From: Puniceicoccales bacterium
Lineage (GTDB): Bacteria > Verrucomicrobiota > Verrucomicrobiia > Opitutales > LL51
DNA length: 64,000 nucleotides
Reading direction: 5' to 3'
Assembly (NCBI GenBank): GCA_031257405.1
Contig: JAIROS010000002.1
Location: forward strand, 10,512-74,511
Position 1 is the first letter of the stretch; every line of letters starts with the position of its first letter. Below the pieces are notes generated by a model that had not been told where the DNA came from, ran no database searches, and saw only the letters and a list, made by a program, of their open reading frames with translations. Of this stretch, positions 1 through 64,000 are shown one piece after another. Both the position numbers and the translations under genes were made by a program.

Positions 1-238
1 ACTTAAAATTGGAAATACTCTTTTTGGTTTTTACAATAACGGGCTTTTGACAGCAAATCGCCCCGATATCGCGCTCCACATCGGCAATGAAATTTTTGTC
101 CCAATCGGAACTGATCGCCGCATTGACAACCACTTTTTCCAAATAGGGCACCAAATGCCTATTCCCGTACCCGTGCGCCTTCACCAATTCCGGCGCCACT
201 ACCTCCGAATAATACTTTTTTAAAACCGATTCTTTCAT
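1..238 (-). CDS. rplE: 50S ribosomal protein L5, N-terminal part (gene runs off the window start)
   Basis: Own translation of the minus strand from the ATG at 238..236: MKESVLKKYYSEVVAPELVKAHGYGNRHLVPYLEKVVVNAAI...QKPVIVKTKKSISNFK. This is an L5-type N-terminus and follows L24 as in the spc operon. Confidence 0.85.
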   Translation of the reverse strand, partial: MKESVLKKYYSEVVAPELVKAHGYGNRHLVPYLEKVVVNAAISSDWDKNFIADVERDIGAICCQKPVIVKTKKSISNFK

Positions 239-298
239 TTCACTTCCTTCTGAGATCGAAGTTTTCACAACTCCCAAAAGCTTCTTTTTACATAAAAA

Positions 299-550
299 TT
301 ACTTTAATTTCCTCCGCGCATCGAAAATTTCCGCCCTCATAACATTAGAATAATGGATGCTACTTTCGCGTTCCACCTCGCCGCCCTCGGGATGGCTCTG
401 ATCCTTCTTAATATATTTTTTCCGCAAACCAACGCCTTCGACGATAACCCGACAGGAATCACGCAAAACCTCCAAAACCTTCCCGCGACTACCCCTGTTG
501 GCCCCGGAAATGATAACCACTTCATCATTTTTCTTGACTTTATATTTCAT
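299..550 (-). CDS. rplX: 50S ribosomal protein L24
   Basis: 83-aa ORF with a KOW-type motif ([20 protein letters not shown]). It sits in the conserved slot between L14 and L5, with a 4-nt overlap with rplN. Confidence 0.93.
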
Positions 551-912
551 ATAACCTCCGGCGCTAATGAAATTATTTTCATAAAATTTTTCTGCCGTAA
601 CTCGCGCGCAACAGGCCCAAAAATACGACTGCCTTTCGGATTATTTTTGTCGTCGATAATCACACACGCATTGCGGTCAAAACGTAAATAACTCCCATCT
701 TCGCGAGCAATCGGAGCCGCCGTCCGTACAATCACCGCATGCACAACACTCCCCTTCTTCACCATCGCCTCAGGAATACTCTGCTTAATCGATACCACAA
801 TGACGTCCCCAATGCCCGCCGTGCGCGTGTTCTGCCCCAAACGCCGAATCATCATCGCCTTCTTCGCCCCCGTATTGTCCGCCACATCCAATATACTCTG
901 CTGCTGTAACAT
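547..912 (-). CDS. rplN: 50S ribosomal protein L14
   Basis: 121-aa [21 protein letters not shown] is the near-universal L14 N-terminus. Confidence 0.97.
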
Positions 913-917
913 AAATT

Positions 918-1190
918 TTACCCCGCAACCGGCGTCCTCTCCACAATACTAACCACACGCCAACGCTTCATCTTACTCAGCGGACGCGTCTCCATTATCT
1001 CCACCTTATCTCCAATTAAACACTCATTTTTTTCGTCGTGCACGTGCAAAACCGTCTTACTGCGCACCTCCTTGCGGTAAAGCGCGTGGGGAACTTTGTA
1101 AAAATAAACCACCTTCACACTCTTGTCCCCAGAACGCCCCATCACCACTCCTTGCAAACTTTTCCTGCTTCTTCGCTCCATGCCTAACAT
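918..1190 (-). CDS. rpsQ: 30S ribosomal protein S17
   Basis: 90-aa ORF with the S17 pattern (LQGVV...KSVKVVY...[24 protein letters not shown]). An alternative ATG lies at 1181. Confidence 0.93.
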
Positions 1191-1195
1191 ACTTT

Positions 1196-1393
1196 TTACT
1201 TATTGCCCACTTGGCAAGCTTTTTGTTTCAAAAATGTTTTCATTCTCGCAATCTGTTTCCTTAAAAAATTAACCATGTGAGACTTATCTAACGCCGCAGA
1301 ACACTTCTTCATGCGTAAATTAAACAAAGTATCCTCCGCCTCTTTTAGATTTTGTAACAATTCTTTTGAAGATTTTTCACAAAAATTTTCCAT
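1196..1393 (-). CDS. rpmC: 50S ribosomal protein L29
   Basis: 65-aa helical ORF (ELLQNLKEAEDTLFNLRMKK) in the conserved slot between L16 and S17. Confidence 0.85.
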   Translation of the reverse strand: MENFCEKSSKELLQNLKEAEDTLFNLRMKKCSAALDKSHMVNFLRKQIARMKTFLKQKACQVGNK

Positions 1394-1394
1394 G

Positions 1395-1823
1395 TCAATA
1401 GCTCTCCAACTCCTCGCGATTCACAAAACGACAGCGAAAAGGGATCTTGAAATCCGCTAAACGAAACGCCTCCCGCGCTAAATTAATCGAAATCCCCGCT
1501 AACTCAAATAAAATAATACCCGGCTTCACCGCCGCCGCCCAGTACTCAACCGCCCCCTTGCCTTTACCCATGCGCGTCTCCGCCGGCTTTTTCGTCACCG
1601 GTATGTGCGGAAAAATTCGAACCCATAACTTCCCCTTCCGCTTGAGATGACGCGAAATCGCTACCCGAGCCGCCTCAATCTGCGCCGCCGACATACTCCC
1701 GCGCCCCAAAGATTGTAAACCACAATCCCCAAAAGCTAAAAAATCACCGCCCCGCGCATCACCACGATTGCGCCCCTTCTGAACCTTTCTGTACCTCGTC
1801 CGCGCCGGAGATAACTTACTCAT
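1395..1823 (-). CDS. rplP: 50S ribosomal protein L16
   Basis: 142-aa ORF with L16 motifs (KVQKGRNRG...FGDCGLQSL...SAAQIEAARVAISRHLKR.GKLWVRIFP..PVTKKPAETRMGKGKG). Confidence 0.96.
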   Translation of the reverse strand: MSKLSPARTRYRKVQKGRNRGDARGGDFLAFGDCGLQSLGRGSMSAAQIEAARVAISRHLKRKGKLWVRIFPHIPVTKKPAETRMGKGKGAVEYWAAAVKPGIILFELAGISINLAREAFRLADFKIPFRCRFVNREELESY

Positions 1824-1843
1824 ATCGCTCCCTCTCTTCCTCC

Positions 1844-2476
1844 CTAAATTTTTATGCCATCATTGCGACAAATCCAACACTTCACACCAATCTTCCCATA
1901 CACTGTGTTAGCCTCGGAAAATCCATAGTCAATATTTTCTTTCAACGTGTGTAACGGCACGCGCCCCTCGTGTAAAAATTCCGCCCGCGCAATCTCCGAC
2001 CCTCCTAGCCGCCCCGCACAACGAATCTTAATGCCGTCCGCCCCTAAAGTCATCGCCGATTGAGCCGCCTTCTTCATCGCCCGACGAAAAGAAATCCGCC
2101 GCTCCAATTGTAAAGAAATGTTCTCCGCCACTAACTGCGCCACCAAATCCGGCTTGCGAATCTCCTGCACGTCAATCAATACCTCCCGCCCAATGAGTGC
2201 CTTCAATTCCCTGCATAAAATATCCAAATCCTGCCCCTTCCGACCAATAACCGCCCCCGGCCGAGATGTAAAAATTTTTACGCGTACCCGCTCCCCAGCC
2301 CGCTCAATGAAAATCTCCGAAAATGACGCAGCCGATAGCCGCCTCTTCAAAAAAACACGAACGTCATAGTCCTCCTTCAAAAATAAAGGATAATTCTTCT
2401 TCGCCGCATACCAACGCGAACTCCAGTTCCGACGTACACTCAAACGCAACCCTATAGGATTTACTTTCTGTCCCAT
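1844..2476 (-). CDS. rpsC: 30S ribosomal protein S3
   Basis: 210-aa ORF. It has the MGQKVNPIGLRL N-terminus and a KH-domain core typical of S3. Confidence 0.97.
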   Translation of the reverse strand: MGQKVNPIGLRLSVRRNWSSRWYAAKKNYPLFLKEDYDVRVFLKRRLSAASFSEIFIERAGERVRVKIFTSRPGAVIGRKGQDLDILCRELKALIGREVLIDVQEIRKPDLVAQLVAENISLQLERRISFRRAMKKAAQSAMTLGADGIKIRCAGRLGGSEIARAEFLHEGRVPLHTLKENIDYGFSEANTVYGKIGVKCWICRNDGIKI

Positions 2477-2485
2477 AATTTATTT

Positions 2486-2815
2486 TTAACAATCCGTTAA
2501 CACTATTTTTATATGGCTGGTGCGCTTCCGAATCGGATGCGCCGAACCGCGCGACGCCGGAATAAATCGCTTAAACGCTACCCCCTGCTCCGCTAAAGCC
2601 TCCTTTACGACCAAAATTTCCGCGTTCATTCCCCGACATACCGCATTGGCAATCGCACTGGATAACGTTTTCCCCACAAGACGCGCCGACTTCCGTGGCA
2701 CAAATTTCAATAACTGCACCGCTTCATTGGCATTCTTACCTACAATAACCCGCGCCACATCCCTTACCTTCTTGTCGGACATGCGCACATACTTCGTTAA
2801 AGCCCTAACTTCCAT
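2486..2815 (-). CDS. rplV: 50S ribosomal protein L22
   Basis: 109-aa ORF (YVRMSDKKVRDVARVIVGKNANEAVQLLKFVPRKSA...RGSAHPIRKRTSHI) in the slot between S19 and S3. Confidence 0.94.
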   Translation of the reverse strand: MEVRALTKYVRMSDKKVRDVARVIVGKNANEAVQLLKFVPRKSARLVGKTLSSAIANAVCRGMNAEILVVKEALAEQGVAFKRFIPASRGSAHPIRKRTSHIKIVLTDC

Positions 2816-2817
2816 CT

Positions 2818-3087
2818 CTATTTCTGCGTGTGAGGATTGTGATTTTTAAACGTACGCGTCGGAGAAAATTCCCCCAACTTGTGCCCGACCATATTCTCCG
2901 TCACATAAATGTCGATAAACGATTTGCCATTGTGGATCTGAAAATTTAACCCGACGAAATCCGGCGTAATCGTCGACCGACGCGACCAAGTCTTAATCGG
3001 CTTGCGACTACTCGCCGCCTGCGCCGCATCAACCTTGTCCATTAAATGCGGGTCTACAAAAAAACCTTTCTTTGCGGAACGTGCCAT
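2818..3087 (-). CDS. rpsS: 30S ribosomal protein S19
   Basis: 89-aa ORF ([15 protein letters not shown]...[16 protein letters not shown]...[25 protein letters not shown]). Confidence 0.96.
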
Positions 3088-3093
3088 ATATTA

Positions 3094-3939
3094 CTATTTT
3101 TTTACCTTTCTGCCATTTCTTCTCACTAAAATCATGCGATTCGACTGCTGCGAACGCTTGCGCGTCGGGTAACCCTTCGCCAACTGCCCCCACGGAGAAA
3201 CCGGATGGCCACCGCCCGAAGTCCGCCCCTCGCCGCCCCCCATGGGGTGATCAACCGGATTCATAACCACACCGCGTACGCGCGGCCGCCGCCCTAACCA
3301 ACGATTCCGACCCGCCTTCCCAAGGGATTGCTTGCCATGATCGCCATTGCCCACCTGGCCAATCGTCGCCCGACACCTCGCATTAAATAAACGGACCTCC
3401 CCACTCGGCATCTTCAGCGTCGCATAACCGTTGCCAAAAGCTACAATCTGCGCGCCAATCCCCGCACCACGAGCAATCGCCGCACCCTTGCCCGGCTCCA
3501 CCTCAATGCAATGCACAAAAACACCAGCAGGAATGAGCGCTAACGGTAAAGACATGCCCACGGAAAAATCCCGCGGAACAGTATCCAAACTCACTACGCG
3601 ATCGCCAATATTCAAATTGCGCGGCGCTAAAATGTAACGCTTTTCCCCGTCCGCATAATTGAGTAAAGCAATGTCCGCCGAACGATTCGGGTCATACTCG
3701 ATGCGCGCCACAGTAGCCGGAATATCCAATTTATCGCGGAAAAAATCAATCACGCGAATCAGCCGCCGATGCCCGCCGCCCCGCCGACGAGAAGTAATGC
3801 GCCCATAACAATTGCGCCCCTTGCAGCGGTGCTTGCTCACCACCAAAGAATATTCCGGTCCGCCCCGCCACAATTCCCTTTTGTTGAGCGCTAAAAACCG
3901 TTGCGTCGAAGTTTTTGGTCTGCGTTGAATAATCGTCAT
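3094..3939 (-). CDS. rplB: 50S ribosomal protein L2
   Basis: 281-aa ORF with L2 hallmarks (GRNCYGRITSRRRGGGHRRLIRVIDF; MNPVDHPMGGGEGRTSGG). Confidence 0.97.
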   Translation of the reverse strand: MTIIQRRPKTSTQRFLALNKRELWRGGPEYSLVVSKHRCKGRNCYGRITSRRRGGGHRRLIRVIDFFRDKLDIPATVARIEYDPNRSADIALLNYADGEKRYILAPRNLNIGDRVVSLDTVPRDFSVGMSLPLALIPAGVFVHCIEVEPGKGAAIARGAGIGAQIVAFGNGYATLKMPSGEVRLFNARCRATIGQVGNGDHGKQSLGKAGRNRWLGRRPRVRGVVMNPVDHPMGGGEGRTSGGGHPVSPWGQLAKGYPTRKRSQQSNRMILVRRNGRKVKK

Positions 3940-3951
3940 TTTGCCCTCGCC

Positions 3952-4236
3952 TTAAATTATTTCTATTTTATCGCCGTCCTTCAGCGTGACAATGGCTACC
4001 TTCCGCCGTGCCGTACGCCCAAAATGACCACGCCGCATCCTGTTCCGCCGAACTTTTCCATCGCGACGAATCACATTTACCGCCAAAACAGTCACGCCAA
4101 AAGCCAATTCCACCGCTTCCCTAATCGTATTTTTCGTGCCGGAAATTGCAACGTCAAAAACATATTGGTTGCCACTCGCCGCCAATGCCGTGAATTTCTC
4201 CGTGTAACAAATTTTTTTCAAAATTTTTCCTGCCAT
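3952..4236 (-). CDS. rplW: 50S ribosomal protein L23
   Basis: The ORF track gives 3952..4284. The internal ATG at 4236 (MAGKILKKICYTEKF...) gives a normal L23 of about 94 aa starting just after the rplD stop at 4244. Confidence 0.88.
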   Translation of the reverse strand: MAGKILKKICYTEKFTALAASGNQYVFDVAISGTKNTIREAVELAFGVTVLAVNVIRRDGKVRRNRMRRGHFGRTARRKVAIVTLKDGDKIEII

Positions 4237-4243
4237 ATCCGCC

Positions 4244-4864
4244 TCACCTAACGCGCTCCAATAATTGCATAAATCCACTCTCACTCATAAGAAAATGATC
4301 GTAGGACTTCAAATCCAAAGCGTTGACCGATGCCGCATCAATCATAAAAATATGAGCCATGTTCCTCGCCGAATACATCAAAGCATCACTAAAATAAGCA
4401 TCCACTAATAATACGCTCCCAGACGAAAAAATTTTCCCAATAAATGCAGAAAAATCCTTCGTTTTACTGAAATTTTCCGCAAAATGTTCCACAATCGAAA
4501 TCTGTAGCCCGTCGGCACAATCGTAAAGCGCCCGCGCTAAAGCCAATTTTTTTACCTTTTTGTTGACTTTTTTATAATAACTTCGCGGATGAGGCCCAAA
4601 TACAACCCCGCCACCCGGCATCAACGGACTCCGATTCGACCCCTGACGCGCATGCCCCGTCCCCTTCTGCCGAAAAGGCTTTTTTCCTCCTCCACTCACA
4701 TCCCTGCGCGTCTTCGTTGAAGCATCCCCCTGCCGCATATTCGCCTGTATCGCCTCAATCACAAACTTTACCGCCATAATCCCGCGACCTTCTTCAAAAA
4801 TCGGAACACTATAGTCGCGGTCCCCAACTAAATCCCCCTCTCGATTATATATGCTTAATTTCAT
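4244..4864 (-). CDS. rplD: 50S ribosomal protein L4
   Basis: The ORF track gives 4244..5071. L4 homology begins at [11 protein letters not shown] (ATG at 4864, TGATG junction with the rplC stop). Motif: [36 protein letters not shown]. Confidence 0.93.
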
Positions 4865-5532
4865 CACGCCGCCCTCGCTTGCTTCCCCTTCTTCGCCTTC
4901 CGCAATACCACTAAACCCCCATTGGCCCCCGGTAAATTGCCCTTCAATAACAATAAATTTTTCTCCAAAATCAGCTCGACGATCTCCAAATTCTGTACCG
5001 TGCGCATCACACAACCATCGTGCCCCGGCATCTTGCGCCCCTTGTAAACGTGCCCAGGCCACTGGCGACAACCGTAAGACCCCCCGCGCCGGTGAAACAT
5101 CGACCCGTGCGAAGCCGGCCCACCAGAAAAATTGTGGCGCTTCATAACCCCTTGAAACCCTCGACCCTTCGTCCTCCCAATAACATCAATCCATTCACCA
5201 ATACTAAATATCGAAAAATCAATGGCGTCCCCTACCTTGTACGCACCTAAATCCGTAACGCGAAACTCCCGAAATCCCTCGCAAGTCCCTAAGCCCGCCT
5301 TCCCTAAATGCCCACGCACAGGCTCCGATAAATTAACCTCCTTGCAACGCCCATAAGCCAACTGAACCGCCCCATAACCATCCCTTTCCTCCTCCTTCAA
5401 TTGCGCAACAAAACACGGCACAGCCTCAACAACAGTCACCGGTACGCGGCACCGCTGCCCGTCAAATACCTGCGTCATCCCCACTTTTCTTCCTATAACT
5501 ATCCTCGCATCTCTCATAACTCTAAACGGCAA
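4864..5532 (-). CDS. rplC: 50S ribosomal protein L3
   Basis: 222-aa ORF with the L3 signature ([12 protein letters not shown]...; [26 protein letters not shown]). The true start may be the internal M at 5517. Confidence 0.94.
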
Positions 5533-5615
5533 ACCAGCTCTCCTATCAAAAATTCCAAATTTAGCTGTTTTCCTTTCTCTTCACCAAAAATAATCTGTCA
5601 AGAATATTCTAAATT

Positions 5616-5921
5616 TTAAATATTAATCAGTATTTCAACCCCGGCCGGCAAATTCAAACGCTTCAACGCATCGATCGTATCCGCCGTCGCCCCATGAATG
5701 TCAATCAAACGGTCGTGCTCACCCAACTCAAATTGATCCATCGCTTTTTTATGGACGTGCGGCGAACGATTTACCGTAAAACGCTCCCGGCGCGTCGGTA
5801 ACGGCACCGGCCCCACTACCCGCGCCCCAGACCGCTTGGCCGTCTCCACAATTTCTACCGCCGATTGATCCACCAAACGATAGTCAAAACTCTTCAATTT
5901 TATCCTAATTCTCTGCGCCAT
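5616..5921 (-). CDS. rpsJ: 30S ribosomal protein S10
   Basis: 101-aa ORF ([20 protein letters not shown]...[26 protein letters not shown]...H.RLIDI). Confidence 0.97.
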
Positions 5922-5936
5922 AAAACATTTCCTTCC

Positions 5937-8093
5937 CTACGAACGCGCCGCCGCACGACTCGACGTCTCCACAATTTTCTGTAACAAATTCGCCGGGACC
6001 TGCTCAAAATGCGAGGGTTCCATCGAGTAACTCGCCCGCCCCTTCGTCAAAGAACGTACGTCCGTCGCGTAACCAAACATCATTTCCAACGGAACAAATG
6101 CCGTAATATTCGCCAACGTACCCTTCGTTTCCATGTTCTGAATCTGCCCCCGCCGCCGATTTAAATCGCCCACAACATCACCCTGATACTCCTCCGGCGT
6201 CGCAACCTCTACCTTCATAATCGGCTCCAGTAAAATAGGTGCCGCCTTCCTCATCGCATCCTTAAACGCAAATATACCCGCCATTTTAAACGCCATCTCC
6301 GAAGAATCTACCTCGTGAAAACTGCCATCCACAATGCGCGCACAAAAATCGACCACCGGATACCCAGCCACAACACCATTCGACGCCCCCTCCAATATGC
6401 CATCCTGCGTCGGCTTAATGTACTCCTTCGGAATCACCCCGCCCACTATCTCATTCAAAACCGATACTCCCTCGCCGCGCTGCACCGGCTCTAACTTGAT
6501 TACCGCATGACCATATTGGCCGCGCCCCCCCGATTGGCGTATGAATTTTCCTTCTCCGGTCGCTGATCCCGTAACCGTCTCCCGATAGGCTATCTGCGGC
6601 CGCCCAGATGTCGCATCAACGCTGAATTCCCGAAATAAACGATCGCAAATAATCTCCAAATGTAACTCGCCCATCCCCGCGATCAACGTCTGCCCCGTCT
6701 CCGGATTCGTTACCACCTTAAACGTCGGATCCTCCTCCGCTAAACTTTGTAAACCAAATGCTAATTTTTCCTGATCCGCCTTCGATTTCGGCTCAATGGA
6801 CATACTAATGACCGGCTCCGGGAAAGTCGGCGGCTCCAAAATCCCATCAAACGAACGGTCACAGAGCGTATCGCCCGTCGCTATGCCCCTCACGCCAATA
6901 ATCGCACAAATATCCCCCGAATAGGCAATGTCAATGTCCTCGCGATCATTCGCCTTCATAATCATCAGACGACTCACCCGCTCCGTCTTGCGCGTGCGCG
7001 GATTATAAACCGTGTCGCCTTTCCGCAATTGCCCACTGTATACGCGGCAAAATACCAATTTCCCTACGTAGGGATCGCTCATCAACTTGAATCCCAACGC
7101 CGTCATCTTACCCAAATCATCGGGCCGAATGCCTATTTCACTTCCATCATCCAAAAATGCCCTCGTCGGCGGTAAATCGATCGGCGACGGTAAAAAATCG
7201 ACCACCGCATCCAATAACATCTGTACACCGCGCTTCTTAAACGCACTCCCCGGTATCACACCCACAAAATCCAATGACAATGTCGCTTTTCGCACCGCTA
7301 AACGAATCATGTCCTGCGAAATGGCTTCGCCCCCCAAATACGCCTCCGCTAACCCATCGTCGTAGTCCGCTAGCGCCTCAATCAAAGATTCGCGGTACTC
7401 CTCCGCCTGCTTCCGATAATCCCCGGGAATCTCCACCTCGTCGAACCTCTCTCCCAACGGATCCTTCGCATCATATAAATAGGCCCTCATGGCAATTAAA
7501 TCAATCAGGCCCTCAAATTTGTCTTCCGCACCAATGTTGAGATATAAAGGGTGTGCATTTTTTCCCAGTTTCGTGCGAATATCCTCGACGGCACCCAGAA
7601 AATTCGCCCCCGTGCGGTCCATTTTGTTAATAAACGCAATGCGCGGCACGCCATATTTGTCCATCTGCCGCCAAACGGTCTCCGACTGCGGCTGTACCCC
7701 GGCTACCGCACAAAATACCCCAATCGCACCATCTAAAACCCGCAGCGAACGCTCCACTTCCGCCGTAAAATCGACGTGCCCTGGTGTGTCAATGAGATTA
7801 ATTTGGTGGTTGATCCCAGCAAATAAACCTACCTTCGTCCGCCAACCACAACTAATCGCCGCCGAAGTAATCGTTATGCCGCGCTCCCGCTCCTGCGCCA
7901 TCCAATCCGTTACCGCCGTCCCGTCGTGCACCTCCCCCATCTTGTGCACAACCCCAGCGTAGTACAAAATGCGCTCCGTCGTCGTCGTCTTCCCCGCATC
8001 AATGTGCGCCGCAATCCCTATGTTGCGCGTGTATTCCAACGCCGTCCTGCGATTGGGGGCATTCGCCACCGAAATTTTCCTGTCGACCACCAT
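5937..8093 (-). CDS. fusA: Elongation factor G
   Basis: The ORF track gives 5937..8117 with a TTG start. The ATG at 8093 (MVVDRK...) avoids overlap with rpsG. G-domain motifs: NIGIAAHIDAGKTTTTERILYY and DTPGHVDF. Confidence 0.95.
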   Translation of the reverse strand: MVVDRKISVANAPNRRTALEYTRNIGIAAHIDAGKTTTTERILYYAGVVHKMGEVHDGTAVTDWMAQERERGITITSAAISCGWRTKVGLFAGINHQINLIDTPGHVDFTAEVERSLRVLDGAIGVFCAVAGVQPQSETVWRQMDKYGVPRIAFINKMDRTGANFLGAVEDIRTKLGKNAHPLYLNIGAEDKFEGLIDLIAMRAYLYDAKDPLGERFDEVEIPGDYRKQAEEYRESLIEALADYDDGLAEAYLGGEAISQDMIRLAVRKATLSLDFVGVIPGSAFKKRGVQMLLDAVVDFLPSPIDLPPTRAFLDDGSEIGIRPDDLGKMTALGFKLMSDPYVGKLVFCRVYSGQLRKGDTVYNPRTRKTERVSRLMIMKANDREDIDIAYSGDICAIIGVRGIATGDTLCDRSFDGILEPPTFPEPVISMSIEPKSKADQEKLAFGLQSLAEEDPTFKVVTNPETGQTLIAGMGELHLEIICDRLFREFSVDATSGRPQIAYRETVTGSATGEGKFIRQSGGRGQYGHAVIKLEPVQRGEGVSVLNEIVGGVIPKEYIKPTQDGILEGASNGVVAGYPVVDFCARIVDGSFHEVDSSEMAFKMAGIFAFKDAMRKAAPILLEPIMKVEVATPEEYQGDVVGDLNRRRGQIQNMETKGTLANITAFVPLEMMFGYATDVRSLTKGRASYSMEPSHFEQVPANLLQKIVETSSRAAARS

Positions 8094-8110
8094 CGTCCTT
8101 ACCCCACTCC

Positions 8111-8584
8111 TCACCAAACAAAATGCGCAAATGCCCGATTCGCCTGCGCCATCCGATACATCTCCGCCTTCTTCTTTACCACATTCCCCGTGTTGTTGTA
8201 AGCGTCAATAATCTCCTGCCCTAACGCCTCACGCATCGCCTTCCCCTTGCGCGACTTCGATGCCTCAACTAACCAACGAAAAACTAAGCTCTGCTGCCGA
8301 ATGTACGGCACTTCCACCGGCACCTGGTAAGTCGCTCCACCAACACGCCGACTCTTTACTTCCACCTTCGGCCGAGCATTCTCCAAAACAATCAGTAAAA
8401 GTTCAACGGGATCCCCCTTCGTCAACTCCTCACAAGCCTTCTCCAACGCCCCGTAAACAATCGAACACGCCAAAGAACGCTTCCCGCGCTCCATCACTAT
8501 ACTAATCAACTGCCCAATGAGGGTGCTGTTAAACCGCGGATCCTTTGCAAATTCACGTTTTTCGGCTCTTCTACGACGCGACAT
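8111..8584 (-). CDS. rpsG: 30S ribosomal protein S7
   Basis: 157-aa ORF (MSRRRRAEKRE...DPRFNS.L...GGATYQVPVEV...RAFAHF.W). Confidence 0.96.
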   Translation of the reverse strand: MSRRRRAEKREFAKDPRFNSTLIGQLISIVMERGKRSLACSIVYGALEKACEELTKGDPVELLLIVLENARPKVEVKSRRVGGATYQVPVEVPYIRQQSLVFRWLVEASKSRKGKAMREALGQEIIDAYNNTGNVVKKKAEMYRMAQANRAFAHFVW

Positions 8585-8598
8585 ATCTCCCTCTCAAC

Positions 8599-8982
8599 CT
8601 ATTTTTTCCCCGCCTTCGGCCGCTTCACACCGTACTTCGAACGACTCCTGCGCCGCTTCTCAACCCCAGAACAATCCAACGCACCCCGCACAATGTGATA
8701 GCGTACTCCCGGCAAATCCTTCACACGCCCACCGCGGACCAATACAATGCTGTGCTCCTGCAAACTATGGCCCTCGTCGGGAATGTAGGCAATCACCTCT
8801 ACCCCATTCGTAAGCCGCACCTTCGCTACCTTCCGAATGGCAGAATTCGGCTTTTTGGGCGTACGCGTCATCACCTGTACACATACCCCGCGCCGAAACG
8901 GATTCTCACGTAATGCCGGTGCCTTCGATTTTACATTTACATTGACACGCGGCGTCTTCACTAACTGATTAATAGTAGGCAT
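8599..8982 (-). CDS. rpsL: 30S ribosomal protein S12
   Basis: 127-aa ORF (MPTINQLVK...[51 protein letters not shown]). Confidence 0.98.
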
Positions 8983-9057
8983 CTAAAATTTATAATTTCA
9001 ATTTTTTGCTAAACTACGACTAAACTTCACCAAATCAAGCATTTATTTGAAAAAATA

Positions 9058-12000
9058 TTAATACGCATAAACCTCTTCCTCCTCCGGTACATCTTCCCTA
9101 ATCTGAATTTCTTCGCCCTCCTCGGCTAATGTATGAATTTTTAAGCGCCGGTACGCCGGTAACCCGCTTCCCGCAGGAATTAAATGGCCCATGATCACGT
9201 TCTCCTTGAACCCACGCAACTCGTCAATCCGACCCAGCGTCGCCGCATCCGTCAGTACCCGCGTCGTCTCCTGGAACGACGCCGCCGAAATGAAACTCTC
9301 CGTCTCCAACGAAGACTTCGTTATTCCCAAAAGTACGGGCTCCGCCTCCGCCGGCTTACCCCCCGCTTCAGTAATCTCCTCGTTCTTCTCAAGAAATAAA
9401 TCCTTCTCAATCTGCTCCCCCCAAAAGAAATCCGAATCACCCGGATCAATAATCCTCACCTTGCGTAACATCCGCGCCACAATTAATTCAATGTGCTTGT
9501 CGTTGATCGTCACCCCCTGTAACCGATAAACTTTCTGTACCTCCGAAATTAAATACTCCTGTACCGCCGATATACCCAAAATATTTAGAATTTCATGGGG
9601 ATCCGCTACCCCCTCCGTCAAATTTTGACCGCGATTTACAAAATCCCCCTCGTGAACCACTAAATGAATGCCGTGCGGTATGAGATGCTCTTCGCGCCGC
9701 CCCGTCTCCGTATCCGTTACCCATATGCGCCGCTTGTTCCGAATCATCCCACCAAAAGCAACTACACCATCAATCTTAGCCATCTCCGCAGCCTCCTTCG
9801 GCCGACGCGCCTCAAATAATTCCGCTACCCGCGGCAATCCACCCGTGATATCCTGCGTCTTCGAAGCTGACCGCGGCGTCTTCGCCAATAGCGCCCCACC
9901 GGAAATCTGATTGCCCTCGTCAACCAATACCTGCGCACCCGTCGGAATCGCATAAGCCCCAATCACACGCTCCTCACCCCGCTCCTCCGATATAATCTCA
10001 ATGGTCGGCGTCAATTCCTCCTTGTGCTCCACCACTACCGTCGTAATCCGCCCACTCGCCTCGTCAATGTCCCGCTTAATCGTAATGCCCGAAAGAATAT
10101 CCCGGAAACGTATACGCCCCGAAAATTCAGCAATAATCGGCACATGATGCGGATCCCAAGCCGCCAAAAGCTCGTCCTTCTTAACCGCTTCCCCGTCCGC
10201 CTGCAATAACACCGTCCCCGGAACAATCGTATAGCGCTCCGCCTCGTGACCCTTCCGATCCAATAAAACCAAATGTCCCGTCTTATTCAATACAATACTT
10301 GCCCCGTCCGCCGTGCGTACAAAACGTAACCCCTCCTGCCGAACCGTACCATCCACCTTCGCCCGATACTCCGGCGCCTTTAAAACTTGACTCGCGACCC
10401 CACCCATGTGAAACGTCCGCATCGTCAATTGCGTCCCCGGTTCACCAATGGACTGCGCCGCAATAATCCCTACAGCCGACCCACTCGCTACCATACTGTT
10501 CGTCGCCGGATCAATGCCGTAGGCAACCGAAGGAATGCCATTGCGCTTCATACCGGTCAGTGGTGACAAAACTTTTACACGCTCAATCCCCGCATCATTA
10601 ATCTTCTTCGCCACATCCGCCGTAATTAGCCCCCCAGCAACCACAAATTTCTCCTCCTCATTAAGCGGATTATTAATGTCCTCCGCCGCACAACGCCCAG
10701 TAATGCGCTCCTGTAAACCCACGATCTCCTCGTCGCCATCCATAATCGCTTGCTTCCAAATCCCATTGCGACAACCATCGTCCTCGCAGGATACAATGCA
10801 GTCCATCGCCACATCGCATAATTTGCGCGTCATGTACCCCGCATCCGCCGTCTTCAACGCCACATCCGCTAAGCCCTTGCGCGCCCCGTGGGTCGAAATA
10901 AAATACTCCATCACCGATAATCCCTCGCGAAAGGAAGATAAAATCGGCCGCTCAATGATTTCGCCCGACGGCTTCGCCATTAAACCGCGCATGCCACACA
11001 ACTGGCGTACCTGCTGGCGATTCCCCCGCGCCCCAGAATCCATCATCAGATAAACCGGATTAATATAGTCCTTGTGCTCGTTCTCCATCAGCCGGTCAAA
11101 TACCACTTGCGCTACCTCGTCCGTCGCATTGGTCCAAATGTCAATAATCTTATTATAGCGCTCGCCAGAAGTAATAATCCCCCTGCGAAATTGCGCATCG
11201 ACATCCTCCACCTTCCGCCGCGCCCCAGCAATAATATCGACCTTCTCCGCCGGAACAATCATGTCACTGACCCCAATGGATAACCCCGCTTTCATCGCCG
11301 TGTGAAACCCGAGATTCTTCAGCCGGTCAAGCATGAAAACCGCCTCCCTCTGCCCCGCAACCTTGTAGGTCCCCATAATGAGGTCGCTCAACATCCCCTT
11401 GCCTACGGAAAAATTAATAAAACCTAAAGATTTTGGAAAAATTTGGTTAAAAATAACGCGGCCCACGGTCGTCCTAATAACGCGATCCTTCGCATTGCCG
11501 TAGCGCGTCACCCTGCCGTAATCGGGATTTGCCAAATAAATCCAGTGCTGCTTCGTCACCACACCCTGCGCCTCCGCCATCAATACCTCCTCCACGTTCC
11601 CCATCAACGGAATACGCCCCTCCCGCGACTTCGGCTCGTAAGTCAAATAATACACACCCAAAATAATGTCCTGCGAAGGCGTCAAAATCGGCTTGCCACT
11701 CGACGGCGAAAACATATTTTGCGTCGCCATCATCAATAATTTACATTCCATGACCGCCTCGATCGATAGCGGGACGTGCACCGCCATCTGGTCCCCGTCA
11801 AAATCCGCATTGAAAGGCGTACACACCAGCGGATGTAAACGAATGGCCTCCCCCTCAATTAAAATGGGCTCAAAAGCTTGGATCGATAGGCGATGTAACG
11901 TCGGCGCGCGGTTCAAAAGAATCGGATGCTCCCGCGTTACCTCCTCCAAAATATCCCATACCTCCGGATCCTGCCGCTCAATCATCTTGCGCGCACTGCG

Positions 12001-13203
12001 TACCGTGTGCACAAATCCTAACTCCCGTAACCGCCGAATAATAAACGGTTCAAACAGTACAAGCGCCATCTTTTTGGGCAGCCCACATTGATGCAATTTC
12101 AGCTCCGGACCAATCACAATCACCGAACGCCCACTGTAATCGACCCGCTTCCCTAACAAATTCTGCCGGAAACGCCCCTGCTTTCCCTTGAGCATGTCGC
12201 CCAAAGATTTCAGCGGACGATTCCCCGCCCCTAAAATCGCTTTTCCGTGGCGACCATTGTCAAATAGCGCGTCCACCGCCTCCTGCAACATCCGCATCTC
12301 ATTGTGTACAATCACATCCGGCGTTTTCAATTGCATCAAACTCTTCAAACGACCATTGCGATTAATTACCCGACGATACAAATCATTCAAATCACTCGTC
12401 GCAAAACGCCCCCCATCAAGCGGAACTAAAGGCCGCAAATCGGGCGGTAATACCGGCAGCGCCTCCAAAATCATCCACTCCGGACGTACCCCGGATCGTA
12501 AAAATCCCGATACCAATTTGAGCCGCCGAGCTAATTTTTTCTTCATCTGCTTCGAATTCGACGCGTACATCTCCTCCTGAATGTTGTAAATCATCTCCTC
12601 CAAATCCATCTCCGATAAAATCTCGCGAATCGCTACCGCCCCCATCTTCGCCACAAATGCATCGTCCCCATACTCCCCGCGTAACCGCTCGTACTCCTGC
12701 TCCAAAATTAATTGGCGCTTCTTCAGCGGCGTCATCCCCGGGTCCGTCACCATGTAACTCTCATAGTAAATCACTTTTTCAATGTCCCGCACCGACATGT
12801 CAAGGAATAATCCCAAACGGCTCGGTAAACTCTTTAAAAACCAAATGTGGGCAATGGGAACCGCTAACTCCACATGCCCCATCCGCTCGCGACGTACCCG
12901 CGAAAGCGTAATCTCTACCCCACAACGATCACAAATTACCCCCTTGTACTTAATGCGCTTGTACTTCCCACAAGCACACTCGTAATCCTTGGTGGGCCCA
13001 AATATCTTCTGGCAAAAAAGTCCGCCCGGCTCCGGCTTAAAAGTACGATAATTAATGGTCTCCGGATTCTTAATCTCCCCGCTCGACCAGGAACGAATCG
13101 CATCCGGCGAAGCAACCGATATGGCTACCATATCAAAGTCGCTACTCTGATCTAACCCCAAAAACTCCTTTACTTTCTCCGTACTCATGTCAAATTTTTT
13201 CAT
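9058..13203 (-). CDS. rpoC: DNA-directed RNA polymerase beta-prime subunit
   Basis: 1381-aa ORF with the catalytic [16 protein letters not shown] motif and the zinc-binding CxC...CxxC N-terminus. An alternative ATG at 13188 abuts the rpoB stop. Confidence 0.98.
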
Positions 13204-16200
13204 GCTCCGCGTAAATCTCGTTATGTTCCAAACGAATATCGAGACACAAACTCTGGATCTCCTTCATCAAAACATTAAACGACTGCGGCACGCCCGCTTG
13301 CAGCGATCGATCGCCCTTTACCAGCGATTCGTAAGCCTTCGTCCGCCCCTGGACGTCGTCGGATTTCACCGTCAACATCTCCTGCAGCGTGTAAGCCGCA
13401 CCGTACGCCTCAAGCGCCCAAACTTCCATCTCCCCAAATCGCTGCCCACCATACTGCGCTTTCCCCCCAAGGGGCTGCTGCGTAACCAGACTATAAGGCC
13501 CGACCGCACGCGCGTGAATTTTGTCCGCCACCAGGTGATTGAGCTTCATCATGTAAATATAGCCCACGACCACTTCCTGATCGAAGCGCTCCCCCGTTCG
13601 CCCGTCAAACAATACACTTTTACCGCTTTCGGGCAAATTCGCCTTCTCCAAATACTCGCGGATCTGCGACTCCGGCATCCCGTCAAATACGGGCGTCGCA
13701 ATTTTTATGCCCAATTTTTCACACGCCCAACCCAGATGCGTCTCCAAAACCTGCCCGACATTCATCCGACTCGGCACCCCAAGCGGATTCAAAATAATAT
13801 CGACGGGCGTCCCATCCGGTAAAAATGGCATGTCCTCGCTGTGCACAATCTTCGACACCACACCCTTATTGCCGTGGCGCCCCGCCATCTTATCGCCGAC
13901 GTGAATTTTTCGTTTATTGGCGACGTAAACTTTTACATTTTTAATCACGCCACTCTCCGCCATGTCGCCCGCTTCGATCGCCTCAATCCGCTGCAAACGC
14001 TCGTTTTCCAGGTCAATAAACTTCTGCCGATAGGCGTCAACAATCTCCAAAATGCGGTTCTTAACCGGCGAAGCGGGGATTTCCAACGCATCAAAACATG
14101 CCGCAATGCGGCGCAATAACGTCTTCGTAATCTTGCGATTCGCCGCGATAATAGTCTCGCCCGTGTTCCTATTGGAAATATCGAGGGGAATTTTCTCCCC
14201 AAGCAGTATGCTCGAAAGCGACTCCGTCAAATCATCCTGCAATTTGTCCAGCTGGCTCCGAAATTCTTCATTCGTCTTCTTTACAAAACGGCGCACGTCC
14301 GAATCAGTCATATCCTCTTTTTCATGGCCAATATTGCTGGAAAATTTTACATCCATTACAATTCCTTCACACCCCGGCGGCACCACTAGCGACGTGTCCT
14401 TCACATCCGACGCCTTTTCCCCAAAAATCGCACGCAATAACTTCTCCTCGGGGACCAAATCCGTTTCGCTCTTCGGCGTAATCTTCCCCACCAATATGTC
14501 GCCGGCCTTGACCTCCGCGCCAATGCGTACAACGCCATCGCGATTCAAATCCTTGAGCGCCAAATCACTCATATTGGGAATGTCGCGCGTGATCTCCTCC
14601 GCCCCTAACTTCGTGTCGCGCGCCACCACCTCAAATTCCTCGATGTGGACCGACGTAAAAATATCCTCCTTAACCAAACGATCACTTAAAATAATCGCAT
14701 CCTGGAAATTATAACCATTCCACGGCATAAACGCTACCAAAACATTGCGCCCCAACGCTAACTCGCCACAGTCCGTACCCGCACCGTCAGCTAATACGTC
14801 GCCCGCCTTGACCGCCTGCCCCTTGCTCACAATCGGCCGCTGATTAAAACAGGTCGTCGAGTTGGAACGGATGAATTTTCGCAAATTATAAACATAAATA
14901 CCCGCCGCTGGATTCCCCTTGGGATCCAATTTCTTGGGCATCGTACCATCCTTCGTCACCACAATGCGCGCCGCCACCACCGAAGCTACAACGCCATCCG
15001 CCGCCGCTAGCACCACACTTCTCGAATCCACCGCTACCCGCCGCTCAAGCCCAGTCCCTACAAAAGGCGCCTCCGGCGATAATAATGGTACCCCCTGCCG
15101 CTGCATATTCGACCCCATCAGCGCCCGCGACGTGTCATCGTGCTCCAAAAACGGTATCAAACCCGCCGCCACAGAAATCACCTGCTTCGGCGAAACATCC
15201 ATGTAATCAACCTGCGCCCCCTCAACTTCCAAAAATATATCCCGCTGCCGCGCCGCAATATTCCCCACCAAATTCCCGTCGCCGTCGATTTCCGAATTAG
15301 CCTGCGCAATTATACTATCCCCCTCATCGGTAGCATCCAAATAAACAATTTCCTCGGTCACCTTCCCGCCGCGTACCACCCGATAGGGCGTCTCAATAAA
15401 CCCAAATTCGTTGACGCGCGCAAACGTACTCAGGGAATTAATCAAGCCAATATTCGGCCCTTCCGGCGTCTCGATCGGACAAATGCGGCCATAGTGGGAC
15501 GCATGCACATCGCGCACCTCAAAACCCGCTCGCTCACGACTTAAACCACCCGGCCCTAACGCCGATAAACGCCGCTTGTGCGCCAATTCCGAAAGCGGAT
15601 TGATCTGATCCATAAACTGGGATAGCTGGCTGCGTGTGAAAAAATCGCGAATCGCTCCCATGAAAATTTTCGGATTGACCAGCTTCTGCGGAACAATCGT
15701 ATCCACGCTGTTGTCAAATAGCGCCATCCGCTCCCGAATGAGACGCTCCATCCGCCCTAACCCAGAACGACACTGGTTGACCAGCAGCTCCCCGACATTC
15801 CTGATGCGGCGATTCCCCAAATGATCAATATCGTCCGTGTACTCCTCGCCCTTCTTCAGACGGCATAAAAATTTCGTCGCCTCGACGATATCCACCGTAT
15901 CGATCAGGCGATTCTCCAAATCCTTATTTAATTTCAGGCGCTGATTCATTTTTTTCCGCCCCACGCGCCCCAGATCGTAGCGCTTCCGCTCAAAAAATAA
16001 ACGCGACATCGTCCCATTCGCATTATTCGCCGTCACCGGCTCGCCCGGCCGCAAACGTTTGTAAATTTCGCGTAAAGCATCCTCCGTATTTTTCGCCGGA
16101 TCCCGCTTCAGCGTGCGAATAATTAAACCATCATCCGCCGCCACATTGACCACCTCCAAATGATCAATGCCCGCCATCTCAAACGCCTGCAGTAACCCCT

Positions 16201-16966
16201 TCGACAACGCTTCGTGGGCCCGCGCCAATACAATCCCCTCCTTCGCATCCACCACATCGTCGATCAAAACATAGTTCGCTAACTTAGCGTTAACCCTAAA
16301 AGATGTCAATTTTTTATTCTCGATTCTATAAAAAAGATTTAAAATTTCCTGATCCGAACCATTGCCAAATGCCCGTAAAAGCGTCGTCAATAAAAATTTT
16401 CGGCGGCGGCGGCGGCGATCCAAATACACGTAGAGCAAATCATTTTGGTCAAATTGCACCTCAAGCCAAGTCCCGCGATCCGGTATGATCCGAAAAGCGT
16501 GGAGCAATTTCCCACTCGCATGCAACGTCTCCTCAAAACAAATCCCCGGCGAACGATGTAACTGGCTGACCACTACCCGCTCCGCACCATTAATTACAAA
16601 CGATCCGCGCCCGCCCATCATCGGCAATTCACCAAAATAAATCTCCTCCTCGCGCATCTCCCCGCCCTCGCATAGCCGCAAAGTGACGTACAGCGACCCC
16701 GCATAAGTCGTCCCGTCGCGCACGCAAAAATCCTCATTGTGCCTGGGCTCGCAGACCCGAAAGGTAACATACTCCAACCGACACTTCCCATCGTAACTCT
16801 CAACGGGAAAAAAATCACGGAACGCGCTCTCTAAGCCAATATTTTTCCGACTCCCGGCGGCCACATCGCTCTGTAAAAATTCCCGAAACGAATTGATCTG
16901 ATTTTCTATGAAATCAGGCGGACAAATCACCTCCCTGAGCCTACCAAAATTAATCCTATCAGTCAT
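13190..16966 (-). CDS. rpoB: DNA-directed RNA polymerase beta subunit
   Basis: The ORF track gives 13190..17047. Homology starts at [13 protein letters not shown] (ATG at 16966). Motifs include [24 protein letters not shown]. Confidence 0.97.
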
Positions 16967-17076
16967 ATAATACGCAATCCTTGTTAACGAAAAATTTACA
17001 CGCAAAAACAGCCTTGTGAATTCCGTACGTCCTCCACAAAACTGCACAAACCCAATTCAATAAAAACACAATCCAA

Positions 17077-17460
17077 TTACTTGAGTTCCACTTTCGCGCC
17101 CGCCGCTTCCAATTTTTTCTTCATCTCCTCGGCGTCGGCTTTGGAAATTCCTTCCTTGACAGGTTTCGGCGCCCCCTCGACGAGCTCTTTGGCCTCCTTT
17201 AAACCAAGCCCCGTAATCGCCCGCACCTCCTTGATGACGTTAATTTTGTTGTCCCCAGCGGACGTCAAAATGATGTCAAATTCCGTTTTTTCCTCGACGA
17301 CCTCGGCCGCCCCACCCCCAACGGGTACGGCAACCGCCGCCACCGGAGCACTCGCACTCACACCCCATTTTTCCTCCAGGGCCTTTACCAGTCCGGCGAT
17401 CTCCAAAACAGATTGCGCACTTAACCACTCTATAACTTGATCCTTTGTAATACTTGTCAT
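17077..17460 (-). CDS. rplL: 50S ribosomal protein L7/L12
   Basis: 127-aa ORF with an Ala/Gly hinge and the C-terminal domain [54 protein letters not shown] Shine-Dalgarno sequence lies upstream. Confidence 0.97.
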
Positions 17461-17550
17461 TTTCTATCCTCCCGAAACAGATTTAGCGGCGAACATCGCC
17501 ATTTAAGAGGAAGCCTCCTAAACCCATTTCTTAAAAAAATTTTAAAAATA

Positions 17551-18069
17551 TTAGTCCCCTCTCGCCCTCGCCTGCAAAACATTGACCATGCCCTGCGGAA
17601 CGGCATTTAACACGCATACCAACTGCTGCGCCGGCGCGTTAAATAATGCTAAAATCTGCGCGCGCAATACATCAAGGGACGGCAACTCAGATAATGCCCT
17701 AATTTCGCTGACCTCGAGCGGTACTTTGGCCAATACACCGCCCTTAATGCCCATTTTTTCCTCATTATCCTTGGAAAATTTGCATAAAACTTTCGCCACA
17801 CCCGAAGGATCTTCGCCACCCATCACAATCGCCGTATGCCCCTCAAAATACCCGTCGCTCAGCCCCAAACAACCATTCGCTTCAAGCGCAAGCTTCAAAA
17901 TGCTATTCTTAACAACGTGGCACTCCGCCCCATTCTGACGTAAATTCTTGCGAAGCGCAGAAATAGCCGCGACCGTCACTCGGGAAAAATCCGCGAAATA
18001 AACATAGTCCGACTTGCAAAGATGATTGAAAACTTCCTCAACTAAAAACTTCTTCTCCGCCCTCATCAC
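17551..18069 (-). CDS. rplJ: 50S ribosomal protein L10
   Basis: 172-aa ORF in the conserved position between L1 and L7/L12, with L10-like sequence (F.DF..VTV..IS.LR..LR..G....VVKN). Confidence 0.9.
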   Translation of the reverse strand: MMRAEKKFLVEEVFNHLCKSDYVYFADFSRVTVAAISALRKNLRQNGAECHVVKNSILKLALEANGCLGLSDGYFEGHTAIVMGGEDPSGVAKVLCKFSKDNEEKMGIKGGVLAKVPLEVSEIRALSELPSLDVLRAQILALFNAPAQQLVCVLNAVPQGMVNVLQARARGD

Positions 18070-18076
18070 TCTCCTC

Positions 18077-18775
18077 CTAAACCGCCCCGTAAATGCCCTG
18101 CCCTAACTTAATGCCCGGCGTCATGGTCCCGCTTAACGAAATATTTTTTATGAAATTACCCGAAATACTCGCAGGCTTGGCCCTCAAAATCGCATCAATC
18201 GCCGCCCCTACGTTCTCAACCAACTTCTCAGCCATAAATGACCGCTTCCCCACTACAACTGCCATGTTCGCCGTCTTGTCCATCTTAAATTCTACGCGCC
18301 CAGCCTTAATATCCCGCACCGCTCCAGCAATGTCCTCCGAAACCGTCCCCGACTTCGGATTCGGCATCACCCCACGCGGCCCAAGAATCCGCGCCACATT
18401 CCGTACCTGCCGCATCGCAGAAGGCGTCGCAATCGCTACGTCAAAATCTAACCACCCCGACTGAACCTTCTCTAAAAAATCTTCCAACCCAGCAAAATCC
18501 GCCCCCGCCATAATCGCCTCCTCCGGCTTCTCCGTAAATACGAGAACCCGCACCCGCTTCCCACTCCCATTCGGTAAACTCACTACCCCGCGCACCATCT
18601 GATCACTCTGCTTCGGATCAACCCCAAGATGAATCGATAACTCAACCGTCTCGTCAAAACGCGCCCGCGGCATCCGCCCAAGTAACGCAATGGCCTCCTC
18701 AATGGAAAAACATTGGCCCAAATCACCAACTTCCCTCCCCTTCTCTTGACGCCTACTCCGCTTTTTCATAAACAA
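18077..18775 (-). CDS. rplA: 50S ribosomal protein L1
   Basis: 232-aa ORF with L1 motifs (FDETVELSIHLGVDPKQSDQ.VRG.V.LP.G.GK..RV.VF; LGPRG.MPNPK.GTV). Confidence 0.96.
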   Translation of the reverse strand: MFMKKRSRRQEKGREVGDLGQCFSIEEAIALLGRMPRARFDETVELSIHLGVDPKQSDQMVRGVVSLPNGSGKRVRVLVFTEKPEEAIMAGADFAGLEDFLEKVQSGWLDFDVAIATPSAMRQVRNVARILGPRGVMPNPKSGTVSEDIAGAVRDIKAGRVEFKMDKTANMAVVVGKRSFMAEKLVENVGAAIDAILRAKPASISGNFIKNISLSGTMTPGIKLGQGIYGAV

Positions 18776-18841
18776 ATTATAAATAGGGCTAGGGCAATTT
18801 TCACCACTGTCAAGCTATTTCTAAATATTTTTTCCATATAT

Positions 18842-19267
18842 TTACGCCACAACCTCAATCCCCATACTCCGCGCCGTCCCCATAACCATCCTCACCGCCG
18901 CTTCCAAATCCTCCGCATTGAGATCCGCCCGCTTCGTCTCCGCAATCTCCTCCAACTGCCGACGCGTCACCTTCCCAACCTTCGCTCGATTGGGTACCGC
19001 CGACCCCTTGCTAACCCCCGCCGCCTTCTGCAATAATACCGACGCCGGCGGCGATTTTAACTCAAACGTAAACGAACGATCCGCATATACAGAAATAACC
19101 GCCGGAATAATCATCCCCGCCATGTCCTTCGTCCGCGCATTGAATTCCTTGCAAAAACCCATAATGTTCACCCCAGCCGAACCTAACGCCGGCCCTACCG
19201 GTGGCGCCGGATTCGCCGCACCAGCCGGCAACTGTAATTTAATTTGCTTTACCACTTTTTTCGCCAT
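18842..19267 (-). CDS. rplK: 50S ribosomal protein L11
   Basis: 141-aa ORF ([34 protein letters not shown]). Confidence 0.97.
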
Positions 19268-19271
19268 AACT

Positions 19272-19844
19272 TTACCCTCTCATTAACTCCGCTTGCCAAA
19301 ATTCTAACTCAACGGGCACGTCCCGCCCAAATAAAGATACCGAAATTTGCATCTTCCCATTCTCCAAATCAATCGCCATTACCTCGCCTATCGACTCCAC
19401 AAACGGCCCATCCGTCACCTTTACCCGGGCGCCAACCCCAAATTCTACCCGCTGCACCGGCGCCGCTCCAATGCTGGCCTTCGCCTGATCCAAAATCCGT
19501 ACCACCTCCTCCTCCCGCAGCGGAACCGGCCGCTCGCCACCTACAAAATTCAATACCCCCTGGGCATTGCGCACGAAATACCACGGCGATTGGAGTAACT
19601 TTTCCTCCTCATCGTACAACTTCATCCGCACAAATACGTACCCCGGATAAAATTTTTTTACACGATTGTAACGTTTGCCATTCTTGATCTCCACTACCCG
19701 CTCCGACGGCACCAAAACTTCGTCGATCGCAACGCCTTCGTGGACCGCAAATTTGTCGAGATACGCCTTTACTTTGGCCTCCTGATTGGAAAAAACCTGC
19801 AGAGCGTACCAACGCGAATCCTGTACCGAAAGCACCATAACCAT
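19272..19844 (-). CDS. nusG: Transcription termination/antitermination factor NusG
   Basis: 190-aa ORF with an NGN domain ([15 protein letters not shown]) and a C-terminal KOW (G..V.V.DGPF....G.V). It sits in the slot between secE and rplK. Confidence 0.94.
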
Positions 19845-19847
19845 AAA

Positions 19848-20066
19848 CTAATCCCCTAGCCGGCCCCGTACCCAACCACTGAAAAGATCAAAAACGTGGA
19901 GCAATGAAAAATCCACAATGGAAACGTAAATGCCCAAAAGCGCCATCCCAACCAAAACAACGGCCACATAGTGGCGCATTTCCTTCTGGTTCGGCCAAGA
20001 CGCCTTCTTCAGCTCGCCAACCATCTCGCCCCAAAATATACCTAACTTTCTTAATGGATTTTTCAT
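19848..20066 (-). CDS. secE: Preprotein translocase subunit SecE
   Basis: 72-aa ORF with one C-terminal transmembrane helix (HYVAVVLVGMALLGIYVSIVDF) and ELKK..WP motif, immediately upstream of nusG. Confidence 0.88.
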   Translation of the reverse strand: MKNPLRKLGIFWGEMVGELKKASWPNQKEMRHYVAVVLVGMALLGIYVSIVDFSLLHVFDLFSGWVRGRLGD

Positions 20067-20092
20067 TACTTTCCCTCTTTTTTACATTTTAT

Positions 20093-20168
20093 TGGCAGGA
20101 GAAGAGGGTCTCGAACCCCCAACCTACGGTTTTGGAGACCGTTGCTCTGCCAATTGAGCTATTCTCCT
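20093..20168 (-). tRNA. trnW: tRNA-Trp (anticodon CCA)
   Basis: Hand-folded cloverleaf from the reverse complement: AGGAGAA-TA-GCTC-AATTGGCA-GAGC-A-ACGGT-CTCCAAA-ACCGT-AGGTT-GGGGG-TTCGAGA-CCCTC-TTCTCCT-G-CCA. The tuf / tRNA-Trp / secE arrangement is the classical one. Confidence 0.93.
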
Positions 20169-20226
20169 CCGATCACTAATAAAAAAATATTTCTCGCCCC
20201 CTTCGTCAATCATTTTTTTACCAATT

Positions 20227-21417
20227 TTATTCCAAAATTTCCGTAATCCGACCCGCACCAATCGTCCGGCCGCCCTCGCGAATCGCAAAACGCTGCCCCC
20301 TCTCCATGGCGATTTTCTTTTGCAACTCAAGCGTCACATTCAAATTGTCCCCAGGCATCACCATCTCCGCATTCTCCGATAACGACACAATCCCCGTCAC
20401 ATCCGCCGTCCCAAAGAAAAATTGCGGCCGATAACCATTGAAAAATGGCGTGTGACGCCCCCCCTCATCCTTCGTCAAAACATAAATTTCCGCCTTCGCT
20501 TTGAAATGCGGCGTAATACTCTTGGGCTTCGCAATCACCTGCCCCCGCTCCACCTCCTTCTTCTCCAAACCGCGCAACAATAAACCGACATTGTCCCCCG
20601 CGCGCCCCTCATCCAGTAGCTTGCGGAACATCTCAACGCCCGTGCATGTCGTCTTCTTCGTATCGCCTAAACCTACAATTTCAACCTCTTCGCCAACTTT
20701 TACAATGCCCCGCTCAATGCGCCCCGTCGCAACCGTACCGCGCCCCGTAATCGAAAATACATCCTCAACGGCCATTAGAAAAGGCTTATCGATGTCGCGC
20801 TGCGGCTCGGGAATATCCCTGTCGAGTGCCTCCAAAAGCTTTCCGATCGCCTCCACGCCCTCCGATTTCCCCTCCAACGCCGCTAAAGCCGAACCGCGTA
20901 CCACCGTAATGTGATCGCCGTCAAACTCATACTTCGTCAATAAATCCCGCACCTCCATCTCAACCAAATCCAATAGTTCCGGATCGTCAAGAAGATCAAT
21001 TTTATTGAGAAAAACTACGATTTTTGGTACGCCGACCTGGCGCGCCAGCAGTATGTGCTCGCGGGTCTGAGGCATCGGCCCGTCCGCCGCACTCACAACC
21101 AAAATCGCTCCATCCATCTGCGCCGCCCCCGTAATCATATTCTTGACAAAATCCGCGTGCCCCGGACAGTCAACGTGCGCATAATGCCGCCTATCGCTCT
21201 GGTACTCGACGTGGGAAACGGCGATCGTCACCGTCTTCGTCGCGTCCCGAACAGTCCCACCCTTCGTGATATCGGCGTAGGACTTGAATTGCGCTAAGCC
21301 CTTGTCCGATTGCACTTTGACGAGCGCGGTAGTTAGAGTAGATTTACCGTGGTCGACGTGACCTATGGTACCCACATTGACGTGGGGTTTTGTCCTCTCA
21401 AAAGTTTCTTTTGCCAT
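20227..21417 (-). CDS. tuf: Elongation factor Tu
   Basis: 396-aa ORF ([26 protein letters not shown]...[26 protein letters not shown]...NK.D). A Shine-Dalgarno-like AAGGAAGAG lies upstream. Confidence 0.98.
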
Positions 21418-21457
21418 TAACTCTTCCTTTTCCTAAAATAATACAAAAAATTTACAA

Positions 21458-21533
<76 letters not shown>

Positions 21534-21639
21534 CCGACAGAGTCGAAATCCGCCGCGGGAGACATCACTTGACGACTCTCGGTTAGGAATTTGCGAATCG
21601 CAGGGCACTTGGTCAATCTTTATTTTGTATATTTGGTCT

Positions 21640-21884
21640 ATTTTTTTAATTGTCGAGTTTTCTCCGCCCCATTGGGCGATTTACGGCATAAAAAATCAAA
21701 AAAAGCAGATAAAGCATTTAAAAATAGAATAAAAAAATATCTCCAATCCAAAACAGTGGAGACTTCAAATCCGGAGCAGAAAATTTTTATCCGCCCCGGA
21801 TGAATTTTATTTAAATAAGTTTTACTTAATATTTAGATTTAGATGCCAGAAGCCCCCCTTCTGAAAGCCCCAATTCCGACCTAT
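21640..21884 (-). repeat. Ankyrin-cassette copy 0 (3'-flank of ank1; degenerate promoter half)
   Basis: Aligns by eye with the four other cassettes. It carries the hairpin ccggagcag...ccgccccgg (21771..21799), a CCATTGG box (21669..21675), and ttgtcgag in place of ctgtcaag. Confidence 0.8.
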
Positions 21885-22712
21885 CTAACGCCAAAAAAAT
21901 CCACCAGGAAAGAAATCACGTAGCCTCTCAAAATATGAAGCAGTATCTTCTTTATTACGCTCTTCGTTTGTTTTCCCTCCGTTCGCACGCAATAGAGCCA
22001 CTAAATCTTTCACTACTTCGTCCTTCAATCCCTTTTTATTCTGAAAAACCAAATCTATCGGGGTCTGGCCAGTATAAATGGGAGCCATTGAGGCTAAAAC
22101 TAGACCGGGAATATTATTAGTCCTAGTATTTACATCTGCGCCATTGTCCAGCAAAAATCGAACAACATTTTTGTGGCCATTCTCCGCGGCATAATGCAGA
22201 GGCGTTCGCCCTTGATTGTCCCTAGCATTCACTGGAATGTTGTTTCTAAGGACAAGGAATGTAACAATATCAAACTGGCCTCCCTCCGCGGCATAATGCA
22301 GCGCGGTCTTGCCCTGACCATCCTTAATTTTCTCATCTGCGCCATTGTCCAGCAAAAATCGAACAACCTTTTTGTGGCCATTCTCCGCGGCATAATGCAG
22401 CGCGGTCCTGCCCTCATTAAGACCACCTTTCGCCCCAGCATTCACATCTGCGCCATTGTCCAGCAAAAATTGAACAACATTTTTGTGGCCATTCTTCGCG
22501 GCATAATGCAGCGCAGTCTTGCCGTTGTTATCCCAATTTTTCACATTTTTGTCAGACATATTTCTCACGACACATTCGCAGTCGCCTTTTTTTGCGGCTT
22601 GAAAGAACCAGTCATCTCGAAACTCTTCACTCCCCAGAAGATAATTTGCACCTAAGAAGTAACTGCCCACTACCATATATTTAATCATACTTTTTTTATC
22701 TAACTTATTCAT
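21885..22712 (-). CDS. Ankyrin-repeat protein, paralogue 1 (leader type A: MNKLDKK...)
   Basis: 275-aa ORF with repeated 33-aa units (GKTALHYAAKNGHKNVVQFLLDNGADVNA...). It has an N-terminal Ser/Gly-rich hydrophobic leader and an AAAGGAAAA Shine-Dalgarno sequence upstream. Confidence 0.92.
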   Translation of the reverse strand: MNKLDKKSMIKYMVVGSYFLGANYLLGSEEFRDDWFFQAAKKGDCECVVRNMSDKNVKNWDNNGKTALHYAAKNGHKNVVQFLLDNGADVNAGAKGGLNEGRTALHYAAENGHKKVVRFLLDNGADEKIKDGQGKTALHYAAEGGQFDIVTFLVLRNNIPVNARDNQGRTPLHYAAENGHKNVVRFLLDNGADVNTRTNNIPGLVLASMAPIYTGQTPIDLVFQNKKGLKDEVVKDLVALLRANGGKTNEERNKEDTASYFERLRDFFPGGFFWR

Positions 22713-23036
22713 AATATTTTCCTTTCGGTAACCGAACTACCAAGCACATTAATTTCAATCTGTCAAGAACTTTTTTTTTATTTTTTTTGAAAAATTTAGC
22801 ACAGCCCGAAAATTCCCCGCTCCATTGGGCGAGTTGCGGTACAAAAATCAGAAAAATATTAAAAAACAAAATAAAAAACATCCCCAATCCAAAACGGCGG
22901 AGACTTCAAAACCGGAGCAGAGAATCTCTCCCCGCCCCGGATAAATTTTATTTAAATAAGTTTTATCTAATATTTAAATATATAAGTTTTACCTAATATT
23001 TAGGCGTTAATAAGCTCCGGCAGTACGTCTCTGTGC
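22713..23036 (-). repeat. Ankyrin-cassette copy 1 (between ank2 stop and ank1 start)
   Basis: Contains the hairpin (22912..22940), a CCATTGG box (22822..22828), a T-rich tract, and TTGACA (22761..22766) with TTGGTA (22738..22743). Confidence 0.85.
22738..22766 (-). promoter_or_regulatory. Putative promoter of ank1 (TTGACA-N17-TTGGTA)
   Basis: A perfect -35 hexamer preceded by an A-tract. The block TTGACAGATTGAAATTAATGTGCTTGGTA is identical upstream of ank4, and similarity stops right after TTGGTA. Confidence 0.5.
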
Positions 23037-23819
23037 CTAGGATTTAAAACCAGGCAGTTTCCGAAACCAGCTCCGCCAGCTCCTTTCTTGCAAGACTTCA
23101 GCGCCTGTTTTCGCTCCGCGTGCCAGCAATAGAGCCTTTATTTGTTCACGCCGGGCCCGATCCCGATTCTCACACTCCTCGACCAAATCTAGCGCGGTCT
23201 TGCCCTTATCCCGGCCACCAATCACCGTAACATTCACATTAATTCCAGGTGCAGTTAGCAACATTTCAACGATCTCTGTTTTGCCCCATCTTACGACATC
23301 ATGGAGCACGGTATAGCCATAGATATCCGCAGCATTCACATTAATGCCTCGTCTGCCTAGCAACAATCTAACGGTCTCTTTGTTCCTCTTGCGGAACTCT
23401 GTTACGGCCAAAGAAAGCGCGGTATAGCCACTATTGTCCTTAGCATTCACATCGGCGCCTGCGCCTAGCAATAAGTTAGCGTTATCTACGCGGCCATACA
23501 TTGCGGCCCAATGGAGCGGGGTCCTGTTCCATCTATCAGCCCTATCCCTAGCATTCACATCGGCGCCTGCGCCTAGCAACAATTTAACAACTTCTATATT
23601 ATCCCACTGTACGGCACAATGAAGCGCGGTCTCGCCGCCAATTTCACTCCTAGCATTCACATCAATGCCTCCGATTAACGCCGCCCGAACACCTGCTACA
23701 TCGCCCTTTGCTGCGGCTTGATGGAGCGGTGTCCATAGCCCCAGAAGACAATTTGTACTTAATAGGCAACTACTCGTTGCCACACATTGAACTATATTTT
23801 TTATATCTGCGTTTCGCAT
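23037..23819 (-). CDS. Ankyrin-repeat protein, paralogue 2 (leader type B: MRNADIKNIVQCVATS...)
   Basis: 260-aa ORF with ankyrin units (TPLHWAAMYGRVDNANLLLGAGADVNAKD...). Confidence 0.92.
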   Translation of the reverse strand: MRNADIKNIVQCVATSSCLLSTNCLLGLWTPLHQAAAKGDVAGVRAALIGGIDVNARSEIGGETALHCAVQWDNIEVVKLLLGAGADVNARDRADRWNRTPLHWAAMYGRVDNANLLLGAGADVNAKDNSGYTALSLAVTEFRKRNKETVRLLLGRRGINVNAADIYGYTVLHDVVRWGKTEIVEMLLTAPGINVNVTVIGGRDKGKTALDLVEECENRDRARREQIKALLLARGAKTGAEVLQERSWRSWFRKLPGFKS

Positions 23820-24134
23820 AACATATTGTACAATAATACATTTTTAACACTTGGCAAGAATTTTTTTATTTTTTTTTGAAAAATTTTAGCGTAACCTGAA
23901 AAATTTCCCCGTTCCATTGGGCGAGTTGCGGTACAAAAATCAGAAAAATATTAAAAAACAAAATAAAAAAAATATCCCCCATCCAAAACGGCGGAAACTT
24001 TAAAGCCGGAGCAGAAAAATTTTCCCACCCCGGACGAATTGTATCTAAATAAGTTTTACTTAATATTTAAACATATAAGTTTTACCTAAACTCAGGCATC
24101 AATCAACTCCTTTAATGAGCCTTCGCCGCCTCTA
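23820..24134 (-). repeat. Ankyrin-cassette copy 2 (between ank3 stop and ank2 start)
   Basis: Near-identical to copy 3 over about 250 bp. It carries the hairpin (24006..24033) and a CCATTGG box (23914..23920). Confidence 0.85.
23825..23857 (-). promoter_or_regulatory. Putative promoter of ank2 (TTGCCA ... TGTACAAT extended -10)
   Basis: The minus strand reads aaaaaaattcTTGCCAagtgttaaaaatgtattatTGTACAATatgttATG. The -10 lies only 5 nt from the ATG and no Shine-Dalgarno sequence is present. Confidence 0.4.
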
Positions 24135-24989
24135 TTATTCTTCTGAATCTAAATATGCTGCTGCTGCTTCTTCTGCTTCTTTTCGCTGCAGCCGCTTCTG
24201 CCTCCGCAAGCTCAGTATCCGTTTTTGCTCCGCGTGTCTATGCAATAGACCCACTACTTGGGTATGATCTCTCTCATAAGCCAAATCTAGCGCAGTTTTG
24301 CCTCTGTCATCCTTAGCATTCACATCGGCATCTTTCTTTAGCAACAATTCAACAACATCTACGTGACCCTTCGCCGCGGCCAAATGGAGCGCAGTCTCGC
24401 CTTTCTCGCCTTTAGCATTTACATTTGCGCCTGCGTTTATCAATAATTTGACGGGGACTTCGAGGCCCACTACTGCGGCGTTATGAAGCGCCGTCCAGCC
24501 CTTTTCCTCGCCATTACTCACCGTAGCATTCACATTAATGCCAGGTGCAGCTAGCAACAGTTTAACAGCCTTTTTTTGGCCCCAGTCTGCGGCAGTATGG
24601 AGAGGAGTGTAGCCATTTTCGTTCGTAACATTCACGTCCGCTCCTGCGTCTATTAACATTCCAACGACCCTTCCGTAGCTGTCAAATGCTGCGGCCAAAT
24701 TGAGCGCGGTATCGCCACCATCAGTCTTAGCATTCACATCAATGTCGGGCATATCTAGTAATATTTTAACGATCTTTGGGGATCTCGGTGTGACCAAATG
24801 GAGCGCTGTCCAGCCCTCTTCATTCTTAGCATTCACATCAATGCCTCCGATTAACGCCGCCCGAACACCTGCTAAATCGCCATTCGCTGCGGCTTTATGG
24901 AGCGCGGTAGTCCCCAGACAACTTACACTTAAGAAGCAACCACTCGTTGCCACACATTGAACTATATTTTTTATATCTGCGTTTCGCAT
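24135..24989 (-). CDS. Ankyrin-repeat protein, paralogue 3 (leader type B)
   Basis: 284-aa ORF. The first 16 residues are identical to ank2, followed by ankyrin units (GWTALHLV..., GETALHLAAAKGHVDVVELLLKKDADVNAKD). Confidence 0.92.
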   Translation of the reverse strand: MRNADIKNIVQCVATSGCFLSVSCLGTTALHKAAANGDLAGVRAALIGGIDVNAKNEEGWTALHLVTPRSPKIVKILLDMPDIDVNAKTDGGDTALNLAAAFDSYGRVVGMLIDAGADVNVTNENGYTPLHTAADWGQKKAVKLLLAAPGINVNATVSNGEEKGWTALHNAAVVGLEVPVKLLINAGANVNAKGEKGETALHLAAAKGHVDVVELLLKKDADVNAKDDRGKTALDLAYERDHTQVVGLLHRHAEQKRILSLRRQKRLQRKEAEEAAAAYLDSEE

Positions 24990-25338
24990 AACATATTGTA
25001 CAATAATACATTTTTAACACTTGGCAAGAATTTTTTTATTTTTTTTGAAAAATTTTAGCGTAACCTGAAAAATTTCCCCGTTCCATTGGATGAGTTGCGG
25101 TACAAAAAACAGAAAAAAACCTAAAAACAAAATAAAAAAAATATCCCCCATCCAAAACGGCGGAAACTTTAAAGCCGGAGCAGAAAAATTTTCCCACCCC
25201 GGACGAATTGTATCTAAATAAGCTTTACTTAATATTTAAACATATAAGTTTTACCTAAACTCAGGCATCAATCCGCTCCTTCAAGACGTCGCGCCTCTGC
25301 TTCAAGTTCTTCAGCTCTCGCCTGAAGCCCTTGTGCCT
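24990..25338 (-). repeat. Ankyrin-cassette copy 3 (between ank4 stop and ank3 start)
   Basis: Same module as copy 2, with the hairpin (25175..25202) and a CCATTGG box (25092..25098). Confidence 0.85.
24995..25027 (-). promoter_or_regulatory. Putative promoter of ank3 (same TTGCCA / TGTACAAT block as ank2)
   Basis: Sequence identical to the ank2 upstream block. Confidence 0.4.
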
Positions 25339-26736
25339 CTATTCTTCTTCTTCTTCAAGTTCAGCGCCTCTTTTCGCTCCACGTGCCAGCAATAGATCCC
25401 TTATTTGGGTATAATTTCCACGATTAGCAAAATCTAACGCAGTCTCGCCATATTCAACCTTAGCATTCACATCGGCATCTTTCTCTAGCAACAATTTAAC
25501 AACATCTACGTGGCCCTTCGTCGCGGCCACATGGAGCGGCGTATAGCCATTTTTATTCTTAGCATTCACATCTAGGCCGTCCGCAGCTAGCAACGCTTCT
25601 ACGGCCTTTACGTAGCCCTTCTGTAGGGCTAAATCTAACGCTGTCTTGCCATCTTCAGCCGTAGCATTCACATCGGCATCTTTCTCTAGCAACAATTGAA
25701 CAACATCTACGTAGCCCTTCTGTAGAGCTAAATCTAACGCAGTCTCGCCATATTTATTCTCAGCATCCACATCAATGCCGGGTGCAGTTAGCAACAATTT
25801 AACGAAATTCAAATTGTCATTCATTGCGGCATAATGGAGCGCCGTATAGCTTGTGTTATCCTTAGCATTCACATCTGCATTTTTTTTTAGTAACAATTGA
25901 ACAACCTCTACGTAGCCATTCAGTGCGGCCTTAATGAACGCTGTCTCGCCATATTTATCTTTAGCATTCACATCTGCATTTTTTTCTAGCAACGCTTTAA
26001 CAACATCTACGTGGCCCTTCGTCGCGGCCACATGGAGCGCCGTCTTGCCTAATTTATCCTTAGCATTCACCACAATGTTGGATACAGCTAGCAACGATTT
26101 AACAACATCTACGTGGCCATTCTCTGCGGCCAAATGGAGCGCGGTCTGGTCCAAGAAATTCACAACATTCACATTTGCGCCGAAATACATAAGAGATTTA
26201 GCAACAGCTACGTGGCCATTCTCTGCGGCATAATGGAGCGGCGTATAGCGGTAGCTATCCTTAATATCCACTGCTGCGCCTCTAATGGGGATAAAGTATC
26301 TAACAATATCCAAGTGGCCCATCTTTGCGGCCAAATGGAGCGCCGTTTTGCCTCCGTTATCCCTAGCATCCATATTTGCCTCTAATTTTAGCAACTTTTT
26401 TACGATATCGCAGTGACCATTTTCTGCGGCATAATGGAGTGCCGTCTTACTCTTACCCTTACCATCAGTCACCTTAGCATTCACATCTATGCCGTAATTC
26501 ATAAGAAATTCAACGACATTCAAACGGTTATTCGCTGCAGCCTCAATGAACGCGTTCTGGATTTTTTCGTTCTTACCATTTATCTCAATGAGGGATATTG
26601 CATTTTCAACGCCTTCTAAATCGCCATCTCTTGCGGCCTCAATGAGCGCGGTAGCCCCCTGAAGATAACTTGCACCTAAGAGGTAACTACTCACTACCAA
26701 ACCTTTAATTATATTTTTTTTATCTAACTTATTCAT
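25339..26736 (-). CDS. Ankyrin-repeat protein, paralogue 4 (leader type A)
   Basis: The ORF track gives 25339..26781. The ATG at 26736 (MNKLDKKNIIKGLVVSSYLLGASYLQG) matches the ank1 start and has the same Shine-Dalgarno sequence. It contains about 12 ankyrin units. Confidence 0.92.
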   Translation of the reverse strand: MNKLDKKNIIKGLVVSSYLLGASYLQGATALIEAARDGDLEGVENAISLIEINGKNEKIQNAFIEAAANNRLNVVEFLMNYGIDVNAKVTDGKGKSKTALHYAAENGHCDIVKKLLKLEANMDARDNGGKTALHLAAKMGHLDIVRYFIPIRGAAVDIKDSYRYTPLHYAAENGHVAVAKSLMYFGANVNVVNFLDQTALHLAAENGHVDVVKSLLAVSNIVVNAKDKLGKTALHVAATKGHVDVVKALLEKNADVNAKDKYGETAFIKAALNGYVEVVQLLLKKNADVNAKDNTSYTALHYAAMNDNLNFVKLLLTAPGIDVDAENKYGETALDLALQKGYVDVVQLLLEKDADVNATAEDGKTALDLALQKGYVKAVEALLAADGLDVNAKNKNGYTPLHVAATKGHVDVVKLLLEKDADVNAKVEYGETALDFANRGNYTQIRDLLLARGAKRGAELEEEEE

Positions 26737-27010
26737 AATATTTTCCTTTCGACGACGACATACCAAGCACATTAATTTCAATCTGTCAAGAACTTTTTTT
26801 TATTTTTTTGAAAAAAATTTAGCACAGCCTGAAAATTCCCCGCTCCATTGGGCGAGTTATAATACATAAAATCAGAAAAAATATTTAAAAATAGAATAAA
26901 AATATCACTCATTACATTAATTTCAATCTGTCAAGCTTTTTTTATATTTTTTTGAAGAAATTTTCCCGCTCCATTGGGTAAGTTGCGGTACAAAAAACAG
27001 AAAAAAACCT
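26737..27010 (-). repeat. Ankyrin-cassette copy 4, with two promoter modules in tandem
   Basis: TTGACA at 26784..26789 is the functional ank4 copy, and a second one lies at 26929..26934 with no ORF behind it. There are two CCATTGG boxes (26845..26851 and 26971..26977). Confidence 0.8.
26761..26789 (-). promoter_or_regulatory. Putative promoter of ank4 (TTGACA-N17-TTGGTA)
   Basis: Identical 29-nt block to the ank1 promoter. Confidence 0.5.
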
Positions 27011-27205
27011 AAAAACGAAATGAAAGATGGCTTTTCGGCCTTTTAATCGAAGAATTTTCGGTAAAAATATCCATTAAATTTTATCAATAAAACACATCTC
27101 TCGAGTGTGCTTTTTGTCGGCGACTTCAGCCGCAACCCATCGCTTTTCGGCCCCTTAGTCGAAGAATTTTCTTGCCGCCACCAATTATTTTATATTTTTT
27201 TGACC

Positions 27206-28153
27206 GTGAATATTCTAATGACAGGCGCCGGCGGGTACATCGGTAACCACTGCACGCTGAAACTCCTCCCCTCAGGACACTCCCTCTTCGGCCTCGACGC
27301 CGTAAAACCTAAATATACATCCCTTTTCCGAAATTTTTACACCGGTGACCACGGCAATACCGCTCTGGTACAACGCATTCTAAAGGAGGAGCGCATCGAG
27401 TGTATCATCCACGCTTCCGGCTCGTCAAACGTCATGGATACGGTCCAAAACCCAATAAAATATTACTGCAACGACCTCATGGGAACTATATTCCTCCTCC
27501 AAACGGCCCTTGAAAATAATGTGAAAAAATTAGTTTTTCTCTCTTCGGCGCAGGTCTACGGCAACAGCTCGCCACTGTCGGCCACGGAAAATACGTCGCC
27601 CAATCCTATTAATCCAATGGGGAAAATAAAGCTCGCCATCGAACAATTAATCGAGTCGCTGTCAATTTCTCACGACCTGCACTACGCCATTTTACGGATT
27701 TCAAACGCCATTGGTATGGATCATCAGGCGGAAAATTTCCCGTCCAATGGCGACCTGCTCTCCCAAATATTACTCAATGAGTCGCTCGACCTGTTCGGCA
27801 CCGATTTTAATACGGCGGATCATCGGGCGGAACGCGATTTTATCCATGTCAATGATGTGGCGCAGGCCGTTTTACAGGTACTGCCAAAACTCGGCGGCTT
27901 CCAAAAGAATTTTTGCTACAACATTGCTTCTGGCAAGAGTTATTCGGTGGCGGATTTCGTCAAATTTGTTGAAAAAGCGGCGCATTTGACCGTCACCATT
28001 GATCCTCGGGAGCGGCGGAGCGGCGAAATCGAACGCCTCGCCATCGACCCGTACTCTGCCCAACGGGAACTCGGCTGGCGCCCGCAATATTCGTTGGAAT
28101 ACATGATCGAATCAAGCGTCAATTGGCTCAAAACTCACGAAATCTGCATCTAA
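27206..28153 (+). CDS. NAD-dependent epimerase/dehydratase, GalE-like, catalytic Tyr replaced
   Basis: The ORF track gives 27107..28153. The likely start is GTG 27206 or ATG 27218, before the Rossmann motif MTGAGGYIGNH. FLSSAQVYG is conserved, but the YxxxK motif reads MGKIK. Confidence 0.8.
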   Translation: MNILMTGAGGYIGNHCTLKLLPSGHSLFGLDAVKPKYTSLFRNFYTGDHGNTALVQRILKEERIECIIHASGSSNVMDTVQNPIKYYCNDLMGTIFLLQTALENNVKKLVFLSSAQVYGNSSPLSATENTSPNPINPMGKIKLAIEQLIESLSISHDLHYAILRISNAIGMDHQAENFPSNGDLLSQILLNESLDLFGTDFNTADHRAERDFIHVNDVAQAVLQVLPKLGGFQKNFCYNIASGKSYSVADFVKFVEKAAHLTVTIDPRERRSGEIERLAIDPYSAQRELGWRPQYSLEYMIESSVNWLKTHEICI

Positions 28154-28159
28154 CTTGAA

Positions 28160-28545
28160 CTAAAAATCCCCCATTGTCAAGACGTTTTTCGGAAATGTTT
28201 TGAAAACTAAATATCTCGGCCTGGAAAAATAAAAAATAACACCAGCGAAAATTAGAATTCCAAACGCGGCATTCTCCCCACCCTCTGCACCTAGCCAATC
28301 AGAAAAATTTCCAATTGTCAAGGCGTTTTTTGGAAATATTTTAAAAATTAAATATTTCGATTCGGGAAAGTGAAAAATAACACCAGCGGAAATTAGAATT
28401 CCAAACGCGGCATTCTCCCCGCCCCATGTACATAGCCAATCAGAAAAATTTCCAATTGTCAAGGCGTTTTTTGGAAATATTTCAAAAATTAAATATCTCG
28501 ATTCGGAAAAGTGAAAAATCAAACAATCGCACAATACTTACCCAA
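28160..28545. repeat. Tandem repeat, 141-bp period, about 2.7 copies
   Basis: The anchor ttgtcaa recurs at 28174, 28315 and 28456. Each unit carries a minus-strand TTGACA-N17-TTGGCT plus GGGGCGGGGAGAATGCCGCGTTTGGAATTC. Confidence 0.9.
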
Positions 28546-28632
28546 TCCGCTAAACTTTTTCACCTTATCCCAAAATTTCATACTTTACTATTGCCAAAAT
28601 ATATAAAATTCTTCCCATCTCCCATAACCCCG

Positions 28633-28709
28633 CGGGGCGTAGCTCAGCTTGGTAGAGCGCATGTTTTGGGTACATGAAGTCATCGGTTCGAGTCCGGTCG
28701 CCCCGACCA
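28633..28709 (+). tRNA. trnP: tRNA-Pro (anticodon TGG)
   Basis: Hand-folded: CGGGGCG-TA-GCTC-AGCTTGGTA-GAGC-G-CATGT-TTTGGGT-ACATG-AAGTC-ATCGG-TTCGAGT-CCGGT-CGCCCCG-A-CCA. Confidence 0.92.
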
Positions 28710-30761
28710 CCAGCCAATACCAGAAAATATCGCCCCACCCCTCTCCTCAAAATTAATCGCCTCAAAAAAATCCCGGCCAACCTCCCGAATAAATCGACTG
28801 CGCTGCAAAGGTGCCGGAAAATAATTCTTCTTACCATCCACAACCGCCTGGCTCGGCACACATAAATATAATTCCCGCCGCGCCCGCGTCACCGCTACAT
28901 AAAATAACCGCCGCTCTTCGCGAATTTCCTCCTCCGCTACCGCCCGCTTCAAAGGAAAACTGTTTTCGTTGAGCCCAATGATGAATACCGCCGCAAATTC
29001 TAGCCCCTTCGCCTGATGCACCGTACTTAAACGCAAACTCTCCGCCATATTCGCATCCTCCCCATTCGACTCCGATTGCAATAGCGCCACCTGCTGGATC
29101 AACTCCGATAAATCCCGAAATTTACCGCAAAAATTCGCAAACCCCTCAACGTCATCCCAACGCGCCTGCCAATTCGTATAATTCCGTTTCAAATACTCGC
29201 CATATTCGCCGTCGAGGATGAAAAAAATCATTTCGCCGATGCCCTCAAAAGATATCGATTTTTCCGCCGTTTGCTGCGCGCATTCGAAGAGATCCGCCGG
29301 GGGACGCGGAGGCTGATCCCCGCAAAAATCTGACGCACCGGAGTACAACCCCCGTAAAACACGCGTAAAAGGCCACCAATATTCCAACGCCGCCGCCGGA
29401 ATTTTCTTGACAATTTCCTCCTCCTCAAATAACGAAAAAAGATCCCGCCGCGCCATCTCGGCCGACTGCTGCAAATACAGTAAAATGCGCTCCGCCGTCT
29501 TCTCACCGACCTTCGGAAAACGACACAATAGCCGCACAAATGCCCGCGAATCCCGCGGATTGATAATAAAACGTAAAAATGATAAAATATCTTTGATATG
29601 CGCCTGCTCGAAAAATCGCACGCCACTCGTGATCGCGTAAGGAATATTGTGGCGCGTCAGCTCCATTTGCAGCTCCATCGACTGGTAATGCGCCCGGTAC
29701 AAAACGGCGATCTCCGATAGCGGGTAGCCCTCGCCGAGTAAGCCGGTCAGCCGCTTAATGATGAAATTTGCCTGTTGGCGCGCGTCGAGTACGGAGACGA
29801 CGAGGGGTTTGCGGAAGGCATTTTTCGTCGACCTCAAAATCTTCGCGTACTCAAACTTCTCCGCTACGGGAATCTCGTTCGCAAAATCCAGGATCTCCGG
29901 CGTACTGCGATAATTCACCTGCACCTTCGTCACCCTCGTCTGCGGGTACCGCTGCGGGAATTCGATAATGCTCCTAATATCCGCGCCGCGCCAGGTGTAA
30001 ATGCATTGCGCATCGTCGCCCACCGCAAAAATTTGTCCATTTTGCGCCATTAGGTCGATCATTTTCAGCTGAATCGGGTTGGTATCCTGATATTCGTCGA
30101 CTAAAATGTGGCGAAATTGCTGGTTATAGTGCGCTGCGACGTCCGGTTTTTCCTCCAATAACCGCACAAAATGGCACAGCAAATCGTCGTAATCCATAGC
30201 ATTTTGCTCGGATTTGATCGATTGGTAGCGGTCGATAAAGCGCTTCAGCATTCCCCCGTGATCCGCCAGATAGGGGTATTTTTCCTCGATCACGCGCGCC
30301 ACCGTCCGCATCGCATTGCGCGAAAAACTCACCACCTCAAACAGTACGCGTGCCGTCGGATTACTCTTATTCTTCGGGAAATCGGGCGCAATCGACCGCA
30401 TGGCGCCGTCAAATAACGCCAGCGAATCGTCCTCATCGAGAATAACAAAATTAGGATTTTCCATGTGGCGCCGCAGTAAACGCTGGCAGATGTGGTGGAA
30501 AGTGCCCCCATAAAATAAATTATTTGTAAATCCCGTCAACGCCTCCACGCGCTGGAGCATTTCTCGCGCGGCCTTATTGGTAAAAGTGAGGAGGAGAATA
30601 TTTTCCGGCGACGCGCCTTTTTCGAGTAACCAAGCCACGCGGTAGGTCAACGTCCGTGTTTTTCCGGTCCCCGCACCCGCTAAAATGAGGTTTGTCGGGC
30701 TTTGGGAAATAACGGCCGCGTACTGTTCTTCATTGAGTTCTGTTTCGAAATCGATCGCCAT
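28680..30761 (-). CDS. UvrD/PcrA/Rep-family ATP-dependent DNA helicase
   Basis: 693-aa ORF with Walker A (AGAGTGKTRT), motif II (VDEYQDTN), and LTFTNKAAREM. The last 30 nt of the ORF overlap tRNA-Pro. Confidence 0.9.
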   Translation of the reverse strand: MAIDFETELNEEQYAAVISQSPTNLILAGAGTGKTRTLTYRVAWLLEKGASPENILLLTFTNKAAREMLQRVEALTGFTNNLFYGGTFHHICQRLLRRHMENPNFVILDEDDSLALFDGAMRSIAPDFPKNKSNPTARVLFEVVSFSRNAMRTVARVIEEKYPYLADHGGMLKRFIDRYQSIKSEQNAMDYDDLLCHFVRLLEEKPDVAAHYNQQFRHILVDEYQDTNPIQLKMIDLMAQNGQIFAVGDDAQCIYTWRGADIRSIIEFPQRYPQTRVTKVQVNYRSTPEILDFANEIPVAEKFEYAKILRSTKNAFRKPLVVSVLDARQQANFIIKRLTGLLGEGYPLSEIAVLYRAHYQSMELQMELTRHNIPYAITSGVRFFEQAHIKDILSFLRFIINPRDSRAFVRLLCRFPKVGEKTAERILLYLQQSAEMARRDLFSLFEEEEIVKKIPAAALEYWWPFTRVLRGLYSGASDFCGDQPPRPPADLFECAQQTAEKSISFEGIGEMIFFILDGEYGEYLKRNYTNWQARWDDVEGFANFCGKFRDLSELIQQVALLQSESNGEDANMAESLRLSTVHQAKGLEFAAVFIIGLNENSFPLKRAVAEEEIREERRLFYVAVTRARRELYLCVPSQAVVDGKKNYFPAPLQRSRFIREVGRDFFEAINFEERGGAIFSGIGWWSGRPDSNR

Positions 30762-30764
30762 CCG

Positions 30765-31700
30765 CTAAAGGAAACGGCCCATTCGACTTTTGGCAACTTT
30801 TATATCGTGGCGGATTTGGTCCACGAGGAGCACCTGCGACGTAAATTGTTTTTCCCGGCGAATATGGCTCCAAAATTGGACCTCGATCGGCAAACTCTGC
30901 CCGTGGAGAACAACCGGATCGAAACTGTGGACCTCCAAACTAACCCCCGAAACTTCCCGAAAAAACGTCGGACGCGTGCCAAAATTCGCTACACCCCAAG
31001 TGAATTCCCCCTCGCTATTGAGGCGGTAGCGGACTAAATAGACGCCCAATTTCAGCAGCAACTCATTTTCGAAGCGCACGTTCAGCGTCGGGTAGCCCAA
31101 TTTTCGCGCGATCCCGCGGCCAGTAAAAGTCGTCCCCAGCATGTAATAGGGAAACCCCAGCATGCGATTGGCGCGATCCACGTAGCCGTCGCTGAGGCAC
31201 TTGCGGACGTTCGAACTGCTCACCCGCTGACTCTCAAAAAATACCGACTTCTGAATCGTAACGCCAAAATCGCGCGATAAATCCTGTAAAAGCCACGGAT
31301 CGCCCTCGCAACCTTGGCCAAATTTAAAATTCTCTCCGACGCAAATCCCTACCAATTTGGGGAATTTTTTTTGTAATAAAATAGTAAAATTTCTCGCCCT
31401 GATCGCGCCAAACGCCTCCGTAAAACACTGCTCAACGAAGTAATCCACCGCCAACAATTCCAACCGTTCGATTTTTTGTTCCCGCGTCAAAATAAGCTTT
31501 TTGGGGCGATTCAAAATCACCGACGGGTGGGGCCAAAAGGAGTAGACAACGGCCGCTGCCCGGAGCCGTTGCGCTTCATTTTTCGCCGAAATGATGACCG
31601 CTTGGTGCCCGATGTGCAGGCCGTCGAAAGCCCCCACCGCTAGCACAACAGGCCGCTCAATGGGAACAAAATCGTCCTTCGCCGTCAAAATTCGCTCCAT
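30765..31700 (-). CDS. ribF: Bifunctional riboflavin kinase / FMN adenylyltransferase
   Basis: 311-aa ORF (VLAVGAFDGLHIGHQ... plus a C-terminal kinase domain GRGIARKLGYPTLN). It follows truB, as is usual. Confidence 0.9.
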   Translation of the reverse strand: MERILTAKDDFVPIERPVVLAVGAFDGLHIGHQAVIISAKNEAQRLRAAAVVYSFWPHPSVILNRPKKLILTREQKIERLELLAVDYFVEQCFTEAFGAIRARNFTILLQKKFPKLVGICVGENFKFGQGCEGDPWLLQDLSRDFGVTIQKSVFFESQRVSSSNVRKCLSDGYVDRANRMLGFPYYMLGTTFTGRGIARKLGYPTLNVRFENELLLKLGVYLVRYRLNSEGEFTWGVANFGTRPTFFREVSGVSLEVHSFDPVVLHGQSLPIEVQFWSHIRREKQFTSQVLLVDQIRHDIKVAKSRMGRFL

Positions 31701-31706
31701 GACCGC

Positions 31707-32393
31707 TCACAGAATATCCGTAATCGGCAGGAGGCAATGCTCAATTTCGCGGCATTCCATGGCGAGCAAACGGTCCAACGGCACCGCCCGCTCCAGAGGA
31801 AAATGCCCCGTTTTCGTCCGCCGCAAATCCGATAAATAAGCCCCGCAAGCCAACTTTTGCCCCATATCGTGCACCAGCGTCCGCACGTAAGTCCCCTTCG
31901 AACACGTTACCGTAAAATTTACCTTGGGGAGCGCCACTTTTTGAATAAAAAATTCGTAAATTTTTACCGGTCGCGGCTCCCGTTCAATCGTTTCCCCTCG
32001 GCGCGCCCACTTGTAAAGCGGCTGGCCATTGATTTTTTTCGCCGAAAACATAGGGGGTAACTGCCACTGATCGCCCAAAAATTGCTGCGCACATCGGCGA
32101 ATTTCCTGCTCCGATACTCGAATTTCACGGGTCGCGACGACTTCGCCCTCCCGATCGTAGGAATCCGTCTCTTGCCCCAAACGGAGCGCTCCGGCGTAAG
32201 TTTTGTCCTGGTTGGTGACGTACTGGGAAATTTTCGTCGCATTGCCGATAAGTAAAATGAGGAGTCCCGTCGCCATCGGATCTAGAGTCCCCGCGTGGCC
32301 GATTTTCCGAATCCCTAGACGGTGGCGCAACTTGGCTACGACATCGTGAGACGTCCATCCAGACGGCTTATCAACTAATAAAATGCCATTCAT
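31707..32393 (-). CDS. truB: tRNA pseudouridine-55 synthase
   Basis: 228-aa ORF (NGILLVDKPSGWTSHDVV..LR......KIGHAGTLDPMATGLL). Confidence 0.94.
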   Translation of the reverse strand: MNGILLVDKPSGWTSHDVVAKLRHRLGIRKIGHAGTLDPMATGLLILLIGNATKISQYVTNQDKTYAGALRLGQETDSYDREGEVVATREIRVSEQEIRRCAQQFLGDQWQLPPMFSAKKINGQPLYKWARRGETIEREPRPVKIYEFFIQKVALPKVNFTVTCSKGTYVRTLVHDMGQKLACGAYLSDLRRTKTGHFPLERAVPLDRLLAMECREIEHCLLPITDIL

Positions 32394-33388
32394 AAATGGT
32401 TTTCAGAGAAGGAATTCAGGTGCACTTGCAACGCATTTATAAATGTTTTTTCAAACTTTACGTAGGGATCACTCACCGTAAACGCTACCGCGCAAAAATG
32501 CCCCCCTCCAAAAAATTTGGCCGCAAAAAGATCCAACCGTAACCCCGGATCGTCCGAACGCAAACTAATGCGCGTCTTCCCCTCCCGATCGTAGGCAATC
32601 GCCGCAACCCGTACCCCCTTTATCGTGCGCGGAAAATTCACCAATCCCTCCGTATCCGCCGCCACCGTCCCCGTCTCAACAAAATCCCGCTCCGTTACCC
32701 GTCCCACACAAATCGTACCATCGGCGTAAAATTTTAAAGAACCTAAAAATCGCTGCATGAGCGCAAATTTTTCCCGCGACTCATTCTCGTAAATTTCAAG
32801 GAAAATGCGATGGGGCTCCGCGCCTTGTAGGGCGAGTTGCGAGGCCAAAAATAGGGTACGGGCCGCCGTCGATGAGTAGCTGAATTTCCCCGTATCGGTG
32901 ACGATCCCGACGTACAACGCCGTCGCCGTACGTTCCCCGATGGGCCATTTTTTCTGGTCGACGAAATCCGCAATAACCTCACAAGTCGCCGCCGCTTCGG
33001 GGTAAAAAAAATTATACTGCGCAAACCGCTCCCCCGAAATGTGGTGATCGATGAGCATCAGTGGCCGGGGCAATTTTTTAGCAAAATCGCCAGCCCGTAC
33101 CATAATCCCGCAATCCACAAAAATATATTCGTCGGCAACAATCTCCTCCGCCTTAACCAATTCCCACTGCCCACTCAACCACCGCAAATTGGCCGCGATG
33201 GGCTCATCCTGCAGCCCCATGATCGGGACCGCACCGCACCGCGTCAGGATATCATGCATGGCGATTTGTGCCCCCAAACAGTCGCCGTCCGGATGCAAGT
33301 GCCCCAGAATCCCGACCCGTTTCCCTTGCAATTGCTCGCAAATGGAAAAAAATGTTTCGGCGCCATCGAAGCGCTCGAGTGCCCTCAT
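32390..33388 (-). CDS. DHH-family phosphoesterase (NrnA-like)
   Basis: The ORF track gives 32390..33433. The ATG at 33388 abuts the tal stop. Motifs: HLHPDGDCLG, FVDCG, LIDHH and GGGH. Confidence 0.85.
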   Translation of the reverse strand: MRALERFDGAETFFSICEQLQGKRVGILGHLHPDGDCLGAQIAMHDILTRCGAVPIMGLQDEPIAANLRWLSGQWELVKAEEIVADEYIFVDCGIMVRAGDFAKKLPRPLMLIDHHISGERFAQYNFFYPEAAATCEVIADFVDQKKWPIGERTATALYVGIVTDTGKFSYSSTAARTLFLASQLALQGAEPHRIFLEIYENESREKFALMQRFLGSLKFYADGTICVGRVTERDFVETGTVAADTEGLVNFPRTIKGVRVAAIAYDREGKTRISLRSDDPGLRLDLFAAKFFGGGHFCAVAFTVSDPYVKFEKTFINALQVHLNSFSENHL

Positions 33389-34311
33389 AGCTGCGCCCCG
33401 ACGAGTTCCCTCAGCCGGCGAATATCGCGGCAAAAAAGACGGATCCCCTCCGATAATTTCTCCTCCGCCATCCGATTTTCATTGAGCGACAGCCGGAAAT
33501 CGGACTCCCTGAGCTGTAATTTTGGCCCGGAAATATCCCCCTCCAACGCACCCATTTTATCCTCCACAACACCCTCCATCTGCGCCAATTCGCCGAGGAA
33601 TTTCGGGTTAATGGTGAGTAGATCGCAGCCCGCCAGCGCCAAAATCTCGTCCACATCGCGAAAACTAGCCGCCATGATCTCCGTCCTGTAGCCCCATTTT
33701 TTGTAGTAGGCGAAAATTTTCCGCACCGACTCCACCCCCGGATCAAAATGATCAGCCAAAATCTCGGGATTATTCAGCTTGTACCAGTCCAAAATGCGGC
33801 CCACAAACGGCGAAATGAGCGTCACGCCGGCCTCCGCACACGCCACCGCCTGCTCCAAAGAAAATATTAGCGTCATATTGCAGTGAATGCCGCCCTCTTC
33901 GAGGACCCGCGCCGCCCGAATACCCTCCCACGTCGCCGCAATTTTTATGAGAACAGATTGGCGCGAAATCCCCTTCGCACGATACAAATCCGCCAACGTC
34001 TGCGCCCTGTCGACCGTCGCCGCAACGTCGAATGACAAATGGGCGTCGACCTCCGTCGAAACGCGGCCAGGAATAATTTTCAAAATCTCTACCCCCATCT
34101 CAACAATAAGGCGATCCATTATTTGCTCCACACCCAGACCATCGTAAAATGTCAAGATATTTTTCAAAAAATATGGATTTTGGGCGACAGTATTGAGTAC
34201 AATGGACGGATTGGTCGTCGCATCCCGCGGTAAAAATTTCTCAATCGCCGCCAAGTCTCCCGTGTCGGCAGCAATCCTGGAAAACGCCCTGAGTTGATCC
34301 AATAAATGCAT
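33385..34311 (-). CDS. tal: Transaldolase
   Basis: The ORF track gives 33385..34371. The ATG at 34311 gives MHLLDQLRAFSRIAADTGDLAAIEKF..RDATTNPS, the canonical transaldolase N-terminus. The IKIA.TWEGI lysine motif is present. Confidence 0.92.
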   Translation of the reverse strand: MHLLDQLRAFSRIAADTGDLAAIEKFLPRDATTNPSIVLNTVAQNPYFLKNILTFYDGLGVEQIMDRLIVEMGVEILKIIPGRVSTEVDAHLSFDVAATVDRAQTLADLYRAKGISRQSVLIKIAATWEGIRAARVLEEGGIHCNMTLIFSLEQAVACAEAGVTLISPFVGRILDWYKLNNPEILADHFDPGVESVRKIFAYYKKWGYRTEIMAASFRDVDEILALAGCDLLTINPKFLGELAQMEGVVEDKMGALEGDISGPKLQLRESDFRLSLNENRMAEEKLSEGIRLFCRDIRRLRELVGAQL

Positions 34312-34551
34312 CGGCCCCTGGATAAATAAAACGCCCCAAAAAGCAATCCATTTTACTTGCTTCGCGGCCATATTGATACAATTTATCCGCTACATATGTT
34401 GCATGCGTTGTTATTTTTTGTTTTGTTGGCGCTGATCCCTTTATTGGGCTAAAAAAAGAAATGCTCGGAAAGTGTACGCCTTCGAACCCGTCCGTAAAAG
34501 TTTTACATTTTGGCGCACAAATGCGGCCTCTATTTTTACAAAACTCGCCGC

Positions 34552-35142
34552 CTATTCCCCAATTTGAAAGCGCGCAAAACGACTAATGCGAATATTTTCG
34601 CCGATGATCGCTATCGTCGCCGCGATGTGATCGTTTACCGTTTTTTCCTGATCCTTTACAAAAGGCTGCTCCAGCAGGCAAATTTGCTGGTACCACTTGT
34701 CCAACTTCCCCTCAACAATTTTATCGATGGCGTGCTGCGGTTTGCCCTGCGCCTGAGCACCCGCAATCTCCCTTTCACCGCCAACCACGTCGGCCGGAAT
34801 ATCCTTGCGGGCAATGTACAACGGGTTCGCCGCCGCAATGTGCATGCAAATGTCACGCGCCAGTTGCCTAAATTCCGAATTTTTGGCGACAAAATCAGTC
34901 TCGCAATTGAGCTCCAGGAGCACGCCGATGCGCCCGCCGCCGTGAATGTAAGATTCCACGATCCCCTCGTTCGCCTCGCGCCCTAACTTCTTCGCCGCCG
35001 TCGCAATGCCTCTTTTCTTCAAAATTGTGATCGCCCGCTCAAAATCGCCTTCCGCTTCGACAAGCGCCCTCTTGCAATCCACAAAACCCGCCCCCGTACT
35101 CCCGCGGAGATCACTCACCAATTTCGCACTAATTTCCACCAT
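34552..35142 (-). CDS. tsf: Elongation factor Ts
   Basis: 196-aa ORF (LR..TGAGF.DCK.AL.EA.GD.E.A...L...G) immediately after rpsB. Confidence 0.93.
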   Translation of the reverse strand: MVEISAKLVSDLRGSTGAGFVDCKRALVEAEGDFERAITILKKRGIATAAKKLGREANEGIVESYIHGGGRIGVLLELNCETDFVAKNSEFRQLARDICMHIAAANPLYIARKDIPADVVGGEREIAGAQAQGKPQHAIDKIVEGKLDKWYQQICLLEQPFVKDQEKTVNDHIAATIAIIGENIRISRFARFQIGE

Positions 35143-35151
35143 TTTCGCTCC

Positions 35152-36072
35152 CTATGCTTCACTTTCCGACGCCTTTTCGTCCGATTTTTCCTCCGATTTT
35201 CCCGCCGTAGGACGCCTTTTCCGCGGTACGGCAGGCTTCTCGCGACTCGCAATCGCCGCTTCCTCGTCCTTCACCGTCACCTTCTCAGCCCCACTCTCAA
35301 GAGCCGCATCCATCGTCACCCCGTCGCCGCCAGCTAACTCCCCTTTCGTTACAATTTTTTGCCGCTGCCGCTGACCGGATTGCTTCGCCTCGTAAGCCGC
35401 TTGTCCCGTTTTGATCGCGTCGACAACGGCTTCCAAAATAATCCGGATCGATTTCGTCGAATCGTCGTTGGCCGGAATGGGGTAAGTCACCTGCGTCGGG
35501 TCGGAATTCGTATCGACCATCGCCACAACGGGAATATTAAGGCGCTTCGCCTCCGCCGCCGCAATATCCTCATGGTACACATCCACAATAAACAACGCAT
35601 CGGGCAGGTCATTCACCGCCAACATCCCCTCAAAACCGCGCTGCATCCGCGCCATCTGCCGACGAATTACCGCCGCTTCCTTCTTCAACATCGCAGCCAA
35701 TGAACCGTCCGCTTCCATGGTTAAAAATCGACGATATTTGTTTAAACTGCGCCTAACGGTCTCAAAATTCGTCAAACACCCGCCTAGCCAACGACTCACG
35801 CAAAACGGCATTTCCACCGAAATCGCCGCCTCCCGTACAAACTCTTGCGCCTGCTTTTTCGTCGCAACAAATAAAATCTGCCGCCCCTTAGCCGCCAGTT
35901 CCTGCAGAAACGCACACGCATCTCCGAGACACTGATACGTTTTTTCGAGATCAATAATCGAAATACCACCCCTATGGTCGTAGATGAAATTTTTGGACTT
36001 GGGATTCCAGCGGCGTTTTTGGTGGCCGAGATGCACCCCCGCTTCAAACAAATCACTAATGCTAATATTCAT
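35152..36072 (-). CDS. rpsB: 30S ribosomal protein S2, with a charged C-terminal extension
   Basis: 306-aa ORF (LFEAGVHLGHQKRRWNPK...FVATKKQAQ...). The last 70 aa or so are Lys/Glu/Ser-rich, beyond the usual S2 core. Confidence 0.95.
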   Translation of the reverse strand: MNISISDLFEAGVHLGHQKRRWNPKSKNFIYDHRGGISIIDLEKTYQCLGDACAFLQELAAKGRQILFVATKKQAQEFVREAAISVEMPFCVSRWLGGCLTNFETVRRSLNKYRRFLTMEADGSLAAMLKKEAAVIRRQMARMQRGFEGMLAVNDLPDALFIVDVYHEDIAAAEAKRLNIPVVAMVDTNSDPTQVTYPIPANDDSTKSIRIILEAVVDAIKTGQAAYEAKQSGQRQRQKIVTKGELAGGDGVTMDAALESGAEKVTVKDEEAAIASREKPAVPRKRRPTAGKSEEKSDEKASESEA

Positions 36073-36182
36073 GTTGTGCTCCGTACCCGCGAAGGAGCGC
36101 AGACTCTCCAGAACCGCTCCTCACGACCCCAAAAACACACGCTCGCCCTCCGCAGACCTTGGATAAATTTTGACTATGGCCC

Positions 36183-36211
36183 CAATAATTTCTTTTTTTT
36201 CATAATTTCAA
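36183..36211 (-). promoter_or_regulatory. Putative rpsB-tsf promoter (AAAAATAGC-TTGAAA)
   Basis: The minus strand reads ctaaaaaatagcTTGAAAttatgaaaaaaaagaaaTTATTGggg, directly after the ispH stop. The same AAATAGCTTGA architecture occurs at other genes. Confidence 0.3.
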
Positions 36212-36212
36212 G

Positions 36213-37118
36213 CTATTTTTTAGAAATTTCATCAAAAATTTGCTGCAAAACGTCCCGTGGCGTCGATGCACCGGCCGCGATGCCGATTTTTTTGTAGGAC
36301 GCGAGATCGAGTGCCGCCGCCTGCGCAACGCCTTCTACCCAAAAAACGCGGGAGCCCCATGCCCCAATTTTTTCAAATAAACGCCGCGTATTCGCCGAGT
36401 GAAATCCGCCTACAACGATCGCCGCGTCGCAGTTTTTCAGTGCTTCGAGACCTAATTGCCGCGCCTTTGTCGCCGGACAAATTGTGTCAAAAATTTTAGC
36501 AGGGAAATGTTTTTTTTTACATAAAATGCTTGCCGCTTTCAAAAAATCTATATCCAATGTGGACTGGCAGATTATAACCCAATCGCACGTTTCGCCGGGA
36601 TCAGGATTTTTATTTTTACAAATATTTACATTATCTTTATAATTATAGCGCACGGCATCGATGTATTGCGCCAGTTCCGCGAGATTTCCACAAACGCAAA
36701 TATTCCCAGAATAACCGCATAATCCCTCGATCTCCGCGTGGTCGCGATCCCCCAAAAGAATGATTTTTTTACATTTATTGGCCTCGATCGTCCGCGCAAT
36801 GCGACGCACCAAAGGACAAGTGCAATCCACAATTTTACATCCAAAATTTTCTAAATAAAGGCGGCGCCCCGGCGAAATCCCGTGGGCACGGACGATGATC
36901 GTATCCCCACCGCAAACCACCGAATCCCGCCGCAACAGCCGCATCCCTAACGCCCATAATCGCTCATTCACCGCGCCATTGTGTACCAATTCGCCCTCCA
37001 AAAAAATATGCCCGCACTGCCTATTTTGCGCCACATTTAACACTTTTTTTACGGCAGCCGCGACGCCCCCACAAAACCCGGAAGCGGGAGCCATAATCAC
37101 TTCGCGACCTCCGCTCAT
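36213..37118 (-). CDS. ispH: 4-hydroxy-3-methylbut-2-enyl diphosphate reductase
   Basis: 301-aa ORF (GFCGGV..AV...; VRAHG.SP; three conserved Cys; STLD). Its start overlaps the fabD stop (ATGA). Confidence 0.9.
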   Translation of the reverse strand: MSGGREVIMAPASGFCGGVAAAVKKVLNVAQNRQCGHIFLEGELVHNGAVNERLWALGMRLLRRDSVVCGGDTIIVRAHGISPGRRLYLENFGCKIVDCTCPLVRRIARTIEANKCKKIILLGDRDHAEIEGLCGYSGNICVCGNLAELAQYIDAVRYNYKDNVNICKNKNPDPGETCDWVIICQSTLDIDFLKAASILCKKKHFPAKIFDTICPATKARQLGLEALKNCDAAIVVGGFHSANTRRLFEKIGAWGSRVFWVEGVAQAAALDLASYKKIGIAAGASTPRDVLQQIFDEISKK

Positions 37119-38038
37119 CGGCCGAACGCCAGCGCTAAACGATCTTCGTACTCCCCAAACGGCAAAACTTGAAATTCATCGTCGATCCGCTTCGCCATGC
37201 TAACCAGCGTTTTCCCAGCCCCGCACTGGTAAAAATGCAACACACCCGCCCACTTAGCCGCCTTCATGCAGTCCCACCACCGAACCGGTGCCGTAATTTG
37301 CTGGATCAATAAATCCTTAATTTGTGCCGAATTGCGCATCATTTCGCCCGTCACATTGCTGATCACCGGTATTTTAGGGGTCTGGAATTTTATTTTTTTT
37401 AAAAAAATTGCAAAACGATCGCGCGCCGGCTCCATCAGCGAACTGTGAAACGCTCCCGCCACATTTAAAGCTACCGCCTTCCCCCCTGTTATTTCGGGCG
37501 TAATCTCAATGGCACGCTGGATTTTTTCCCTCTCCCCAGACAAAACAACTTGCCCAGGACCATTGATATTCGACATTTCGACGCCACATAAATTGCACAA
37601 ATCTTTTACAGAATCGACAGTCGCCCCTAAAACGGAAACCATTTCGCCGCCCGTCATCTCGCACGCTTCCTGAATAAAATCTCCTCTTTTTTGCACAATT
37701 TTTACACCAGTTTTAAAATCGAATACCCCCGCAATGGCTAGGGCCGTCAATTCTCCGATGCTCAACCCCATCGCTAACGCCCACTCTCGGCCGCCGATCA
37801 GCTCCTCCAAAACCCGCGCCGCCGCAAATTGATGGACAAATAGCGCAGGTTGGCAATAGCGGCTTTTGGTCAACGTCTCGATTGGCCCAGCAAAACACAA
37901 CTTTTCCAGGTCGTAACCTAAAATCGAACTCGCCTCCTGAAATAACTTCGCCGCCGTTTCGTAATGCTCTACAAGCGACCGCCCCATGCCAACTATCTGC
38001 GTCCCCTGCCCCGGAAAAAGTAGCCCAACTTCCCTCAT
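37115..38038 (-). CDS. fabD: Malonyl-CoA:ACP transacylase
   Basis: 307-aa ORF (LFPGQGTQ.VGMG; the active site reads GLSIGE here, against the usual GHSLGE; the second conserved His is in AFHS). Confidence 0.9.
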   Translation of the reverse strand: MREVGLLFPGQGTQIVGMGRSLVEHYETAAKLFQEASSILGYDLEKLCFAGPIETLTKSRYCQPALFVHQFAAARVLEELIGGREWALAMGLSIGELTALAIAGVFDFKTGVKIVQKRGDFIQEACEMTGGEMVSVLGATVDSVKDLCNLCGVEMSNINGPGQVVLSGEREKIQRAIEITPEITGGKAVALNVAGAFHSSLMEPARDRFAIFLKKIKFQTPKIPVISNVTGEMMRNSAQIKDLLIQQITAPVRWWDCMKAAKWAGVLHFYQCGAGKTLVSMAKRIDDEFQVLPFGEYEDRLALAFGR

Positions 38039-38170
38039 CGCTAACTATTTAATGCAAACGGATCAGATGTCCAGCTATTTCACTGAACTTACTTTTTTTT
38101 AAAAAATTTCACAAAATAAAAACAATAAAAGACCCCGCCTGCGCAGCGCCTTACTCCGATAAACAAAATT

Positions 38171-38569
38171 TTAACGCTTCGAAAATTGAAAACGTTTCCT
38201 TGCGCCCGGTTGCCCCGATTTTTTACGCTCTTTCATACGGCCGTCGCGCGTCAGGTGGCCCGCCCTTTTCAAAATAGATCGCAATTGTGGGTCCATCTCG
38301 CAAAGCGCCCGCGCAATACCTAAACGAATCGCGCCCGCTTGACCAGAAATTCCACCCCCAAAAACACTAATCCGCGCGTCAATTTTGTCGGACATGCCCG
38401 CGGAAATCAGCGGAGATAATGCCATTTTTTGAGTTACTTCCTGGCAACAATAGGCATTGACAGGCTTCCCGTTGACAACAACCTCACCCGTTCCATTCGA
38501 AATCCTCACGCGCGCAATAGACGTCTTGCGCCGCCCCGTCCCTAAAAATTCTACCAAACGCTCCGCCAT
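38171..38569 (-). CDS. rpsI: 30S ribosomal protein S9
   Basis: The ORF track gives 38171..38629. The ATG at 38569 (MAERLVEFLGTGRRKTSIARV) follows the rplM stop. The C-terminus is ...KKSGQPGARKRFQFSKR. Confidence 0.94.
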   Translation of the reverse strand: MAERLVEFLGTGRRKTSIARVRISNGTGEVVVNGKPVNAYCCQEVTQKMALSPLISAGMSDKIDARISVFGGGISGQAGAIRLGIARALCEMDPQLRSILKRAGHLTRDGRMKERKKSGQPGARKRFQFSKR

Positions 38570-38573
38570 AATG

Positions 38574-39005
38574 CTACACCACCAACGGAATCGGCCGCTG
38601 CGCCCCGTGGGGATGCTCCGAACCCGCATAAATCCTCAATTTTCGAATCATCGCATTGGCTAAACGATTCCGCTGCAACATCCCCTTTACCGCATGCTCA
38701 ATGATAAATTCCGGCCGCCGCTCCCGCATCTTCCCCAGCGAAACACGCCGCTCATTCCCTAAATACATCGAATAAAACATATACTGCTTGTCCAATTCCT
38801 TCTTCCCCGTCACCTTCACCTTGTCGGCATTAATGACAATCACAAAATCACCATTGTCGACGTGGGGCGTAAACGTCGGCTTATCCTTCCCGCGCAACAC
38901 ATTCGCAACCCTTACCGCCAACTTTCCAAGCACAATACCCGCCGCATCAATAATGCGCCATGCCTTATTCTGCGCGTCCTCCTTCCTCACCAAAGTCGTC
39001 TTCAT
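38574..39005 (-). CDS. rplM: 50S ribosomal protein L13
   Basis: 143-aa ORF (W..IDA.G.VLG.LA..VA..LRGK.KP.FTPHVD.GD.V.VINA.K). Confidence 0.95.
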   Translation of the reverse strand: MKTTLVRKEDAQNKAWRIIDAAGIVLGKLAVRVANVLRGKDKPTFTPHVDNGDFVIVINADKVKVTGKKELDKQYMFYSMYLGNERRVSLGKMRERRPEFIIEHAVKGMLQRNRLANAMIRKLRIYAGSEHPHGAQRPIPLVV

Positions 39006-39042
39006 ACCACACTCACAGGCCTAACTCGCCCTAACTCCTGCA

Positions 39043-39070
39043 ACGCTAAATTCGCTCCAACCTTTGTCAA
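39043..39070 (-). promoter_or_regulatory. Putative rplM-rpsI promoter (TTGACA-N16-TAGCGT)
   Basis: The minus strand reads aataaaaaaggcTTGACAaaggttggagcgaattTAGCGT, 37 nt upstream of the rplM ATG. Confidence 0.35.
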
Positions 39071-39136
39071 GCCTTTTTTATTAAAAATTTTAGCAGCCGC
39101 CCCGCCGCCGTCGCCACAAATTTTAACACCCTCAAA

Positions 39137-40516
39137 TCATTTACACAATAAAGATGTGCCCATTTTCAGAAAAATAAACGTCGAAATCGGTTCCAATATC
39201 GCCGTCAAAATAATCGTCGAACTGTTCGCCGGATCTAACTTCATTCGCTTCAAAAAAATAGGAACAAACGCTCCCAAAACACCCCCAATAATCATATTAA
39301 TCGTCAGCGAACTGAAAACCAATAACCCCATAATTACCTTGCCCGTCCATACCACCGCCATTACGCCAGCTAGCGTGCCAATAATTAAACCACTCACTAA
39401 CCCTTTTAAAATTTCTTTTACATAAATGCGTTTGATGTCGATGGATAACAGCTCGTCCAACGCTAAACCGCGAATCGCTATCGATAATACCTGCGACCCC
39501 GCATTGTCACTCAAAATTGTAATCAAATTTAAAAACGCCGCTAAAATCGTCACCTGCTGAATCTGCTCCGCAAACCCCGAAATCACACTCGTGCTTATCA
39601 ATGTAAAAAATAAATTAATCACCAGCCAGGGCGTACGCCGCCGCACACTGTACCAAACATCGTCCGTAATGTGCTCGTCGCCGCCCGCACCGTACAACTT
39701 CTGCATGTCCGCCGTCGCCGATTCGTGCAGGATATTAATGACGTCGTCGTAGGTGATGATGCCCAGCAAACGCCCCTGATTATCCACAACGGGCAGCGTC
39801 TGCACGTGGCATTCGGTCATGGTCAACGCAACGTCCTGCTTGGATTCGCTGGGCTTACAAACGCCGATTATGTCGCGCTCCATGATATCGGCAATGGCCT
39901 GCTGGGACTTCGCCCAGATGAGATCGCGTACCGTCGTCGTGCCAATTAACCGCCGCAGGTGATCAACTACGTAAAGAATATCGCTATTTTCCGTCTCATT
40001 TTTTTCCCGGCGAATGTACTGGATGGCCTGGTCGACCGTCATCGAACCGCGCAGCGTCGTCACATAAGGCGTCATAACCCCACCCGCCGTTTCGGAGTCG
40101 TAACACATGAGATTGCGCAGCGTCTCCGCAAATTCCTTACTCAACTTGCCGAGGAGGCGTTCCCGGTCGCGGATCTCGACGTTCAGCAGCAAATCGACGG
40201 CATCATCGGGCTCCAGCTCCTCGAGGATCTTAACCGCACGATTGTCGCGCATTTCACTGAGAATCTCTGCCGAATCGCAGGAATTCATTTCGGCGAGGAC
40301 GAGCGAAGCATCGGAGGAAGATAATTTGCGCAAAATAAACTGCTGATCTTCCGAATCGAGGCGCTCCAGGAAACAACCGACGTCGTAGGGCGAAGTATTG
40401 GCGAGTTTTACGGGGTCGATGGCATCGAGTGCCCCTTCGGCAAACGCTACCAGCTCCTCGAGCGAATACTGTTCCAATTTACGGGCAACGGCATGATTTT
40501 GAATGACACTGGGCAT
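39137..40516 (-). CDS. mgtE: Magnesium transporter MgtE
   Basis: 459-aa ORF with an N-terminal MgtE domain, tandem CBS domains, and a C-terminal five-helix transmembrane domain (PFIATLVD-like region, here replaced by FLNLITILSDNAGSQ). Confidence 0.88.
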   Translation of the reverse strand: MPSVIQNHAVARKLEQYSLEELVAFAEGALDAIDPVKLANTSPYDVGCFLERLDSEDQQFILRKLSSSDASLVLAEMNSCDSAEILSEMRDNRAVKILEELEPDDAVDLLLNVEIRDRERLLGKLSKEFAETLRNLMCYDSETAGGVMTPYVTTLRGSMTVDQAIQYIRREKNETENSDILYVVDHLRRLIGTTTVRDLIWAKSQQAIADIMERDIIGVCKPSESKQDVALTMTECHVQTLPVVDNQGRLLGIITYDDVINILHESATADMQKLYGAGGDEHITDDVWYSVRRRTPWLVINLFFTLISTSVISGFAEQIQQVTILAAFLNLITILSDNAGSQVLSIAIRGLALDELLSIDIKRIYVKEILKGLVSGLIIGTLAGVMAVVWTGKVIMGLLVFSSLTINMIIGGVLGAFVPIFLKRMKLDPANSSTIILTAILEPISTFIFLKMGTSLLCK

Positions 40517-40719
40517 TTTTCAACAACATAAAAGGTTATCAAAAGTGGCCATTCTATATCTTGTAAAACGCGCGTAATGCAATACTAAATTTTCATTATT
40601 TGAATTTTTTTTTATTTTTTTGCCAACGGCACCGGATTTTTTTTATTTTGCGGCTATTTCTCGCCAAAAATCTCCCCGGCGGCCATAGCGGATTCATTTA
40701 CTTTGGAAAGATATTAATG

Positions 40720-40794
40720 TGGCGTTCCTGCCGGGACTCGAACCCAGACCCTCGGTTCCGAAGACCGATGCTCTATCCATTGAACTACAGGAAC
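40720..40794 (-). tRNA. trnR: tRNA-Arg (anticodon TCG)
   Basis: Hand-folded: GTTCCTG-TA-GTTC-AATGGATA-GAGC-A-TCGGT-CTTCGGA-ACCGA-GGGT-CTGGG-TTCGAGT-CCCGG-CAGGAAC-G-CCA. Confidence 0.85.
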
Positions 40795-40863
40795 TTTTGG
40801 CGGTTTTACGGCTCCGATATGATCCGCGGTGGGAATTTATCGGCCGTTACTCTTACTGTCGGG

Positions 40864-40938
40864 TGGCGTTCTTGCCGGGATTCGAACCCAGATTTTCGGT
40901 TCCGGAGACCGATGTTCTATCCATTGAACTACAGGAAC
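40864..40938 (-). tRNA. trnR: tRNA-Arg (anticodon CCG)
   Basis: Same scaffold as the neighbouring gene, with 7 differences in 75 nt. The anticodon loop is CTCCGGA. The acceptor stem has a C5-A68 mismatch. Confidence 0.8.
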
Positions 40939-41230
40939 TCGCTGCCAACCTGCCCAAAGATTGCTAACAACGGCCCAAAGTCAAGCCATTCTGCGACCAC
41001 GGCGGCCATTTTGGCAAATTTATGAGTCTGTGCGGCGTAACTATGATGGCGGTATATTTTTCTAAAAATTTTAAAAACTTTACGATTCGCCGAGCTGAAA
41101 ATTTTACACCCATACTCTAATATATATTTGGAAAATTGACCGGAGGTATTGCGCAGCGCCGCCGAAAAATATCCTTGCGGAGCCGAAAATTTTACTATCA
41201 TTTTGCCCGTTTTTTCCCTAAAGTAGTCTT

Positions 41231-42319
41231 ATGCTGCGGCGTCTTTCACGCATCGTCCCCATCGGCAGCCTCAACATAGGCGGCAATTGCCCCGTCCGCG
41301 TGCAATCCATGACCAATACGCCAACCCAAAACGTCGCCGCAACGGTCCAACAAATCCGCCAACTCTGCGACGCTCAGTGCGAAATCGTCCGCGTCACCAT
41401 ACCCAACTCTGCCGCCGTCGACGCCCTCAAACGCATCAAAACCCAGCTCCAAAGCGATAAAATCGATATCCCAGTCGTCGCCGACATCCATTTTTCCCCA
41501 TCGATCGCCCTGGCATGCGTCCCTCACGCCGACAAAATCCGCATTAACCCAGGAAATTTTGTTGACAACGGTCACGCCTTTCGGAATCTCATCCGCTCCG
41601 CTAAAAAAGAAGGTAAGGCGATTCGCATCGGCGCTAATCGCGGCTCGTTGAGTAAAAATATTTTAAATCGGTGGGGCCATACCGCCGAGGGAATGTTCCA
41701 AAGCGCGTTGCCTTTCCTCGAAATCGCTAAAAATGAAAATTTTTTTAATATTATTTTATCATTTAAGTCCAGTAGCGCGAGCCAGATGGTCGACGATCAC
41801 CGCGCGATTTTACCAAAAATTGACCAACTCGGCTTCAATTTTCCCATCCACCTGGGCGTCACAGAAGCCGGAAATGATCGCTATGGCCGCATAAAAAGCG
41901 CGGTGGGCATCGGTAGTCTGCTGCTCGACGGCATCGGCGACACCATCCGCGTATCGCTGACGGAAGACCCTACCCGCGAAATCGCCGTGGCTTACGACAT
42001 TTTACAAGCCTGCGGTCGCCGATTCACCCACGCCGAATACGTCGCTTGCCCGTCCTGCGGCCGAACGCAATTTGATATCCAGCGCGTTTTTAACGAAATT
42101 AAGGAAAAAACAGCCCATTTGAGTGGCATAAAAATTGCGGTTATGGGGTGTGCGGTGAACGGCATCGGGGAGATGGGCGACGCGGATTTTGGCTACGTGG
42201 GCGCTGGGCCGGGGAAGGTCAATTTGTACCGCCACGGCCGGTGCATCCACATGAATATTCCCGAGCAAAATGCTACCGAAACGCTACTCAAACTGATCGA
42301 AAATTGCCAAAAAAAGTAA
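41231..42319 (+). CDS. ispG: 4-hydroxy-3-methylbut-2-enyl diphosphate synthase
   Basis: 362-aa ORF (IGG..PV.VQSMTNT.T......Q I..L...CEIVRV.; C-terminal CPSCGR...GC.VNG). Confidence 0.93.
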   Translation: MLRRLSRIVPIGSLNIGGNCPVRVQSMTNTPTQNVAATVQQIRQLCDAQCEIVRVTIPNSAAVDALKRIKTQLQSDKIDIPVVADIHFSPSIALACVPHADKIRINPGNFVDNGHAFRNLIRSAKKEGKAIRIGANRGSLSKNILNRWGHTAEGMFQSALPFLEIAKNENFFNIILSFKSSSASQMVDDHRAILPKIDQLGFNFPIHLGVTEAGNDRYGRIKSAVGIGSLLLDGIGDTIRVSLTEDPTREIAVAYDILQACGRRFTHAEYVACPSCGRTQFDIQRVFNEIKEKTAHLSGIKIAVMGCAVNGIGEMGDADFGYVGAGPGKVNLYRHGRCIHMNIPEQNATETLLKLIENCQKK

Positions 42320-42366
42320 TTATTCTTTCCGTTTGACATGGCATTGTAAAAAAAAATAGTTTCGCC

Positions 42367-43398
42367 ATGCGATTTCAGCTTTCTTTGGAGGAAATTCGAA
42401 CCATTGCGCAACCCGAGCAGATTTTGGGGAATTTCCCTGGAAATATCACGCAAATTGCTGCGCTTCGGGAGGCACAAGCGGGCGCCCTTTCCTTCCTCGC
42501 GAACCCAAAATATTCCGGCGACGTTGCCATTTCGAAGGCCTCACTTTTACTGCTTCCGAAAAAATTCGATCACATTCCGGCGGCGAATCAGGCTATTTTT
42601 TTCTGCGAAAATCCTTCCGCCGCGCTTGCTAAAATCTGCCGGCACATTGAAAAAATGGGCGAAAATACAGCTCCTGCCGCGATCCACCCTTCGGCCATCA
42701 TCCCTCCCGGGACTGTGTTGGGGGAAAATGTTTCCATTGGCGCCCACGTTACGTTTGAAGAAAATGTAAAAATTGGTAAAAATACGAGCATTGGCGCCGG
42801 GACTTTCATTGGTAATGGGGTTTCCGTTGGGGAAAATGTAAAAATTTTTCCGAATGTATCGGTGATGGCTTTTTCGCAAATTGGTCATTTTGTTACGCTA
42901 CATGCTGGAGTCGTGATTGGTTCCGACGGGTTTGGTTTTGTAAAAATCGAAGATCGGCACGAAAAAATTCCGCAAATCGGCAACGTAATTCTTGAAGATC
43001 ACGTCGAAATCGGCGCCAACACGACCATCGACCGCGCCCGCTTTGCTTCGACGATTATCGGCCAGGGAACGAAAATCGATAATCTCGTTCAGATCGGCCA
43101 CAACGTTAAAATTGGTAAAAATTGTATTATTATTTCACAAGTCGGCATCGCCGGCAGCACGATTATCGGCGACAACGCGACCATTGGAGGGCAAGTCGGT
43201 ATCGCCGGCCACTTGCACATCGCCGATGGCACTCAAATTTGCGCCCAATCGGGCGTCACGAAAGATACCGAGCCAAACGCCGTCCTACTGGGATCGCCGG
43301 CAGCCCCCTACAAAGAAGCCGTCCGACAATTCGCCAGCATAGCCCGACTCCCAGAAATCCTGAAAAAATTCAGTAAAATAATATCTAAAAATCCATAA
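42367..43398 (+). CDS. lpxD: UDP-3-O-acylglucosamine N-acyltransferase
   Basis: 343-aa ORF with the N-terminal LSFLANPKY motif followed by a long left-handed beta-helix of hexapeptide repeats. Confidence 0.92.
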
Positions 43399-43442
43399 AA
43401 ATAACAAAAATTATCGGCCACAGAAATCAACTCCCCTATTCC

Positions 43443-43462
43443 TAAAAACGGAATTGCCTCCG
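43443..43462 (-). terminator. Possible intrinsic terminator after the peptidase-like gene
   Basis: The minus strand reads CGGAGGCAATTCCG followed by TTTTTAGG (stem of 4-5 bp), 23 nt past the stop codon. Confidence 0.35.
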
Positions 43463-43484
43463 ACAAATGAGACTCCTTTATTCC

Positions 43485-45062
43485 CTAAAAACCAAACCAT
43501 CGCCGAAATCGTTCCATAAATCTTCCCTCAATTCTTGGCTGCTCATAGTTTTCATGTTGATATTGCCCCGCTTTTTTTATGAAATCTATTATGTTAGGAG
43601 TAATCCATGGGCCGCTGTATATAGCCAAAGCATCATAACCTTCATTGCCGTTTTTCCTAAAAATAAGACTTCCACTAAACCCAGACCCACAGAGAGGTGA
43701 GGAATAAGAAGACTTCTTGTTCTTAAATTCTTCTAAACATTTTTTACATTCGCTGCTTAATTTTTTTATTTTATCTATACACTCTTTTGCGGTTTTTAAC
43801 GACCATTTTGCTCCATCTGCACATATTTTTGCTTGTTCTTTGTCTCCCCTATCCAAGGCGTCTTTCATTCTTTGATTCCAAACATTCGCAAAACCCATCT
43901 GCTTATCATACCATTGTTCTCCAAGCGAAATCTGCAACAATAAACATTCTAGAAAACGACACAAATGCAAGCCTCCCACACAACCACATCCTCCCACATT
44001 TTGACTAGTACCTTCTCCCATTAAATCTAATCCTCTCAAAGTGATTGCTTTTTTCACGCCACTTCCAAAAAAATTTCTTTTTTCCTCTCCGGAAAAGAAC
44101 GAACCCTGATCTGGACATAATCCTGTCCATCCATAGCCAATAACCACGGGACATTCATCCTCAGGAATTGCTTCTCCCGGAGATTTTTCCAAATTGACAT
44201 GGTAAGGTGGAGTGCCTCCTGCCCTATAATCGACTAAAGAAAATTGATCAAAGGGGAATCCAAAAACGGTTTCCTCTTCGCATTTTATCGGTTTATACAA
44301 TATGAGTAGAACTAAATCGTAACAAACGATTCTCCCCTCATCGCCGGTTTCCTCCTTTTTACCAGGCAAAAAATACATATGGGTAACGGGGATTCTCTCT
44401 GAAATTTTTCCCCATTCTAGTCTAACATTAATTTCGGTGATTGTCAAGTTACCGTTTTCTTTGCCGAACAAAAAACTCCCGTTTTTGGAAAGTCCCTCAT
44501 TTTGTTTAAAATGTCTCATTTCCTGCCCACCGAACGATATGACTTCATCGCCTCCATTTTCAGGCAAAACTAGCTCCTTAATATCATTATTCTCAAATTC
44601 TGGCAATACGGCGTGCGCACAGGTTATAACGCACCTTCCCTCTAATCCCCGAATATTCAGATTGACTATATTACCTGTAGCGCCACGTGCAGAGAATGAT
44701 CCTGGTTTGACTTGGCCAGTAATTGGATTATATTCCATACTTTCGTTTTCAACGTGAACAATACTCATCGCCTCCCGCCTCAGATCTCCATTCCGAACGC
44801 GCTCAACGTCTTCTAGTTTGAAACAAGCCTCAGGAAAAATATCTTCATCGTGTAAAAATTTCCTAGCTTCCCGCTTTTCTTCTTCGGAAACTGCTCCGGA
44901 AGTATCTTTCAATTTTCTGAAGGCTTCGGCGATTTGTTTCGCTTCCAATTGTGGATCAACGGCTTCCGGCGAAGAATCAGTGGCTACTGCCTTACCGTAA
45001 CCCATACTCAGCAATAAACCTATGCTGTATATCCTTAATTTTATTGTTTTGTTTCTTACCAT
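43485..45062 (-). CDS. Secreted protein with a divergent trypsin-like (S1/PA-clan) His-Asp-Ser arrangement
   Basis: The ORF track gives 43485..45092. The ATG at 45062 gives a signal peptide MVRNKTIKLRIYSIGLLLSMGYGKAVA. Candidate triad contexts are VITCAHAV, CYDLVLLIL and CGSGFSGSLIF. Confidence 0.55.
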   Translation of the reverse strand: MVRNKTIKLRIYSIGLLLSMGYGKAVATDSSPEAVDPQLEAKQIAEAFRKLKDTSGAVSEEEKREARKFLHDEDIFPEACFKLEDVERVRNGDLRREAMSIVHVENESMEYNPITGQVKPGSFSARGATGNIVNLNIRGLEGRCVITCAHAVLPEFENNDIKELVLPENGGDEVISFGGQEMRHFKQNEGLSKNGSFLFGKENGNLTITEINVRLEWGKISERIPVTHMYFLPGKKEETGDEGRIVCYDLVLLILYKPIKCEEETVFGFPFDQFSLVDYRAGGTPPYHVNLEKSPGEAIPEDECPVVIGYGWTGLCPDQGSFFSGEEKRNFFGSGVKKAITLRGLDLMGEGTSQNVGGCGCVGGLHLCRFLECLLLQISLGEQWYDKQMGFANVWNQRMKDALDRGDKEQAKICADGAKWSLKTAKECIDKIKKLSSECKKCLEEFKNKKSSYSSPLCGSGFSGSLIFRKNGNEGYDALAIYSGPWITPNIIDFIKKAGQYQHENYEQPRIEGRFMERFRRWFGF

Positions 45063-45072
45063 AGTTATATTG

Positions 45073-45102
45073 GATATATCAGTCCCATTCAATCAATGTC
45101 AA
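45073..45102 (-). promoter_or_regulatory. Putative promoter of the peptidase-like gene
   Basis: The minus strand reads aaaaaaagcTTGACAttgattgaatgggacTGaTATATCcaatataactATG. It has a perfect -35 and an extended -10. The ATG is about 11 nt after the -10 with no Shine-Dalgarno sequence. Confidence 0.45.
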
Positions 45103-45166
45103 GCTTTTTTTGGGGAAAATTTTGCATTTGAAGAAATTTCTTCGGCGATTTAGATAATCGTCCATC

Positions 45167-46477
45167 ATGACGGTCGCACTGTGCTCGATTTTTTGCGGAC
45201 TCTGCCTGGGATCCCTCCTCTACCGCTCCAGTAAATATAACGCCGAACGAAATGCCCTGGCTACCCAATTGAAAGACGCCCAAAACCGTTGCACCGAAAT
45301 CGCTACCCAAAAAGCCGAACTCCAAGGAAAATTGTCCGCCATCGAAATCCAGTTTTTACAAAAAAATCAGGAATTTAATAAACTTCTTGAACATTTCCAA
45401 CAAATCTCCGCCGAAAAAATCACCCTCGAAACGACCCGCAGCGAAATCCTTCGGCACCGCGAACAATTAAAACTCGAACTCACTGCCCTCTCCCAGGAAA
45501 TTTTAGAGGCCAAAAAACAAAAATTTTCCGAGGAAACCCAAAAGGAAATCGGCCACCTCATCGCCGACCTCCAAAAAGAATTCTCCACCTTCAAAAACGA
45601 AATTTTCTCCCCGGAAACAAAATCGCGCACCGAATTGTCCACCCACCTCAAATCGCTCCTCGATAACGTGCAAAAAATGCACAGCGAAGCCGAAAATCTA
45701 ACAAACGCCCTCCGCAATAACGCTAAAACTCAGGGTGATTGGGGCGAAGTCCAACTGGAAAACCTCCTCGAACAAGCCGGCCTGTCCGAAGAAAATGGCG
45801 ACTATGTGAAGCAGGGTAAGGGCCTCGAATTGAAGACCGATAGCGGTGCCGCAAAACCCGATTTCCTCATAAAACTCCCGCGAAATCAGTGGATTTTGAT
45901 CGACGCGAAGGTCTCGCTGTCCGCCTACGAACGCATGGTCAACGGCACCGACCCCCAAGATCGCGAGCGGTCCCTTCAACAACATATCGCCTCCATCCAA
46001 AAACATATCGACGAAGTCGCCAAATACCACCAAATCAACAATACTATCGATATTTGCCCATTTTTACTGCTGTTCCTGCCCATCGAATCCGCTTACGCCA
46101 GCGCCATTTCTAATCCCGCGGCCCAAAAAAAGGATATCGCCGAGTACGCCCGTCAAAAAAATGTCATCATCGTCTACCCCTCCACGCTATTCCTGACTTT
46201 GCGGCTGATCCAAGCGATTTGGCAGGTGGAAAAACAAAATCTCAACGCCCAGGAAATCGCTGACCGCGGCGGGAAATTGTACGATAAATTTTGCGGATTG
46301 CTTGACGAATTGCGGGAATTGTATAAGTTATTTGGAAAGGTGCACGAGCAGTTCGGCGACAAAATTATCCCCAAAATAAGCGGCCGCGGCGGGTTACTCA
46401 CCCAATGCGATGACCTCCAAAAACTCGGCGCAAAAAATAAAAAATTAATCAAAAAAGAAAATTTACTGGAGCAATAA
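45167..46477 (+). CDS. rmuC: DNA recombination protein RmuC
   Basis: 436-aa ORF with an N-terminal transmembrane helix, a long coiled coil, and a C-terminal RmuC nuclease-like domain (GDWGE.QLE..L...GL....Y..Q......PD....LP......IDAK). Confidence 0.88.
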   Translation: MTVALCSIFCGLCLGSLLYRSSKYNAERNALATQLKDAQNRCTEIATQKAELQGKLSAIEIQFLQKNQEFNKLLEHFQQISAEKITLETTRSEILRHREQLKLELTALSQEILEAKKQKFSEETQKEIGHLIADLQKEFSTFKNEIFSPETKSRTELSTHLKSLLDNVQKMHSEAENLTNALRNNAKTQGDWGEVQLENLLEQAGLSEENGDYVKQGKGLELKTDSGAAKPDFLIKLPRNQWILIDAKVSLSAYERMVNGTDPQDRERSLQQHIASIQKHIDEVAKYHQINNTIDICPFLLLFLPIESAYASAISNPAAQKKDIAEYARQKNVIIVYPSTLFLTLRLIQAIWQVEKQNLNAQEIADRGGKLYDKFCGLLDELRELYKLFGKVHEQFGDKIIPKISGRGGLLTQCDDLQKLGAKNKKLIKKENLLEQ

Positions 46478-46481
46478 AATT

Positions 46482-47753
46482 ATGTTGGACTTAAAATTCA
46501 TCCGCGAACATAGCGACGAAGTGCGAGCCGGAATCGCTAAAAAAAAATTTAGCTGCGACCTCGACGCGTTTATCGCCGCCGATCACGAACGACGCGACCT
46601 CATCACCCATTCGGAATCCCTCCGCGCCCAACAAAATGCCGCTAGCAACGCCGTCAAAATCCTCGATAAAAAGTCGCCCGAATTCCAATCGAAAACCGCC
46701 GAACTGCGGATGCTCTCCGAAAATGTAAAAACGCTCGACGCCCAACTCGCAATAATCGAAGCAAAATGGAAGGCCCTCTACCTCGCCATCCCCAACGTCC
46801 CCCATAAATCCGTGCCCGCCGGTAAAAACGCGGACGATAACCAGACGGTGGCGACTTGGGGCGATATCGAAAAAATTTCCCCCTTCGCTACCCCCCACTA
46901 CGACATTCCATGGTTCGGCCAGCTGATCGATTTCCCGCGGGGCGTGAAAGTAACCGGTGCCGGATTCCCGTTTTACGTCGGCGACGGGGCCCGTGTGGTG
47001 CGCGCGCTGATCACATTTTTTCTGAACGAAGCCAAGGCCAACGGCTACACCGAATGCATGGCGCCCGCCCTGGTCAACGCCGCAAGCGCGACGGCTACCG
47101 GCCAGCTCCCCGATAAAGAGGGACAGATGTATCACGACGCGGCGGACGATTTTTACATGATTCCGACGGCGGAAGTCCCGGTGACCAATTTTTTCCGCGA
47201 CGAAATTTTCGAAGCATCGAAATTGCCCATCTACCGCTGCGGGTACACGCCTTGTTTTCGCCGCGAGGCGGGGAGTTGGGGGAAGGACGTCCGCGGGCTG
47301 AATCGCCTCCACCAATTTGACAAAGTGGAGCTGGTCAAGTGGACCCACCCCGACGAGAGTTTCGAAGAGCTCGAAAAATTGAGGCGCGATGCGGAAAAAT
47401 TGCTCCAAAAACTGCGTCTCCCCTACCGCGTCTTGTCCATTTGCACCGGCGACATCGGTTTCCCGCACAGCAAGCAGTACGATTTGGAGGTTTGGTCTGG
47501 GGGGCAGAAGCGTTGGCTTGAGGTTTCCAGTTGCAGCAATTTTACTGATTTTCAGGCGCGGCGCGCGGGCATTAAGTTCCGTGAAAAATCCGGAAAATCG
47601 GCATTTGTACACACGCTCAACGGATCGGGGCTAGCGGTACCGCGGGTTTTGGCGGCGATTTTGGAAAACAATCTCCAGGCGGACGGAACGGTACTTTTGC
47701 CAGAAATTTTACAAGATTTTGTTGGAACGGAGAAAATAGGGCTTGCGAAATAA
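46482..47753 (+). CDS. serS: Seryl-tRNA synthetase
   Basis: 423-aa ORF (MLDLKFIRE...; class II motifs FRRE.GS.GKD.RGL.R.HQF.KVE and TLNGSGLAV.R). Confidence 0.96.
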   Translation: MLDLKFIREHSDEVRAGIAKKKFSCDLDAFIAADHERRDLITHSESLRAQQNAASNAVKILDKKSPEFQSKTAELRMLSENVKTLDAQLAIIEAKWKALYLAIPNVPHKSVPAGKNADDNQTVATWGDIEKISPFATPHYDIPWFGQLIDFPRGVKVTGAGFPFYVGDGARVVRALITFFLNEAKANGYTECMAPALVNAASATATGQLPDKEGQMYHDAADDFYMIPTAEVPVTNFFRDEIFEASKLPIYRCGYTPCFRREAGSWGKDVRGLNRLHQFDKVELVKWTHPDESFEELEKLRRDAEKLLQKLRLPYRVLSICTGDIGFPHSKQYDLEVWSGGQKRWLEVSSCSNFTDFQARRAGIKFREKSGKSAFVHTLNGSGLAVPRVLAAILENNLQADGTVLLPEILQDFVGTEKIGLAK

Positions 47754-47879
47754 TTTTCTCGCGCACGGTGACTTTAGATTTTTCGCCCCTGATTATTCGC
47801 GCGGCAGAGGCGGGGAATATGTGTATTTTAGCGGTATTTTGTCGCTTGAAAAATTTTTCGTTAGCCCCATAGTTGTTTT

Positions 47880-49225
47880 GTGGATCTCAGAGGTCACCTC
47901 CAGCAAACCCAGACTCAGCGGCTATCGCCGGCGATGCTGCGGGCGCTGAATATTTTACAATTACCCGCCGTCGAACTTTACCAACTCGCCGCCGAAGAAA
48001 TCCGACGCAATCCGCTCCTCGACATCACGGCTGCCGACGCTTTTTCCCCCATTTTTTCCGCAAGCGGGAACGCGGAAGATATTGATATAGGCGCGCGCGC
48101 GATATAGTTGACGATGAAAAAAGCAAGCAAAATTTTTTAGAAAATATTGCGGCGGAACGTTCTCCGGAGGATTATCTTTTAGCGCAGGTGCCCGATCTGG
48201 ACGAAACCACGAAATCGGCATTGGCAACGCTGATTAGCAACCTCGATGGGCGCGGATTTTTGTCGGAGGATGTGGCGCAACAATTCGGAATCTCTCCCGC
48301 AAACGGCGAAGAGAATCGCGATTCGGCTTCCAAAAATTTGCCGGAAAATGTTTTTCAAAAAGCTTACAAAATTTTACGATCGCTTTCGCCGAAGGGCATC
48401 GGCGCTCGAGATTTACAGGACTGTTTTTTGCTGCAAATCCCACAAAATACGCCGCTTTACGAGCTCATCGCGCAGCATTTCGACGACCTGGAATATCGCC
48501 GTTTTGTTAAATTACGACGAAAACTTGGTAAAACGCAAACCGAATTACGTGCGCTGCTGGCGCCCCTAAAGTCACTCAACTTCGCCCCGCTCAAGACGAT
48601 TACGCCGCACACCAATCCGACAATAATTCCGGAAATTATTTTCAAAAAAACCGATCGCCGGTGGAGTTTCGAGCTTCGTGGCCCACCGGAAATGAGGATG
48701 AGCGACCTTTACAAAACGCTGCTTATCCGCCCGCTGAAGGGCGAAGAGCGTGATTTTTTTACAAAAAATAAACAAAATGTTCAATTTTAGATTCAATCGC
48801 TGCATCAACGTCGGGAAACTTTACAAAAAATTGCCCAATATATTTTGAAATTTCAGAGTGATTTTTTGGAAAATGGCCACGCTTCACTGCGCCCGCATCA
48901 TCAAAAACAAGCCGCCGCGCTCCTGCACGTACACCCCTCCACACTCTCGAGGGCGATCCAAAATAAATATGCTCAGACGCCGCACGGAACGGTTCCGCTG
49001 CAATTTTTCTTCTCCCACGGCAATCACGGCTCACTCATCGCACAAAACGCCCTCCGCGAAAACATCAAAAATATGATCAAAAACGAAAACAAAATTTCGC
49101 CACTCAGCGACGGAAAAATCGCACAAATCCTCCAAAATGAAGACATTTGGATCGCACGACGCACCATAACTAAATACCGCACACTCCTCAGTATCCCTTC
49201 AGCAAATGTCCGGCGATATATGTAA
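47880..49225 (+). pseudogene. rpoN: RNA polymerase sigma-54 factor, disrupted by one frameshift and one in-frame TAG
   Basis: Three collinear pieces are present. Region I is QRLSPAMLRALNILQLPAVELYQLAAEEIRRNPLL (frame 0, stop at 48105..48107). The core-binding part is GIGARDLQDCFLLQI (frame 2, open from 48086, TAG at 48788..48790). The C-terminal part holds the HTH and RpoN box, HPSTLSRAIQNKY..TP.G...LQFFFS and ARRTITKYR (same frame, to 49225). Confidence 0.85.
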
Positions 49226-49254
49226 AATTTTTCACAAAAAAAATAATTTTATAA

Positions 49255-49335
49255 TTTTAAATTAAAATCCAAACGCGTTACTCGCCCCTCCCTATGTTTT
49301 CTAGCGTGGCACAAATTTTTTCCATTGTCAACTAT
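49255..49335 (-). repeat. Solitary copy of the element repeated at 28160..28545
   Basis: By-eye alignment: aattaaaatccaaacgcgttactcgcccctccc...ccattgtcaac here against aattagaattccaaacgcggcattctccccaccc...ccaattgtcaag in the array, roughly two-thirds identical. It includes a minus-strand AAAAATAG-TTGACA. Confidence 0.6.
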
Positions 49336-49418
49336 TTTTTATATTTAAAAATTTTTTCGACATTTGCGCGGCATTTCCAATATGAATTTCAGGTTTCGGA
49401 TTTTTTGAATCACCGACA

Positions 49419-50750
49419 ATGGAAACGACTATTTTCCGACAGCTCCCCGACGCATTTTTTCACGGCGACTTCCCGGTCGAAATCAGCGGTTTTTGGAACG
49501 ACACGCGGACGCTTCGGCCTGGCGGCTGCTTCCTTGCGCTCACCGCGCGGCGCGACGGCCACGAATTCCTCGCCGATGCACAACGAAATGGCGCCCATTG
49601 CGCAATCGTCAGCCGCATCAACAAAAATTTAACCCTGCCCCAATTCCGCGTCGCCGATGTCCTCGAAGCCGCCAAAACTATTGTAAAAATTTATCGAAAA
49701 AATTATATAATCATTTCCGTGTCCGGTAGCTACGGAAAAACATCCACGAAAGATATGTTGCGGCTACTGTTTGGCGAAAATGCCTACGCGACGGAAGAAA
49801 ATCTCAATAACGAACTCGGCGTCATACTCTCGTTAAGCCGCATAAAATATGAACAATTCGGCATTATCGAAGGCGGAATCGATCACCCTGGCGAAATGGA
49901 TCGCCTCATCGACCTCGTCCGCCCCAATATCTCCGTCACGACCGGAATCGCCTCCGTACACCTCTCAAATTTTGAAAATTTTAATCAATTAATTTGTGAG
50001 AAAGTAAAAATTTTACAAGACGCCCTCGCGCGCAACGGCCACGGCATTGTCCCCGAACATTGCCTGACCCACGCCGCTTTCCGACAATTCGCCGACCGCT
50101 GCACCATCGTCGGCCGCAGCAATCGCCTCGCCCAATACCCGCATTTCACCCAATTCCGACTCGCCAAAAATAATACGATCATTTTGCGCGGGAAATATTT
50201 CCAAAACACCGCTTTTTTACTGCCAGAAATGAGTCTCGGGCAGGCGGAAAACTTCGCCAAAGCAGCCACCGTAGCGAAACTCGCGGGCATCGACGACACC
50301 GTCATTCAAAAAAAAATTTTACAATGGAAGCCGGGGAAAATGCGCGGCGAAACGATTTTTTTCAGGGGCCACGCCGTTTACCTGGACGCCTACAACGCAA
50401 ATCCGGTCGCGATGGACGACGCCCTGCGCCACTTCGACAAAAAATATTCCGGTGAAAAAACTTATATCCTCGGCGGCATGCGGGAACTCGGCCCATTCTC
50501 CGAAAATAGCCACGAAATATTAGCAAAATATTTTTTTAGAAAAAAAAATGCGACGATTTTCGCCATCGGAAAAGAAATGAATACCTTCTTCGAACGGCTG
50601 CGGCGAGCGAATCCCGCAGTAAAAATTTTCTACTTCGAAGACACCGAAACAGCTAAAAAACCTTTATTAAAAGCCATTCGCGGGACAATTTTCGCCAAAG
50701 GTAGCCACGCGTACCACCTGGAAAAAATATTCAGCGACGGCCCCGCTTAA
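49419..50750 (+). CDS. murF: UDP-N-acetylmuramoyl-tripeptide--D-alanyl-D-alanine ligase
   Basis: 443-aa ORF with the Mur-ligase P-loop (ISVSGSYGKTSTKDML), NLNNELGV, and DAYNANP. Confidence 0.9.
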   Translation: METTIFRQLPDAFFHGDFPVEISGFWNDTRTLRPGGCFLALTARRDGHEFLADAQRNGAHCAIVSRINKNLTLPQFRVADVLEAAKTIVKIYRKNYIIISVSGSYGKTSTKDMLRLLFGENAYATEENLNNELGVILSLSRIKYEQFGIIEGGIDHPGEMDRLIDLVRPNISVTTGIASVHLSNFENFNQLICEKVKILQDALARNGHGIVPEHCLTHAAFRQFADRCTIVGRSNRLAQYPHFTQFRLAKNNTIILRGKYFQNTAFLLPEMSLGQAENFAKAATVAKLAGIDDTVIQKKILQWKPGKMRGETIFFRGHAVYLDAYNANPVAMDDALRHFDKKYSGEKTYILGGMRELGPFSENSHEILAKYFFRKKNATIFAIGKEMNTFFERLRRANPAVKIFYFEDTETAKKPLLKAIRGTIFAKGSHAYHLEKIFSDGPA

Positions 50751-50795
50751 GATTTATTTTCCAAATTGCAACATAAAAAAAATATAATAAATATA

Positions 50796-50824
50796 TTGAC
50801 ACTTTTCTAAAAATCTACACCCTC
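50796..50824 (+). promoter_or_regulatory. Putative promoter of the autotransporter gene (-35 TTGACA)
   Basis: Reads aataaatataTTGACActtttctaaaaatctacaccc. The -10 is unclear. A Shine-Dalgarno AAAGGAAAAAGG precedes the ATG at 50869. Confidence 0.3.
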
Positions 50825-50868
50825 AGGCGAGAAGGTATATTAGATACTTTTAATAAAGGAAAAAGGTT

Positions 50869-53800
50869 ATGAAGGAAAAAAATAGGAAGATGGGGCCGCT
50901 AGCGAATCGCTACGGCTTATTAACGGTATTAGGTTTAGGTTGTTCATTTTTGGTGGGGGCTGCTCACGGGACGGAGACCGCCGTGACGGAAAACACGCGC
51001 TACGTAGCGGGAAAAAATGCGGGCAATGTTTTCAAGTTTGGTACGGATGGCGCTCTACCGGCGGCGGCGACGGACGCGTCGATTTTTACTAACGGCAACG
51101 AAGATCGGCTCACACTCAAAGGTGCGGCCAATGCTGGGGCGTTAGCGCAGGTGATATTTGACACTGCTGGTGAAACTGCTGTTGGTGGTACTTTTCAGCC
51201 GGAGGTGAAGAACGCCGATTTAGCGGCGGTAAAGACTTCGCTCCTCGATAATGGTGATTTGAATGAGATTTTCGCGCATAATGGCGCCCCCGCTGATCAT
51301 GCTTTAGCGACGCTCCTCAACAGAATCGCCGTCATCCAAGCCGTTAATGTACTGGATGCAGCCTTTGCTGCACTTCCAGCAGATGTCAACCCCGTAGCAA
51401 ACCAACTTAATGGCGTTGTCGGTGCCACTAACGCGAATGGTGGAGGTGTTACGAATACTGAATTTAAAGCAGCGATTGCACTAATCAAAACCAATGCAAG
51501 TGCCTTTGGCGATGTAACAGCGCTTACAAACAAACTCACTGCCATTGATGGGGCTGGTGGTACAGCTCTCTTCGGTACCACACCATTAAATGGCACTCAG
51601 GCCAAGGCCGAGGCCATTGCGAAGGATATAAATGCCATTCTTGCAGCCACTAACGCTAATCATGGCTTAAAGGAGGAATTTGACGCGATCACAAATGCCG
51701 CCACTACTCAGGCAACGGCCGCAACAACTTTCGCCGGAAATCTAAACACCGGCATGACCACCGGCGCCGGCGAATGGAATACCGCAAACTCCGGAAAAGG
51801 AGAATTGATCGATGGCGGTGTTAATGCTGCTACTACTGCTGTCGTCAGCGGTAATCTCGGTGCGGCCGGAATTTTTGAAGCAATACAAACACAACATGAC
51901 CAATTTATAACATGGTTAAATATTCCCGCCAACGTCGCGGAGGCTGACCTGATAGCCGCCGTACAAGCAGTCTTTGCCCCTGGTGGTGGTGCGCCGGCAG
52001 ACAGAGCAACCGCATTAGCAGTAGTAACATCAAACCTTAACACTGCACTAAATGCCGCCAAAACTGCCGCATACGGCGCCTTGAAAGGCCTATTCGACGT
52101 CGCCCCAGCCCCAGCAGCCGGTGCCGCCGCTACCCCGCGTACCTTCACTTACCAAATTAGCCAAAGTGATTTGAAGAATGACCTGAATTTAACTAGTAGT
52201 ACCACGAGTAAAAATTTCGCCGTCATTGATCCAGCGACTATGAACGCAAATGAAACCGTGATGTTCATCTTTGATACTACAACACGCGAAGCAAAATCTG
52301 TCAACGTCGGTAATATTTTTTACAAAAAACTCGATAAAGATCTCAATTTGCACCTGGTGCATACCTTGATGGATCAGAATGGGACCATAGAGACCGTCGG
52401 ATTTAATGAAATTAAAGATCCCTTCGATCCAAACGCAACCCTAAACCACTTGACCCTGCAGCTTTCGACCGCTGCTCAAGAGCGTTCCGGCAATAATCCT
52501 GATTTTATTTTCGATAAAGAAATATTTGTCAAAAAATTGATCTTGGGTATTCCGAACACTCAGGAGATAGATATCGCAATCAAGAGTGATGTGCAGGATA
52601 AATTGATCAATAATTATAAAATCGGCCCCGGAGGTGTGGATGTAAAATTTGAGGAAAATTTAACTGTCGCGAATGATATTGAAGTTTTACAAAATAGTGA
52701 ACTAAAATTCGTGGATACTAAAACGCTATACCTCGGTGGGAACCTCAAGCTCCGAGATGGCAGCGCCACACTCCATTTAGGTACGGGCTCCGCCAGAGAA
52801 ACGGTCAATATCGCACCTCTCGCAGCACAAGCAGGAAATATTGTATTCGAGAATAGAGATGTGCTCATGCTCACCAGTAATGTTACGCTTAATGTTACAA
52901 ATCCGGGCAGAGGCACCGACTACTACTTCAAAGGCATTACTGGCGCTCCTAATGCTGCATTTACGGTTGCAGCTCCTGATGATCATGCGATAACCCTAAA
53001 ACTTGATGCTATTGATGCTGGCGCTATGCATGTCAATGGAGTTGCCGTTGGTGGCGCTAATGATATCGCCATGATAACCGTTGGGGATGGAGGTACCTTA
53101 GAACTCGAAAATATCACCATAAAAACAACAGATGACGAAAAAAATCCTATTATCGCGAAATTCGGAAGCAATGGTACGTTGGAACTCGACAATGTTACTC
53201 TCGGTGGGACTGGAATAGACATAACGGCACTCAAAGCCGGTGAGAATTTTACAATTGGCCTCAACGGTGCAACAAACTTATACGGTAATATCAATGCTGG
53301 GAAAGGTGCAACGTTGGCCGTAGATCTAGGTAATCCGGGCACTTTAAAATGGCCCGAAGGAAGTTTAGCACTCCCCGCCAATGAAAAACTCAAGATTGAA
53401 ATTGGTGATAGTAGCGATGCGATTCTTGAAAAAGGTTTGTCTGCATTAAAAACAGCTGTAGCTAACAGCAAGTTAAACATCATTGATCTATCTGGTAATG
53501 CGGCTAATGCGGCGGCTATAGGGGCTCTCGTTTCCCTCGACCTCGTTTCGTCACCCCTACTCAAAGGCGCAGCGCTAAAATTCGATGCCACAACCGGCCT
53601 TTTTACATTGGAAGTCCCAGCCAACGCAGTCCCGAGTAATCTCGCCGAATACCTCGCAAACAGCGGTAGTTTCGATCGCGCCTACATCTCCGACGACCTA
53701 TTCAGCATAGTGGATAAGGCGGTCCAAAGCGGTGCCAAAACAAACATCGAAGCCTTATTGGTCCAGGGAATATTTAATCCAAATTATTCCAATGCACAAA

Positions 53801-54861
53801 AATCTAAGATCCTATCCGCTCTATCCAAAACTACGACCGAAGAGAAAAATCGCGCCACATTAACATTGATCGATACCGCACGCGAAACGATCTACGGAAA
53901 AATGGGACAAGATCCCGACCCCGGTAAACATTATAGCGTTTGGGTATCTGGTTTCGGCGACGTCGCGCGGAATGGTTCTTCCGGTAGCTATAAGATGAAA
54001 TGCAACACCTACGGCTTCACTCTGGGCGTCGATACCCACATCAATGATGACTTCCTTTTGGGTGCCGTGTTCGGCTACGGTAAAGCGAAAGCCAAAAACA
54101 GAGGCGATATGGCGCTTAGCAGCGACGGCCGGTTCGATCTCAAGTCCTATTTCGGCGGCATTTACGGTATGTGGGATGAACTTGTTCCGGACCTTTCCCT
54201 CAAATTCTCCGTCCTCGCCGGCCACGGGAAATACGAAGAAAAACAATATTTTGACTTTGGAATAGCAAAAGGTACTATTCTCGATAGCAGCCACGACGGC
54301 AACTGGTTGAGCGGCAATGTGGATTTCACCTACAAGCACTGGAGTGTTATGGGCTTCAACGTCGGCCCTTGGGTATCCCTTTCGGCGACAACGATCCACC
54401 AAAAAAGCGGCGATGTGGGTTCCGCAACCACTACTAAAACGGATCGTATGGTCAATAGCACCGCTACACACTACAAGCGCGAGGTAGCTGCTGCCGATCG
54501 GCGCGCCATTGAAGCCATATTTGGTGTCGCGATGGATTACGAATTCGCAGCGGGTATTTTCGAGCTCGCTCTTGGTTACAAGCACGACTGGCGCAAGTTA
54601 AAAGGCGGTAAAGTATCCATTTGGGAGGCGTTCAGCGACGGCAATTACAAAGGATTGACGGCCGCATCGGGTAGCAATCACATTTCCGAGTTTTTCAAAT
54701 TCGGCGCATCGAACATGGAAACGGGCAAGCATGCGTTTGTTGGGCGAGCTGCTTGGAACATGCAATTTGGAAATTTTGGATTGACTCTCGGTGGTCACGG
54801 CCAAGCGGGGAGCCATTTTAAGGACATTTCCGGTTTCATAACCGCTTCTTATTCATTTTAA
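50869..54861 (+). CDS. Autotransporter outer-membrane protein (type Va) with a long Ala/Thr/Asn-rich passenger
   Basis: 1330-aa ORF with a signal peptide (LLTVLGLGCSFLVGAAHG). The last 280 aa or so show the alternating beta-barrel pattern (HYSVWVSGFGD...YGFTLGVD...GAVFGYG) and end in the aromatic SYSF. Confidence 0.88.
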   Translation: MKEKNRKMGPLANRYGLLTVLGLGCSFLVGAAHGTETAVTENTRYVAGKNAGNVFKFGTDGALPAAATDASIFTNGNEDRLTLKGAANAGALAQVIFDTAGETAVGGTFQPEVKNADLAAVKTSLLDNGDLNEIFAHNGAPADHALATLLNRIAVIQAVNVLDAAFAALPADVNPVANQLNGVVGATNANGGGVTNTEFKAAIALIKTNASAFGDVTALTNKLTAIDGAGGTALFGTTPLNGTQAKAEAIAKDINAILAATNANHGLKEEFDAITNAATTQATAATTFAGNLNTGMTTGAGEWNTANSGKGELIDGGVNAATTAVVSGNLGAAGIFEAIQTQHDQFITWLNIPANVAEADLIAAVQAVFAPGGGAPADRATALAVVTSNLNTALNAAKTAAYGALKGLFDVAPAPAAGAAATPRTFTYQISQSDLKNDLNLTSSTTSKNFAVIDPATMNANETVMFIFDTTTREAKSVNVGNIFYKKLDKDLNLHLVHTLMDQNGTIETVGFNEIKDPFDPNATLNHLTLQLSTAAQERSGNNPDFIFDKEIFVKKLILGIPNTQEIDIAIKSDVQDKLINNYKIGPGGVDVKFEENLTVANDIEVLQNSELKFVDTKTLYLGGNLKLRDGSATLHLGTGSARETVNIAPLAAQAGNIVFENRDVLMLTSNVTLNVTNPGRGTDYYFKGITGAPNAAFTVAAPDDHAITLKLDAIDAGAMHVNGVAVGGANDIAMITVGDGGTLELENITIKTTDDEKNPIIAKFGSNGTLELDNVTLGGTGIDITALKAGENFTIGLNGATNLYGNINAGKGATLAVDLGNPGTLKWPEGSLALPANEKLKIEIGDSSDAILEKGLSALKTAVANSKLNIIDLSGNAANAAAIGALVSLDLVSSPLLKGAALKFDATTGLFTLEVPANAVPSNLAEYLANSGSFDRAYISDDLFSIVDKAVQSGAKTNIEALLVQGIFNPNYSNAQKSKILSALSKTTTEEKNRATLTLIDTARETIYGKMGQDPDPGKHYSVWVSGFGDVARNGSSGSYKMKCNTYGFTLGVDTHINDDFLLGAVFGYGKAKAKNRGDMALSSDGRFDLKSYFGGIYGMWDELVPDLSLKFSVLAGHGKYEEKQYFDFGIAKGTILDSSHDGNWLSGNVDFTYKHWSVMGFNVGPWVSLSATTIHQKSGDVGSATTTKTDRMVNSTATHYKREVAAADRRAIEAIFGVAMDYEFAAGIFELALGYKHDWRKLKGGKVSIWEAFSDGNYKGLTAASGSNHISEFFKFGASNMETGKHAFVGRAAWNMQFGNFGLTLGGHGQAGSHFKDISGFITASYSF

Positions 54862-54879
54862 CGCTTTCGGTTGCACAGG

Positions 54880-54907
54880 GGGGCGGACAATTCCGCTCCT
54901 TTTTTTT
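54880..54907 (+). terminator. Rho-independent terminator after the autotransporter gene
   Basis: GGGGCGGA-caat-TCCGCTCC (8-bp stem including one G-U pair) followed by T8, 19 nt after the stop. Confidence 0.8.
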
Positions 54908-54944
54908 ATCTGGTTTTTTGGCATTATTTTGTTTCGATTGCTGC

Positions 54945-55325
54945 ATGGGCGGCATTATTTCGGTTGGCCACGACATGGTCGAAATTGAACGCGTGGAGCG
55001 TGCTATCAAGCGGTATGGCGAAAAATTTTTACAAAAAATATACACGCCGGCTGAGTTGCGCTATGCATTTGGGAGGGGGGATGCCGTGTCGTCTTTAGCG
55101 GCTCGATTTGCGGCCAAGGAGGCCATTTCGAAGGCATTTTTATGTGGCATCGGGCGGCAATTTCGCTGGCAAAGTGCGTCCATTATTCACCGAGATAGTG
55201 GGGCTCCGGAGGTTATTCTCGATGTTTTAGGGGCGGCGCGTTTGGAGAAACTAAGCGGCCGGCGGGTCATTATTTCTCTGACGCATACCCGCTCCATAGC
55301 TTCGGCGGTCGCCCTCGTTACCTGA
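54945..55325 (+). CDS. acpS: Holo-[acyl-carrier-protein] synthase
   Basis: The ORF track gives 54918..55325. The ATG at 54945 gives MGGIISVGHDMVEIERV..., the AcpS N-terminus. Also present: AARFAAKEA..KA and SLTH. Confidence 0.9.
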   Translation: MGGIISVGHDMVEIERVERAIKRYGEKFLQKIYTPAELRYAFGRGDAVSSLAARFAAKEAISKAFLCGIGRQFRWQSASIIHRDSGAPEVILDVLGAARLEKLSGRRVIISLTHTRSIASAVALVT

Positions 55326-55346
55326 TTAAATAACTGAGTACCGAAA

Positions 55347-55416
55347 ATTATTTTCAATATTCTAGGGGCACGGAGGAACTAAGCGGCTGGCGGGTTATTA
55401 TTTCTCTGACGCACAT
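55347..55416 (+). repeat. Partial duplicate of the acpS 3' end
   Basis: 55347..55416 (aattattttcaatattctaggggcacggaggaactaagcggctggcgggttattatttctctgacgca) matches 55211..55287 inside acpS with one short deletion. Confidence 0.8.
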
Positions 55417-55451
55417 TGCCCATAAAGTAAAAAAAATTAAAATTTAAACAC

Positions 55452-56450
55452 TTACAAAACAACAATATCTTCATCGACCGGCTCAGCGGCATGTAACGGA
55501 TGCGCGAACCCGTGCATTTCCTCCAGCGACTCCCCGCCGCCTGCCGCAATGTCGCCAACCTCTACCGGAATCTCAAGCGGCCTAAAACCCTTCGCACCCA
55601 CAAAAAGTACGCCCCTCCCCGACTCTCCACTCCCCCGAATATTCACGCTTACCGTGCGCTCACCAGGTAAAAAACGGACCTCCGGCATAATAATACTGTC
55701 GGGGATGTCGGTCGTGACGTCGAGCTCAATGCCGTCCGCCGGCGCCGCCTGGTCAATCATAAATACTAACCGCTGACTCTCCCCATTACCCAAACGAATA
55801 AAATCACTGCTGCATTGCAAATTCGAACGGTCAATGAAAAATGTCCCCGCAAAAAATTCCCTGCGGTTCGATAGCAAATAAACCTCGTACTCCCGATCGC
55901 ACTCCATGGGCGGTACCCTAAAGGCAATGGCGCCCGCCGATAGCCAATCGGACGGAATCGTCCGCCCCCCCATGCGCACCTTGTCTGCCCGCCCTAAACC
56001 GCAGCCAACGATATTCACCGGCGCCCCCACAGGCCCGCGATTCGCATCAAGCGCAAAAATATATTTGCTGGTAACCGCCGTACGGTAGAGCTCGGATTTC
56101 GCAATTCTTTCACGAATGGTGCCGTGGCGATTGATCTCGTAAATCAGCTCGAAATAATAGGGGATGGTGCCCAGGTCGTAAAATGGGTAGTCGTAGACAA
56201 AAATATTATTGCCATCGGGATGTTTTTGCATCTCATGTTTTTGGCCGTTGATAACGACGTAGGGTTTAATACTTTTTTGTAAAATGTCGCCGTCGGAATT
56301 GCGTACGCCCATGGTAATGGTGTACATGTGGGACTGATTTTGCGGCATAACATTGGGCGTCATATTGCAAATATCTTCCTCCATACACCCCCCTAAACCT
56401 ATCGCCGCCGCGAGCAAAAAAATTTTACTTGGCCCAGACAATAATTTCAT
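55452..56450 (-). CDS. Lipoprotein of unknown function with an IPT/TIG-like segment
   Basis: The ORF track gives 55452..56606. The ATG at 56450 gives MKLLSGPSKIFLLAAAIGLGGC (lipobox LGGC). The middle part, VNIVGCGLGRADKVRMGGRTIP....AIAFRVPP, resembles an IPT domain. Confidence 0.6.
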   Translation of the reverse strand: MKLLSGPSKIFLLAAAIGLGGCMEEDICNMTPNVMPQNQSHMYTITMGVRNSDGDILQKSIKPYVVINGQKHEMQKHPDGNNIFVYDYPFYDLGTIPYYFELIYEINRHGTIRERIAKSELYRTAVTSKYIFALDANRGPVGAPVNIVGCGLGRADKVRMGGRTIPSDWLSAGAIAFRVPPMECDREYEVYLLSNRREFFAGTFFIDRSNLQCSSDFIRLGNGESQRLVFMIDQAAPADGIELDVTTDIPDSIIMPEVRFLPGERTVSVNIRGSGESGRGVLFVGAKGFRPLEIPVEVGDIAAGGGESLEEMHGFAHPLHAAEPVDEDIVVL

Positions 56451-56474
56451 AATGGGCGAGGTAAGCACAAATTT

Positions 56475-57596
56475 ATGCATTTGCAAGAACAAGTTTACGT
56501 GCCGTTGGGATTGTACGTCCACGTCCCGTTTTGCGGCGTTCCGTGCAGCTACTGCGCCTTTTACAAGGAGCGTTTGACGCCGGCCGCCCTCGAACGCTAT
56601 ACCCACTGCCTGTGTGACGAAATCCGGTCTATCGACGACGATCGCGCCTTTGATACGATTTATTTTGGCGGTGGGAATCCGGGGGTTTTAGGTCCCGAGC
56701 AGATCGGGCGAATCGCGGCCAATATCCACCAAAAACTCAGGCAATCCCCCCGCGAATGGACCGTCGAAAGTTCACCCAATATGGTCAGCGAAAGTAAGTT
56801 ACGGGCCTGGCAATCCGCCGGCGTCAATCGCCTATCGCTGGGCGTCCAAAGTTTCGACGAACGGACATTGCGCGCGCTCGGTAGGAAACAAAATCCCCGC
56901 CAAACCTTCCACGCCTACGAACTTATCCGCCAAATGGGTTACCGGAATGTGGGGCTTGATCTGATTTTTTCCGCGCCGGAACAGACCGCTACGCAACTCA
57001 TCGCAGACCTGACTACCGCCATTTCCCTCGCCCCAGAACACATTTCGACCTATTGCCTGACCTACGAAGAGGGGACGCCGCTGAGTCAGAAAGTGGGTAA
57101 TGGGGCCGAGGAGGGCCGTGATAGCGATTTTTACGAAATGGTGTGCGATTTTTTGGGCAATCGGGGATACGAACAGTACGAGATTTCCAATTTTTGCCAA
57201 CGCGGCTACGCCTCCATCCACAACAAAAATACGTGGCGCATGGCGGATTGGATCGGCCTTGGACCGTCGGCGAGCAGCCAATATCGCGGCAGACGTTACT
57301 CCCAAATGGCTTCCGTGGGACGTTGGGCGGCGGGCATCGAAAATCGCCATCCCGAGTGGCGCGACATTGTAAATTTGGATGAAAAAATTTTAGCAATCGA
57401 TAAAATTATTTTCGGCCTACGGATGAACGAGGGCGTCGATATTTCCCGTAACCCGTGCGGCGACCGGCTGGAATTTTTTTTCCGAGACCTGCAAAGTGAA
57501 GCGCTACTGATCCGCGAAGGGCCGATTATCCGCCTAACCCGCCAAGGCCGCCTCCTCTGCGACGCTATCACCCAAGAAATTTTCAATTTTTTTTAA
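56475..57596 (+). CDS. hemW: Radical-SAM heme chaperone HemW (HemN-like, oxygen-independent coproporphyrinogen oxidase family)
   Basis: 373-aa ORF with the radical-SAM motif (YVHVPFCGVPCSYCAF) and GGGNPG. Its length fits HemW rather than HemN. Confidence 0.85.
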   Translation: MHLQEQVYVPLGLYVHVPFCGVPCSYCAFYKERLTPAALERYTHCLCDEIRSIDDDRAFDTIYFGGGNPGVLGPEQIGRIAANIHQKLRQSPREWTVESSPNMVSESKLRAWQSAGVNRLSLGVQSFDERTLRALGRKQNPRQTFHAYELIRQMGYRNVGLDLIFSAPEQTATQLIADLTTAISLAPEHISTYCLTYEEGTPLSQKVGNGAEEGRDSDFYEMVCDFLGNRGYEQYEISNFCQRGYASIHNKNTWRMADWIGLGPSASSQYRGRRYSQMASVGRWAAGIENRHPEWRDIVNLDEKILAIDKIIFGLRMNEGVDISRNPCGDRLEFFFRDLQSEALLIREGPIIRLTRQGRLLCDAITQEIFNFF

Positions 57597-57797
57597 AAAC
57601 TTGCCATTATTATTATATTTTTTATGAATATTTTCTTTCCGAGACCTGCAAAGTGAAGCGCTACTGGTCCGCGAAGGGCCGATTATCCGCCTAACCCGCC
57701 AAGGCCGCCTCCTCTGCAACGCCATCACCCAAGAAATTTTTAATATTTTTTAAAAAAACTTGCCATTGTTTTTATATTTTTTATAATAATTAAACCT
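57478..57797 (+). repeat. 157-bp tandem duplication covering the hemW 3' end, the intergenic promoter, and the first codons of the next gene
   Basis: The anchor gagacctgcaaagtgaagcgctact occurs at 57484 and 57641. The two copies differ at only a few positions. Each copy contains cTTGCCAtt...tatattttttat(g)aata. Confidence 0.9.
57760..57787 (+). promoter_or_regulatory. Putative promoter of the 504-aa orphan gene (TTGCCA-N16-TATAAT)
   Basis: A perfect -10 TATAAT lies at 57782..57787. The ATG at 57798 is 10 nt downstream and no Shine-Dalgarno sequence is present. Confidence 0.5.
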
Positions 57798-59312
57798 ATG
57801 AATAATATCTTAAAAAGTCAAATGGCGTGCCTATGCATAATAGGGAGTAGCAGCGTATTATTGGGCGAAGGTGAACCTTATTTTGCCCAGGAAAGAAAGC
57901 AACTTCCCAAAAACACAAACGCGGTGGGCGGGCAACCCCCAACCATGCAGAAACCCATCCAACGAAACGTCAATACTAACCAAGGTCCACACCTCAAAAC
58001 CCCACCTAATCCGGTAAACAAAAATTTGGGAAAAACAGCCGCCACACATGATAGAAAGCCCGTAGACGACGGCGTACGTTATTTTGACCAGGAAAGAAAG
58101 CAATTGTGGGAAGCTTTAAAGGCGATACGCGATAAAGTCGTAAACACGAAACAACCTACCCAACAAACCATTAATATCGGCCCAAGAACATACAAGGTCA
58201 TATGTACCATAGGCGGAGATAGGGTAACAATACTTGTTATGCTCCTTGAAAATCCAGACACCCCAGTGCAGCGGTTGATCAAAATCATCGAAGGCCAAAA
58301 TTCAACCCAAATTCAATTGGTGAGCAAAAATACGTCACAGACCATTAATGGCCCCAAAAACATATGGAGTAGGTGGGAAAATCGTAAAATTATCGACCAA
58401 GTGCTCGATAATTTTTACAAAGACACACGCAAAGACTTTGAACACTGCTTCGCAATAATGGGGAATCCAAGCGCTCCTTCCAAGCAAAAACAGAACGCAA
58501 TGAGGAAATTGAACTTGTTTTACCTATCACCTAATCTTTCAAAGTCAGATAAAGAAAGGATCGAAAAATTTGTTCGGGATCTCAATTGGAAAGTAAATAT
58601 TTTTGCACATGCCACATATTTTAAAATGAATCCAAAAGAAATCGCAAAATTGGAAAAAAATCTTTATCCGAATAAGTGCCCTGCTATAAGAAATACATTC
58701 CAATTCGATCCACAATCTATGACACGCTTCCCTGTAGCCGAAGGACTCACATATTTTAAATATAAAACACTCAACGATGAACCAGATGTTCTGCTTTTGA
58801 CGAAAGAATTTTTCTCAAAAGAGCGACAGAAACAAGTAACGGATTCCAACGGTCTGGTATTAAGTTTAAACGAACTAAAGGGAATGTGCGATGCCGAGCT
58901 TTTTAAATTACAGAAAAACAAAGATCTATCGCCTCAGGAAAAAGAAAAACGGCTGACAGCACTGTCAAAAGAAGTGCAGGAATATTTGCAGTATCTAGAG
59001 GGTTCCGGAGTTGAAAAATTAGTTGATATATATAATAAATTCAATACGGAACCAGTTTTTACCAAACGACCATTCTTTGGTAAGTTCTTTGGTAAGAATA
59101 CAATAGACTCAGCATCAATAGCAGCTGCACAAGCGGGATCAAGGATTAAATTATTTACAACAGATTTTCAAAAATTAGAAACAAAAATAAAAATTGAATT
59201 GGAAAAACTTCGGGCAAACACCTCGGGTTCAGGCGTAGATCGCAGCGGCGGGGCTATTTCGCCCGCTACCCCCCAAGCGACGCAACAGTTGTACACCATC
59301 CGGAGCGTTTAA
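57798..59312 (+). CDS. Orphan secreted protein (504 aa), unknown function
   Basis: The N-terminal leader MNNILKSQMACLCIIGSSSVLLGEG resembles the ankyrin leaders. The motif YF(A/D)QERKQL occurs twice. The protein is Lys/Asn/Gln-rich and I recognise no domain. Confidence 0.7.
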   Translation: MNNILKSQMACLCIIGSSSVLLGEGEPYFAQERKQLPKNTNAVGGQPPTMQKPIQRNVNTNQGPHLKTPPNPVNKNLGKTAATHDRKPVDDGVRYFDQERKQLWEALKAIRDKVVNTKQPTQQTINIGPRTYKVICTIGGDRVTILVMLLENPDTPVQRLIKIIEGQNSTQIQLVSKNTSQTINGPKNIWSRWENRKIIDQVLDNFYKDTRKDFEHCFAIMGNPSAPSKQKQNAMRKLNLFYLSPNLSKSDKERIEKFVRDLNWKVNIFAHATYFKMNPKEIAKLEKNLYPNKCPAIRNTFQFDPQSMTRFPVAEGLTYFKYKTLNDEPDVLLLTKEFFSKERQKQVTDSNGLVLSLNELKGMCDAELFKLQKNKDLSPQEKEKRLTALSKEVQEYLQYLEGSGVEKLVDIYNKFNTEPVFTKRPFFGKFFGKNTIDSASIAAAQAGSRIKLFTTDFQKLETKIKIELEKLRANTSGSGVDRSGGAISPATPQATQQLYTIRSV

Positions 59313-59783
59313 ATGCATATCGGCCGGCACTTCAAAAATAAGCCGGCTGTGTCCACTTTTTTGTAAAAAATTAAGGCCCCGTGCCAAAATTTCGTCGCCA
59401 TAGGTGCGCGACAAATTGTAGGGTGGATCGATAAAAATCAGATCAAATTTCTCCTCCGTCCGCACCCGCAAAGCGTCACGAATCCAAACGCAGCCGCCAT
59501 TTGCAGCGCCCATACTCCGGCAAACAGCCGCCAAATTTTCCTCCAATGCACCCGCAATTTCCCGGCTATTTTCCACGAAAATTCCAGAATTCGCCCCGCG
59601 ACTCAAAGCCTCCAACCCGTAGCTCCCCGTGCCCGCAAACAAATCTAAAAAGCGGCTCCCGATAACGCCATCGCCCAAAAACGAAAAAACTGCTTCGCGC
59701 AAATAGCCGGTGGCCGGACGGAGCCGATCGCCTTTTACATTTTTCAACACAATGCCGCGCGCTAAACCCCCCGTAATTTTCAT
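59229..59783 (-). CDS. rsmD: 16S rRNA (guanine966-N2)-methyltransferase
   Basis: 184-aa ORF (MKITGG..RG..L......RPT....REA.F..L; DLFAGTGSYGLEALSRGA; IFIDPPY). Confidence 0.88.
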   Translation of the reverse strand: MKITGGLARGIVLKNVKGDRLRPATGYLREAVFSFLGDGVIGSRFLDLFAGTGSYGLEALSRGANSGIFVENSREIAGALEENLAAVCRSMGAANGGCVWIRDALRVRTEEKFDLIFIDPPYNLSRTYGDEILARGLNFLQKSGHSRLIFEVPADMHLNAPDGVQLLRRLGGSGRNSPAAAIYA

Positions 59784-59864
59784 GGCACAGGAAATAAAAA
59801 TTTTTCAATTTTTTTCTCTAAAAAATCACCCAACCACCTAACACCTAAAATCTACCAAATTAAC

Positions 59865-60521
59865 TCAACGCTGCGGGATTAATTGCCCTTTAACATAGGT
59901 AAAACACAGGGGCGACACAGCCGCCGCCGCCGATCCCTGCCTCGTCCGCTCCAAATCATAAATCGCTTCCATCGAAACTAAATCTTCCTCCCCAGTCCCA
60001 CTCACTATAACATAATCGTAATTTTTAACAAATTTCATCTCGTGCTTCGCCGATTTTAACCGCTCCACTAACCCCTCCGGACTCTCAGAACCACGCGCCC
60101 TAAGCCGCTCCTCAAGTACATTTAAATCCTCGGGGATAATGAAAATCGTCACCATACGCTCCAGTAAATGCCGAAAATGTTTGCGAATATTCACGAGGCC
60201 TTGGACGTCAATGATGAGTAGGGAATCGATGCCGTGGCGGATATTGGACAGCACGGGCGCCATGGGTGTGCCGTAAAAATACTTCCCATAGACGTTGGTG
60301 TACTCCAAAAATTTGTCCTCGGCGATGTACTTCAAAAACGTCGCCTCATCGATGAAACAGTAATCGACGCCATTCACTTCCCCCGGACGGGGCGCACGGG
60401 TTGTCGCCGTCGTAATTTTCTTTAAACACCTAGGAAAATGCTGTAATAAATGTCGGCAGACGGTAGATTTCCCGACTCCGGCTGGCCCAGAAATAATAAA
60501 AACTTTACCGAGTTCCGCCAT
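59865..60521 (-). CDS. gmk: Guanylate kinase
   Basis: 218-aa ORF (ISGPAGVGKSTV; TTRAPRPGEVNGVDYCF; E...VYG.YYGT). Confidence 0.92.
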   Translation of the reverse strand: MAELGKVFIISGPAGVGKSTVCRHLLQHFPRCLKKITTATTRAPRPGEVNGVDYCFIDEATFLKYIAEDKFLEYTNVYGKYFYGTPMAPVLSNIRHGIDSLLIIDVQGLVNIRKHFRHLLERMVTIFIIPEDLNVLEERLRARGSESPEGLVERLKSAKHEMKFVKNYDYVIVSGTGEEDLVSMEAIYDLERTRQGSAAAAVSPLCFTYVKGQLIPQR

Positions 60522-60689
60522 GGCTACTGTTCTGTGGGGAATCGCGCCGACTTCAAGCTATTTTTTATCTTTTTGCTCCGTACCCAAAAACCCCTTCCGC
60601 ACCATCTCCCCTTAACCATTCTCCGCCGCCTGCCCACCGAAAAAAGGAAGTGAACTTGCAATGTGGTTTCATTTTTATTTTATCGTGGT

Positions 60690-62060
60690 ATGAATTTGGT
60701 TTCTGTCATCGAAAATCATCGCGATTTGGCCGATATTACCCGCATATTACACGCCCATGGCGGGCATTGTTATCTCGTAGGTGGCGGCGTGCGCGACCAT
60801 TTTCTCGGCATTCCCAGCCACAATTTCGACCTCGAAGTCTTTGGCCTTCCCTCCACGACTATCGTCGACCTCCTCACCCCTCGCTATAAAATCGATTACG
60901 TCGGCAAATCCTACGGCATTTTAAAAATTCGCGGCCTCGACATCGACATCGGCGTCCCGCGTAGGGAGCAGCGCCAAGGGCCATTACACACGGATTTTGC
61001 GGTCCAAGAAGACCCATTTTTACCGCTCGAAGAAGCCATTCGGCGGCGGGATTTTACCATTAATTCCATTTATTTTGACATAAAAAATCGGCAAATCGTG
61101 GATCCTTTTTCTGGGCTCGCCGACCTCGAAAACCGTGTCCTCAAACATACCAGCGAACGTTTTTCCGAAGATCCTTTGCGGGTGCTCCGGGGCATGCAAT
61201 TTTGTGCGCGTTTTACATTGGCGCCCGCTCCGCAGACGACCGCCCTCTGCCGATCGCTCTCCCCAAAATTCCTTTCCCAAGAACGCATAGCCCAGGAATT
61301 TACGAAATTATTACTCCAAGGCACGCGGCCGTCGGCCGGATTACACTTCCTAAAGGACGCAGAATGGACGCAATTTTTCCCGGAACTCCACCAGCTAATC
61401 GGCGTCGAACAGGACCCTACCCGCCACCCGGAAGGCGACGTTTTCGAACACACTTGCTGCGTTTTAGACACTTTTGCGCACAATAGGACGGGGATTTTTG
61501 AGGACGATTTGACGGTCGCCTTCGCGCTACTTTGCCACGATTTTGGGAAGCCCACGACGACGTTTAGAGACAGTCAGGGGATCCACTCCTACTGGCACGA
61601 AATCGCGGGAATTTTACCGGCAGAAAAATTTATGGAGCGCCTATGTCTCGCCAAAAATGTCATATTACAGGCGCTGACGCTAATCCAATACCACATCGAA
61701 CCGCGGCGTCTATTTAAGCATCGGGCATCGGACGCCGATTTCCGCAAGCTCTCCTACAACGTGCGGCGGATTGATTTACTGGCGCTACTGGGGTATTGCG
61801 ACTGTGCGGGGCGGGTGGAACACAACGAGGAAATTCGCGCTTGGATCCTCGAACGAGCCGGGGCGCTTGGCATTTTACAAGCTCCGCCCAAAGCGATTAT
61901 TCAGGGCCGCCATCTCATTGAACTGGGGATTGAGCCGAGCAAAGATTTTTCAAAAATTTTACTAAGATTTTACTTCGCACAACTCAATGGGGATTTTTCG
62001 ACATTGGAGGAGGGGCTTAGCGTAGTTAGGAAGTCGTTGGCGCCGCCCCAAGCCGTGTAA
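60690..62060 (+). CDS. cca: CCA-adding enzyme (nucleotidyltransferase plus HD domain)
   Basis: The ORF track gives 60663..62060 with a GTG start. The ATG at 60690 precedes YLVGGGVRDHFLG, DLEV, RRDFTINSIY, and the HD motif HPEGDVFEHT. Confidence 0.85.
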   Translation: MNLVSVIENHRDLADITRILHAHGGHCYLVGGGVRDHFLGIPSHNFDLEVFGLPSTTIVDLLTPRYKIDYVGKSYGILKIRGLDIDIGVPRREQRQGPLHTDFAVQEDPFLPLEEAIRRRDFTINSIYFDIKNRQIVDPFSGLADLENRVLKHTSERFSEDPLRVLRGMQFCARFTLAPAPQTTALCRSLSPKFLSQERIAQEFTKLLLQGTRPSAGLHFLKDAEWTQFFPELHQLIGVEQDPTRHPEGDVFEHTCCVLDTFAHNRTGIFEDDLTVAFALLCHDFGKPTTTFRDSQGIHSYWHEIAGILPAEKFMERLCLAKNVILQALTLIQYHIEPRRLFKHRASDADFRKLSYNVRRIDLLALLGYCDCAGRVEHNEEIRAWILERAGALGILQAPPKAIIQGRHLIELGIEPSKDFSKILLRFYFAQLNGDFSTLEEGLSVVRKSLAPPQAV

Positions 62061-62425
62061 ATCGCGACGCCTCCCGCGCTCCAACAGAACATATTTTCAT
62101 TGCATTCGCAGTGCAATTTATGTAAAAAAAATATTTTTTGATGCCGGAAAAAGGGCTTTGATATGGCTAAAAAATTTGGTTAAAAATTCGATAATACCGC
62201 CCCGGGCCATGTAAATCGCGACGCCTTCCGCGCTCCAATAGCACACATTTTCATTGCATTTACGGTGCAATTTATGTAAAAAAAATATTTTTTAATGCCG
62301 GAAAAAGGGCCTCGATATAGTTAAAAAAATTGGTTAAAAATTCGATAATACCGCCCCGGGCCGTGTAAATCGCGACGCCTCCCGCGCTCCAATAGCACAC
62401 ATTTTCATTGCATTCGCCGCATGGT
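62045..62425 (+). repeat. Tandem repeat, 154-bp period, about 2.4 copies, between cca and the exonuclease gene
   Basis: The anchor gtaaatcgcgacgcc recurs at 62057, 62211 and 62365. Copy 1 begins in the last codons of cca and copy 3 runs into the exonuclease ATG. A hairpin ATTGCA-N7-TGCAAT is present in copies 1 and 2 (62099..62117). Confidence 0.9.
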
Positions 62426-62427
62426 TT

Positions 62428-63102
62428 ATGCAGAATAGCCGCAATATGCTGCCGCCCATACATGTGATCGATTTTGAGGGGAATCGCGCCCACGGAATTA
62501 TGGAATTCGGACTGGTGACGCTCGAAAACGGCCGCATGAAAAATATTTTTTACCGCCAATGCTCCCCAAAAATTTCGCCCCAAAATGCCCCTTTCCGCGA
62601 GCACTCCCGCTTCCACGGCAACGCGACACAGCACTCTTTCGCCGAATATCTTCCTCTGTTCCGAGCCAGACGCCGGAGTGGTTTTTTTTGTGCGCACAAC
62701 GCGTCGGTCGAAGATCGCCTCCTGCGGCAGTATACTTTTCTTCCGCCGATGAGCCAAAATATGGCTTACCATGCGCTTTCGGACAGGTGCCGCGCCTCCG
62801 ATAAAACCCCAACTCCGACCCAAATAACTCCGATCACTACAGCGCCGTCGTGGGGGCCGTGGATCGATACTTACCGGATTTACAGAAAATTTTATTCGGC
62901 GGCGAAGCATTATACCCTGGCGGAATTAATCCGGCATTTTCGGCTCGAAACGGAATTACAAACGCTTGTCACTCAGCACGTGAATAACAAAAAATTGACA
63001 TTCCACCGGGCCGCCGATGACGCCCTCGCTACGGCATTACTACTGCAAAATTTTATCAATCTTTTCCACTTGAAAGACATCCGATTTTTACTCAATTGTT
63101 AA
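62428..63102 (+). CDS. DEDD-family 3'-5' exonuclease (DnaQ/epsilon-like)
   Basis: 224-aa ORF with Exo I (HVIDFEGN) and Exo III (HRAADDALATALLL) motifs. An alternative ATG lies at 62446. Confidence 0.75.
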   Translation: MQNSRNMLPPIHVIDFEGNRAHGIMEFGLVTLENGRMKNIFYRQCSPKISPQNAPFREHSRFHGNATQHSFAEYLPLFRARRRSGFFCAHNASVEDRLLRQYTFLPPMSQNMAYHALSDRCRASDKTPTPTQITPITTAPSWGPWIDTYRIYRKFYSAAKHYTLAELIRHFRLETELQTLVTQHVNNKKLTFHRAADDALATALLLQNFINLFHLKDIRFLLNC

Positions 63103-63156
63103 TTTTTTACGTAATCTAAAAAATTTTCCCGGAAAATATAGGGCGAAATTTTCACC

Positions 63157-63178
63157 AAAAAAGCGCACCGAAGTACGC
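63157..63178 (-). terminator. Rho-independent terminator after the pseudopilin gene
   Basis: The minus strand reads GCGTAC-TTCG-GTGCGC followed by TTTTTTGG, 29 nt after the stop at 63207. Confidence 0.7.
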
Positions 63179-63206
63179 CCACCAAATATCCCCCAATAAG
63201 CCAACG

Positions 63207-63653
63207 CTACTCGCACAGCGCCGCACATGCAACCGCTTCCACATTGTCGTTGAGCGCCCGTATGGCGTTGATCACCTCCGTACGCGCCCCATCCACAATG
63301 CCCGCAGCATCATTGGGCCGATCGCCATAATTGCAAACCACTAACTTCCTCAGTACCCCATCTAACCGCACGTCGCCATAATAATAGGGGTGCCCCCAGG
63401 AATCGTTGACGCCGGAAATCTCCCCCTGGTCGGCCAAAACAGCCAAACTTTCCGGATAACGATTGTGCTTCACCTTGTACAGCTGGACCGCCGAAGGAAG
63501 CGTACTCGTCACAAAAACTTTCGCCGTCCCCTTTTTTCCGTCCTCCAAAGATCCGCCCAATGACTTCACCATCACACCAGCTAAAAGCGCGATCAATGCA
63601 ACCACGATCAATATTTCAACCAATGTCATACCACTTTTTTTACGCATATCCAT
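63207..63653 (-). CDS. Type II secretion major pseudopilin (GspG-like) / type IV pilin-like protein
   Basis: 148-aa ORF with a prepilin N-terminal cleavage/methylation motif (KKSG-MTLVEILIVVALIALLAG) and a GspG-like DSWGHPYYY. A GGAGG Shine-Dalgarno sequence lies upstream. Confidence 0.85.
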   Translation of the reverse strand: MDMRKKSGMTLVEILIVVALIALLAGVMVKSLGGSLEDGKKGTAKVFVTSTLPSAVQLYKVKHNRYPESLAVLADQGEISGVNDSWGHPYYYGDVRLDGVLRKLVVCNYGDRPNDAAGIVDGARTEVINAIRALNDNVEAVACAALCE

Positions 63654-63725
63654 AAATTTACCTCCGATCTTTCACAGAATATATTCCGTTTTTTAAAAAA
63701 AACAAGAACTTTTAGCTTATTTGCG

Positions 63726-64000
63726 AAAAAAAATTATTCTCTTTTATTTTTACCTGAAATTTACTTCCCGAAACGCCGCGATCATATGCGCATGACGTCC
63801 GGCGCAAAGGAAATCACCAATCTGTAGGACTGCCCCGGGTGCATAATCAGTGGGTAACTCCGCGATAATTCCTGTAAATAATAAAATTTACAAAAAAATT
63901 ACTCTTTTTTATTTTTACTCAAAATTTACTCTCCCGAAACGCCGCAATCATATGCGCATGACGTCCGGCGCAAAGGAAATCACCAATCTGTAGGACTGCC
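63726..64000. repeat. Tandem repeat, 165-bp period, at least 1.7 copies (cut by the window end)
   Basis: The anchor gaaacgccgc recurs at 63771 and 63936. The conserved core is cccgaaacgccgcRatcatatgcgcatgacgtccggcgcaaaggaaatcaccaatctgtaggactgcc. Confidence 0.85.

Follow-up and report, generated by a model that had tools for sequence, protein, structure and literature searches.

Tandem ankyrin-repeat genes beside tuf in a Puniceicoccales bacterium: spacers probably kept alike by gene conversion or unequal crossing-over while gene bodies diverge

Why should neighbouring genes with divergent bodies be parted by nearly identical non-coding DNA? The question is raised by a Puniceicoccales (verrucomicrobial) bacterium, in which a window of 64 kb, meaning the whole stretch of DNA analysed here, carries four tandem ankyrin-repeat (ANK) genes in the same orientation on the minus strand (21885-26736; Pfam Ank, E 1e-39 to 1e-150). 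The co-oriented units follow one another with a regular period of 1092-1169 nt from start to start. According to the ORF list, ank1 (21885..22712, 275 aa) and ank4 (25339..26736, 465 aa from the ATG at 26736, the listed start being a TTG at 26781) have a type A N-terminus (MNKLDKK... in ank1), and ank2 (23037..23819, 260 aa, MRNADIKN... with a lipobox-like TSSC) and ank3 (24135..24989, 284 aa) one of type B, the first 16 codons of ank3 being identical to those of ank2. The motif [IMT][SG][SG]C is found in ank2, ank3 and the genes of relatives, and its Cys is changed to Tyr in ank1 and ank4; judged by these N-termini, the products probably carry signal peptides and are candidate lipoproteins. 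The array is bounded by tRNA-Thr(GGT) (21458..21533, minus strand), with which the tRNA-Thr–tuf unit begins.

Spacer cassettes and their hairpins

Alignment of the intergenic regions, proposed as a check by the first-pass annotation, revealed collinear spacers of 315-351 bp parting the four genes. Just past the stop codon lies a short stretch resembling a relic of C-terminal coding sequence; on the coding strand the order is then TAAAACTTAT repeats, a 12-bp hairpin, a second hairpin with a U-run, a T-tract, a CCAATGG box, an A-tract and a -35 element, which is TTGACA in promoter type A and TTGCCA in type B; the 5'UTR of the following gene and its signal-peptide codons complete the series. Five copies in the same order had been described for this locus; the collinear order holds, but the array really consists of four complete cassettes and two promoter-only modules, giving six boxes with cores at 21669-75, 22822-28, 23914-20, 25083-89, 26845-51 and 26971-77. 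All of them lie on the minus strand. The cassettes between ank4 and ank3 (24990..25338; TTGCCA 25022-25027, TATTGT 25000-25005) and between ank3 and ank2 (23820..24134; TTGCCA 23852-23857, a 16-nt spacer, TATTGT 23830-23835) are complete and combine a 3' module of type X with promoter type B, and the complete cassette between ank2 and ank1 (22713..23036; TTGACA 22761-22766) combines type Y with type A. In the spacer from ank1 to tRNA-Thr (21534..21884), a 3' module, T-tract and box paralogous to those of the ank cassettes are fused to the native tRNA-Thr–tuf promoter. The module ahead of ank4 (26737..26913) holds a remnant of the 3' arm of hairpin 2, a T-tract, the box at 26845-26851, an A-tract, TTGACA at 26784-26789 and a 5'UTR with the Shine-Dalgarno sequence AAAGGAAAA. 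Profile searches with nhmmer placed the 3' module at four sites and the central/5' module at six, all inside the array, with no other match at E < 0.1 for either profile in the 64-kb window.

The TAAAACTTAT pair at 25218..25253 is an AT-rich 26-nt tandem duplication, each copy of which forms a small palindrome, TAAGTAAAACTTA; further repeats lie at 24049-24084 and 22956-22991 and a single copy at 21815-21824 (all on the minus strand). With up to one mismatch the window has 14 matches to this sequence against 5.6 expected, 7 of the 14 being the repeats of the four spacers and an eighth falling inside the ank2-ank1 spacer at 22941-22950.

A G/C hairpin had been assigned to each cassette; it is present, but there are two. 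Hairpin 1 has a 12-bp stem (25175..25202, with other copies at 24006-24033, 22912-22940 and 21771-21799, minus strand) and shows compensatory changes in 5 of its 12 pairs across 10 copies from 7 genomes, relatives included. The relatives compared throughout are Puniceicoccales MAGs with 93-97% EF-Tu identity, and in these a T-run directly follows hairpin 1. Hairpin 2 with its U-run (25120..25170, likely an intrinsic terminator; other stems at 23969-24001, 22880-22904 and 21739-21763, minus strand) occurs with the T-run in all four complete cassettes and is missing from the cassettes of the relative L026. The predicted fold of the two hairpins reaches -28 to -29 kcal/mol (z -2.6 to -4.4) and has a U-rich tail. 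A consensus terminator scan did not flag the cassette hairpins because of their bulges and G-U pairs. Together, the two hairpins are likely to act as the Rho-independent terminator of the upstream gene: like known intrinsic terminators, they offer a GC-containing hairpin followed by a U-run, whereas the number of hairpins, the first of which lost its own U-run in the present lineage, and their richness in G-U pairs and bulges depart from the usual form.

A structured hairpin repeat between single-gene units, at a site where gene content differs among genomes, could also suggest that the cassette is a mobile element or one of site-specific recombination, MITE/REP-like or comparable to the attC site of integrons. 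We regard this as extremely unlikely, as the cassette has no copy outside the array in the window, an exact scan of GTDB representative genomes, JGI metagenome contigs and viral contigs with a degenerate box motif returned no real match, and a hairpin followed by a T-run is what an ordinary terminator looks like in the relatives. No mobile-element, integron or known-RNA signatures were found. Two specific candidates were tried and rejected: attC integron gene cassettes, since each unit has its own promoter and neither the ten window genes scanned with Pfam (28.7-40.5 kb) nor the annotated loci of the relatives include an integrase or transposase, and a dispersed MITE/REP repeat, since the cassette has no copies elsewhere in the 64 kb and no terminal inverted repeats, its inverted repeats being the hairpins and a trivial pair of T-tract and A-tract.

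Promoters and the module without a gene

The ank promoters appear to be of the sigma-70 type, with activity predicted from sequence. A promoter scan called TTGCCA-16-TATTGT (type B) for ank2 and ank3; type A pairs a perfect TTGACA with a poor -10, TTGGTA, at 17 nt, and received no call in the consensus scan. The A-tracts ahead of the TTGACA -35 resemble those of UP-element sigma-70 promoters, from which type A differs in its off-consensus -10. Ahead of ank1 and ank4, the TTGACA and its upstream A-tract belong to an identical run of 41 nt (26801-26761 on the ank4 side), longer than the 29-nt block noted at first. Since each spacer combines a terminator with a promoter of its own, each ank gene would form a separate transcription unit. 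The lowest copy had also been taken for an ank-type promoter, but its part past the box is the native promoter of tRNA-Thr–tuf, with the -35 TTGACC at 21611-21616. This promoter is conserved in the relatives, including L030, where the site is empty.

Upstream of ank4 a second, orphan promoter module (26914..27025, minus strand) comprises an alpha-type T-tract, the box at 26971-26977, a 19-nt deletion, an A-tract and TTGACA at 26929-26934; the TTGACA and the CCATTGG had been reported at just these positions. The earlier statement that no ORF stands behind it needs qualifying, as ank4 starts about 190 nt further downstream and no intact hairpin intervenes, so that the orphan may serve as a second ank4 promoter. 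It does not represent a recent tandem duplicate, since the neighbouring ank4 module matches it at only 70% identity. Its sequence breaks off after ...TTAATGT and is followed by the hairpin-2 3' arm remnant and T-tract of a terminator module, an arrangement that fits an internal deletion. The proposed loss of a fifth paralogue is thus plausible, not proven: an internal deletion or an unequal crossover would have removed the gene and left the orphan as its footprint.

Similar flanks around divergent bodies

Between paralogues the flanks are 70-100% identical and the gene bodies 30-60%. The flanks of ank3 and ank2 share 95% identity over 254 nt, in agreement with the roughly 250 bp of near-identity described before; a run of 105 identical nt (25046-24942) ends at codon 16, the point to which identity had been traced, and beyond it 80-95% identity with gaps persists to about codon 64. 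In a Sawyer-type permutation test, of the GENECONV kind that had been suggested and assuming uniform constraint along the unit when long identical or similar tracts are scored, the ank3/ank2 tract 25284-24797 with 43 mismatches in 498 columns gave P<5e-4.

The simplest reading would be a recent tandem duplication of gene and flanks, the likeness of the spacers being leftover identity and no conversion going on. The regular, tandem and co-oriented units would suit it, as would the N-terminal codons and promoters that ank2 has in common with ank3, and ank1 with ank4. Post-duplication divergence, however, predicts the opposite of what is seen, namely non-coding paralogous spacers 96-100% identical around bodies that share 34-50% in protein, and the near-identical unit is centred not on the gene but on the spacer, running from the 3' end of one gene across the spacer into the first 16-64 codons of the gene that follows. 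The modules are moreover mosaic: all four combinations of T-tract type (alpha/beta) with promoter type (A/B) are present, and so are all four of 5' end (A/B) with 3' end (X/Y). Finally, lineage-specific insertions are shared by two positions that are older than the split from L026. In a four-sequence alignment with this relative, the hairpin-2 insertion and the 5' half of the box (CGCCCAATGG versus GGCCTGG) sort by genome and the promoter-proximal parts sort by position; L024 displays the same by-genome pattern with a box variant of its own, the grouping being drawn mainly from L026, a close relative, and L024, which is more distant. Plain recent duplication, which we consider very unlikely, is therefore largely refuted already, and the earlier idea that gene plus cassette is the unit of duplication is insufficient.

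The contrast between flanks and bodies, the by-genome features and the module mosaic argue instead for gene conversion or unequal crossing-over, which bears out the alternative that the first-pass annotation had offered. We consider it likely that the array represents transcriptional punctuation kept alike by these processes while the ANK bodies diverge. Repeated gene conversion and unequal crossing-over would homogenise the spacers and both gene ends, and the bodies would diverge or be reshuffled; the converted tract would end at the box ahead of the tRNA-Thr–tuf promoter, a limit presumably set by purifying selection on that promoter. Strong purifying selection on the regulatory DNA could also add to the similarity of the flanks.

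A reading by such selection alone would start from the box. In its extended form, AAMTYRYCCAATGGRRCGGRRAA / CAACTCGCCCAATGGAGCGGGGAA, it occurs six times in the window, only in the array, against 0.00 expected from shuffles, and it sits upstream of the -35, at a distance of 55-56 nt in four ank promoters and of 52 nt in that of tRNA-Thr. This fixed distance, the confinement to the array and the retention of the box ahead of the tuf operon could mean that it is a putative regulator site co-controlling ank and tRNA-Thr–tuf, the common regulatory region being held by purifying selection. We find this unlikely, since the box is not conserved in relatives: its position is taken by GGCCTGGAGCGG in L026 and by CATGGAGWAGA in L024, and no such motif stands there in L027, L028 or L029. 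The orthologous ank1 promoter/5'UTR is about 83% identical between the window and L026, as expected of roughly neutral sequence when housekeeping third codon positions are 79-85% identical, and stretches that plainly have no function, among them the 26-nt duplication and the relic coding sequence, match just as closely between paralogues. The box is also an exact inverted copy of the codons for 'TPLHWA' in ANK.

A conserved promoter and signal peptide joined to highly divergent bodies (39% aa identity to the closest relative, L026) also recall contingency loci. In the vlp, vsp and vsa families of mycoplasmas, clustered genes combine a conserved promoter and prolipoprotein signal peptide with divergent repetitive bodies and have homopolymers near the promoter. 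The ank array resembles them in its conserved 5' region ahead of clustered, internally repetitive and divergent bodies and in its homopolymers, and some of its N-termini are lipobox-like. Slippage in A/T homopolymers might then switch ANK lipoproteins for phase or antigen variation and promote recombination of the bodies, and A7-A9 tracts do lie just upstream of the -35, with A8 ahead of ank3 and A9 ahead of ank2 in cassettes that are almost the same in other respects. As these tracts are upstream of the -35 and not in coding sequence or in the -35/-10 spacer, the latter in contrast to the mycoplasma genes, they do not obviously provide a switch; the ten neighbouring genes that were scanned include no invertase or recombinase, and ANK repeats are folded protein-interaction modules and not low-complexity surface repeats. 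A contingency function thus seems improbable to us, as does the related idea that the cassette, from terminator to signal peptide, is a dedicated diversification scaffold, offering homology through which ANK bodies would often recombine and be exchanged, together with slippage-prone A-tracts that would adjust expression. The box might then serve as a site of pairing or recombination. If this were true, host-associated Puniceicoccales would have, beside tuf, a contingency locus whose ANK lipoproteins are secreted or exposed at the surface.

The site in relatives and among known gene families

The array is flanked by an epimerase gene on one side and by the tRNA-Thr–tuf operon on the other. At the same site we found no ANK gene in L030 and L025, one each in L023 and L029, at least one in L027 (whose contig begins inside the gene), at least two each in L024 and L026, and three in L028, so that numbers across the clade range from 0 to 4, or 5 if the remnant in the window is counted. 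This variation at one site marks a clade-wide variable hotspot. Logan contigs of the same organism in SRR14710907 are fragmented; on account of its repeats, the locus breaks short-read assemblies.

Classic examples of concerted evolution are tufA/tufB and the rRNA operons. The array has in common with bacterial concerted evolution that paralogues within a genome are closer than positional orthologues and that long identical tracts are mosaic and significant. In tuf and rRNA genes, however, the functional core is homogenised, whereas here it is mainly non-coding spacer and gene ends, and the central bodies escape. A gene-conversion framework for bacterial multigene families has been described (Santoyo & Romero 2005, as cited in PMC4209131). 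Symbionts of the PVC superphylum contain tandem arrays of F-box, BTB, LRR and ANK genes under birth-and-death evolution, the coding regions of which cluster between species (Domman et al. 2014, PMC4209131). Those arrays are similar to ours in their PVC hosts, in their tandem repeat proteins of host-interaction type, in copy numbers that vary between related genomes, and in gains, losses and pseudogene remnants in intergenic DNA. By contrast, the flanks of our array cluster within the species, as in concerted evolution, and the array is small, with four genes at one fixed site beside tuf.

For the Puniceicoccales, the cassettes are candidate native terminator and promoter parts, and the junction of epimerase and tRNA-Thr–tuf is marked as a hotspot at which ANK genes, candidate host-interaction factors, are gained and lost. 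The locus would offer a clean but ordinary case, leaving the current view of how such arrays evolve unchanged, and a compact one of concerted evolution acting on non-coding punctuation while coding bodies diversify in a poorly studied verrucomicrobial lineage.

The tuf-adjacent ankyrin locus and its neighbours

The window carries a minus-strand cluster of tRNA-Thr–tuf–tRNA-Trp–secE–nusG–rplKAJL–rpoBC, the EF-Tu of which shows 97-85% identity to "MAG: Puniceicoccales bacterium" proteins, which places the organism in the Puniceicoccales (Verrucomicrobiota). Directly upstream of tRNA-Thr, and on the same strand, lie four genes encoding ankyrin-repeat (ANK) proteins, namely ank1 (21885-22712, minus, 275 aa), ank2 (23037-23819, minus, 260 aa), ank3 (24135-24989, minus, 284 aa), and ank4 (25339-26736, minus, 465 aa); the window contains no further ANK genes. 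An NAD-dependent epimerase gene on the plus strand (about 27215-28153) is divergent from the array. Exact-protein look-up of tuf and nusG returned only short Logan contigs of SRR14710907, and for ank1 and ank2 there is no exact protein match on record. Among 5.8 billion proteins, ank3 has no homologue above 49% identity, all those retrieved being ANK proteins of a generic kind; the gene bodies thus lack close relatives on record, and the search was of no help in tracing related copies of the cassette, the putative terminator-promoter unit of about 300 bp between the genes.

Among related Puniceicoccales MAGs, the site between the epimerase and tRNA-Thr–tuf is a variable hotspot for ANK genes. 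Counted between the epimerase (or the contig end) and tRNA-Thr–tuf, there are none in L030 (EF-Tu 93%), where the epimerase adjoins tuf, and none in L025 (96%), one each in L023 and L029 (94-95%), at least one in L027 (95%), whose contig begins within the gene, at least two each in L024 and L026 (95% and 97%), and three, two of them inverted, in L028 (93%), compared with four genes and one remnant in this window.

The GC skew of the plus strand is very strong at 1-40000 (-0.2 to -0.4), where nearly all genes are on the minus strand, and weakens past about 40 kb, at the change of gene strand. The gene group TruB–DHH–transaldolase–EF-Ts–S2–LytB–FabD–S9–L13–MgtE (28680-40516) is co-oriented with tuf in the window and opposite in L030 (1-9810), which implies a putative inversion between the two, one breakpoint lying near the epimerase, a set of 141-nt repeats, and tRNA-Pro. 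These tandem repeats, about three copies with 84-88% identity (28162-28584), stand between the epimerase 3' end and tRNA-Pro, at the point where the order of genes is the reverse of that in L030, and the minus strand of every unit contains CTTGACAATTGGAAATT, resembling the core CTTGACAGATTGAAATT of the type A promoter of the array. A further long tandem repeat with a period of 154 nt (2.4 copies, 91% matches) is located at 62043-62415. Between the epimerase start and the array, a segment of about 40 nt, GAAAATTCTTCGAYTAARRGGCCGAAAAGC, occurs twice about 115 nt apart (27030-27060 and 27135-27175); L023 has a counterpart of the copy closer to the epimerase, and the pair may record one more partial duplication in this region of divergent promoters.

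Anatomy of spacers, promoters, and gene starts

The four spacers, with a G+C content of 32-38%, all read on the minus strand, between ank4 and ank3 (24990-25338, 349 nt), ank3 and ank2 (23820-24134, 315 nt), ank2 and ank1 (22713-23036, 324 nt), and ank1 and tRNA-Thr (21534-21884, 351 nt). They align collinearly, both with one another and with the sequence upstream of ank4, confirming the ordered cassettes described in the first-pass annotation, whose specific coordinates proved correct on checking. Profiles run with nhmmer gave four matches to the 3' module and six to the central/5' module, the window otherwise giving no score below E = 0.1. The extended motif of the CCAATGG segment, here called the box, matched five to seven times in 64 kb, all but one within spacers, compared with an expectation of 0.00-0.24 matches for the 64 kb.

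Every stop codon is followed by a short stretch resembling what is left of an earlier C-terminal coding end (...KE[RL]IDA*, ...ELINA*). Then comes a 26-nt unit with TAAAACTTAT, present once or twice, each copy forming a small palindrome TAAGTAAAACTTA. Hairpin 1, whose 12-bp stem contains many G-U pairs, and then hairpin 2 with a long U-rich tail fold together at -28 to -29 kcal/mol (z -2.6 to -4.4). In ten copies from seven genomes, 12 of 12 pairs of hairpin 1 are kept and 5 of 12 show compensatory double changes, which marks it as a truly conserved structure. Since a T-run follows it directly in the relatives, it would there act as a canonical intrinsic terminator. The hairpins are followed by a T-rich tract, the box, an A7-9 T A7-9 tract, and a -35 hexamer. 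The T-tract upstream and the A-tract downstream of the box are mutually complementary (15-27 nt, 75-94%), so that in each of the cassettes a long AT stem could form with the box in its loop (22774-22878, 23861-23971, 25031-25140, 26797-26902); this complementarity may simply reflect low-complexity sequence.

The CCAATGG core differs between the window and the loci of the relatives, and being not conserved across species, the box is unlikely to be a conserved regulator site. A sigma-54 reading of its plus strand was rejected on inspection, the spacing being wrong. Scans for the exact box pattern gave 13 single matches in GTDB representative genomes, eight in JGI metagenome contigs, and none in viral contigs; BLAST of these GTDB and JGI loci, from collections that do not include the source genome, yielded chance matches of 27-28 nt only. 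The 16-mer CCCCGCTCCATTGGGC of the box (22815-22830 and 26838-26853, plus strand) is the exact reverse complement of the TPLHWA codons of ank2 (23506-23521, minus strand), with 0.07 such matches expected at up to two mismatches. The inverted similarity is confined to these 16 nt; box plus T-tract as an eroded antisense ANK repeat was rejected, as the antisense translations had no Pfam match even at E up to 10.

Two putative promoter types were distinguished. In type A (ank1, ank4, and an extra promoter module upstream of ank4, the orphan), TTGACA is followed by a 5'UTR of about 35 nt that carries the Shine-Dalgarno sequence AAAGGAAAA. Type B (ank2 and ank3; 23820-23857 and 24990-25027) has TTGCCA, 16 nt, and TATTGT. 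As this predicted -10 element stops 10 nt short of the ATG and neither gene has a Shine-Dalgarno sequence, the ank2 and ank3 mRNAs are probably leaderless or nearly so. The two types are homologous from box to -35 (P<=0.001) and divergent past the -35. The N-termini (22632-22712 in ank1, 23739-23819 in ank2, 24909-24989 in ank3, 26656-26736 in ank4) carry a putative signal peptide, M.K...KNIIKY.A.[GS][SG]C LL....L.G, which is similar in most full-length tuf-strand genes of the window and its relatives; the genes of L027 and L029 are without it, and the two inverted genes of L028 are more diverged. The genes of the relatives, like ank2 and ank3, have a lipobox-like [IMT][SG][SG]C; in ank1 and ank4 a Tyr takes the place of the Cys, suggesting that these proteins have turned from lipoproteins into soluble or uncleaved forms.

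Several other identities were considered and rejected. Minus-strand translations of the T-tract and A-tract look hydrophobic and then basic, but by inspection their frame varies between copies, speaking against small coding ORFs in the spacers. Against a mobile element stand the lack of window copies outside the array, of real matches in public scans, and of a neighbouring transposase; ten genes scanned at 28.7-40.5 kb, all housekeeping, include neither transposase nor integrase, the latter also arguing against an integron cassette. Known RNA families gave no match at gathering or relaxed thresholds.

Probably homogenised flanks and divergent gene bodies

Gene plus cassette had been proposed as the unit of duplication, or else regular gene conversion as homogenising the flanks. 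In sliding comparisons, spacers and both gene ends are 70-100% identical and the gene bodies 30-60%, which is the opposite of what simple divergence after duplication predicts and thus speaks against the former. The flanks of ank3 and ank2 share 95% identity across 254 nt, with a 105-nt perfect run ending exactly at codon 16; the ank4 and ank1 promoters do have an identical block in common, its length being 41 nt rather than 29 nt. In Sawyer-type permutation tests on the six pairs, the best high-similarity segment was significant every time and the longest identical run in five of the pairs (P<5e-4 each).

Modules are also combined as mosaics. The orphan has a T-tract of the alpha form, as does the ank4–ank3 spacer; the ank3–ank2 and ank2–ank1 spacers have the beta form, and the T-tract of the ank4 promoter module, like that of the ank1–tRNA-Thr spacer, is beta-like but diverged. 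All four combinations with promoter types A and B occur, and among the four genes every pairing of a 5' end (A or B) with a 3' end (X or Y) is represented as well. Within single genes the ANK repeats are homogenised: those of ank4 (25427-26178; periods 99, 201, and 300 nt) are 88-93% identical and those of ank1 (22117-22544) 93-98%, far above the identity between genes.

The comparison with the closest relative, L026, was considered decisive. The spacers above ank1 and above tRNA-Thr are present in both genomes. Housekeeping genes of the two are 92-94% identical in DNA (79-85% at third codon positions). The promoter-proximal halves of both spacers group by position, as expected for orthologues; a 75-90-nt insertion comprising hairpin 2 and the T-tract is shared by the two window copies and found in neither of those of L026, and the 5' half of the box (TCGCCCAATGG vs TTG[CT]GGCCTGG) groups by genome. 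L024 repeats this pattern with its own box variant, its identity break falling at the equivalent place just past the box. Behind the conserved type A promoter, the L026 ANK gene has 39% of residues in common with ank1 past the signal peptide. Identity contrast, permutation tests, mosaic modules, and grouping by genome all support conversion of the flanks. The observation is confirmed, and its earlier interpretation partly supported.

Hybrid and orphan copies, and known systems

Five like copies had been counted. The copy below ank1 is paralogous to the other cassettes in its 3' module, T-tract, and box, but past the box the sequence continues as AAAATAAAGATTGACCAAGTG...CAAATT, which is conserved at 84-93% upstream of tRNA-Thr in six relatives (L023, L024, L026, L027, L028, L029) and also found at the "empty" site of L030. 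Its similarity to the ank promoters downstream of the box is not significant (P = 0.23-0.35, compared with P<=0.001 between types A and B), which argues against derivation of the ank promoters from the tuf promoter. Being conserved in relatives and not ank-like, it is best read as the native tRNA-Thr–tuf promoter, outside the ank promoter family, and the spacer as a hybrid of this promoter and an ank-type 3' part.

The orphan module (26914-27025) consists of an alpha T-tract, 91% identical to the copy in the ank4–ank3 spacer, the box, a 19-nt deletion, an A-tract, and TTGACAGATTGAAATTAATGT, and then runs on as AATGAGTGATATTTTTATTCTATTTTTAAAT, corresponding to the hairpin-2 3' arm and T-tract of a terminator module (counterpart below ank1: GGATTGGAGATATTTTTTTATTCTATTTTTAAAT). 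This layout would be the expected leftover of a deletion that took out a fifth unit from near its transcription start as far as its terminator hairpin, so that the proposed lost paralogue is plausible rather than established. With merely 70% identity to the adjacent ank4 module, the orphan is not a fresh tandem duplicate. As no intact hairpin is left after it, its transcripts would continue into ank4.

A literature search on Puniceicoccales with ankyrin, symbiont, or endosymbiont found no relevant paper. Variable lipoprotein families of mycoplasmas have a conserved 5' cassette with signal peptide and a variable repetitive body, and the ank array resembles them in this architecture; no switch element was found in it. 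For bacterial multigene families, concerted evolution by gene conversion has been set against birth-and-death in PVC symbiont arrays (PMC4209131). The ank array behaves like concerted evolution by gene conversion as defined there (PMC4209131): its scaffold appears to be conserved and homogenised, and the ANK bodies to turn over.

Follow-up and report, generated by a model that had tools for sequence, protein, structure and literature searches.

Ankyrin-repeat genes with predicted export leaders form a variable tandem array at a conserved locus in termite-gut Puniceicoccales

Ankyrin families of host-associated bacteria

Multi-copy families of proteins that consist of a signal-peptide-like leader and little beyond ankyrin repeats are known from bacteria living with phagocytic eukaryotes, among them the ARPs of sponge symbionts, Ankyphage ANKp and the ankyrin proteins of Chromulinavorax/Dependentiae (98 ankyrin genes), and host-protein binding is their proposed role. 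Sec-signal ankyrins have been reported in Dependentiae and in sponge Ankyphages, and ANKp reduces phagocytosis. The array of four genes (g1 to g4) described here, in a 64-kb window (the whole stretch of DNA that was analysed), resembles these families in its signal-peptide-like leaders followed by little but ankyrin repeats, and putatively also in setting and role. It differs in forming one tandem array at a fixed locus, in the cassettes of promoter and leader that its genes have in common, and in a leader and tail particular to the family; it belongs to Verrucomicrobiota of the termite gut and is known from sequence alone.

Ankyrin effectors of the Legionella, Coxiella and Anaplasma type generally have no Sec leader and instead require C-terminal signals together with a type IV system. 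Like Anaplasma AnkA, the Ank proteins of Legionella/Coxiella and the expansions in Wolbachia/Rickettsia, the present array is an ankyrin expansion, in this case of a plausibly host-associated lineage, with fast evolution and strain-variable copy number; in contrast to the type IV effectors, all its proteins carry Sec-like leaders, and no type IV system is encoded in the window. In the Vlp/Vsp/Vsa systems of Mycoplasma, tandem paralogues agree closely in signal peptide and in the non-coding DNA 5' of the gene but diverge in their repetitive coding sequence, and homopolymer tracts lie near the promoter. Pseudomonas aeruginosa AnkB and Bdellovibrio Bd3460 are also small ankyrins with N-terminal export or anchor sequences, but each of them is encoded by one conserved gene in linkage with that of a partner enzyme, whereas the array here is variable, multi-copy and free of partner genes.

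Interactions between verrucomicrobial symbionts of termite-gut flagellates (Nucleococcus/Opitutales clade) and their hosts are almost unexplored. On balance we favor the explanation that the locus holds a lineage-specific family of exported, host-binding ankyrin proteins of termite-gut Puniceicoccales/Opitutales, with fast turnover at a fixed hot spot. The proteins look like rapidly evolving means of handling a eukaryotic host, such as are well known from symbionts. The locus thereby offers concrete candidates, namely small proteins that, their predicted export signals apart, are pure binding modules, and ankyrin genes that differ wholly between close symbionts at the same chromosomal address are easy to find, compare and express. 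Through the common promoter-leader cassette, the complete family could be sought out, together with its regulator. Apart from these candidates, the finding repeats a familiar theme of symbiont genomics.

Ankyrin identity and modular organization of the array

All four genes encode true ankyrin-repeat proteins. Pfam searches returned E-values from 1e-39 to 1e-150 (Ank/Ank_2; g1, 8.6e-46; g2, 3.8e-43; g3, 9.4e-53; g4, 4.9e-150), and the bit scores of the four proteins were 143-489 against gathering cut-offs of 21-27 (PF00023 Ank/PF12796 Ank_2), while no further ORF of the 64-kb window matched an ankyrin profile. These results bear out an earlier note on this DNA, which had described four consecutive ankyrin ORFs on one strand: the ORF calls agree in length and in minus-strand orientation (Table 1), all four proteins score far above the gathering values, and the consensus that it gave (G.TALH.AA..GH..VV..LL..GADVNA.D) is directly visible in the repeats. 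Its estimate of about 5 to about 12 repeats was correct as to variation in number and slightly low as to range, a repeat HMM built from this array counting 6, 6, 7 and 13 units in g1 to g4, caps included. The AlphaFold model of g3, the sole array protein modelled, had a pLDDT of 86.9 and comprised seven helix pairs, with residues 1-25 below 50; its best matches in the PDB by Foldseek were DARPins (TM 0.93-0.94, rmsd 1.2-1.4 Å over ~224 residues). Per-position entropy placed variable sites of the repeats on the canonical binding face and also outside it, a pattern that is not diagnostic.

Table 1. Features of the ankyrin array and its boundaries
Feature	Coordinates	Strand	Remarks
tRNA-Thr(GGU)	21458-21533	-	followed by tuf; marks the downstream edge of the array, as it also does in relative L003
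Distal half of a cassette	21600-21884		recurrence of the distal half of the intergenic cassettes
g1	21885-22712	-	275 aa; A-type leader (residues 1-27), N-cap, four canonical repeats, C-cap, aromatic/basic tail ...FFPGGFFWR
Intergenic cassette g2/g1	22713-23036	-	intergenic repeats aligned; AT-rich 26-nt direct repeats, T-rich tract, A8-T-A9 tract, Shine-Dalgarno site
TTGACA of cassette g2/g1	22761-22766
23-nt box of cassette g2/g1	22813-22835
Terminator-like hairpin of cassette g2/g1	22912-22940
g2	23037-23819	-	260 aa; B-type leader, lipobox-pattern Cys18, six repeats, aromatic/basic tail ...SWRSWFRKLPGFKS
5' module of g2	~23646-24115		counterpart of the g3 module
Further equivalent cassettes	23820-24134, 24990-25338, 26737-26913
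g3	24135-24989	-	284 aa; B-type leader, lipobox-pattern Cys18, seven repeats, long C-terminal helix
5' module of g3	24817-25284	-	upstream DNA, leader and first repeat; ~93-95% identical to the g2 module
g4	25339-26736	-	465 aa counted from ATG; start at TTG (extension to 26781) unlikely; A-type leader, 13 repeats, acidic tail ...ELEEEEE
Ghost cassette	26914-27060	-	box, A-tract and TTGACA, with no gene behind
TTGACA of ghost cassette	26929-26934
23-nt box of ghost cassette	26962-26984
galE-like epimerase	27209-28153	+	upstream boundary with tRNA-Pro and pcrA, conserved in relative L117
tRNA-Pro	28633-28709

The proteins have a conserved C-cap motif, LL..GAKTG.E. The C-termini of g3 and g4 are rich in Glu, the C-terminal helix of g3 combines a basic cluster with an acidic end, and the repeats of g4 show an internal periodicity of 99/201/300 nt.

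Each gene is its own cassette, and probably a separate transcription unit, consisting of a hairpin, a 23-nt box, an A-tract, a promoter-like site, the leader, the ankyrin body and the tail. The 23-nt box occurs in six copies in the 64 kb, all within the array, against an expectation of zero, and a hairpin is located 3' of every array gene. The terminator scan missed these hairpins because their T-runs are interrupted, and an Rfam search over 19800-29000 found tRNAs only. Promoter assignments are consensus matches only; the promoter scan supported the B-type sites alone (9 of 12 matches), and no clear -10 element was recognized at the A-type sites. The ghost cassette continues directly into the next cassette.

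Identity between g2 and g3 is mosaic. Their 300 upstream nucleotides match at 285 of 299 aligned positions (95%, two gaps), and the identity of g3 to g2 collapses downstream of ~24817, with a divergence of 6.8% left of this point and 43.6% right of it (maximum chi-square 178, permutation p<=0.001). Likewise, the 5' modules of the two differ by a dS of 0.13, as against about 1 for the bodies; dN/dS of the repeat bodies is not meaningful, given a dS of about 0.8-1.0 and the arbitrary alignment of repeats that are not orthologous. Testing for gene conversion, as the earlier note had suggested, thus revealed clear homogenization of the 5' modules between g2 and g3. The ongoing birth-and-death evolution that it had proposed stood in so far as turnover is real, the arrays of relatives at this locus differing in number, length and sequence and both a ghost cassette and fused genes being present, but it is not the sole process.

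Such an arrangement recalls the Mycoplasma Vlp/Vsp systems, in which case the array would be a variable surface-lipoprotein-like system whose cassette recombination and A-tract slippage alter what host or predators see. Consistent with this idea, the tandem paralogues join a conserved 5' non-coding region and leader to a divergent repetitive body, the motif [IVM][SG][SG]C stands at position 18 in g2, g3 and several relatives, the A7-A9 tracts immediately before the -35 site vary from copy to copy by a single base, and contigs of relatives break within the arrays. However, the repeats here are ankyrin folds, g1 and g4 have Tyr in place of Cys18, which leaves the lipobox Cys in only two of four leaders, the A-tracts precede the -35 site instead of separating it from the -10 site, and no invertase or recombinase gene is located nearby, an arrangement that fits neither switching by a homopolymer in the promoter spacer nor site-specific inversion; we regard this explanation as improbable. 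An equally small probability is given to a broader version, a recombination-driven variation system in which promoter-leader modules kept uniform by conversion would sit on changing ankyrin bodies, A-tract slippage beside a dedicated 23-nt operator would select the expressed copies, and the products would serve as the changeable repertoire of surface-displayed or secreted host-binding proteins of a protist endosymbiont, g3, with its basic KRILSLRRQKRLQRK helix, perhaps being aimed at the host nucleus.

Leaders and the predicted route of export

The leaders fall into two types in the order A-B-B-A, as had been noted before, those of g1 and g4 beginning with MNKLDKK... and those of g2 and g3 with MRNADIKNIVQCVATS.... 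Each is 26-27 residues long and comprises a K/R-rich n-region followed by 17-30 uncharged residues with Gly at the end (-1), and the h-regions are moderately hydrophobic (best 10-residue Kyte-Doolittle mean 1.6-1.8). The first ankyrin repeat follows the leader directly in g2-g4; in g1 a short linker and then the N-cap follow it. A crude signal-peptide rule was positive for all four ankyrin proteins, for the Sec-dependent autotransporter encoded 24 kb from the array within the window, for two unknown proteins, and for one of 33 housekeeping ORFs, and the array leaders resemble that of the autotransporter. The same leader is found on every complete family member identified in other genomes, and two further ankyrin genes at the locus of a relative encode classical signal peptides. 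The leaders are therefore probably Sec signal peptides, and Sec is the probable first step of export.

The lipobox pattern PS00013 of PROSITE, which together with its position rules demands an invariant Cys, was matched by g2 and g3 at Cys18, and the leaders of relatives failed it owing to K11. Because the autotransporter matches PS00013 as well, the pattern is not specific.

Since all four proteins have N-terminal Sec-like leaders, the Wolbachia/Legionella/Coxiella model invoked by the earlier note is the wrong analogue; a closer parallel is offered by the ankyrins with Sec signals of Ankyphages, Dependentiae and sponge symbionts. The note had also considered the export route unknown, which the leaders make too sweeping for the step that they suggest and which still holds for part of the route, and it had correctly observed that no secretion machinery is encoded beside the array, the adjoining genes all being housekeeping genes. 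The proteins might nevertheless be classical effectors. A type III or IV system whose genes lie elsewhere would then deliver them, and the translocation signal, distinct from Sec, would be the N-terminal leader or the C-terminal tail. Type IV systems are well known to translocate ankyrin effectors, the conservation of the leader sequence exceeds the need of a generic Sec signal, and the Glu-rich tails of g3 and g4 loosely resemble the E-block, a feature of Dot/Icm substrates. Against this, all four leaders have a charged n-region with a long uncharged stretch, which Sec signals typically show and type IV substrates do not, the leaders are like that of the Sec-dependent autotransporter, dN is about equal to dS for leader substitutions, and no type III or IV secretion genes were found within 64 kb; such delivery is improbable.

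Export by Sec alone would leave the proteins in the periplasm, and no outer-membrane export route is encoded in the window. Both points favor envelope-resident ankyrins that serve the bacterium's own physiology as Sec-exported periplasmic or membrane scaffolds, chaperones or immunity proteins, for which precedents have been reported (Pseudomonas AnkB and a self-protection ankyrin of Bdellovibrio). On the other hand, no partner enzyme or toxin genes are present in or beside the array, the neighbors being housekeeping genes, scaffolds should have one-to-one orthologues, whereas between close relatives the array is completely altered in copy number, length and sequence, and the family is restricted to a termite-gut clade. 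This alternative deserves more weight than the others, although we consider it unlikely.

Under the favored explanation of an exported host-binding family, the leader would direct each protein to the Sec translocon and would then be removed by signal peptidase I or, alternatively for g2 and g3, by signal peptidase II with lipidation, so that what is placed in the envelope is hardly more than a binding module of ankyrin repeats. Onward passage of the protein to a eukaryotic partner, presumably a gut flagellate, could be by display on the surface, in vesicles or through a later secretion step; there it would bind host proteins and so act in host interaction as a putative effector. The genes would be assembled from reusable modules, with a variable ankyrin solenoid, a conserved C-cap and a tail that is aromatic/basic or acidic, and fast turnover at the hot spot between galE/tRNA-Pro and tRNA-Thr-tuf may proceed by duplication and deletion, by the expansion of repeats, by fusion of genes and by conversion of the promoter-leader module at the 5' end.

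A conserved locus with non-orthologous content in relatives

In relative L117, truB-ribF-pcrA-tRNA-Pro-galE is followed by ankyrin genes, and in relative L003 ankyrin genes adjoin the same tRNA-Thr promoter. The arrays of relatives at this locus differ in gene number, length and sequence, and fused ankyrin genes occur in the family. Ankyrin proteins were 31-42% identical across genomes, compared with 63-95% for the flanks (tuf, 95; rplK, 89; nusG, 81; pcrA, 77; ribF, 74; galE, 63%). The comparison of synteny proposed earlier thus located an ankyrin array at the same address, and in place of the same four genes with ordinary vertical divergence it revealed non-orthologous content. The array is also lineage-specific, as had been suggested, the best non-self match of g2 among 5.8 billion proteins being just ~38-48% identical.

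Position between tRNA-Thr and tRNA-Pro, together with a GC3 of 0.43-0.48 against about 0.60 in neighboring genes and a weaker third-position GC skew, could indicate a recently acquired foreign island (from a eukaryote, a phage or another bacterium) beside a tRNA gene and without adapted function. However, the same locus is occupied in a relative whose flanks are only 63-95% identical, and the array therefore predates the split of these relatives. Furthermore, no integrase, phage or transposon genes are present, low GC3 is common to other exported or unknown genes of the window, and the leaders match the organism's own style of signal peptide. Recent acquisition is accordingly very improbable, and a phage or island origin of the array was rejected.

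The extent of the family was approached by several searches. Ankyrin genes were found near nusG at only one of 80 nusG loci. In a contig index, g1, g4 and the JGI fragment of g2 had no exact match, and EF-Tu led only to a Logan contig of 1.4 kb. Among the 150 matches listed by an exhaustive profile search, seven aligned from residue 1; long generic ankyrin proteins dominated this search, which therefore sets only a minimum for the size of the family. A word-index search with a leader profile gave two matches, and a wider profile of 12 leaders gave none at E<=10 although members exist, which reflects a limit of the tool and not absence. A degenerate leader DNA pattern scanned against a metagenome collection, evidently one without these termite samples, gave 31 matches, all attributable to chance in AT-rich DNA and none with ankyrin repeats.

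The protein encoded by g1 is identical to NCBI MDR0590302.1, which is already annotated as an ankyrin protein, in a Puniceicoccales MAG. A small-genome Opitutales clade of lower termites that includes Ca. Nucleococcus has been described as putatively endosymbiotic, with protists as the presumed hosts; placement of the MAG in this clade is based on NusG and EF-Tu similarity and naming, not on phylogeny, and its GC content of ~50% is atypical of endosymbionts with strong genome reduction. The lineage that produces the array proteins is plausibly host-associated. Relatives were recovered from the hindguts of Neotermes castaneus and Glyptotermes (Nc350 and Gsp477), and the hosts of the nearest relatives are flagellate-bearing lower termites.

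The ankyrin genes and their repeated cassettes

The earlier note on this DNA had described four tandem minus-strand ORFs (g1-g4) of 275, 260, 284 and 465 aa built of ankyrin repeats, and their coordinates and lengths were recovered exactly. A Pfam search placed all four proteins far above the curated Ank/Ank_2 thresholds (E 3.8e-43 to 4.9e-150), which confirmed their ankyrin identity, and among all ORFs of the 64-kb window only these four matched an ankyrin profile. Their annotation as ankyrin genes is not new to public databases: an 80.8-kb contig at NCBI carries MDR0590302.1 ('MAG: ankyrin repeat domain-containing protein [Puniceicoccales bacterium]'), whose sequence matches g1 exactly. The JGI call for g2 on the same contig (P0152) begins only at Met107 and covers just 154 aa at the C-terminus; its start site may have been miscalled, or the sequence of that copy may differ.

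Counting with an HMM built on g4, N- and C-caps included, gave 6, 6, 7 and 13 repeats in g1-g4; the variation claimed previously was thus upheld, with these counts replacing a range of about 5 to about 12. The AlphaFold model of g3 (pLDDT 86.9) contains seven helix pairs and matches DARPins with TM 0.93-0.94 and rmsd 1.2-1.4 A. At the N-terminus of every protein lies a leader of 26-27 residues, consisting of a basic n-region (MNKLDKK.. or MRNADIK..), 17-30 uncharged residues and an end of the form ..L(L/Q)G, and the proposed leader order A-B-B-A was correct. The first ankyrin repeat directly follows the leader in g2, g3 and g4; in g1 the two are separated by a short linker and an N-cap. The C-cap (..LL.A.GAKTG.E..) is conserved in the family, and the tails are aromatic/basic in g1 (FFPGGFFWR) and g2 (SWRSWFRKLPGFKS) and helical/acidic in g3 and g4, both types being also found in family members of other genomes.

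The intergenic regions of the array are also repeated. AT-rich 26-nt direct repeats, a 12-bp GC-rich hairpin and a U-rich stretch lie 3' of each stop codon, followed by a T-rich tract and a 23-nt box (AACTCGCCCAATGGAGCGGGGAA), of which six copies occur in the window, all within the array, with zero expected by chance. An A7-9/T/A7-9 tract comes after the box, and then a -35-like element, which is TTGACA in the A type and TTGCCA in the B type. A Shine-Dalgarno site is present in the A-type genes, and in the B-type genes the ATG lies ~11 nt downstream of a -10-like hexamer, so that B-type mRNAs may be nearly leaderless. Because the cassette is repeated for each gene, we infer that each of g1-g4 is an independent transcription unit. 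One further box, A-tract and TTGACA without a gene was read as a ghost cassette.

Features of the window
Feature	Position	Strand	Basis or remark
g1, ankyrin protein, 275 aa	21885-22712	minus	ORF and Pfam match
g2, ankyrin protein, 260 aa	23037-23819	minus	ORF and Pfam match
g3, ankyrin protein, 284 aa	24135-24989	minus	ORF and Pfam match
g4, ankyrin protein, 465 aa	25339-26736	minus	ORF and Pfam match
Geneless cassette	26914-27060		extra box, A-tract and TTGACA; no gene behind
141-nt repeats	28162-28584		between galE 3' end and tRNA-Pro
tRNA-Pro	28633-28709		
pcrA	28680-30761		
ORF, ~525 aa	43485-45092		no Pfam or NCBIfam match; GC3 0.34; N-terminus MVRNKTIKLRIYSIGLLLSMGYG...
rpoN (sigma-54), in three reading frames	47880-48107, 48188-48790, 48845-49225		
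Autotransporter, 1330 aa	50869-54861		PF03797 beta-domain, E 5.6e-16; leader MKEKNRKMGPLANRYGLLTVLGLGCSFLVGAAHG
ORF, ~504 aa	57798-59312		no Pfam or NCBIfam match; GC3 0.39; N-terminus MNNILKSQMACLCIIGSSSVLLG...

Change within the array and at the same locus in relatives

A common 5' module of g2 and g3, comprising ~290 nt of upstream DNA, the leader and the first repeat, is 93-100% identical, and identity past it drops to a background of ~55%. The break lies near 24817 (divergence 6.8% versus 43.6% on either side; maximum chi-square 178, permutation p<=0.001). Synonymous divergence rises from 0.13 in the module to ~1 in the body, and the leader has nearly equal dN and dS. The break and the contrast in synonymous divergence indicate that the module was converted or replaced recently and did not diverge uniformly. 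The module common to g1 and g4 is shorter and 77-90% identical, and the internal repeats of these two genes have 99-300-nt periodicities, a sign of internal expansion. Ongoing birth-and-death evolution, as previously proposed, agrees with the changing content of the array but does not serve as the whole account, given the conversion or replacement indicated in g2 and g3.

The closest NusG loci belong to the Puniceicoccales MAGs Gsp477_bin70 (83%) and Nc350_bin186 (80%), whose sample codes stand, according to supplementary data of Mies et al. (2024), for hindguts of two lower termites, Glyptotermes sp. and Neotermes castaneus. The same study describes a large Opitutales clade of MAGs with small genomes, exclusive to lower termites and considered putative endosymbionts of gut protists and kin of the intranuclear Ca. 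Nucleococcus.

The array is flanked by tRNA-Thr-tuf-tRNA-Trp-secE-nusG-rplKAJL-rpoBC on one side and by a galE-like gene, tRNA-Pro, pcrA, ribF and truB on the other. On the Nc350_bin186 contig L003, the same tRNA-Thr promoter is directly adjoined by ankyrin genes, and the array is cut off by the end of the contig; a second contig, L117, from this organism or one closely related to it, has truB-ribF-pcrA-tRNA-Pro, then two additional genes and galE, and four ankyrin genes before its end. Since L003 has the tRNA-Thr side and L117 the galE/tRNA-Pro side, the locus is common to the window and its relatives on both flanks, with different content. Between genomes, identity is 31-42% for the ankyrin proteins and, for the flanking genes, 95% (tuf), 89% (rplK), 81% (nusG), 77% (pcrA), 74% (ribF) and 63% (galE); each ankyrin gene resembles the paralogues of its own genome more than any gene of the other. 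Among 5.8 billion proteins the best non-self match of g2 was ~38-48% identical, and only L003, among 80 loci from diverse bacteria, had ankyrin genes near nusG. The GC3 of g1-g4 is 0.43-0.48, versus ~0.60 in housekeeping neighbours; other genes of the window whose products are exported or unknown have values similar to those of g1-g4. A recent foreign island is very improbable, being contradicted by the presence of the same locus in relatives.

Two to five tandem family members were found on the short contigs L082 and L114-L116, with leaders, tails and cassette layout as in the array, and L114 has the A-type promoter module in common with the window at the DNA level. In-frame tail-to-leader fusions in L082 and L003 arose through deletion between cassettes; in these single ORFs (L082 432-2357, L003 1164-2258) the tail ..GGKTGDEIKAS continues in frame into the next leader remnant/N-cap. 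L117 also carries beside galE, on the strand opposite to the remaining array, two extra, highly divergent ankyrin genes (6522-8373) with classical signal peptides (MNGKRLLRGVLFGSFFSASIACATS...), which lack a counterpart in the window.

Predicted export and possible function

Evidence for export was feature-based. A simple rule asked for a net positive n-region, an uncharged stretch of 13 residues or more that begins no later than position 16, and mean hydropathy >0.8. Besides the four ankyrin proteins, it picked out the Sec-dependent autotransporter, two unknown proteins and one of 33 housekeeping ORFs, a transaldolase with a probably over-extended start. The PROSITE lipobox pattern fits g2 and g3 at Cys18, a position occupied by Tyr in g1 and g4, and the leader region is unstructured in the g3 model. 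From these sequence features, Sec export of the array proteins is likely. The earlier note had called the export route unknown; for the first step, the Sec-like leaders of all four proteins now suggest Sec.

The reading favoured here, at little better than even confidence, is that the array would encode Sec-exported, host-directed ankyrin binding modules with rapid turnover at a fixed locus. It is also conceivable, at a clearly lower probability, that these are periplasmic proteins with bacterial partners. The genes adjoining the array are all housekeeping, in agreement with the earlier statement that no secretion machinery lies beside it, and the autotransporter is the sole secretion-related gene of the window; delivery of the proteins by a type III or IV system with its genes elsewhere is improbable. 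The effectors invoked previously, taken as type IV substrates, are a poorer match because they generally lack a Sec leader, unlike the array proteins, all of which have Sec-like leaders. The gene architecture also resembles that of mycoplasma variable lipoprotein families, and the switching mechanism that defines those families was not found at the array; a Vlp-like variable surface family is similarly doubtful. Among known systems, ankyrins with signal peptides from sponge symbionts and their phages, and from Dependentiae, come closest. The initial interpretation was broadly sensible and the array is real; to a specialist, the modular cassettes, the conversion of the 5' module and the conservation of the hot spot would be useful details and unsurprising.

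Other features of the window

The two ORFs without database match have low GC3 and N-termini resembling the ankyrin leaders, and may encode further lineage-specific exported proteins. The broken rpoN is either a pseudogene or the product of MAG assembly errors. Over 1-20 kb of the window the plus strand has a very strong GC skew of -0.3 to -0.4, third-position GC skew reaches +0.73 on the coding strand, and the skew fades to ~0 past 46 kb, where gene orientation turns mixed.

The 141-nt unit is present in ~2.5-3 copies (88% match), the minus strand of each containing TTGACA-N17-TTGG, which resembles the A-type ankyrin promoter; a 124-aa ORF across these repeats is probably spurious, and L117 has two unrelated genes in their place. 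The final ~10 codons of pcrA (..GRPDSNR) are antisense to tRNA-Pro, and the same overlap, with the same peptide end, was found in L117 (pcrA 1343-3427, tRNA-Pro 3398-3474).

What the first reader, a model, noticed from the sequence alone, without database searches (positions are those of the whole stretch)
22632..26736. A shared atypical N-terminal leader links the ankyrin proteins and the 504-aa orphan
The N-termini are:
- ank1: MNKLDKKSMIKYMVVGSYFLGANYLLG
- ank4: MNKLDKKNIIKGLVVSSYLLGASYLQG
- ank2: MRNADIKNIVQCVATSSCLLSTNCLLG
- ank3: MRNADIKNIVQCVATSGCFLSVSCLG
- orphan at 57798: MNNILKSQMACLCIIGSSSVLLGEG

All share a short basic head, then (I/M)..(C/Y)(V/L/M)(V/A/I)(V/T/I)(G/S)S..(L/F)L(G/S)...L.G. 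This h-region is rich in Ser, Gly and Cys and only weakly hydrophobic, so it is not a textbook Sec signal. It could be a lineage-specific export or sorting signal that marks a family of exported host-interaction proteins.
Basis: inference. Interest (0 to 1): 0.55.

Follow-up and report, generated by a model that had tools for sequence, protein, structure and literature searches.

The report
Conserved signal-peptide cassette on ankyrin genes
Four tandem ankyrin-repeat genes of an uncultured verrucomicrobial bacterium share a 27-residue N-terminal leader that recurs on at least 28 genes of related genomes and looks like an ordinary secretion signal kept as a family-specific cassette; the 504-residue orphan does not carry it.

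Summary
The window comes from a Puniceicoccales (Verrucomicrobiota) MAG. The four ankyrin (ANK) N-termini are truly homologous, at DNA level too. They sit on a promoter-plus-leader 5' cassette that is homogenised between paralogues.

The leader is not private to this window. I counted 28 leader-bearing genes, and all but one of the named ones come from Puniceicoccales MAGs. The consensus is M-x-K-L-[ND]-x-K-N-I-[IV]-K-Y-x-A-x-[SG]-[SG]-C-L-L-S-x-x-x-L-x-G|[AT]. Twenty-five of the 28 carry ANK cargo, two carry coiled-coil cargo, and one is a fragment.

- Conservation drops sharply after residue 28.
- Between genomes the leader evolves with omega of about 0.2-0.45.
- AlphaFold leaves residues 1-27 outside the ANK fold.

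The layout is a basic head, an uncharged core of 15-17 residues, then L-x-G|A/T. That is a Sec-type signal peptide. The Gly/Ser/Cys-rich, weakly hydrophobic core is also seen in this lineage's autotransporter and in a second ANK family, so it is lineage style and not evidence of a new pathway.

The orphan scores about 0 bits against both leader HMMs and has no homologue anywhere. It shares only generic signal-peptide character.

Export itself is inferred: SignalP could not be run. A lipoprotein reading of Cys18 is disfavoured but not excluded.

The parts
22632..22712 (-). ank1 leader, codons 1-27 (MNKLDKKSMIKYMVVGSYFLGANYLLG). Class A variant with Tyr at position 18.
   Evidence: D17; 34.0 bits against the outside-only HMM
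21885..22712 (-). ank1 gene, 275 aa, ANK repeats (NCBI MDR0590302.1)
23739..23819 (-). ank2 leader, codons 1-27 (MRNADIKNIVQCVATSSCLLSTNCLLG). Class B variant with Cys at positions 12, 18 and 24.
   Evidence: D17; 49.4 bits
23037..23819 (-). ank2 gene, 260 aa, ANK repeats
24912..24989 (-). ank3 leader, codons 1-26 (MRNADIKNIVQCVATSGCFLSVSCLG), one residue shorter than the others
   Evidence: 38.6 bits. AlphaFold pLDDT is 43-50 for the first 20 residues (64 for 21-30), and the confident ANK fold starts at residue 29.
24135..24989 (-). ank3 gene, 284 aa, ANK repeats
26656..26736 (-). ank4 leader, codons 1-27 (MNKLDKKNIIKGLVVSSYLLGASYLQG), class A. The start is the ATG at 26736, preceded by GAAAGGAAAATATT, not the upstream TTG at 26781.
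   Evidence: D17; 41.5 bits
25339..26736 (-). ank4 gene, 465 aa, ANK-repeat protein (at least 10 Ank/Ank_2 stretches matched)
23820..24112 (-). 5' cassette of ank2 (terminator remnant, A/T run, TTGCCA -35, TATTGT -10). It is 92-100% identical to the ank3 cassette, and the identity continues through the leader to about +66.
   Evidence: (D13, D18)
24990..25282 (-). 5' cassette of ank3, the partner of the ank2 cassette
22713..22835 (-). 5' cassette of ank1 (TTGACA -35, AAGGA ribosome-binding site). It is 87-90% identical to the ank4 cassette from -123 to +56.
   Evidence: (D7)
26737..26859 (-). 5' cassette of ank4, the partner of the ank1 cassette
   Evidence: (D7)

Best explanation
The leader is a family-specific, conserved Sec-type signal peptide. 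It travels with its promoter as a 5' cassette.

Proposed mechanism (inferred):
1. The basic head (M-x-K-L-x-x-K-N-I-I-K) and the uncharged core (Y-V-A-I-S-G-C-L-L-S-S-x-x-L-x-G) take the pre-protein to SecYEG.
2. Signal peptidase I cuts after L25-x-G27.
3. An ANK-repeat protein, or more rarely a coiled-coil protein, is released into the periplasm.
4. From there it may reach the outside or a host, for example by a type II system or vesicles.

Shown:
- The leaders are homologous.
- They are restricted to a clade of uncultured Puniceicoccales.
- They are under purifying selection between genomes.
- They end at a sharp boundary.
- They are modular with respect to cargo.
- Within a genome they are kept alike by duplication or gene conversion of the cassette.

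Inferred: export, the cleavage site, the final destination and any host association.
For: Family and lineage:
- A profile search of 1.84 billion representatives gave 35 hits. About 20 of them match the leader from residue 1.
- The named ones are Puniceicoccales MAG proteins.
- Counting the loci, I found 28 leader genes.
- Four further contigs carry leader genes in ANK arrays at the same island. The island is flanked by the epimerase (L014, L017, L018) and by tuf (L017). L019 shows the same ANK gene arrangement, but its flanking ORF has no Pfam hit.

Boundary: column information is about 2.5 bits over positions 1-28 and mostly below 1 bit (1.4 at most) from position 29.

Selection: between genomes pS is 0.54-0.79 and pN 0.26-0.36, so omega is 0.2-0.45.

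Modularity:
- The distance from leader to first ANK repeat varies from 1 to about 100 residues.
- Contig L020 has two leader genes with coiled-coil cargo next to recJ.
- AlphaFold gives pLDDT 43-50 for residues 1-20 and above 90 from residue 29.

Sec-likeness:
- Net charge of the head is +1 to +3.
- The uncharged run is 17-30 residues long.
- The same simple rule flags the window's autotransporter, lipoprotein and pseudopilin. Among the ORFs it scanned, it flags no protein of known cytoplasmic function.
- Position -1 is Gly in 23 of 26 leaders, -3 is Leu in 23 of 25, and +1 is Ala or Thr in 21 of 26.
- Type-2 ANK proteins in the same island carry plain signal peptides that have the same G-S-C/F motif in mid-core and then V-x-A|T sites.
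- SecE (19848-20066) and a T2SS-G-like pseudopilin (63207-63653) are encoded in the window.

Precedent: 78% of the 98 ANK proteins of Chromulinavorax have predicted signal peptides (PMC6561590).

Cassette: ank2 and ank3 are 92-100% identical from -293 to +66, then 52-63%. ank1 and ank4 are 87-90% identical from -123 to +56.
Against: - No dedicated predictor (SignalP, LipoP, Phobius) could be run. My rule is a crude heuristic.
- The core is only weakly hydrophobic in the window copies.
- Leu at -3 is tolerated but is not the canonical residue.
- The strongly conserved Cys18 after [IVMF]-[SG]-[SG] looks like a lipobox.
- Within this genome, class A versus class B leaders show more non-synonymous than synonymous change (omega 2.5-3.9). 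That rests on very few sites and is not significant, but it could mean relaxed constraint here.
- The high conservation of the head (K-N-I-I-K-Y) is more than Sec targeting needs.
- No complete proteome was available, so enrichment was tested on only about 100 kb.
Confidence: 0.6

Rival explanations
1. The leader is a lipoprotein signal peptide. [IVMF]-[SG]-[SG]-C18 is a lipobox, Lgt and LspA process the protein at Cys18, and the ANK protein is lipid-anchored. Tyr18 variants such as ank1 and ank4 would instead be soluble.
For: - Cys18 is the most informative column after Met1 (4.56 bits; C in 20 of 26 and Y in 5; the single other residue reflects a register slip in one row), and it is preceded by small residues.
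- ank2 and ank3 pass a PS51257-like rule at C18.
- Some members also have S-G-C at position 24.
Against: - In 25 of 27 members Lys or Arg at position 11 leaves only 6 uncharged residues before Cys18. These fail the PS51257-like rule, and all members fail the G+LPP pattern.
- Cys18 is replaced by Tyr in six of the 28 genes (ank1, ank4, three in L014, one in L020).
- Conservation and hydrophobic character continue for ten residues after Cys18, up to G27. That fits a core plus a type I site.
- Type-2 ANK leaders swap the equivalent Cys for Phe.
Confidence: 0.15
2. The similarity says nothing about export. The N-terminus is conserved because the promoter-plus-5' coding cassette is copied and homogenised. 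Alternatively, the A-rich first codons serve translation initiation, or the segment is an uncleaved membrane anchor or a domain that acts in the host.
For: - The cassette is homogenised within the genome.
- Within the window, synonymous divergence is low and non-synonymous divergence is high.
- Class B genes have a -10 element ending 11 nt before the ATG and no ribosome-binding site.
Against: - Between genomes synonymous sites are near saturation while the amino acids are kept.
- A clade-wide upstream module was not detected: the window's CCAATGG motif is absent from the related loci.
- The tripartite charge and hydrophobicity pattern is kept even where residues change.
- A core of about 15 residues is short for a stable transmembrane anchor.
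Confidence: 0.15
3. One reading: an atypical, non-Sec, lineage-specific sorting signal that also tags the 504-aa orphan and uses a dedicated export route.
For: - The head of the leader is unusually conserved.
- The orphan has a signal-peptide-like N-terminus with an I-G-S-S core.
Against: - The orphan scores about 0 bits with both HMMs.
- The orphan has no homologue among 5.8 billion proteins and no Pfam or NCBIfam hit.
- The Gly/Ser/Cys-rich core is shared by the autotransporter and the type-2 ANK signal peptides.
- No dedicated secretion genes are seen next to the arrays.
Confidence: 0.05

Closest known systems
Phytoplasma SVM signal sequence (Pfam PF12113; effectors such as SAP11, SAP54, TENGU). 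Comparison from my own knowledge; only the context of SVM/PMU clusters and Sec-secreted effectors was read, in PMC3743221.
   Same: A host-restricted bacterium keeps one conserved Sec signal peptide on many otherwise divergent, effector-like small proteins. The conserved part ends at the cleavage site.
   Different: The sequences are unrelated: no PF12113 hit. Here the cell is diderm, so Sec export reaches only the periplasm. The cargo is mostly one repeat family (ANK). The genes lie in a fixed chromosomal island, not in mobile units.
Paralogous surface-protein families with a shared promoter-plus-leader block: Borrelia erp/ospE/ospF/elp 'upstream homology box', Mycoplasma vlp/vsp genes (my own knowledge, not checked here)
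   Same: The 5' non-coding region and the signal-peptide coding region are almost identical among paralogues while the mature parts diverge. Recombination or gene conversion maintains the block.
   Different: Those are lipoprotein leaders with a canonical lipobox, and they serve antigenic variation. Here the lipobox context fails in most members, and no switching mechanism is seen.
Signal-peptide-bearing ANK expansions of intracellular bacteria of protists, e.g. Chromulinavorax destructans (PMC6561590)
   Same: There are many ANK-repeat proteins with predicted Sec signal peptides, and they are proposed to act on a eukaryotic host.
   Different: No conserved, family-specific leader is reported there. 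Here the leader itself is the conserved element. A host is not documented for this MAG.
Motif-bearing signal peptides: YSIRK-G/S, ESPR, KxYKxGKxW
   Same: A recognisable conserved motif sits inside an otherwise ordinary Sec signal peptide and is shared by a class of exported proteins.
   Different: There is no sequence relation: no Pfam hit to any of them. Those occur in Firmicutes or in proteobacterial autotransporters. The window's own autotransporter does not carry the ANK leader.
Dot/Icm (type IV) ANK effectors of Legionella and Coxiella
   Same: They are bacterial ANK-repeat proteins thought to act on host proteins.
   Different: Those use C-terminal signals and have no N-terminal signal peptide. 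The NCBIfam hits here cover only the ANK repeats, at 14-190 bits against cut-offs of 450-1400.

Membership tests
Sec / signal peptidase I signal peptide | Positively charged n-region | tested here: met
   Net charge before the uncharged run is +3 (ank1, ank4), +1 (ank2, ank3) and +3 (family consensus).
Sec / signal peptidase I signal peptide | Uncharged hydrophobic h-region of about 7-15 residues or more | tested here: met
   The uncharged run is 17-30 residues. Its maximum 8-residue KD mean is 1.7-2.25 for the window copies and 2.4 for the consensus. That is the low end of E. coli controls (2.25-3.2) and equal to the window's autotransporter (2.24).
Sec / signal peptidase I signal peptide | Small residues at -1 and -3 before the cleavage site | tested here: inconclusive
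   Position -1 is Gly in 23 of 26. Position -3 is Leu in 23 of 25, which is tolerated but not canonical. Position +1 is Ala or Thr in 21 of 26.
Sec / signal peptidase I signal peptide | Positive call by a trained predictor, or demonstrated cleavage or export | not testable with these tools
   SignalP, Phobius and LipoP are not available, and there are no experiments.
Bacterial lipoprotein (signal peptidase II) signal | Lipobox [LVI][ASTVI][GAS]-C with an invariant Cys | tested here: not met
   [IVMF]-[SG]-[SG]-C is present in most members, but Cys18 is Tyr in ank1, ank4, three L014 genes and one L020 gene.
Bacterial lipoprotein (signal peptidase II) signal | At least 7-10 uncharged residues between the n-region and the Cys (PROSITE PS51257-type rule, G+LPP pattern) | tested here: not met
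   C18 passes in 2 of 27 members (ank2, ank3). G+LPP passes in 0 of 27. The controls Lpp, Pal and the window lipoprotein pass both (patterns from memory).
Tat signal peptide | Twin-arginine motif S/T-R-R-x-F-L-K | tested here: not met
   No leader contains RR, and there is no Pfam TAT_signal hit.
Described conserved signal-peptide families (Pfam YSIRK_signal, ESPR, KxYKxGKxW_sig, SVM_signal) | Match to the family HMM | tested here: not met
   hmmscan of ank1-4 and of 25 members against Pfam-A lists only ANK families plus two weak unrelated hits. NCBIfam lists nothing over the leader.
Ankyrin-repeat proteins (Pfam clan Ank) | ANK repeats above the gathering score | tested here: met
   Ank_2 scores 133-489 bits in ank1-4. 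Of 25 members scanned, 23 have ANK.
The leader family defined here (KNIIKY...[SG][SG]C-LLS...L-x-G) | Match, starting at residue 1, to an HMM built without the window sequences | tested here: met
   ank1-4 score 34-49 bits. The orphan 57798-59312 scores -0.4 bits and so is not a member.

The most novel reading that the evidence does not exclude
The leader may be more than a Sec ticket. Its unusually conserved head (K-N-I-I-K-Y) and the Cys/Tyr positions at 12, 18 and 24 could form a dedicated sorting code.

One version: a Cys18 to Tyr switch, which is a single transition, toggles paralogues between a lipid-anchored, surface-displayed form and a soluble released form. Another version: the leader is a tag read by a clade-specific step that carries ANK and coiled-coil effectors across the outer membrane into a eukaryotic host cell or nucleus.

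This clade would then have its own recognisable 'effector signal'. That signal would allow complete effector catalogues to be read from MAGs.
Probability: 0.12. Interest if true: 0.65.

Novelty: new member of a known kind. Interest (0 to 1): 0.38.

Why it matters
The clade is uncultured, and only MAGs exist for it. Its relatives include intranuclear and cytoplasmic symbionts of protists (PMC8204192).

A 28-residue HMM that picks out one class of probably exported ANK and coiled-coil proteins, with no false hits in about 100 kb, is a practical handle. It can list candidate host-interaction proteins and follow their turnover in a conserved island between the epimerase and tuf.

It is also a clean example of a promoter-plus-signal-peptide cassette kept uniform while the cargo diverges.

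It does not point to a new secretion mechanism.

Tried and rejected
1. Orphan as a family member: rejected.
2. Word-indexed protein search with short leader profiles: nearly useless. It found no candidate, then two hits. Searches were parameter errors.
3. Scan of genome contigs with the window's intergenic motif TTYYCCGYYCCATTGGRYRAKTT: 13 single matches in unrelated taxa, about what chance gives. The MAG itself is not in that collection.
4. Scan of metagenome contigs with a back-translated leader pattern: 0 matches, although the pattern hits L014 four times and L015 once. Those samples are therefore not held there, and I did not spend the second scan.
5. The CCAATGG intergenic motif as a clade-wide regulatory site: rejected. 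It is absent from L014 and L017-L020.
6. Leader as the N-terminal cap of the ANK fold: rejected, because of the variable linker length and the low AlphaFold confidence.
7. Known RNA element in the cassette: Rfam finds only tRNAs.
8. Environment or host of the samples: the accession numbers are in no held paper, and no paper combines Puniceicoccales with ankyrin.
9. Gapped upstream identity between genomes: the measure was not informative, so I dropped it.
10. Exact look-up of ank1 in the contig index: not on record. EF-Tu gave only a 1.4-kb contig.


Full report
**What is in the window.** The contig belongs to a MAG labelled Puniceicoccales bacterium. Its proteins include MDR0590301 (EF-Tu), MDR0590302 (ank1) and MDR0590333 (the orphan), and the contig is 80.7 kb long.

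Four ANK-repeat genes lie in tandem on the minus strand, between an NAD-dependent epimerase gene and tRNA-Thr/tuf:
- ank1, 21885-22712
- ank2, 23037-23819
- ank3, 24135-24989
- ank4, 25339-26736

For ank4 the start is the ATG at 26736, behind GAAAGGAAAATATT, as in ank1.

**Check of the observation.** The four leaders are homologous and not merely alike.
- Their DNA forms a repeat family: ank1 and ank4 are 90% identical, ank1 and ank2 66% (D17).
- A four-sequence HMM scanned against all 1655 possible N-termini of the window finds only these genes.
- The orphan at 57798-59312 scores 0.4 bits in that scan.
- With an HMM built only from leaders found outside the window, ank1-4 score 34-49 bits. 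The best unrelated N-terminus scores 4.6 bits and the orphan -0.4 bits.
- The orphan has no homologue at all and no Pfam or NCBIfam match.

**A wider family.** I searched 1.84 billion representative proteins with a profile of the leader plus the first few ANK residues. This gave 35 hits, and about 20 of them align from residue 1. The rest are eukaryotic-type ANK proteins that match only the ANK columns or sum many repeats.

The consensus is M-[NK]-K-L-[ND]-x-K-N-I-[IV]-K-Y-[VI]-A-[IVM]-[SG]-[SG]-C-L-L-S-[ST]-x-x-L-x-G-[AT].

Named sources are Puniceicoccales MAGs, and the others are unnamed JGI or ENA contigs. One contig is labelled Holosporaceae. It has the same gene arrangement as the Puniceicoccales islands, so it is probably mis-binned.

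Three fetched contigs are syntenic with the window:
- L014: ribF, uvrD, epimerase, then five leader-ANK genes, one of them frameshifted.
- L017: epimerase, two ANK genes on the other strand, one leader-ANK gene, then tuf-secE-nusG-rplKAJL-rpoBC.
- L018: the same plan, with two leader-ANK genes.

Of 25 members scanned, 23 have ANK repeats.

A fourth contig, L020, carries two consecutive leader genes downstream of recJ whose cargo is charged coiled coil, not ANK. The search profile contained twelve ANK columns, which favours ANK cargo. Even so, several hits matched the leader alone.

In all I counted 28 leader genes: 25 ANK, two coiled-coil and one fragment.

**Evidence that the leader is a functional unit.**
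- Column information averages about 2.5 bits over positions 1-28 and falls mostly below 1 bit (1.4 at most) from position 29.
- The linker to the first ANK repeat ranges from one residue to about a hundred.
- AlphaFold2 on ank3 gives pLDDT 43-50 for residues 1-20 (a lone helix at 3-21) and above 90 from residue 29.
- Between genomes, Nei-Gojobori counts over 26 codons give pS 0.54-0.79 against pN 0.26-0.36, so omega is 0.2-0.45.

Within the window the picture differs. The promoter, 5' UTR and leader form a homogenised block.
- ank2 and ank3 are 92-100% identical from -293 to +66, and 52-63% further in.
- ank1 and ank4 are 87-90% identical from -123 to +56.
- Class A versus class B leaders show few synonymous and many non-synonymous differences (omega 2.5-3.9). 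With 2-3 synonymous changes this is not significant.

The similarity inside the window is therefore mainly shared recent ancestry of a cassette. The argument for function comes from the comparison between genomes.

**What kind of signal it is.** The leader has a basic head, an uncharged run of 15-17 residues and a conserved L-x-G followed by Ala or Thr. That is the layout of a Sec signal peptide with a type I cleavage site.

I applied a simple rule: positive head, at least 12 uncharged residues, and a maximum 8-residue KD mean of at least 1.7.
- It flags the four ANK genes.
- It also flags the autotransporter (50869-54861, PF03797), a 535-aa protein, a lipoprotein, the T2SS-G-like pseudopilin and the orphan.
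- Among the ORFs it scanned, it flags no protein of known cytoplasmic function. Its only other hits are an antisense ORF and an ORF with a doubtful start.

- The autotransporter has ...LLTVLGLGCSFLVGAAHG|T.
- Six 'type-2' ANK proteins of the related islands have leaders such as MDGKKLLISILIGSCLSTSIVCA|TS and MNGKRLLRGVLFGSFFSASIACA|TS. In these the G-S-C/F motif sits in mid-core and a canonical site follows.

This also explains why the orphan looked similar: it shares the general style, not the family.

SecE is encoded in the window.

A literature precedent exists. In Chromulinavorax, 78% of the 98 ANK proteins carry predicted signal peptides (PMC6561590).

**The lipoprotein alternative.** Cys18 is highly conserved and is preceded by [IVMF]-[SG]-[SG], which reads like a lipobox. 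Four points argue against that reading.
- Lys or Arg at position 11 leaves six uncharged residues before Cys18. Only ank2 and ank3 pass a PS51257-like rule, and none pass G+LPP.
- Six leaders have Tyr18.
- Conservation runs on to G27.
- Type-2 leaders exchange the equivalent Cys for Phe.

I keep this rival at 0.15.

**Comparison with known systems.** No Pfam or NCBIfam model covers the leader, and YSIRK, ESPR, KxYKxGKxW, SVM_signal and Tat motifs are absent.

In how it works, it most resembles three things:
- the phytoplasma SVM signal;
- the shared promoter-plus-leader blocks of Borrelia erp/elp and Mycoplasma vlp/vsp genes (these first two rest on my own knowledge);
- signal-peptide-bearing ANK expansions in intracellular bacteria of protists (PMC6561590).

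It is an undescribed member of the kind 'family-specific conserved signal peptide on effector-like paralogues'. I found no paper on Puniceicoccales ANK proteins.

Relatives in the 'Nucleococcus cluster' are intranuclear or cytoplasmic symbionts of protists with genomes of about 1 Mb (PMC8204192). I could not establish that this MAG belongs there, nor what its habitat is.

**Limits.**
- No signal-peptide predictor, no complete proteome and no experiments were available.
- The selection estimates rest on 26 codons and ten DNA sequences.

**Verdict.** The finding is real for the ANK genes and wrong for the orphan. The leader is best read as an ordinary Sec-type signal kept as a clade-specific cassette. 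It is of moderate interest.

Noticed in passing
window 26958-27025 and 21656-21723: There are two extra copies of the intergenic module (core CCGYYCCATTGG) with no ANK gene behind them. One lies upstream of the ank4 cassette and one lies between ank1 and tRNA-Thr. They look like remnants of lost array members. The motif occurs six times in the window and is absent from the related loci.
   Followed up: partly
window 57473-57791: About 160 nt are tandemly duplicated at 95% and 85% identity. The unit comprises the 3' end of the hemN-like radical-SAM gene plus the A/T-rich promoter-like stretch behind it. The second copy supplies the promoter-like TTGCCA...TATAAT just upstream of the orphan gene.
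   Followed up: partly
window 57798-59312 (+): This is a 504-aa ORFan. Its N-terminus looks like a signal peptide (MNNILKSQMACLCIIGSSSVLLG), followed by a Pro/Gln/Asn-rich stretch with two ERKQL motifs. It has no homologue among 5.8 billion proteins and no Pfam or NCBIfam hit.
   Followed up: partly
window 28162-28584: A 141-nt unit is repeated about 2.5-3 times in tandem (88% matches), between the epimerase gene and tRNA-Pro. Each unit contains a TTGTCAAGG stretch that resembles the -35 region of the ANK cassettes (D15/D16, 86).
   Followed up: no
window 1-20000: GC skew is very strongly negative (-0.29 to -0.40 in 2-kb windows) over the ribosomal-protein and rpoBC region. It weakens to about -0.03 near 50-58 kb. 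The ANK island is also lower in G+C (0.43 against about 0.50).
   Followed up: no
window 48188-49225 (+): rpoN appears split. One ORF carries the Sigma54 core-binding domain (48188-48790) and a separate ORF carries the DNA-binding domain (48845-49225). This could be a frameshift, a pseudogene or an assembly error.
   Followed up: no
window 23830-23857 and 25000-25027 (-): The ank2 and ank3 genes have a TTGCCA-16 nt-TATTGT promoter-like site whose -10 element ends only 11 nt before the ATG. They have no Shine-Dalgarno sequence, so these mRNAs may be nearly leaderless. ank1 and ank4 have an AAGGA site instead.
   Followed up: no
leader positions 12, 18 and 24 (window 22641-22679, 23748-23786 and equivalents): Tyr in class A corresponds to Cys in class B at three positions spaced six residues apart, except that ank4 has Gly at position 12. 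Where Tyr faces Cys, the change is a single A/G transition in the second codon base. Across the family these columns hold mostly Y, C or H, with occasional other residues.
   Followed up: partly
window 43485-45092 (-) and 50869-54861 (+): Two further probably exported proteins are present. One is a 535-aa protein with no Pfam hit, whose likely start is MVRNKTIKLRIYSIGLLLSMGYGKAVA. The other is a 1330-aa autotransporter (PF03797). Neither carries the ANK leader.
   Followed up: partly
L014 10001-10994: The fifth leader gene of the related array is interrupted after 40 codons. The ANK body continues in another frame (10098-10994), so this is a frameshift or pseudogene.
   Followed up: partly
L019 (JGI 3300042643, NCBI MDR1334421.1): The contig is binned as Holosporaceae, but it has the Puniceicoccales island layout: two type-2 ANK genes on one strand and a leader-ANK gene on the other. 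This is probably mis-binning, though transfer between co-resident symbionts is not excluded.
   Followed up: partly
L017 1529-3608, L018 6522-8373, L019 1282-3519: A second family of ANK proteins sits in the same island. Its signal peptide is different and more ordinary (M-D-x-K-x-L-[KR]-x-V...G-S-[CF]...A|T). It scores only 4-5 bits with the leader HMM.
   Followed up: partly

Follow-up and report, generated by a model that had tools for sequence, protein, structure and literature searches.

The window analysed here, a stretch of 64,000 nt from a Puniceicoccales bacterium, carries on its plus strand a gene for a GalE-like NAD-dependent epimerase (27218-28153; Pfam PF01370, 2e-39; PF16363, 3.5e-39), followed by a gene for tRNA-Pro(TGG) (28633-28709, plus strand; ARAGORN; Rfam tRNA, 62.8 bits). 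Beyond the tRNA gene lies a UvrD/PcrA-RibF-TruB operon on the minus strand. The epimerase gene is syntenic in all relatives compared, and a scan for terminator-like sites detected no intrinsic terminator behind it. The plus strand of the window has a GC skew of -0.3 to -0.4.

The spacer between the epimerase and tRNA-Pro genes contains a tandem array with a period of exactly 141 bp and about 2.7 (2.66) units (28162-28536, read on the minus strand). It starts 9 nt past the epimerase stop codon (28151-28153) and ends 97 nt 5′ of tRNA-Pro. An initial annotation had described about 2.7 units of exactly 141 bp at this place, and Tandem Repeats Finder, a repeat search and BLAST agree with that description. 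Specifically, Tandem Repeats Finder reports 28162-28519 with a period of 141, 2.5 copies, 88% matches and 0% indels. The repeat search delimits unit A (28162-28302), unit B (28303-28443) and a partial unit C (28444-28536), all on the minus strand, the 3′ limit of unit C being taken from BLAST of unit B. Two Logan short-read contigs from run SRR14710907 are identical in sequence to the window, and the contig with the UvrD-tRNA-Pro side breaks off inside the repeat, at window position 28453. The array is a real repeat of non-coding spacer DNA.

On its minus strand the array presents three TTGACA boxes, each preceded by an A/T-rich tract (70-80% A/T in the 30 nt upstream). In core 3, the most distant from the epimerase gene (28434-28462), TTGACA (28457-28462) is followed by a 17-nt spacer and TTGGCT (28434-28439), and the 30 nt upstream are 77% A/T. 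Core 2 (28293-28321) has the same arrangement, with TTGACA at 28316-28321, a 17-nt spacer, TTGGCT at 28293-28298 and 80% A/T in the 30 nt upstream. In core 1, nearest the epimerase gene (28152-28180), TTGACA (28175-28180) and its 17-nt spacer are followed by CAAGTT (28152-28157), which overlaps the epimerase stop codon; the region gives a partial nhmmer match (28144-28207, E = 1e-5). The initial annotation had assigned an A-tract, TTGACA, 17 nt and TTGGCT to every unit. The three TTGACA boxes and their A/T-rich tracts stand, and TTGGCT is found in only two of the three cores.

Eight nucleotides past TTGGCT, cores 2 and 3 run into a G-rich block (GGGGCGGGGAG/AGGGTGGGGAG...CGCGTTTGGAATTC). The block in unit B (28396-28425, minus strand) reads GGGGCGGGGAGAATGCCGCGTTTGGAATTC, exactly as had been proposed for the sequence after the core, and its counterpart in unit A (28255-28284, minus strand), AGGGTGGGGAGAATGCCGCGTTTGGAATTC, has two mismatches to it.

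Measured against the sigma-70 consensus, all three array boxes match TTGACA at 6/6 positions, and the 17-nt spacer falls within the 16-18 nt of such promoters. The second hexamer does not fit: TTGGCT equals TATAAT at 2/6 positions and has no A at -11, the second position of the hexamer, which explains why a standard sigma-70 consensus scan did not call TTGACA-N17-TTGGCT. The A/T content at the array boxes is like that at the rplM, rplA and ankyrin promoters of the window, as expected of an UP-like tract. No gene lies downstream on the same strand, the nearest minus-strand gene being 1.4-1.7 kb away, past the convergent epimerase gene. The minus-strand boxes aim at the 3′ end of the epimerase gene, that is, in the antisense direction, a geometry that had been described correctly.

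The array core's closest relatives within the window are the ank1 and ank4 promoters (26761-26789 and 22738-22766, minus strand), both of the form TTGACA-N17-TTGGTA. The pattern TTGACA-N17-TTGG[CT][AT] occurs four times in the 64-kb window where 0.02 matches are expected, twice in the array and twice upstream of these ankyrin genes. Furthermore, when a profile was built from the five ankyrin intergenic cassettes only, the array cores were its best matches outside the ankyrin region (E = 0.007 and 0.028), and the profile aligned only the promoter part of the array units. This similarity of the array to the ank1/ank4 promoters, about 70% over 45 nt, is weak, though no other in the window exceeds it. 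These results bear out the match of promoter geometry noted in the initial annotation.

The same build precedes other genes of the window. An A/T tract, CTTGACA or TTGCCA, N16-17 and a weak or loose second hexamer are found 34-73 nt 5′ of start codons at rplM (39070), rplA (18813), 50796, 45102 and ank1-4. Second hexamers include TAGCGT at rplM, CACCCT at the gene for a 1330-aa autotransporter, CTTGGTA at ank1/ank4 and TATTGT at ank2/ank3.

For comparison we used relative loci from GCA_031266235.1 (L002, L105), GCA_031270475.1 (L003), GCA_031259665.1 (L107), GCA_031284165.1 (L004) and GCA_031276935.1 (L109), together with an ENA contig (L005) and a JGI contig (L007). The identity of UvrD to that of the window is 91% in the L002/L105 genome, 77% in L003, 75% in L107 and 65% in L005. 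Homologues of UvrD and MurF belong to uncultured metagenome-assembled genomes (MAGs) of Puniceicoccales (Verrucomicrobiota), whose accession batch is presumably a termite-gut one. At 4-fold degenerate sites, the window is 80% identical to the L002/L105 genome (n = 796) and 47% identical to L003 (n = 459), the latter value being saturated.

Uniqueness of the unit to this locus, which the initial annotation had named as grounds for giving up its proposal, is not what we found. A dispersed paralogue lies at 49258-49361 on the minus strand, between an rpoN remnant (stop at 49225, plus strand) and murF (49419-50750, plus strand). It consists of an A/T tract, TTGACA (49326-49331), N17 and CACGCT (49303-49308), then AGGGAGGGGCGAG...CGCGTTTGGA. 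BLAST with unit B detects this paralogue at E = 0.001 and nhmmer at E = 1e-19, with the copy itself in the seed alignment; its orthologue in L105, which lies outside the seed, matches the profile at E = 2e-11. In addition, copies of the module are present in four related Puniceicoccales MAG contigs (L105, L002, L003 and L107). L003 has two modules about 1.08 kb apart with a prepilin-like gene between them, and L107 has two modules 221 bp apart upstream of tRNA-Pro. The L004, L005 and L007 loci contain no module. The pattern search and the nhmmer profile gave nine family copies in all: units A and B, the 49.3-kb copy, L105, L002, two in L003 and two in L107.

In the alignment of these nine copies TTGACA is invariant, a result that is partly due to ascertainment because most copies were found through a TTGACA-anchored pattern or a profile seeded on such matches. 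The spacer is T-rich, and it is followed by the second hexamer and by a block of the form A.AGGG.GGG.G.GA. The second hexamers are TTGGCT in both array copies, CACGCT at 49.3 kb in the window, CATGCT in L105, CACTGC in L002 (ACTGCT with an 18-nt spacer), AACGCT and AAGGCT in L003, and AAAGCT in both L107 copies. GCT is thus kept at this hexamer in eight of the nine copies, and L002 requires a shift of 1 nt. An A at -11 together with a T at -7 is present in six of the nine and absent from the array copies. The columns of the G-block are conserved in 9/9 copies, with the variants GGGAAAGGTGAA in L105, where the block is decaying, and AGAGGGTGGGAGCGAGC in L003/L107; nothing is conserved past about +40. 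Read on the minus strand, the module is conserved where a sigma-70-type promoter has its elements.

All nine copies lie antisense to both flanking genes, which are co-directional with each other, and at every locus the G-rich end of the module is 8-100 nt from the upstream stop codon. Wider searches added no further copies. A pattern scan of a genome collection that lacks the source genome (CGCGTTTGGAN{0,1}TTYTAATTT) returned 17 matches, which came from unrelated phyla and were about as many as chance would give. A scan of metagenome contigs with UvrD found only relatives at 47% identity or less, without the module, and the spacer had no BLAST match among phage and plasmid records.

The tRNA gene itself has a likely -35 box outside the array, TTGCCA (28591-28596, plus strand), 43 nt before the tRNA 5′ end. 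This TTGCCA is kept at -41 to -43 in the window, L002, L003, L107 and L109, and TTGCAA is found at -53 in L004. The second hexamers of the tRNA-Pro promoter are poor and highly variable across genomes, and loose -10 elements therefore seem normal in this group. Promoters of the group appear to rely on an A/T tract and a consensus -35 box, with very loose second hexamers.

The array has a lineage-specific history. Units A and B differ at 22/141 positions, and units B and C differ at 3/76 in their clean part, which indicates at least two duplication steps. In the same spacer of the closest relative, GCA_031266235.1, there is one full module (L002) with a partial second box about 93 bp away, and no 141-bp period. 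The most similar copies are pairs within one genome (window, 0.92; L107, 0.89), whereas in L003 the two copies (0.82) resemble each other no more than L003a resembles L107a. For the window and L107, at least, such similarity within genomes points to gene conversion or to duplication specific to the lineage. As at VNTR-type loci, the spacer copies stand head to tail, the array is absent from the closest relative, and the period in L107 is a different one (221 bp). A second, unrelated array in the window (62043-62415; period 154, 2.4 copies; Tandem Repeats Finder) repeats the final ~75 nt of a poly(A)-polymerase-like gene together with the entire spacer behind it; in the relative this spacer is single-copy. 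The existence of this second spacer array shows that duplication of spacer segments of about 150 bp is habitual in the lineage.

Comparison with relatives reveals little sign of selection on the module. Identity of the spacer between the window and its closest relative is about 76%, which is the neutral level (80% at 4-fold sites), and no constraint is visible at this distance. For the core, identity to the L003/L107 clade (0.49-0.62) is modestly higher than the baseline, which is saturated at 0.47. That this clade retains the module is the sole hint of constraint that the relatives appear to offer, and a modest one. A hint of selection rather than neutrality may lie in the 0 indels over 282 bp at 16% divergence, taken with the duplications that three or four lineages have at the same spacer.

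The architecture of the module, coupled with its distribution, is best explained by a composite account, on which our confidence is about evenly divided. In this account, orphan and probably weak antisense promoters of the sigma-70 type would have been amplified via slippage. What has been amplified is a non-coding spacer module, duplicated tandemly in two lineage-specific steps. The module is one of a few related promoter-type elements that these Puniceicoccales (Verrucomicrobiota) genomes share. On the minus strand its parts are an A/T-rich UP-like tract, TTGACA, 17 nt, nnnGCT and a G-rich block. The modules may be present or former promoters that have no gene, in other words orphan sigma-70-type promoters. 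The array copies are probably weak or decaying, since in their TTGGCT the A at -11, kept by most other copies, is missing. If they fire, they would yield short transcripts antisense to the epimerase 3′ end and would oppose read-through towards tRNA-Pro. The tandem form would be a product of slippage or unequal recombination, and not of selection for three stacked promoters; the module itself may be neutral. Among the alternatives offered in the initial annotation, ‘relics of amplified promoter cassettes’ comes closest to this conclusion.

A possible but unlikely alternative is that the modules form a selected antisense-promoter or insulator system, in which active convergent promoters are placed past stop codons and stacking at tRNA-Pro is adaptive. 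The placement of every copy 8-100 nt past the stop codon of a co-directional gene, pointing back at it, speaks for such a system, and so does the failure to detect an intrinsic terminator behind the epimerase gene. However, because both neighbors are co-directional everywhere, orientation is a binary choice for which independent observations are few. The insulator proposal is also favored by the persistence of the module in the L003/L107 clade, even with 4-fold sites at the saturated level of 47%, by the absence of indels between units A and B, and by duplications at this one spacer, with copies 141 bp apart in the window, 221 bp apart in L107 and about 1.08 kb apart in L003, and with a partial second copy in L002. 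Against these points, the second hexamer of the array, TTGGCT, is the worst in the family, and the G-block is decaying in L105 (GGGAAAGGTGAA). Moreover, the ankyrin genes of the window use ordinary hairpin terminators, and the 154-bp array demonstrates that neutral duplication is active in the lineage. We give little credence to a more specific version, according to which the modules would be a lineage-specific class of convergent ‘stop-side’ promoters. These would combine a strong UP/-35 core with a G-rich initially transcribed block, insulate by polymerase collision or short antisense RNA, and have been amplified again and again at the head-on tRNA-Pro gene, in lineages separate from each other, as dosage matters there.

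It is quite unlikely that the function of the module lies on the plus strand, where it could be an upstream activating or regulator-binding region, or could supply extra TTGTCA-N16-TATTTT promoters, for tRNA-Pro and, at 49.3 kb, for murF. TTGACA and its complement TGTCAA are nearly symmetric, and the consensus scan does call TTGTCA-16-TATTTT at 28315-28342, directed towards tRNA-Pro. Every copy lies 77-190 nt upstream of a plus-oriented gene or tRNA, and in L105 a CTTGACA-N16-GAAGCT on the plus strand, facing murF, is arranged back-to-back with the module. However, the invariant hexamer is the minus-strand TTGACA, and both L107 copies carry a C in place of the base that would complete a TTGTCA on the plus strand. 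Sequence is conserved past the box on its minus-strand downstream side (GCT and G-block), whereas the opposite side, which includes the plus-strand ‘-10’ region, is merely A/T-rich. The tRNA gene, furthermore, has its own conserved TTGCCA box at -43. The invariance of TTGACA, the one-sided conservation and the occurrence of the same build before real genes favor the minus-strand reading.

A third possibility, which we regard as very unlikely, is that each unit is the ghost of an ankyrin-type cassette, with a promoter and a terminator stump left after loss of a minus-strand gene and later duplicated. The initial annotation had pointed to an echo of the ankyrin cassettes past the promoter. The 12-mer GGGGCGGGGAGA is indeed exact in an ankyrin cassette, but in one only (22927-22938). 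In this ank4-proximal cassette, GGGGCGGGGAGA is the 5′ arm and CCGCCGTTTTGG the other arm of a single hairpin (z = -3.3); the array shares with it both the 12-mer and CCGC(C)GTTT(T)GGA, there the arms of one hairpin. The likeness of the array promoter to those of ank1/ank4 and the orientation, which is that of the ankyrin genes, also fit a lost cassette. In contrast to the hairpins of the ankyrin cassettes (z = -3.3, -1.8 and -1.9), the array stretch that corresponds to the cassette terminator forms no stable hairpin (z = -0.43 and +0.80), and no terminator-like site was called in the array, so the proposed echo past the promoter is unsupported and comes down to a 12-mer shared with one cassette, where its role is different. 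In addition, the cassette profile aligns the promoter part only, the 12-mer is missing from the other cassettes, and the G-block of L003/L107 (AGAGGGTGGGAGCGAGC) is less terminator-like. The adjacency of epimerase and tRNA-Pro is ancestral, with no minus-strand gene between them in any relative.

The further suggestion that the repeat is an array of small-RNA genes, in which every unit would have a single promoter and a terminator and yield a transcript of about 60-70 nt, is highly improbable. Behind the core, a putative initially transcribed G-rich stretch of about 35 nt is conserved in all copies; unit B can be drawn by eye as a long imperfect hairpin with a U-rich arm, and an A/U hairpin with U8 behind it is present in the 49.3-kb copy. 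However, single units fold no better than shuffled sequences (z = -0.73, -0.75, +1.56 and -0.69), the RNAalifold consensus has three pairs in the minus reading and none in the plus reading, and a search of Rfam, at the gathering threshold and at E up to 10, matched only the tRNA. Conservation, moreover, ends at about +40.

A protein-coding gene with 47-residue repeats has next to no probability and is effectively refuted: one frame is open over the array (124 aa, 28160-28534, minus strand) and the period is divisible by 3, but some open frame is expected by chance in about one in four such units (a rough estimate), no Pfam family matches, the differing codons are 4 synonymous against 23 non-synonymous, as the initial annotation had indicated in calling them mostly non-synonymous, and the frame contains stops in the 49.3-kb paralogue and is shifted in L002.

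Several other candidates were rejected. No ORF is conserved across the paralogues in either direction, and since the peptides are unconserved we discarded both a short ORF behind the promoter and one on the plus strand that ends at a conserved TAG. A unit derived from a decayed 3′ end of the epimerase gene, an idea modeled on the 154-bp array, was also rejected, the in-register identity of 33% against a background of 26 +/- 4% not being significant. The spacer is not a remnant of the ~235-aa gene that follows the epimerase gene in L003, L005, L007 and L107, for which tblastn of the spacer found nothing. Sigma-54 (TGGCAC-N5-TTGC) and sigma-32 (CCCCATnT) readings, made by eye, each fit one copy only. 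An inverted repeat, TTCCAAA..CGC / GCG..TTTGGAA, was seen by eye to flank the core in the array units only, and for this restriction it was rejected as transposon-like ends. A MITE- or REP-like mobile element is a separate and less clear-cut candidate: no terminal inverted repeats or hairpin are conserved among the copies, and those of the window occupy two loci in 64 kb.

Orphan promoter duplication, the reading we prefer, has counterparts among known systems. The Wolbachia typing loci VNTR-105 and VNTR-141 are intergenic tandem repeats of host-associated bacteria. Like these loci, the array consists of non-coding head-to-tail units of about 100-150 bp whose copy number and period vary between close relatives; unlike them, its unit holds a conserved promoter-type module with paralogues elsewhere. 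The E. coli rrnB P1/P2 region, in which stacked promoters and an UP element lie upstream of a stable-RNA operon, is similar in that an A/T-rich UP-like tract abuts a consensus -35 box and several cores stand in a row near a tRNA gene. The array cores, however, point away from the tRNA, which has its separate conserved -35 box.

Promoter-bearing intergenic repeats such as Correia elements, ERIC and REPIN (PMC3575422) are likewise short and non-coding and can carry promoter hexamers, but the module differs from them in having no conserved terminal inverted repeats or hairpin and in its presence at only two loci in 64 kb. The nearest concept is that of ‘putative mobile promoters’, promoters duplicated or reused upstream of non-homologous genes with no mobile element involved (Nijveen, Matus-Garcia and van Passel, 2012; PMC3575422). 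As with such promoters (PMC3575422), similar promoter sequence occurs at the array, at 49.3 kb and at ank1/ank4 with no transposase or IS attached, whereas the array and 49.3-kb copies depart from them in having no downstream gene and in facing the 3′ end of a neighbor.

The array is duplicated promoter-like spacer DNA, a known kind of sequence and not a new system. It provides an example of how spacers evolve in a host-associated verrucomicrobial lineage, in which copies of promoter-type modules come to stand without a gene and are amplified in tandem, and related genomes independently amplify the modules at the same spacer. The combination of an A/T tract, a consensus -35 box and loose second hexamers is useful for the annotation of these MAGs. 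If the modules were indeed active antisense promoters that take the place of terminators, the finding would be of greater importance.

The plus strand of the window is very strongly asymmetric in composition across positions 1-40000, with a GC skew of -0.3 to -0.4, and this asymmetry lessens past approximately 40 kb. Within the same 40,000 nt, nearly all genes lie on one strand, apart from a small island, made up of the epimerase gene and tRNA-Pro, on the other. The 3′ end of the UvrD/PcrA open reading frame overlaps the opposite-strand tRNA-Pro by 30 nt (28680-28709).

In four relatives, a conserved gene of approximately 235 codons overlaps the epimerase stop codon (L003, GCA_031270475.1, 13437-14153; L005, an ENA contig, 12219-12926; L007, a JGI contig, 12211-12921; and L107, GCA_031259665.1, 4300-5016). 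Its product matches no Pfam family, and the gene is missing without remnant from the window, from L002 (GCA_031266235.1, the closest relative) and from L004 (GCA_031284165.1). L003 also carries a prepilin-like gene, with the N-terminal motif FTLVEI, between its two copies of the promoter-like module. Viewed as the minus strand, the sequence immediately upstream of this gene (approximately 13110-13215) contains about 10 copies of the octamer AATCAACG, and the start of the gene looks frameshifted within an A-run.

A second tandem array, with 2.4 copies of a 154 nt period and 91% matches, occupies positions 62043-62415. Its unit comprises the final ~75 nt of a poly(A)-polymerase-like gene (60663-62060), whose 3′ end is thereby duplicated, together with the entire spacer up to the next gene (62428-63102). 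Because the matching spacer in the closest relative (contig L105) is single-copy and ~76 nt long, this array is specific to the lineage of the window. Two Logan short-read contigs, L001 (SRR14710907) and L108 (SRR14710918), both end within the repeated promoter-like module, the former at window position 28453, and the copy number of each of these module arrays therefore rests on one assembly.

The dispersed module copy (49258-49361, minus strand) lies beside a gene for sigma-54, rpoN (48188-49225), that is broken into two open reading frames, one for the core-binding domain (48188-48790) and one for the DNA-binding domain (48845-49225). The corresponding stretch of L105 (4393-6085) has no called gene, and in both genomes rpoN has probably become a pseudogene. 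On the plus strand of L105 (approximately 6010-6045), CTTGACA-N16-GAAGCT faces murF, back-to-back with the minus-strand module and sharing its A/T tract; the pair may constitute a divergent promoter arrangement. The equivalent position in the window reads TTCGACA.

The minus strand carries four ankyrin-repeat genes (21560-27100), and the 230-320 nt cassettes lying between them are homologous to one another. Every cassette includes a hairpin terminator, CCGGGGCGGGGAGAG...CTCCGCCGTTTTGG, with z-scores as low as -3.3, as well as the conserved box CCCAATGGAGCGGGG, a long run of A and a promoter of the TTGACA or TTGCCA type. The ankyrin gene family appears to have expanded through cassette duplication.
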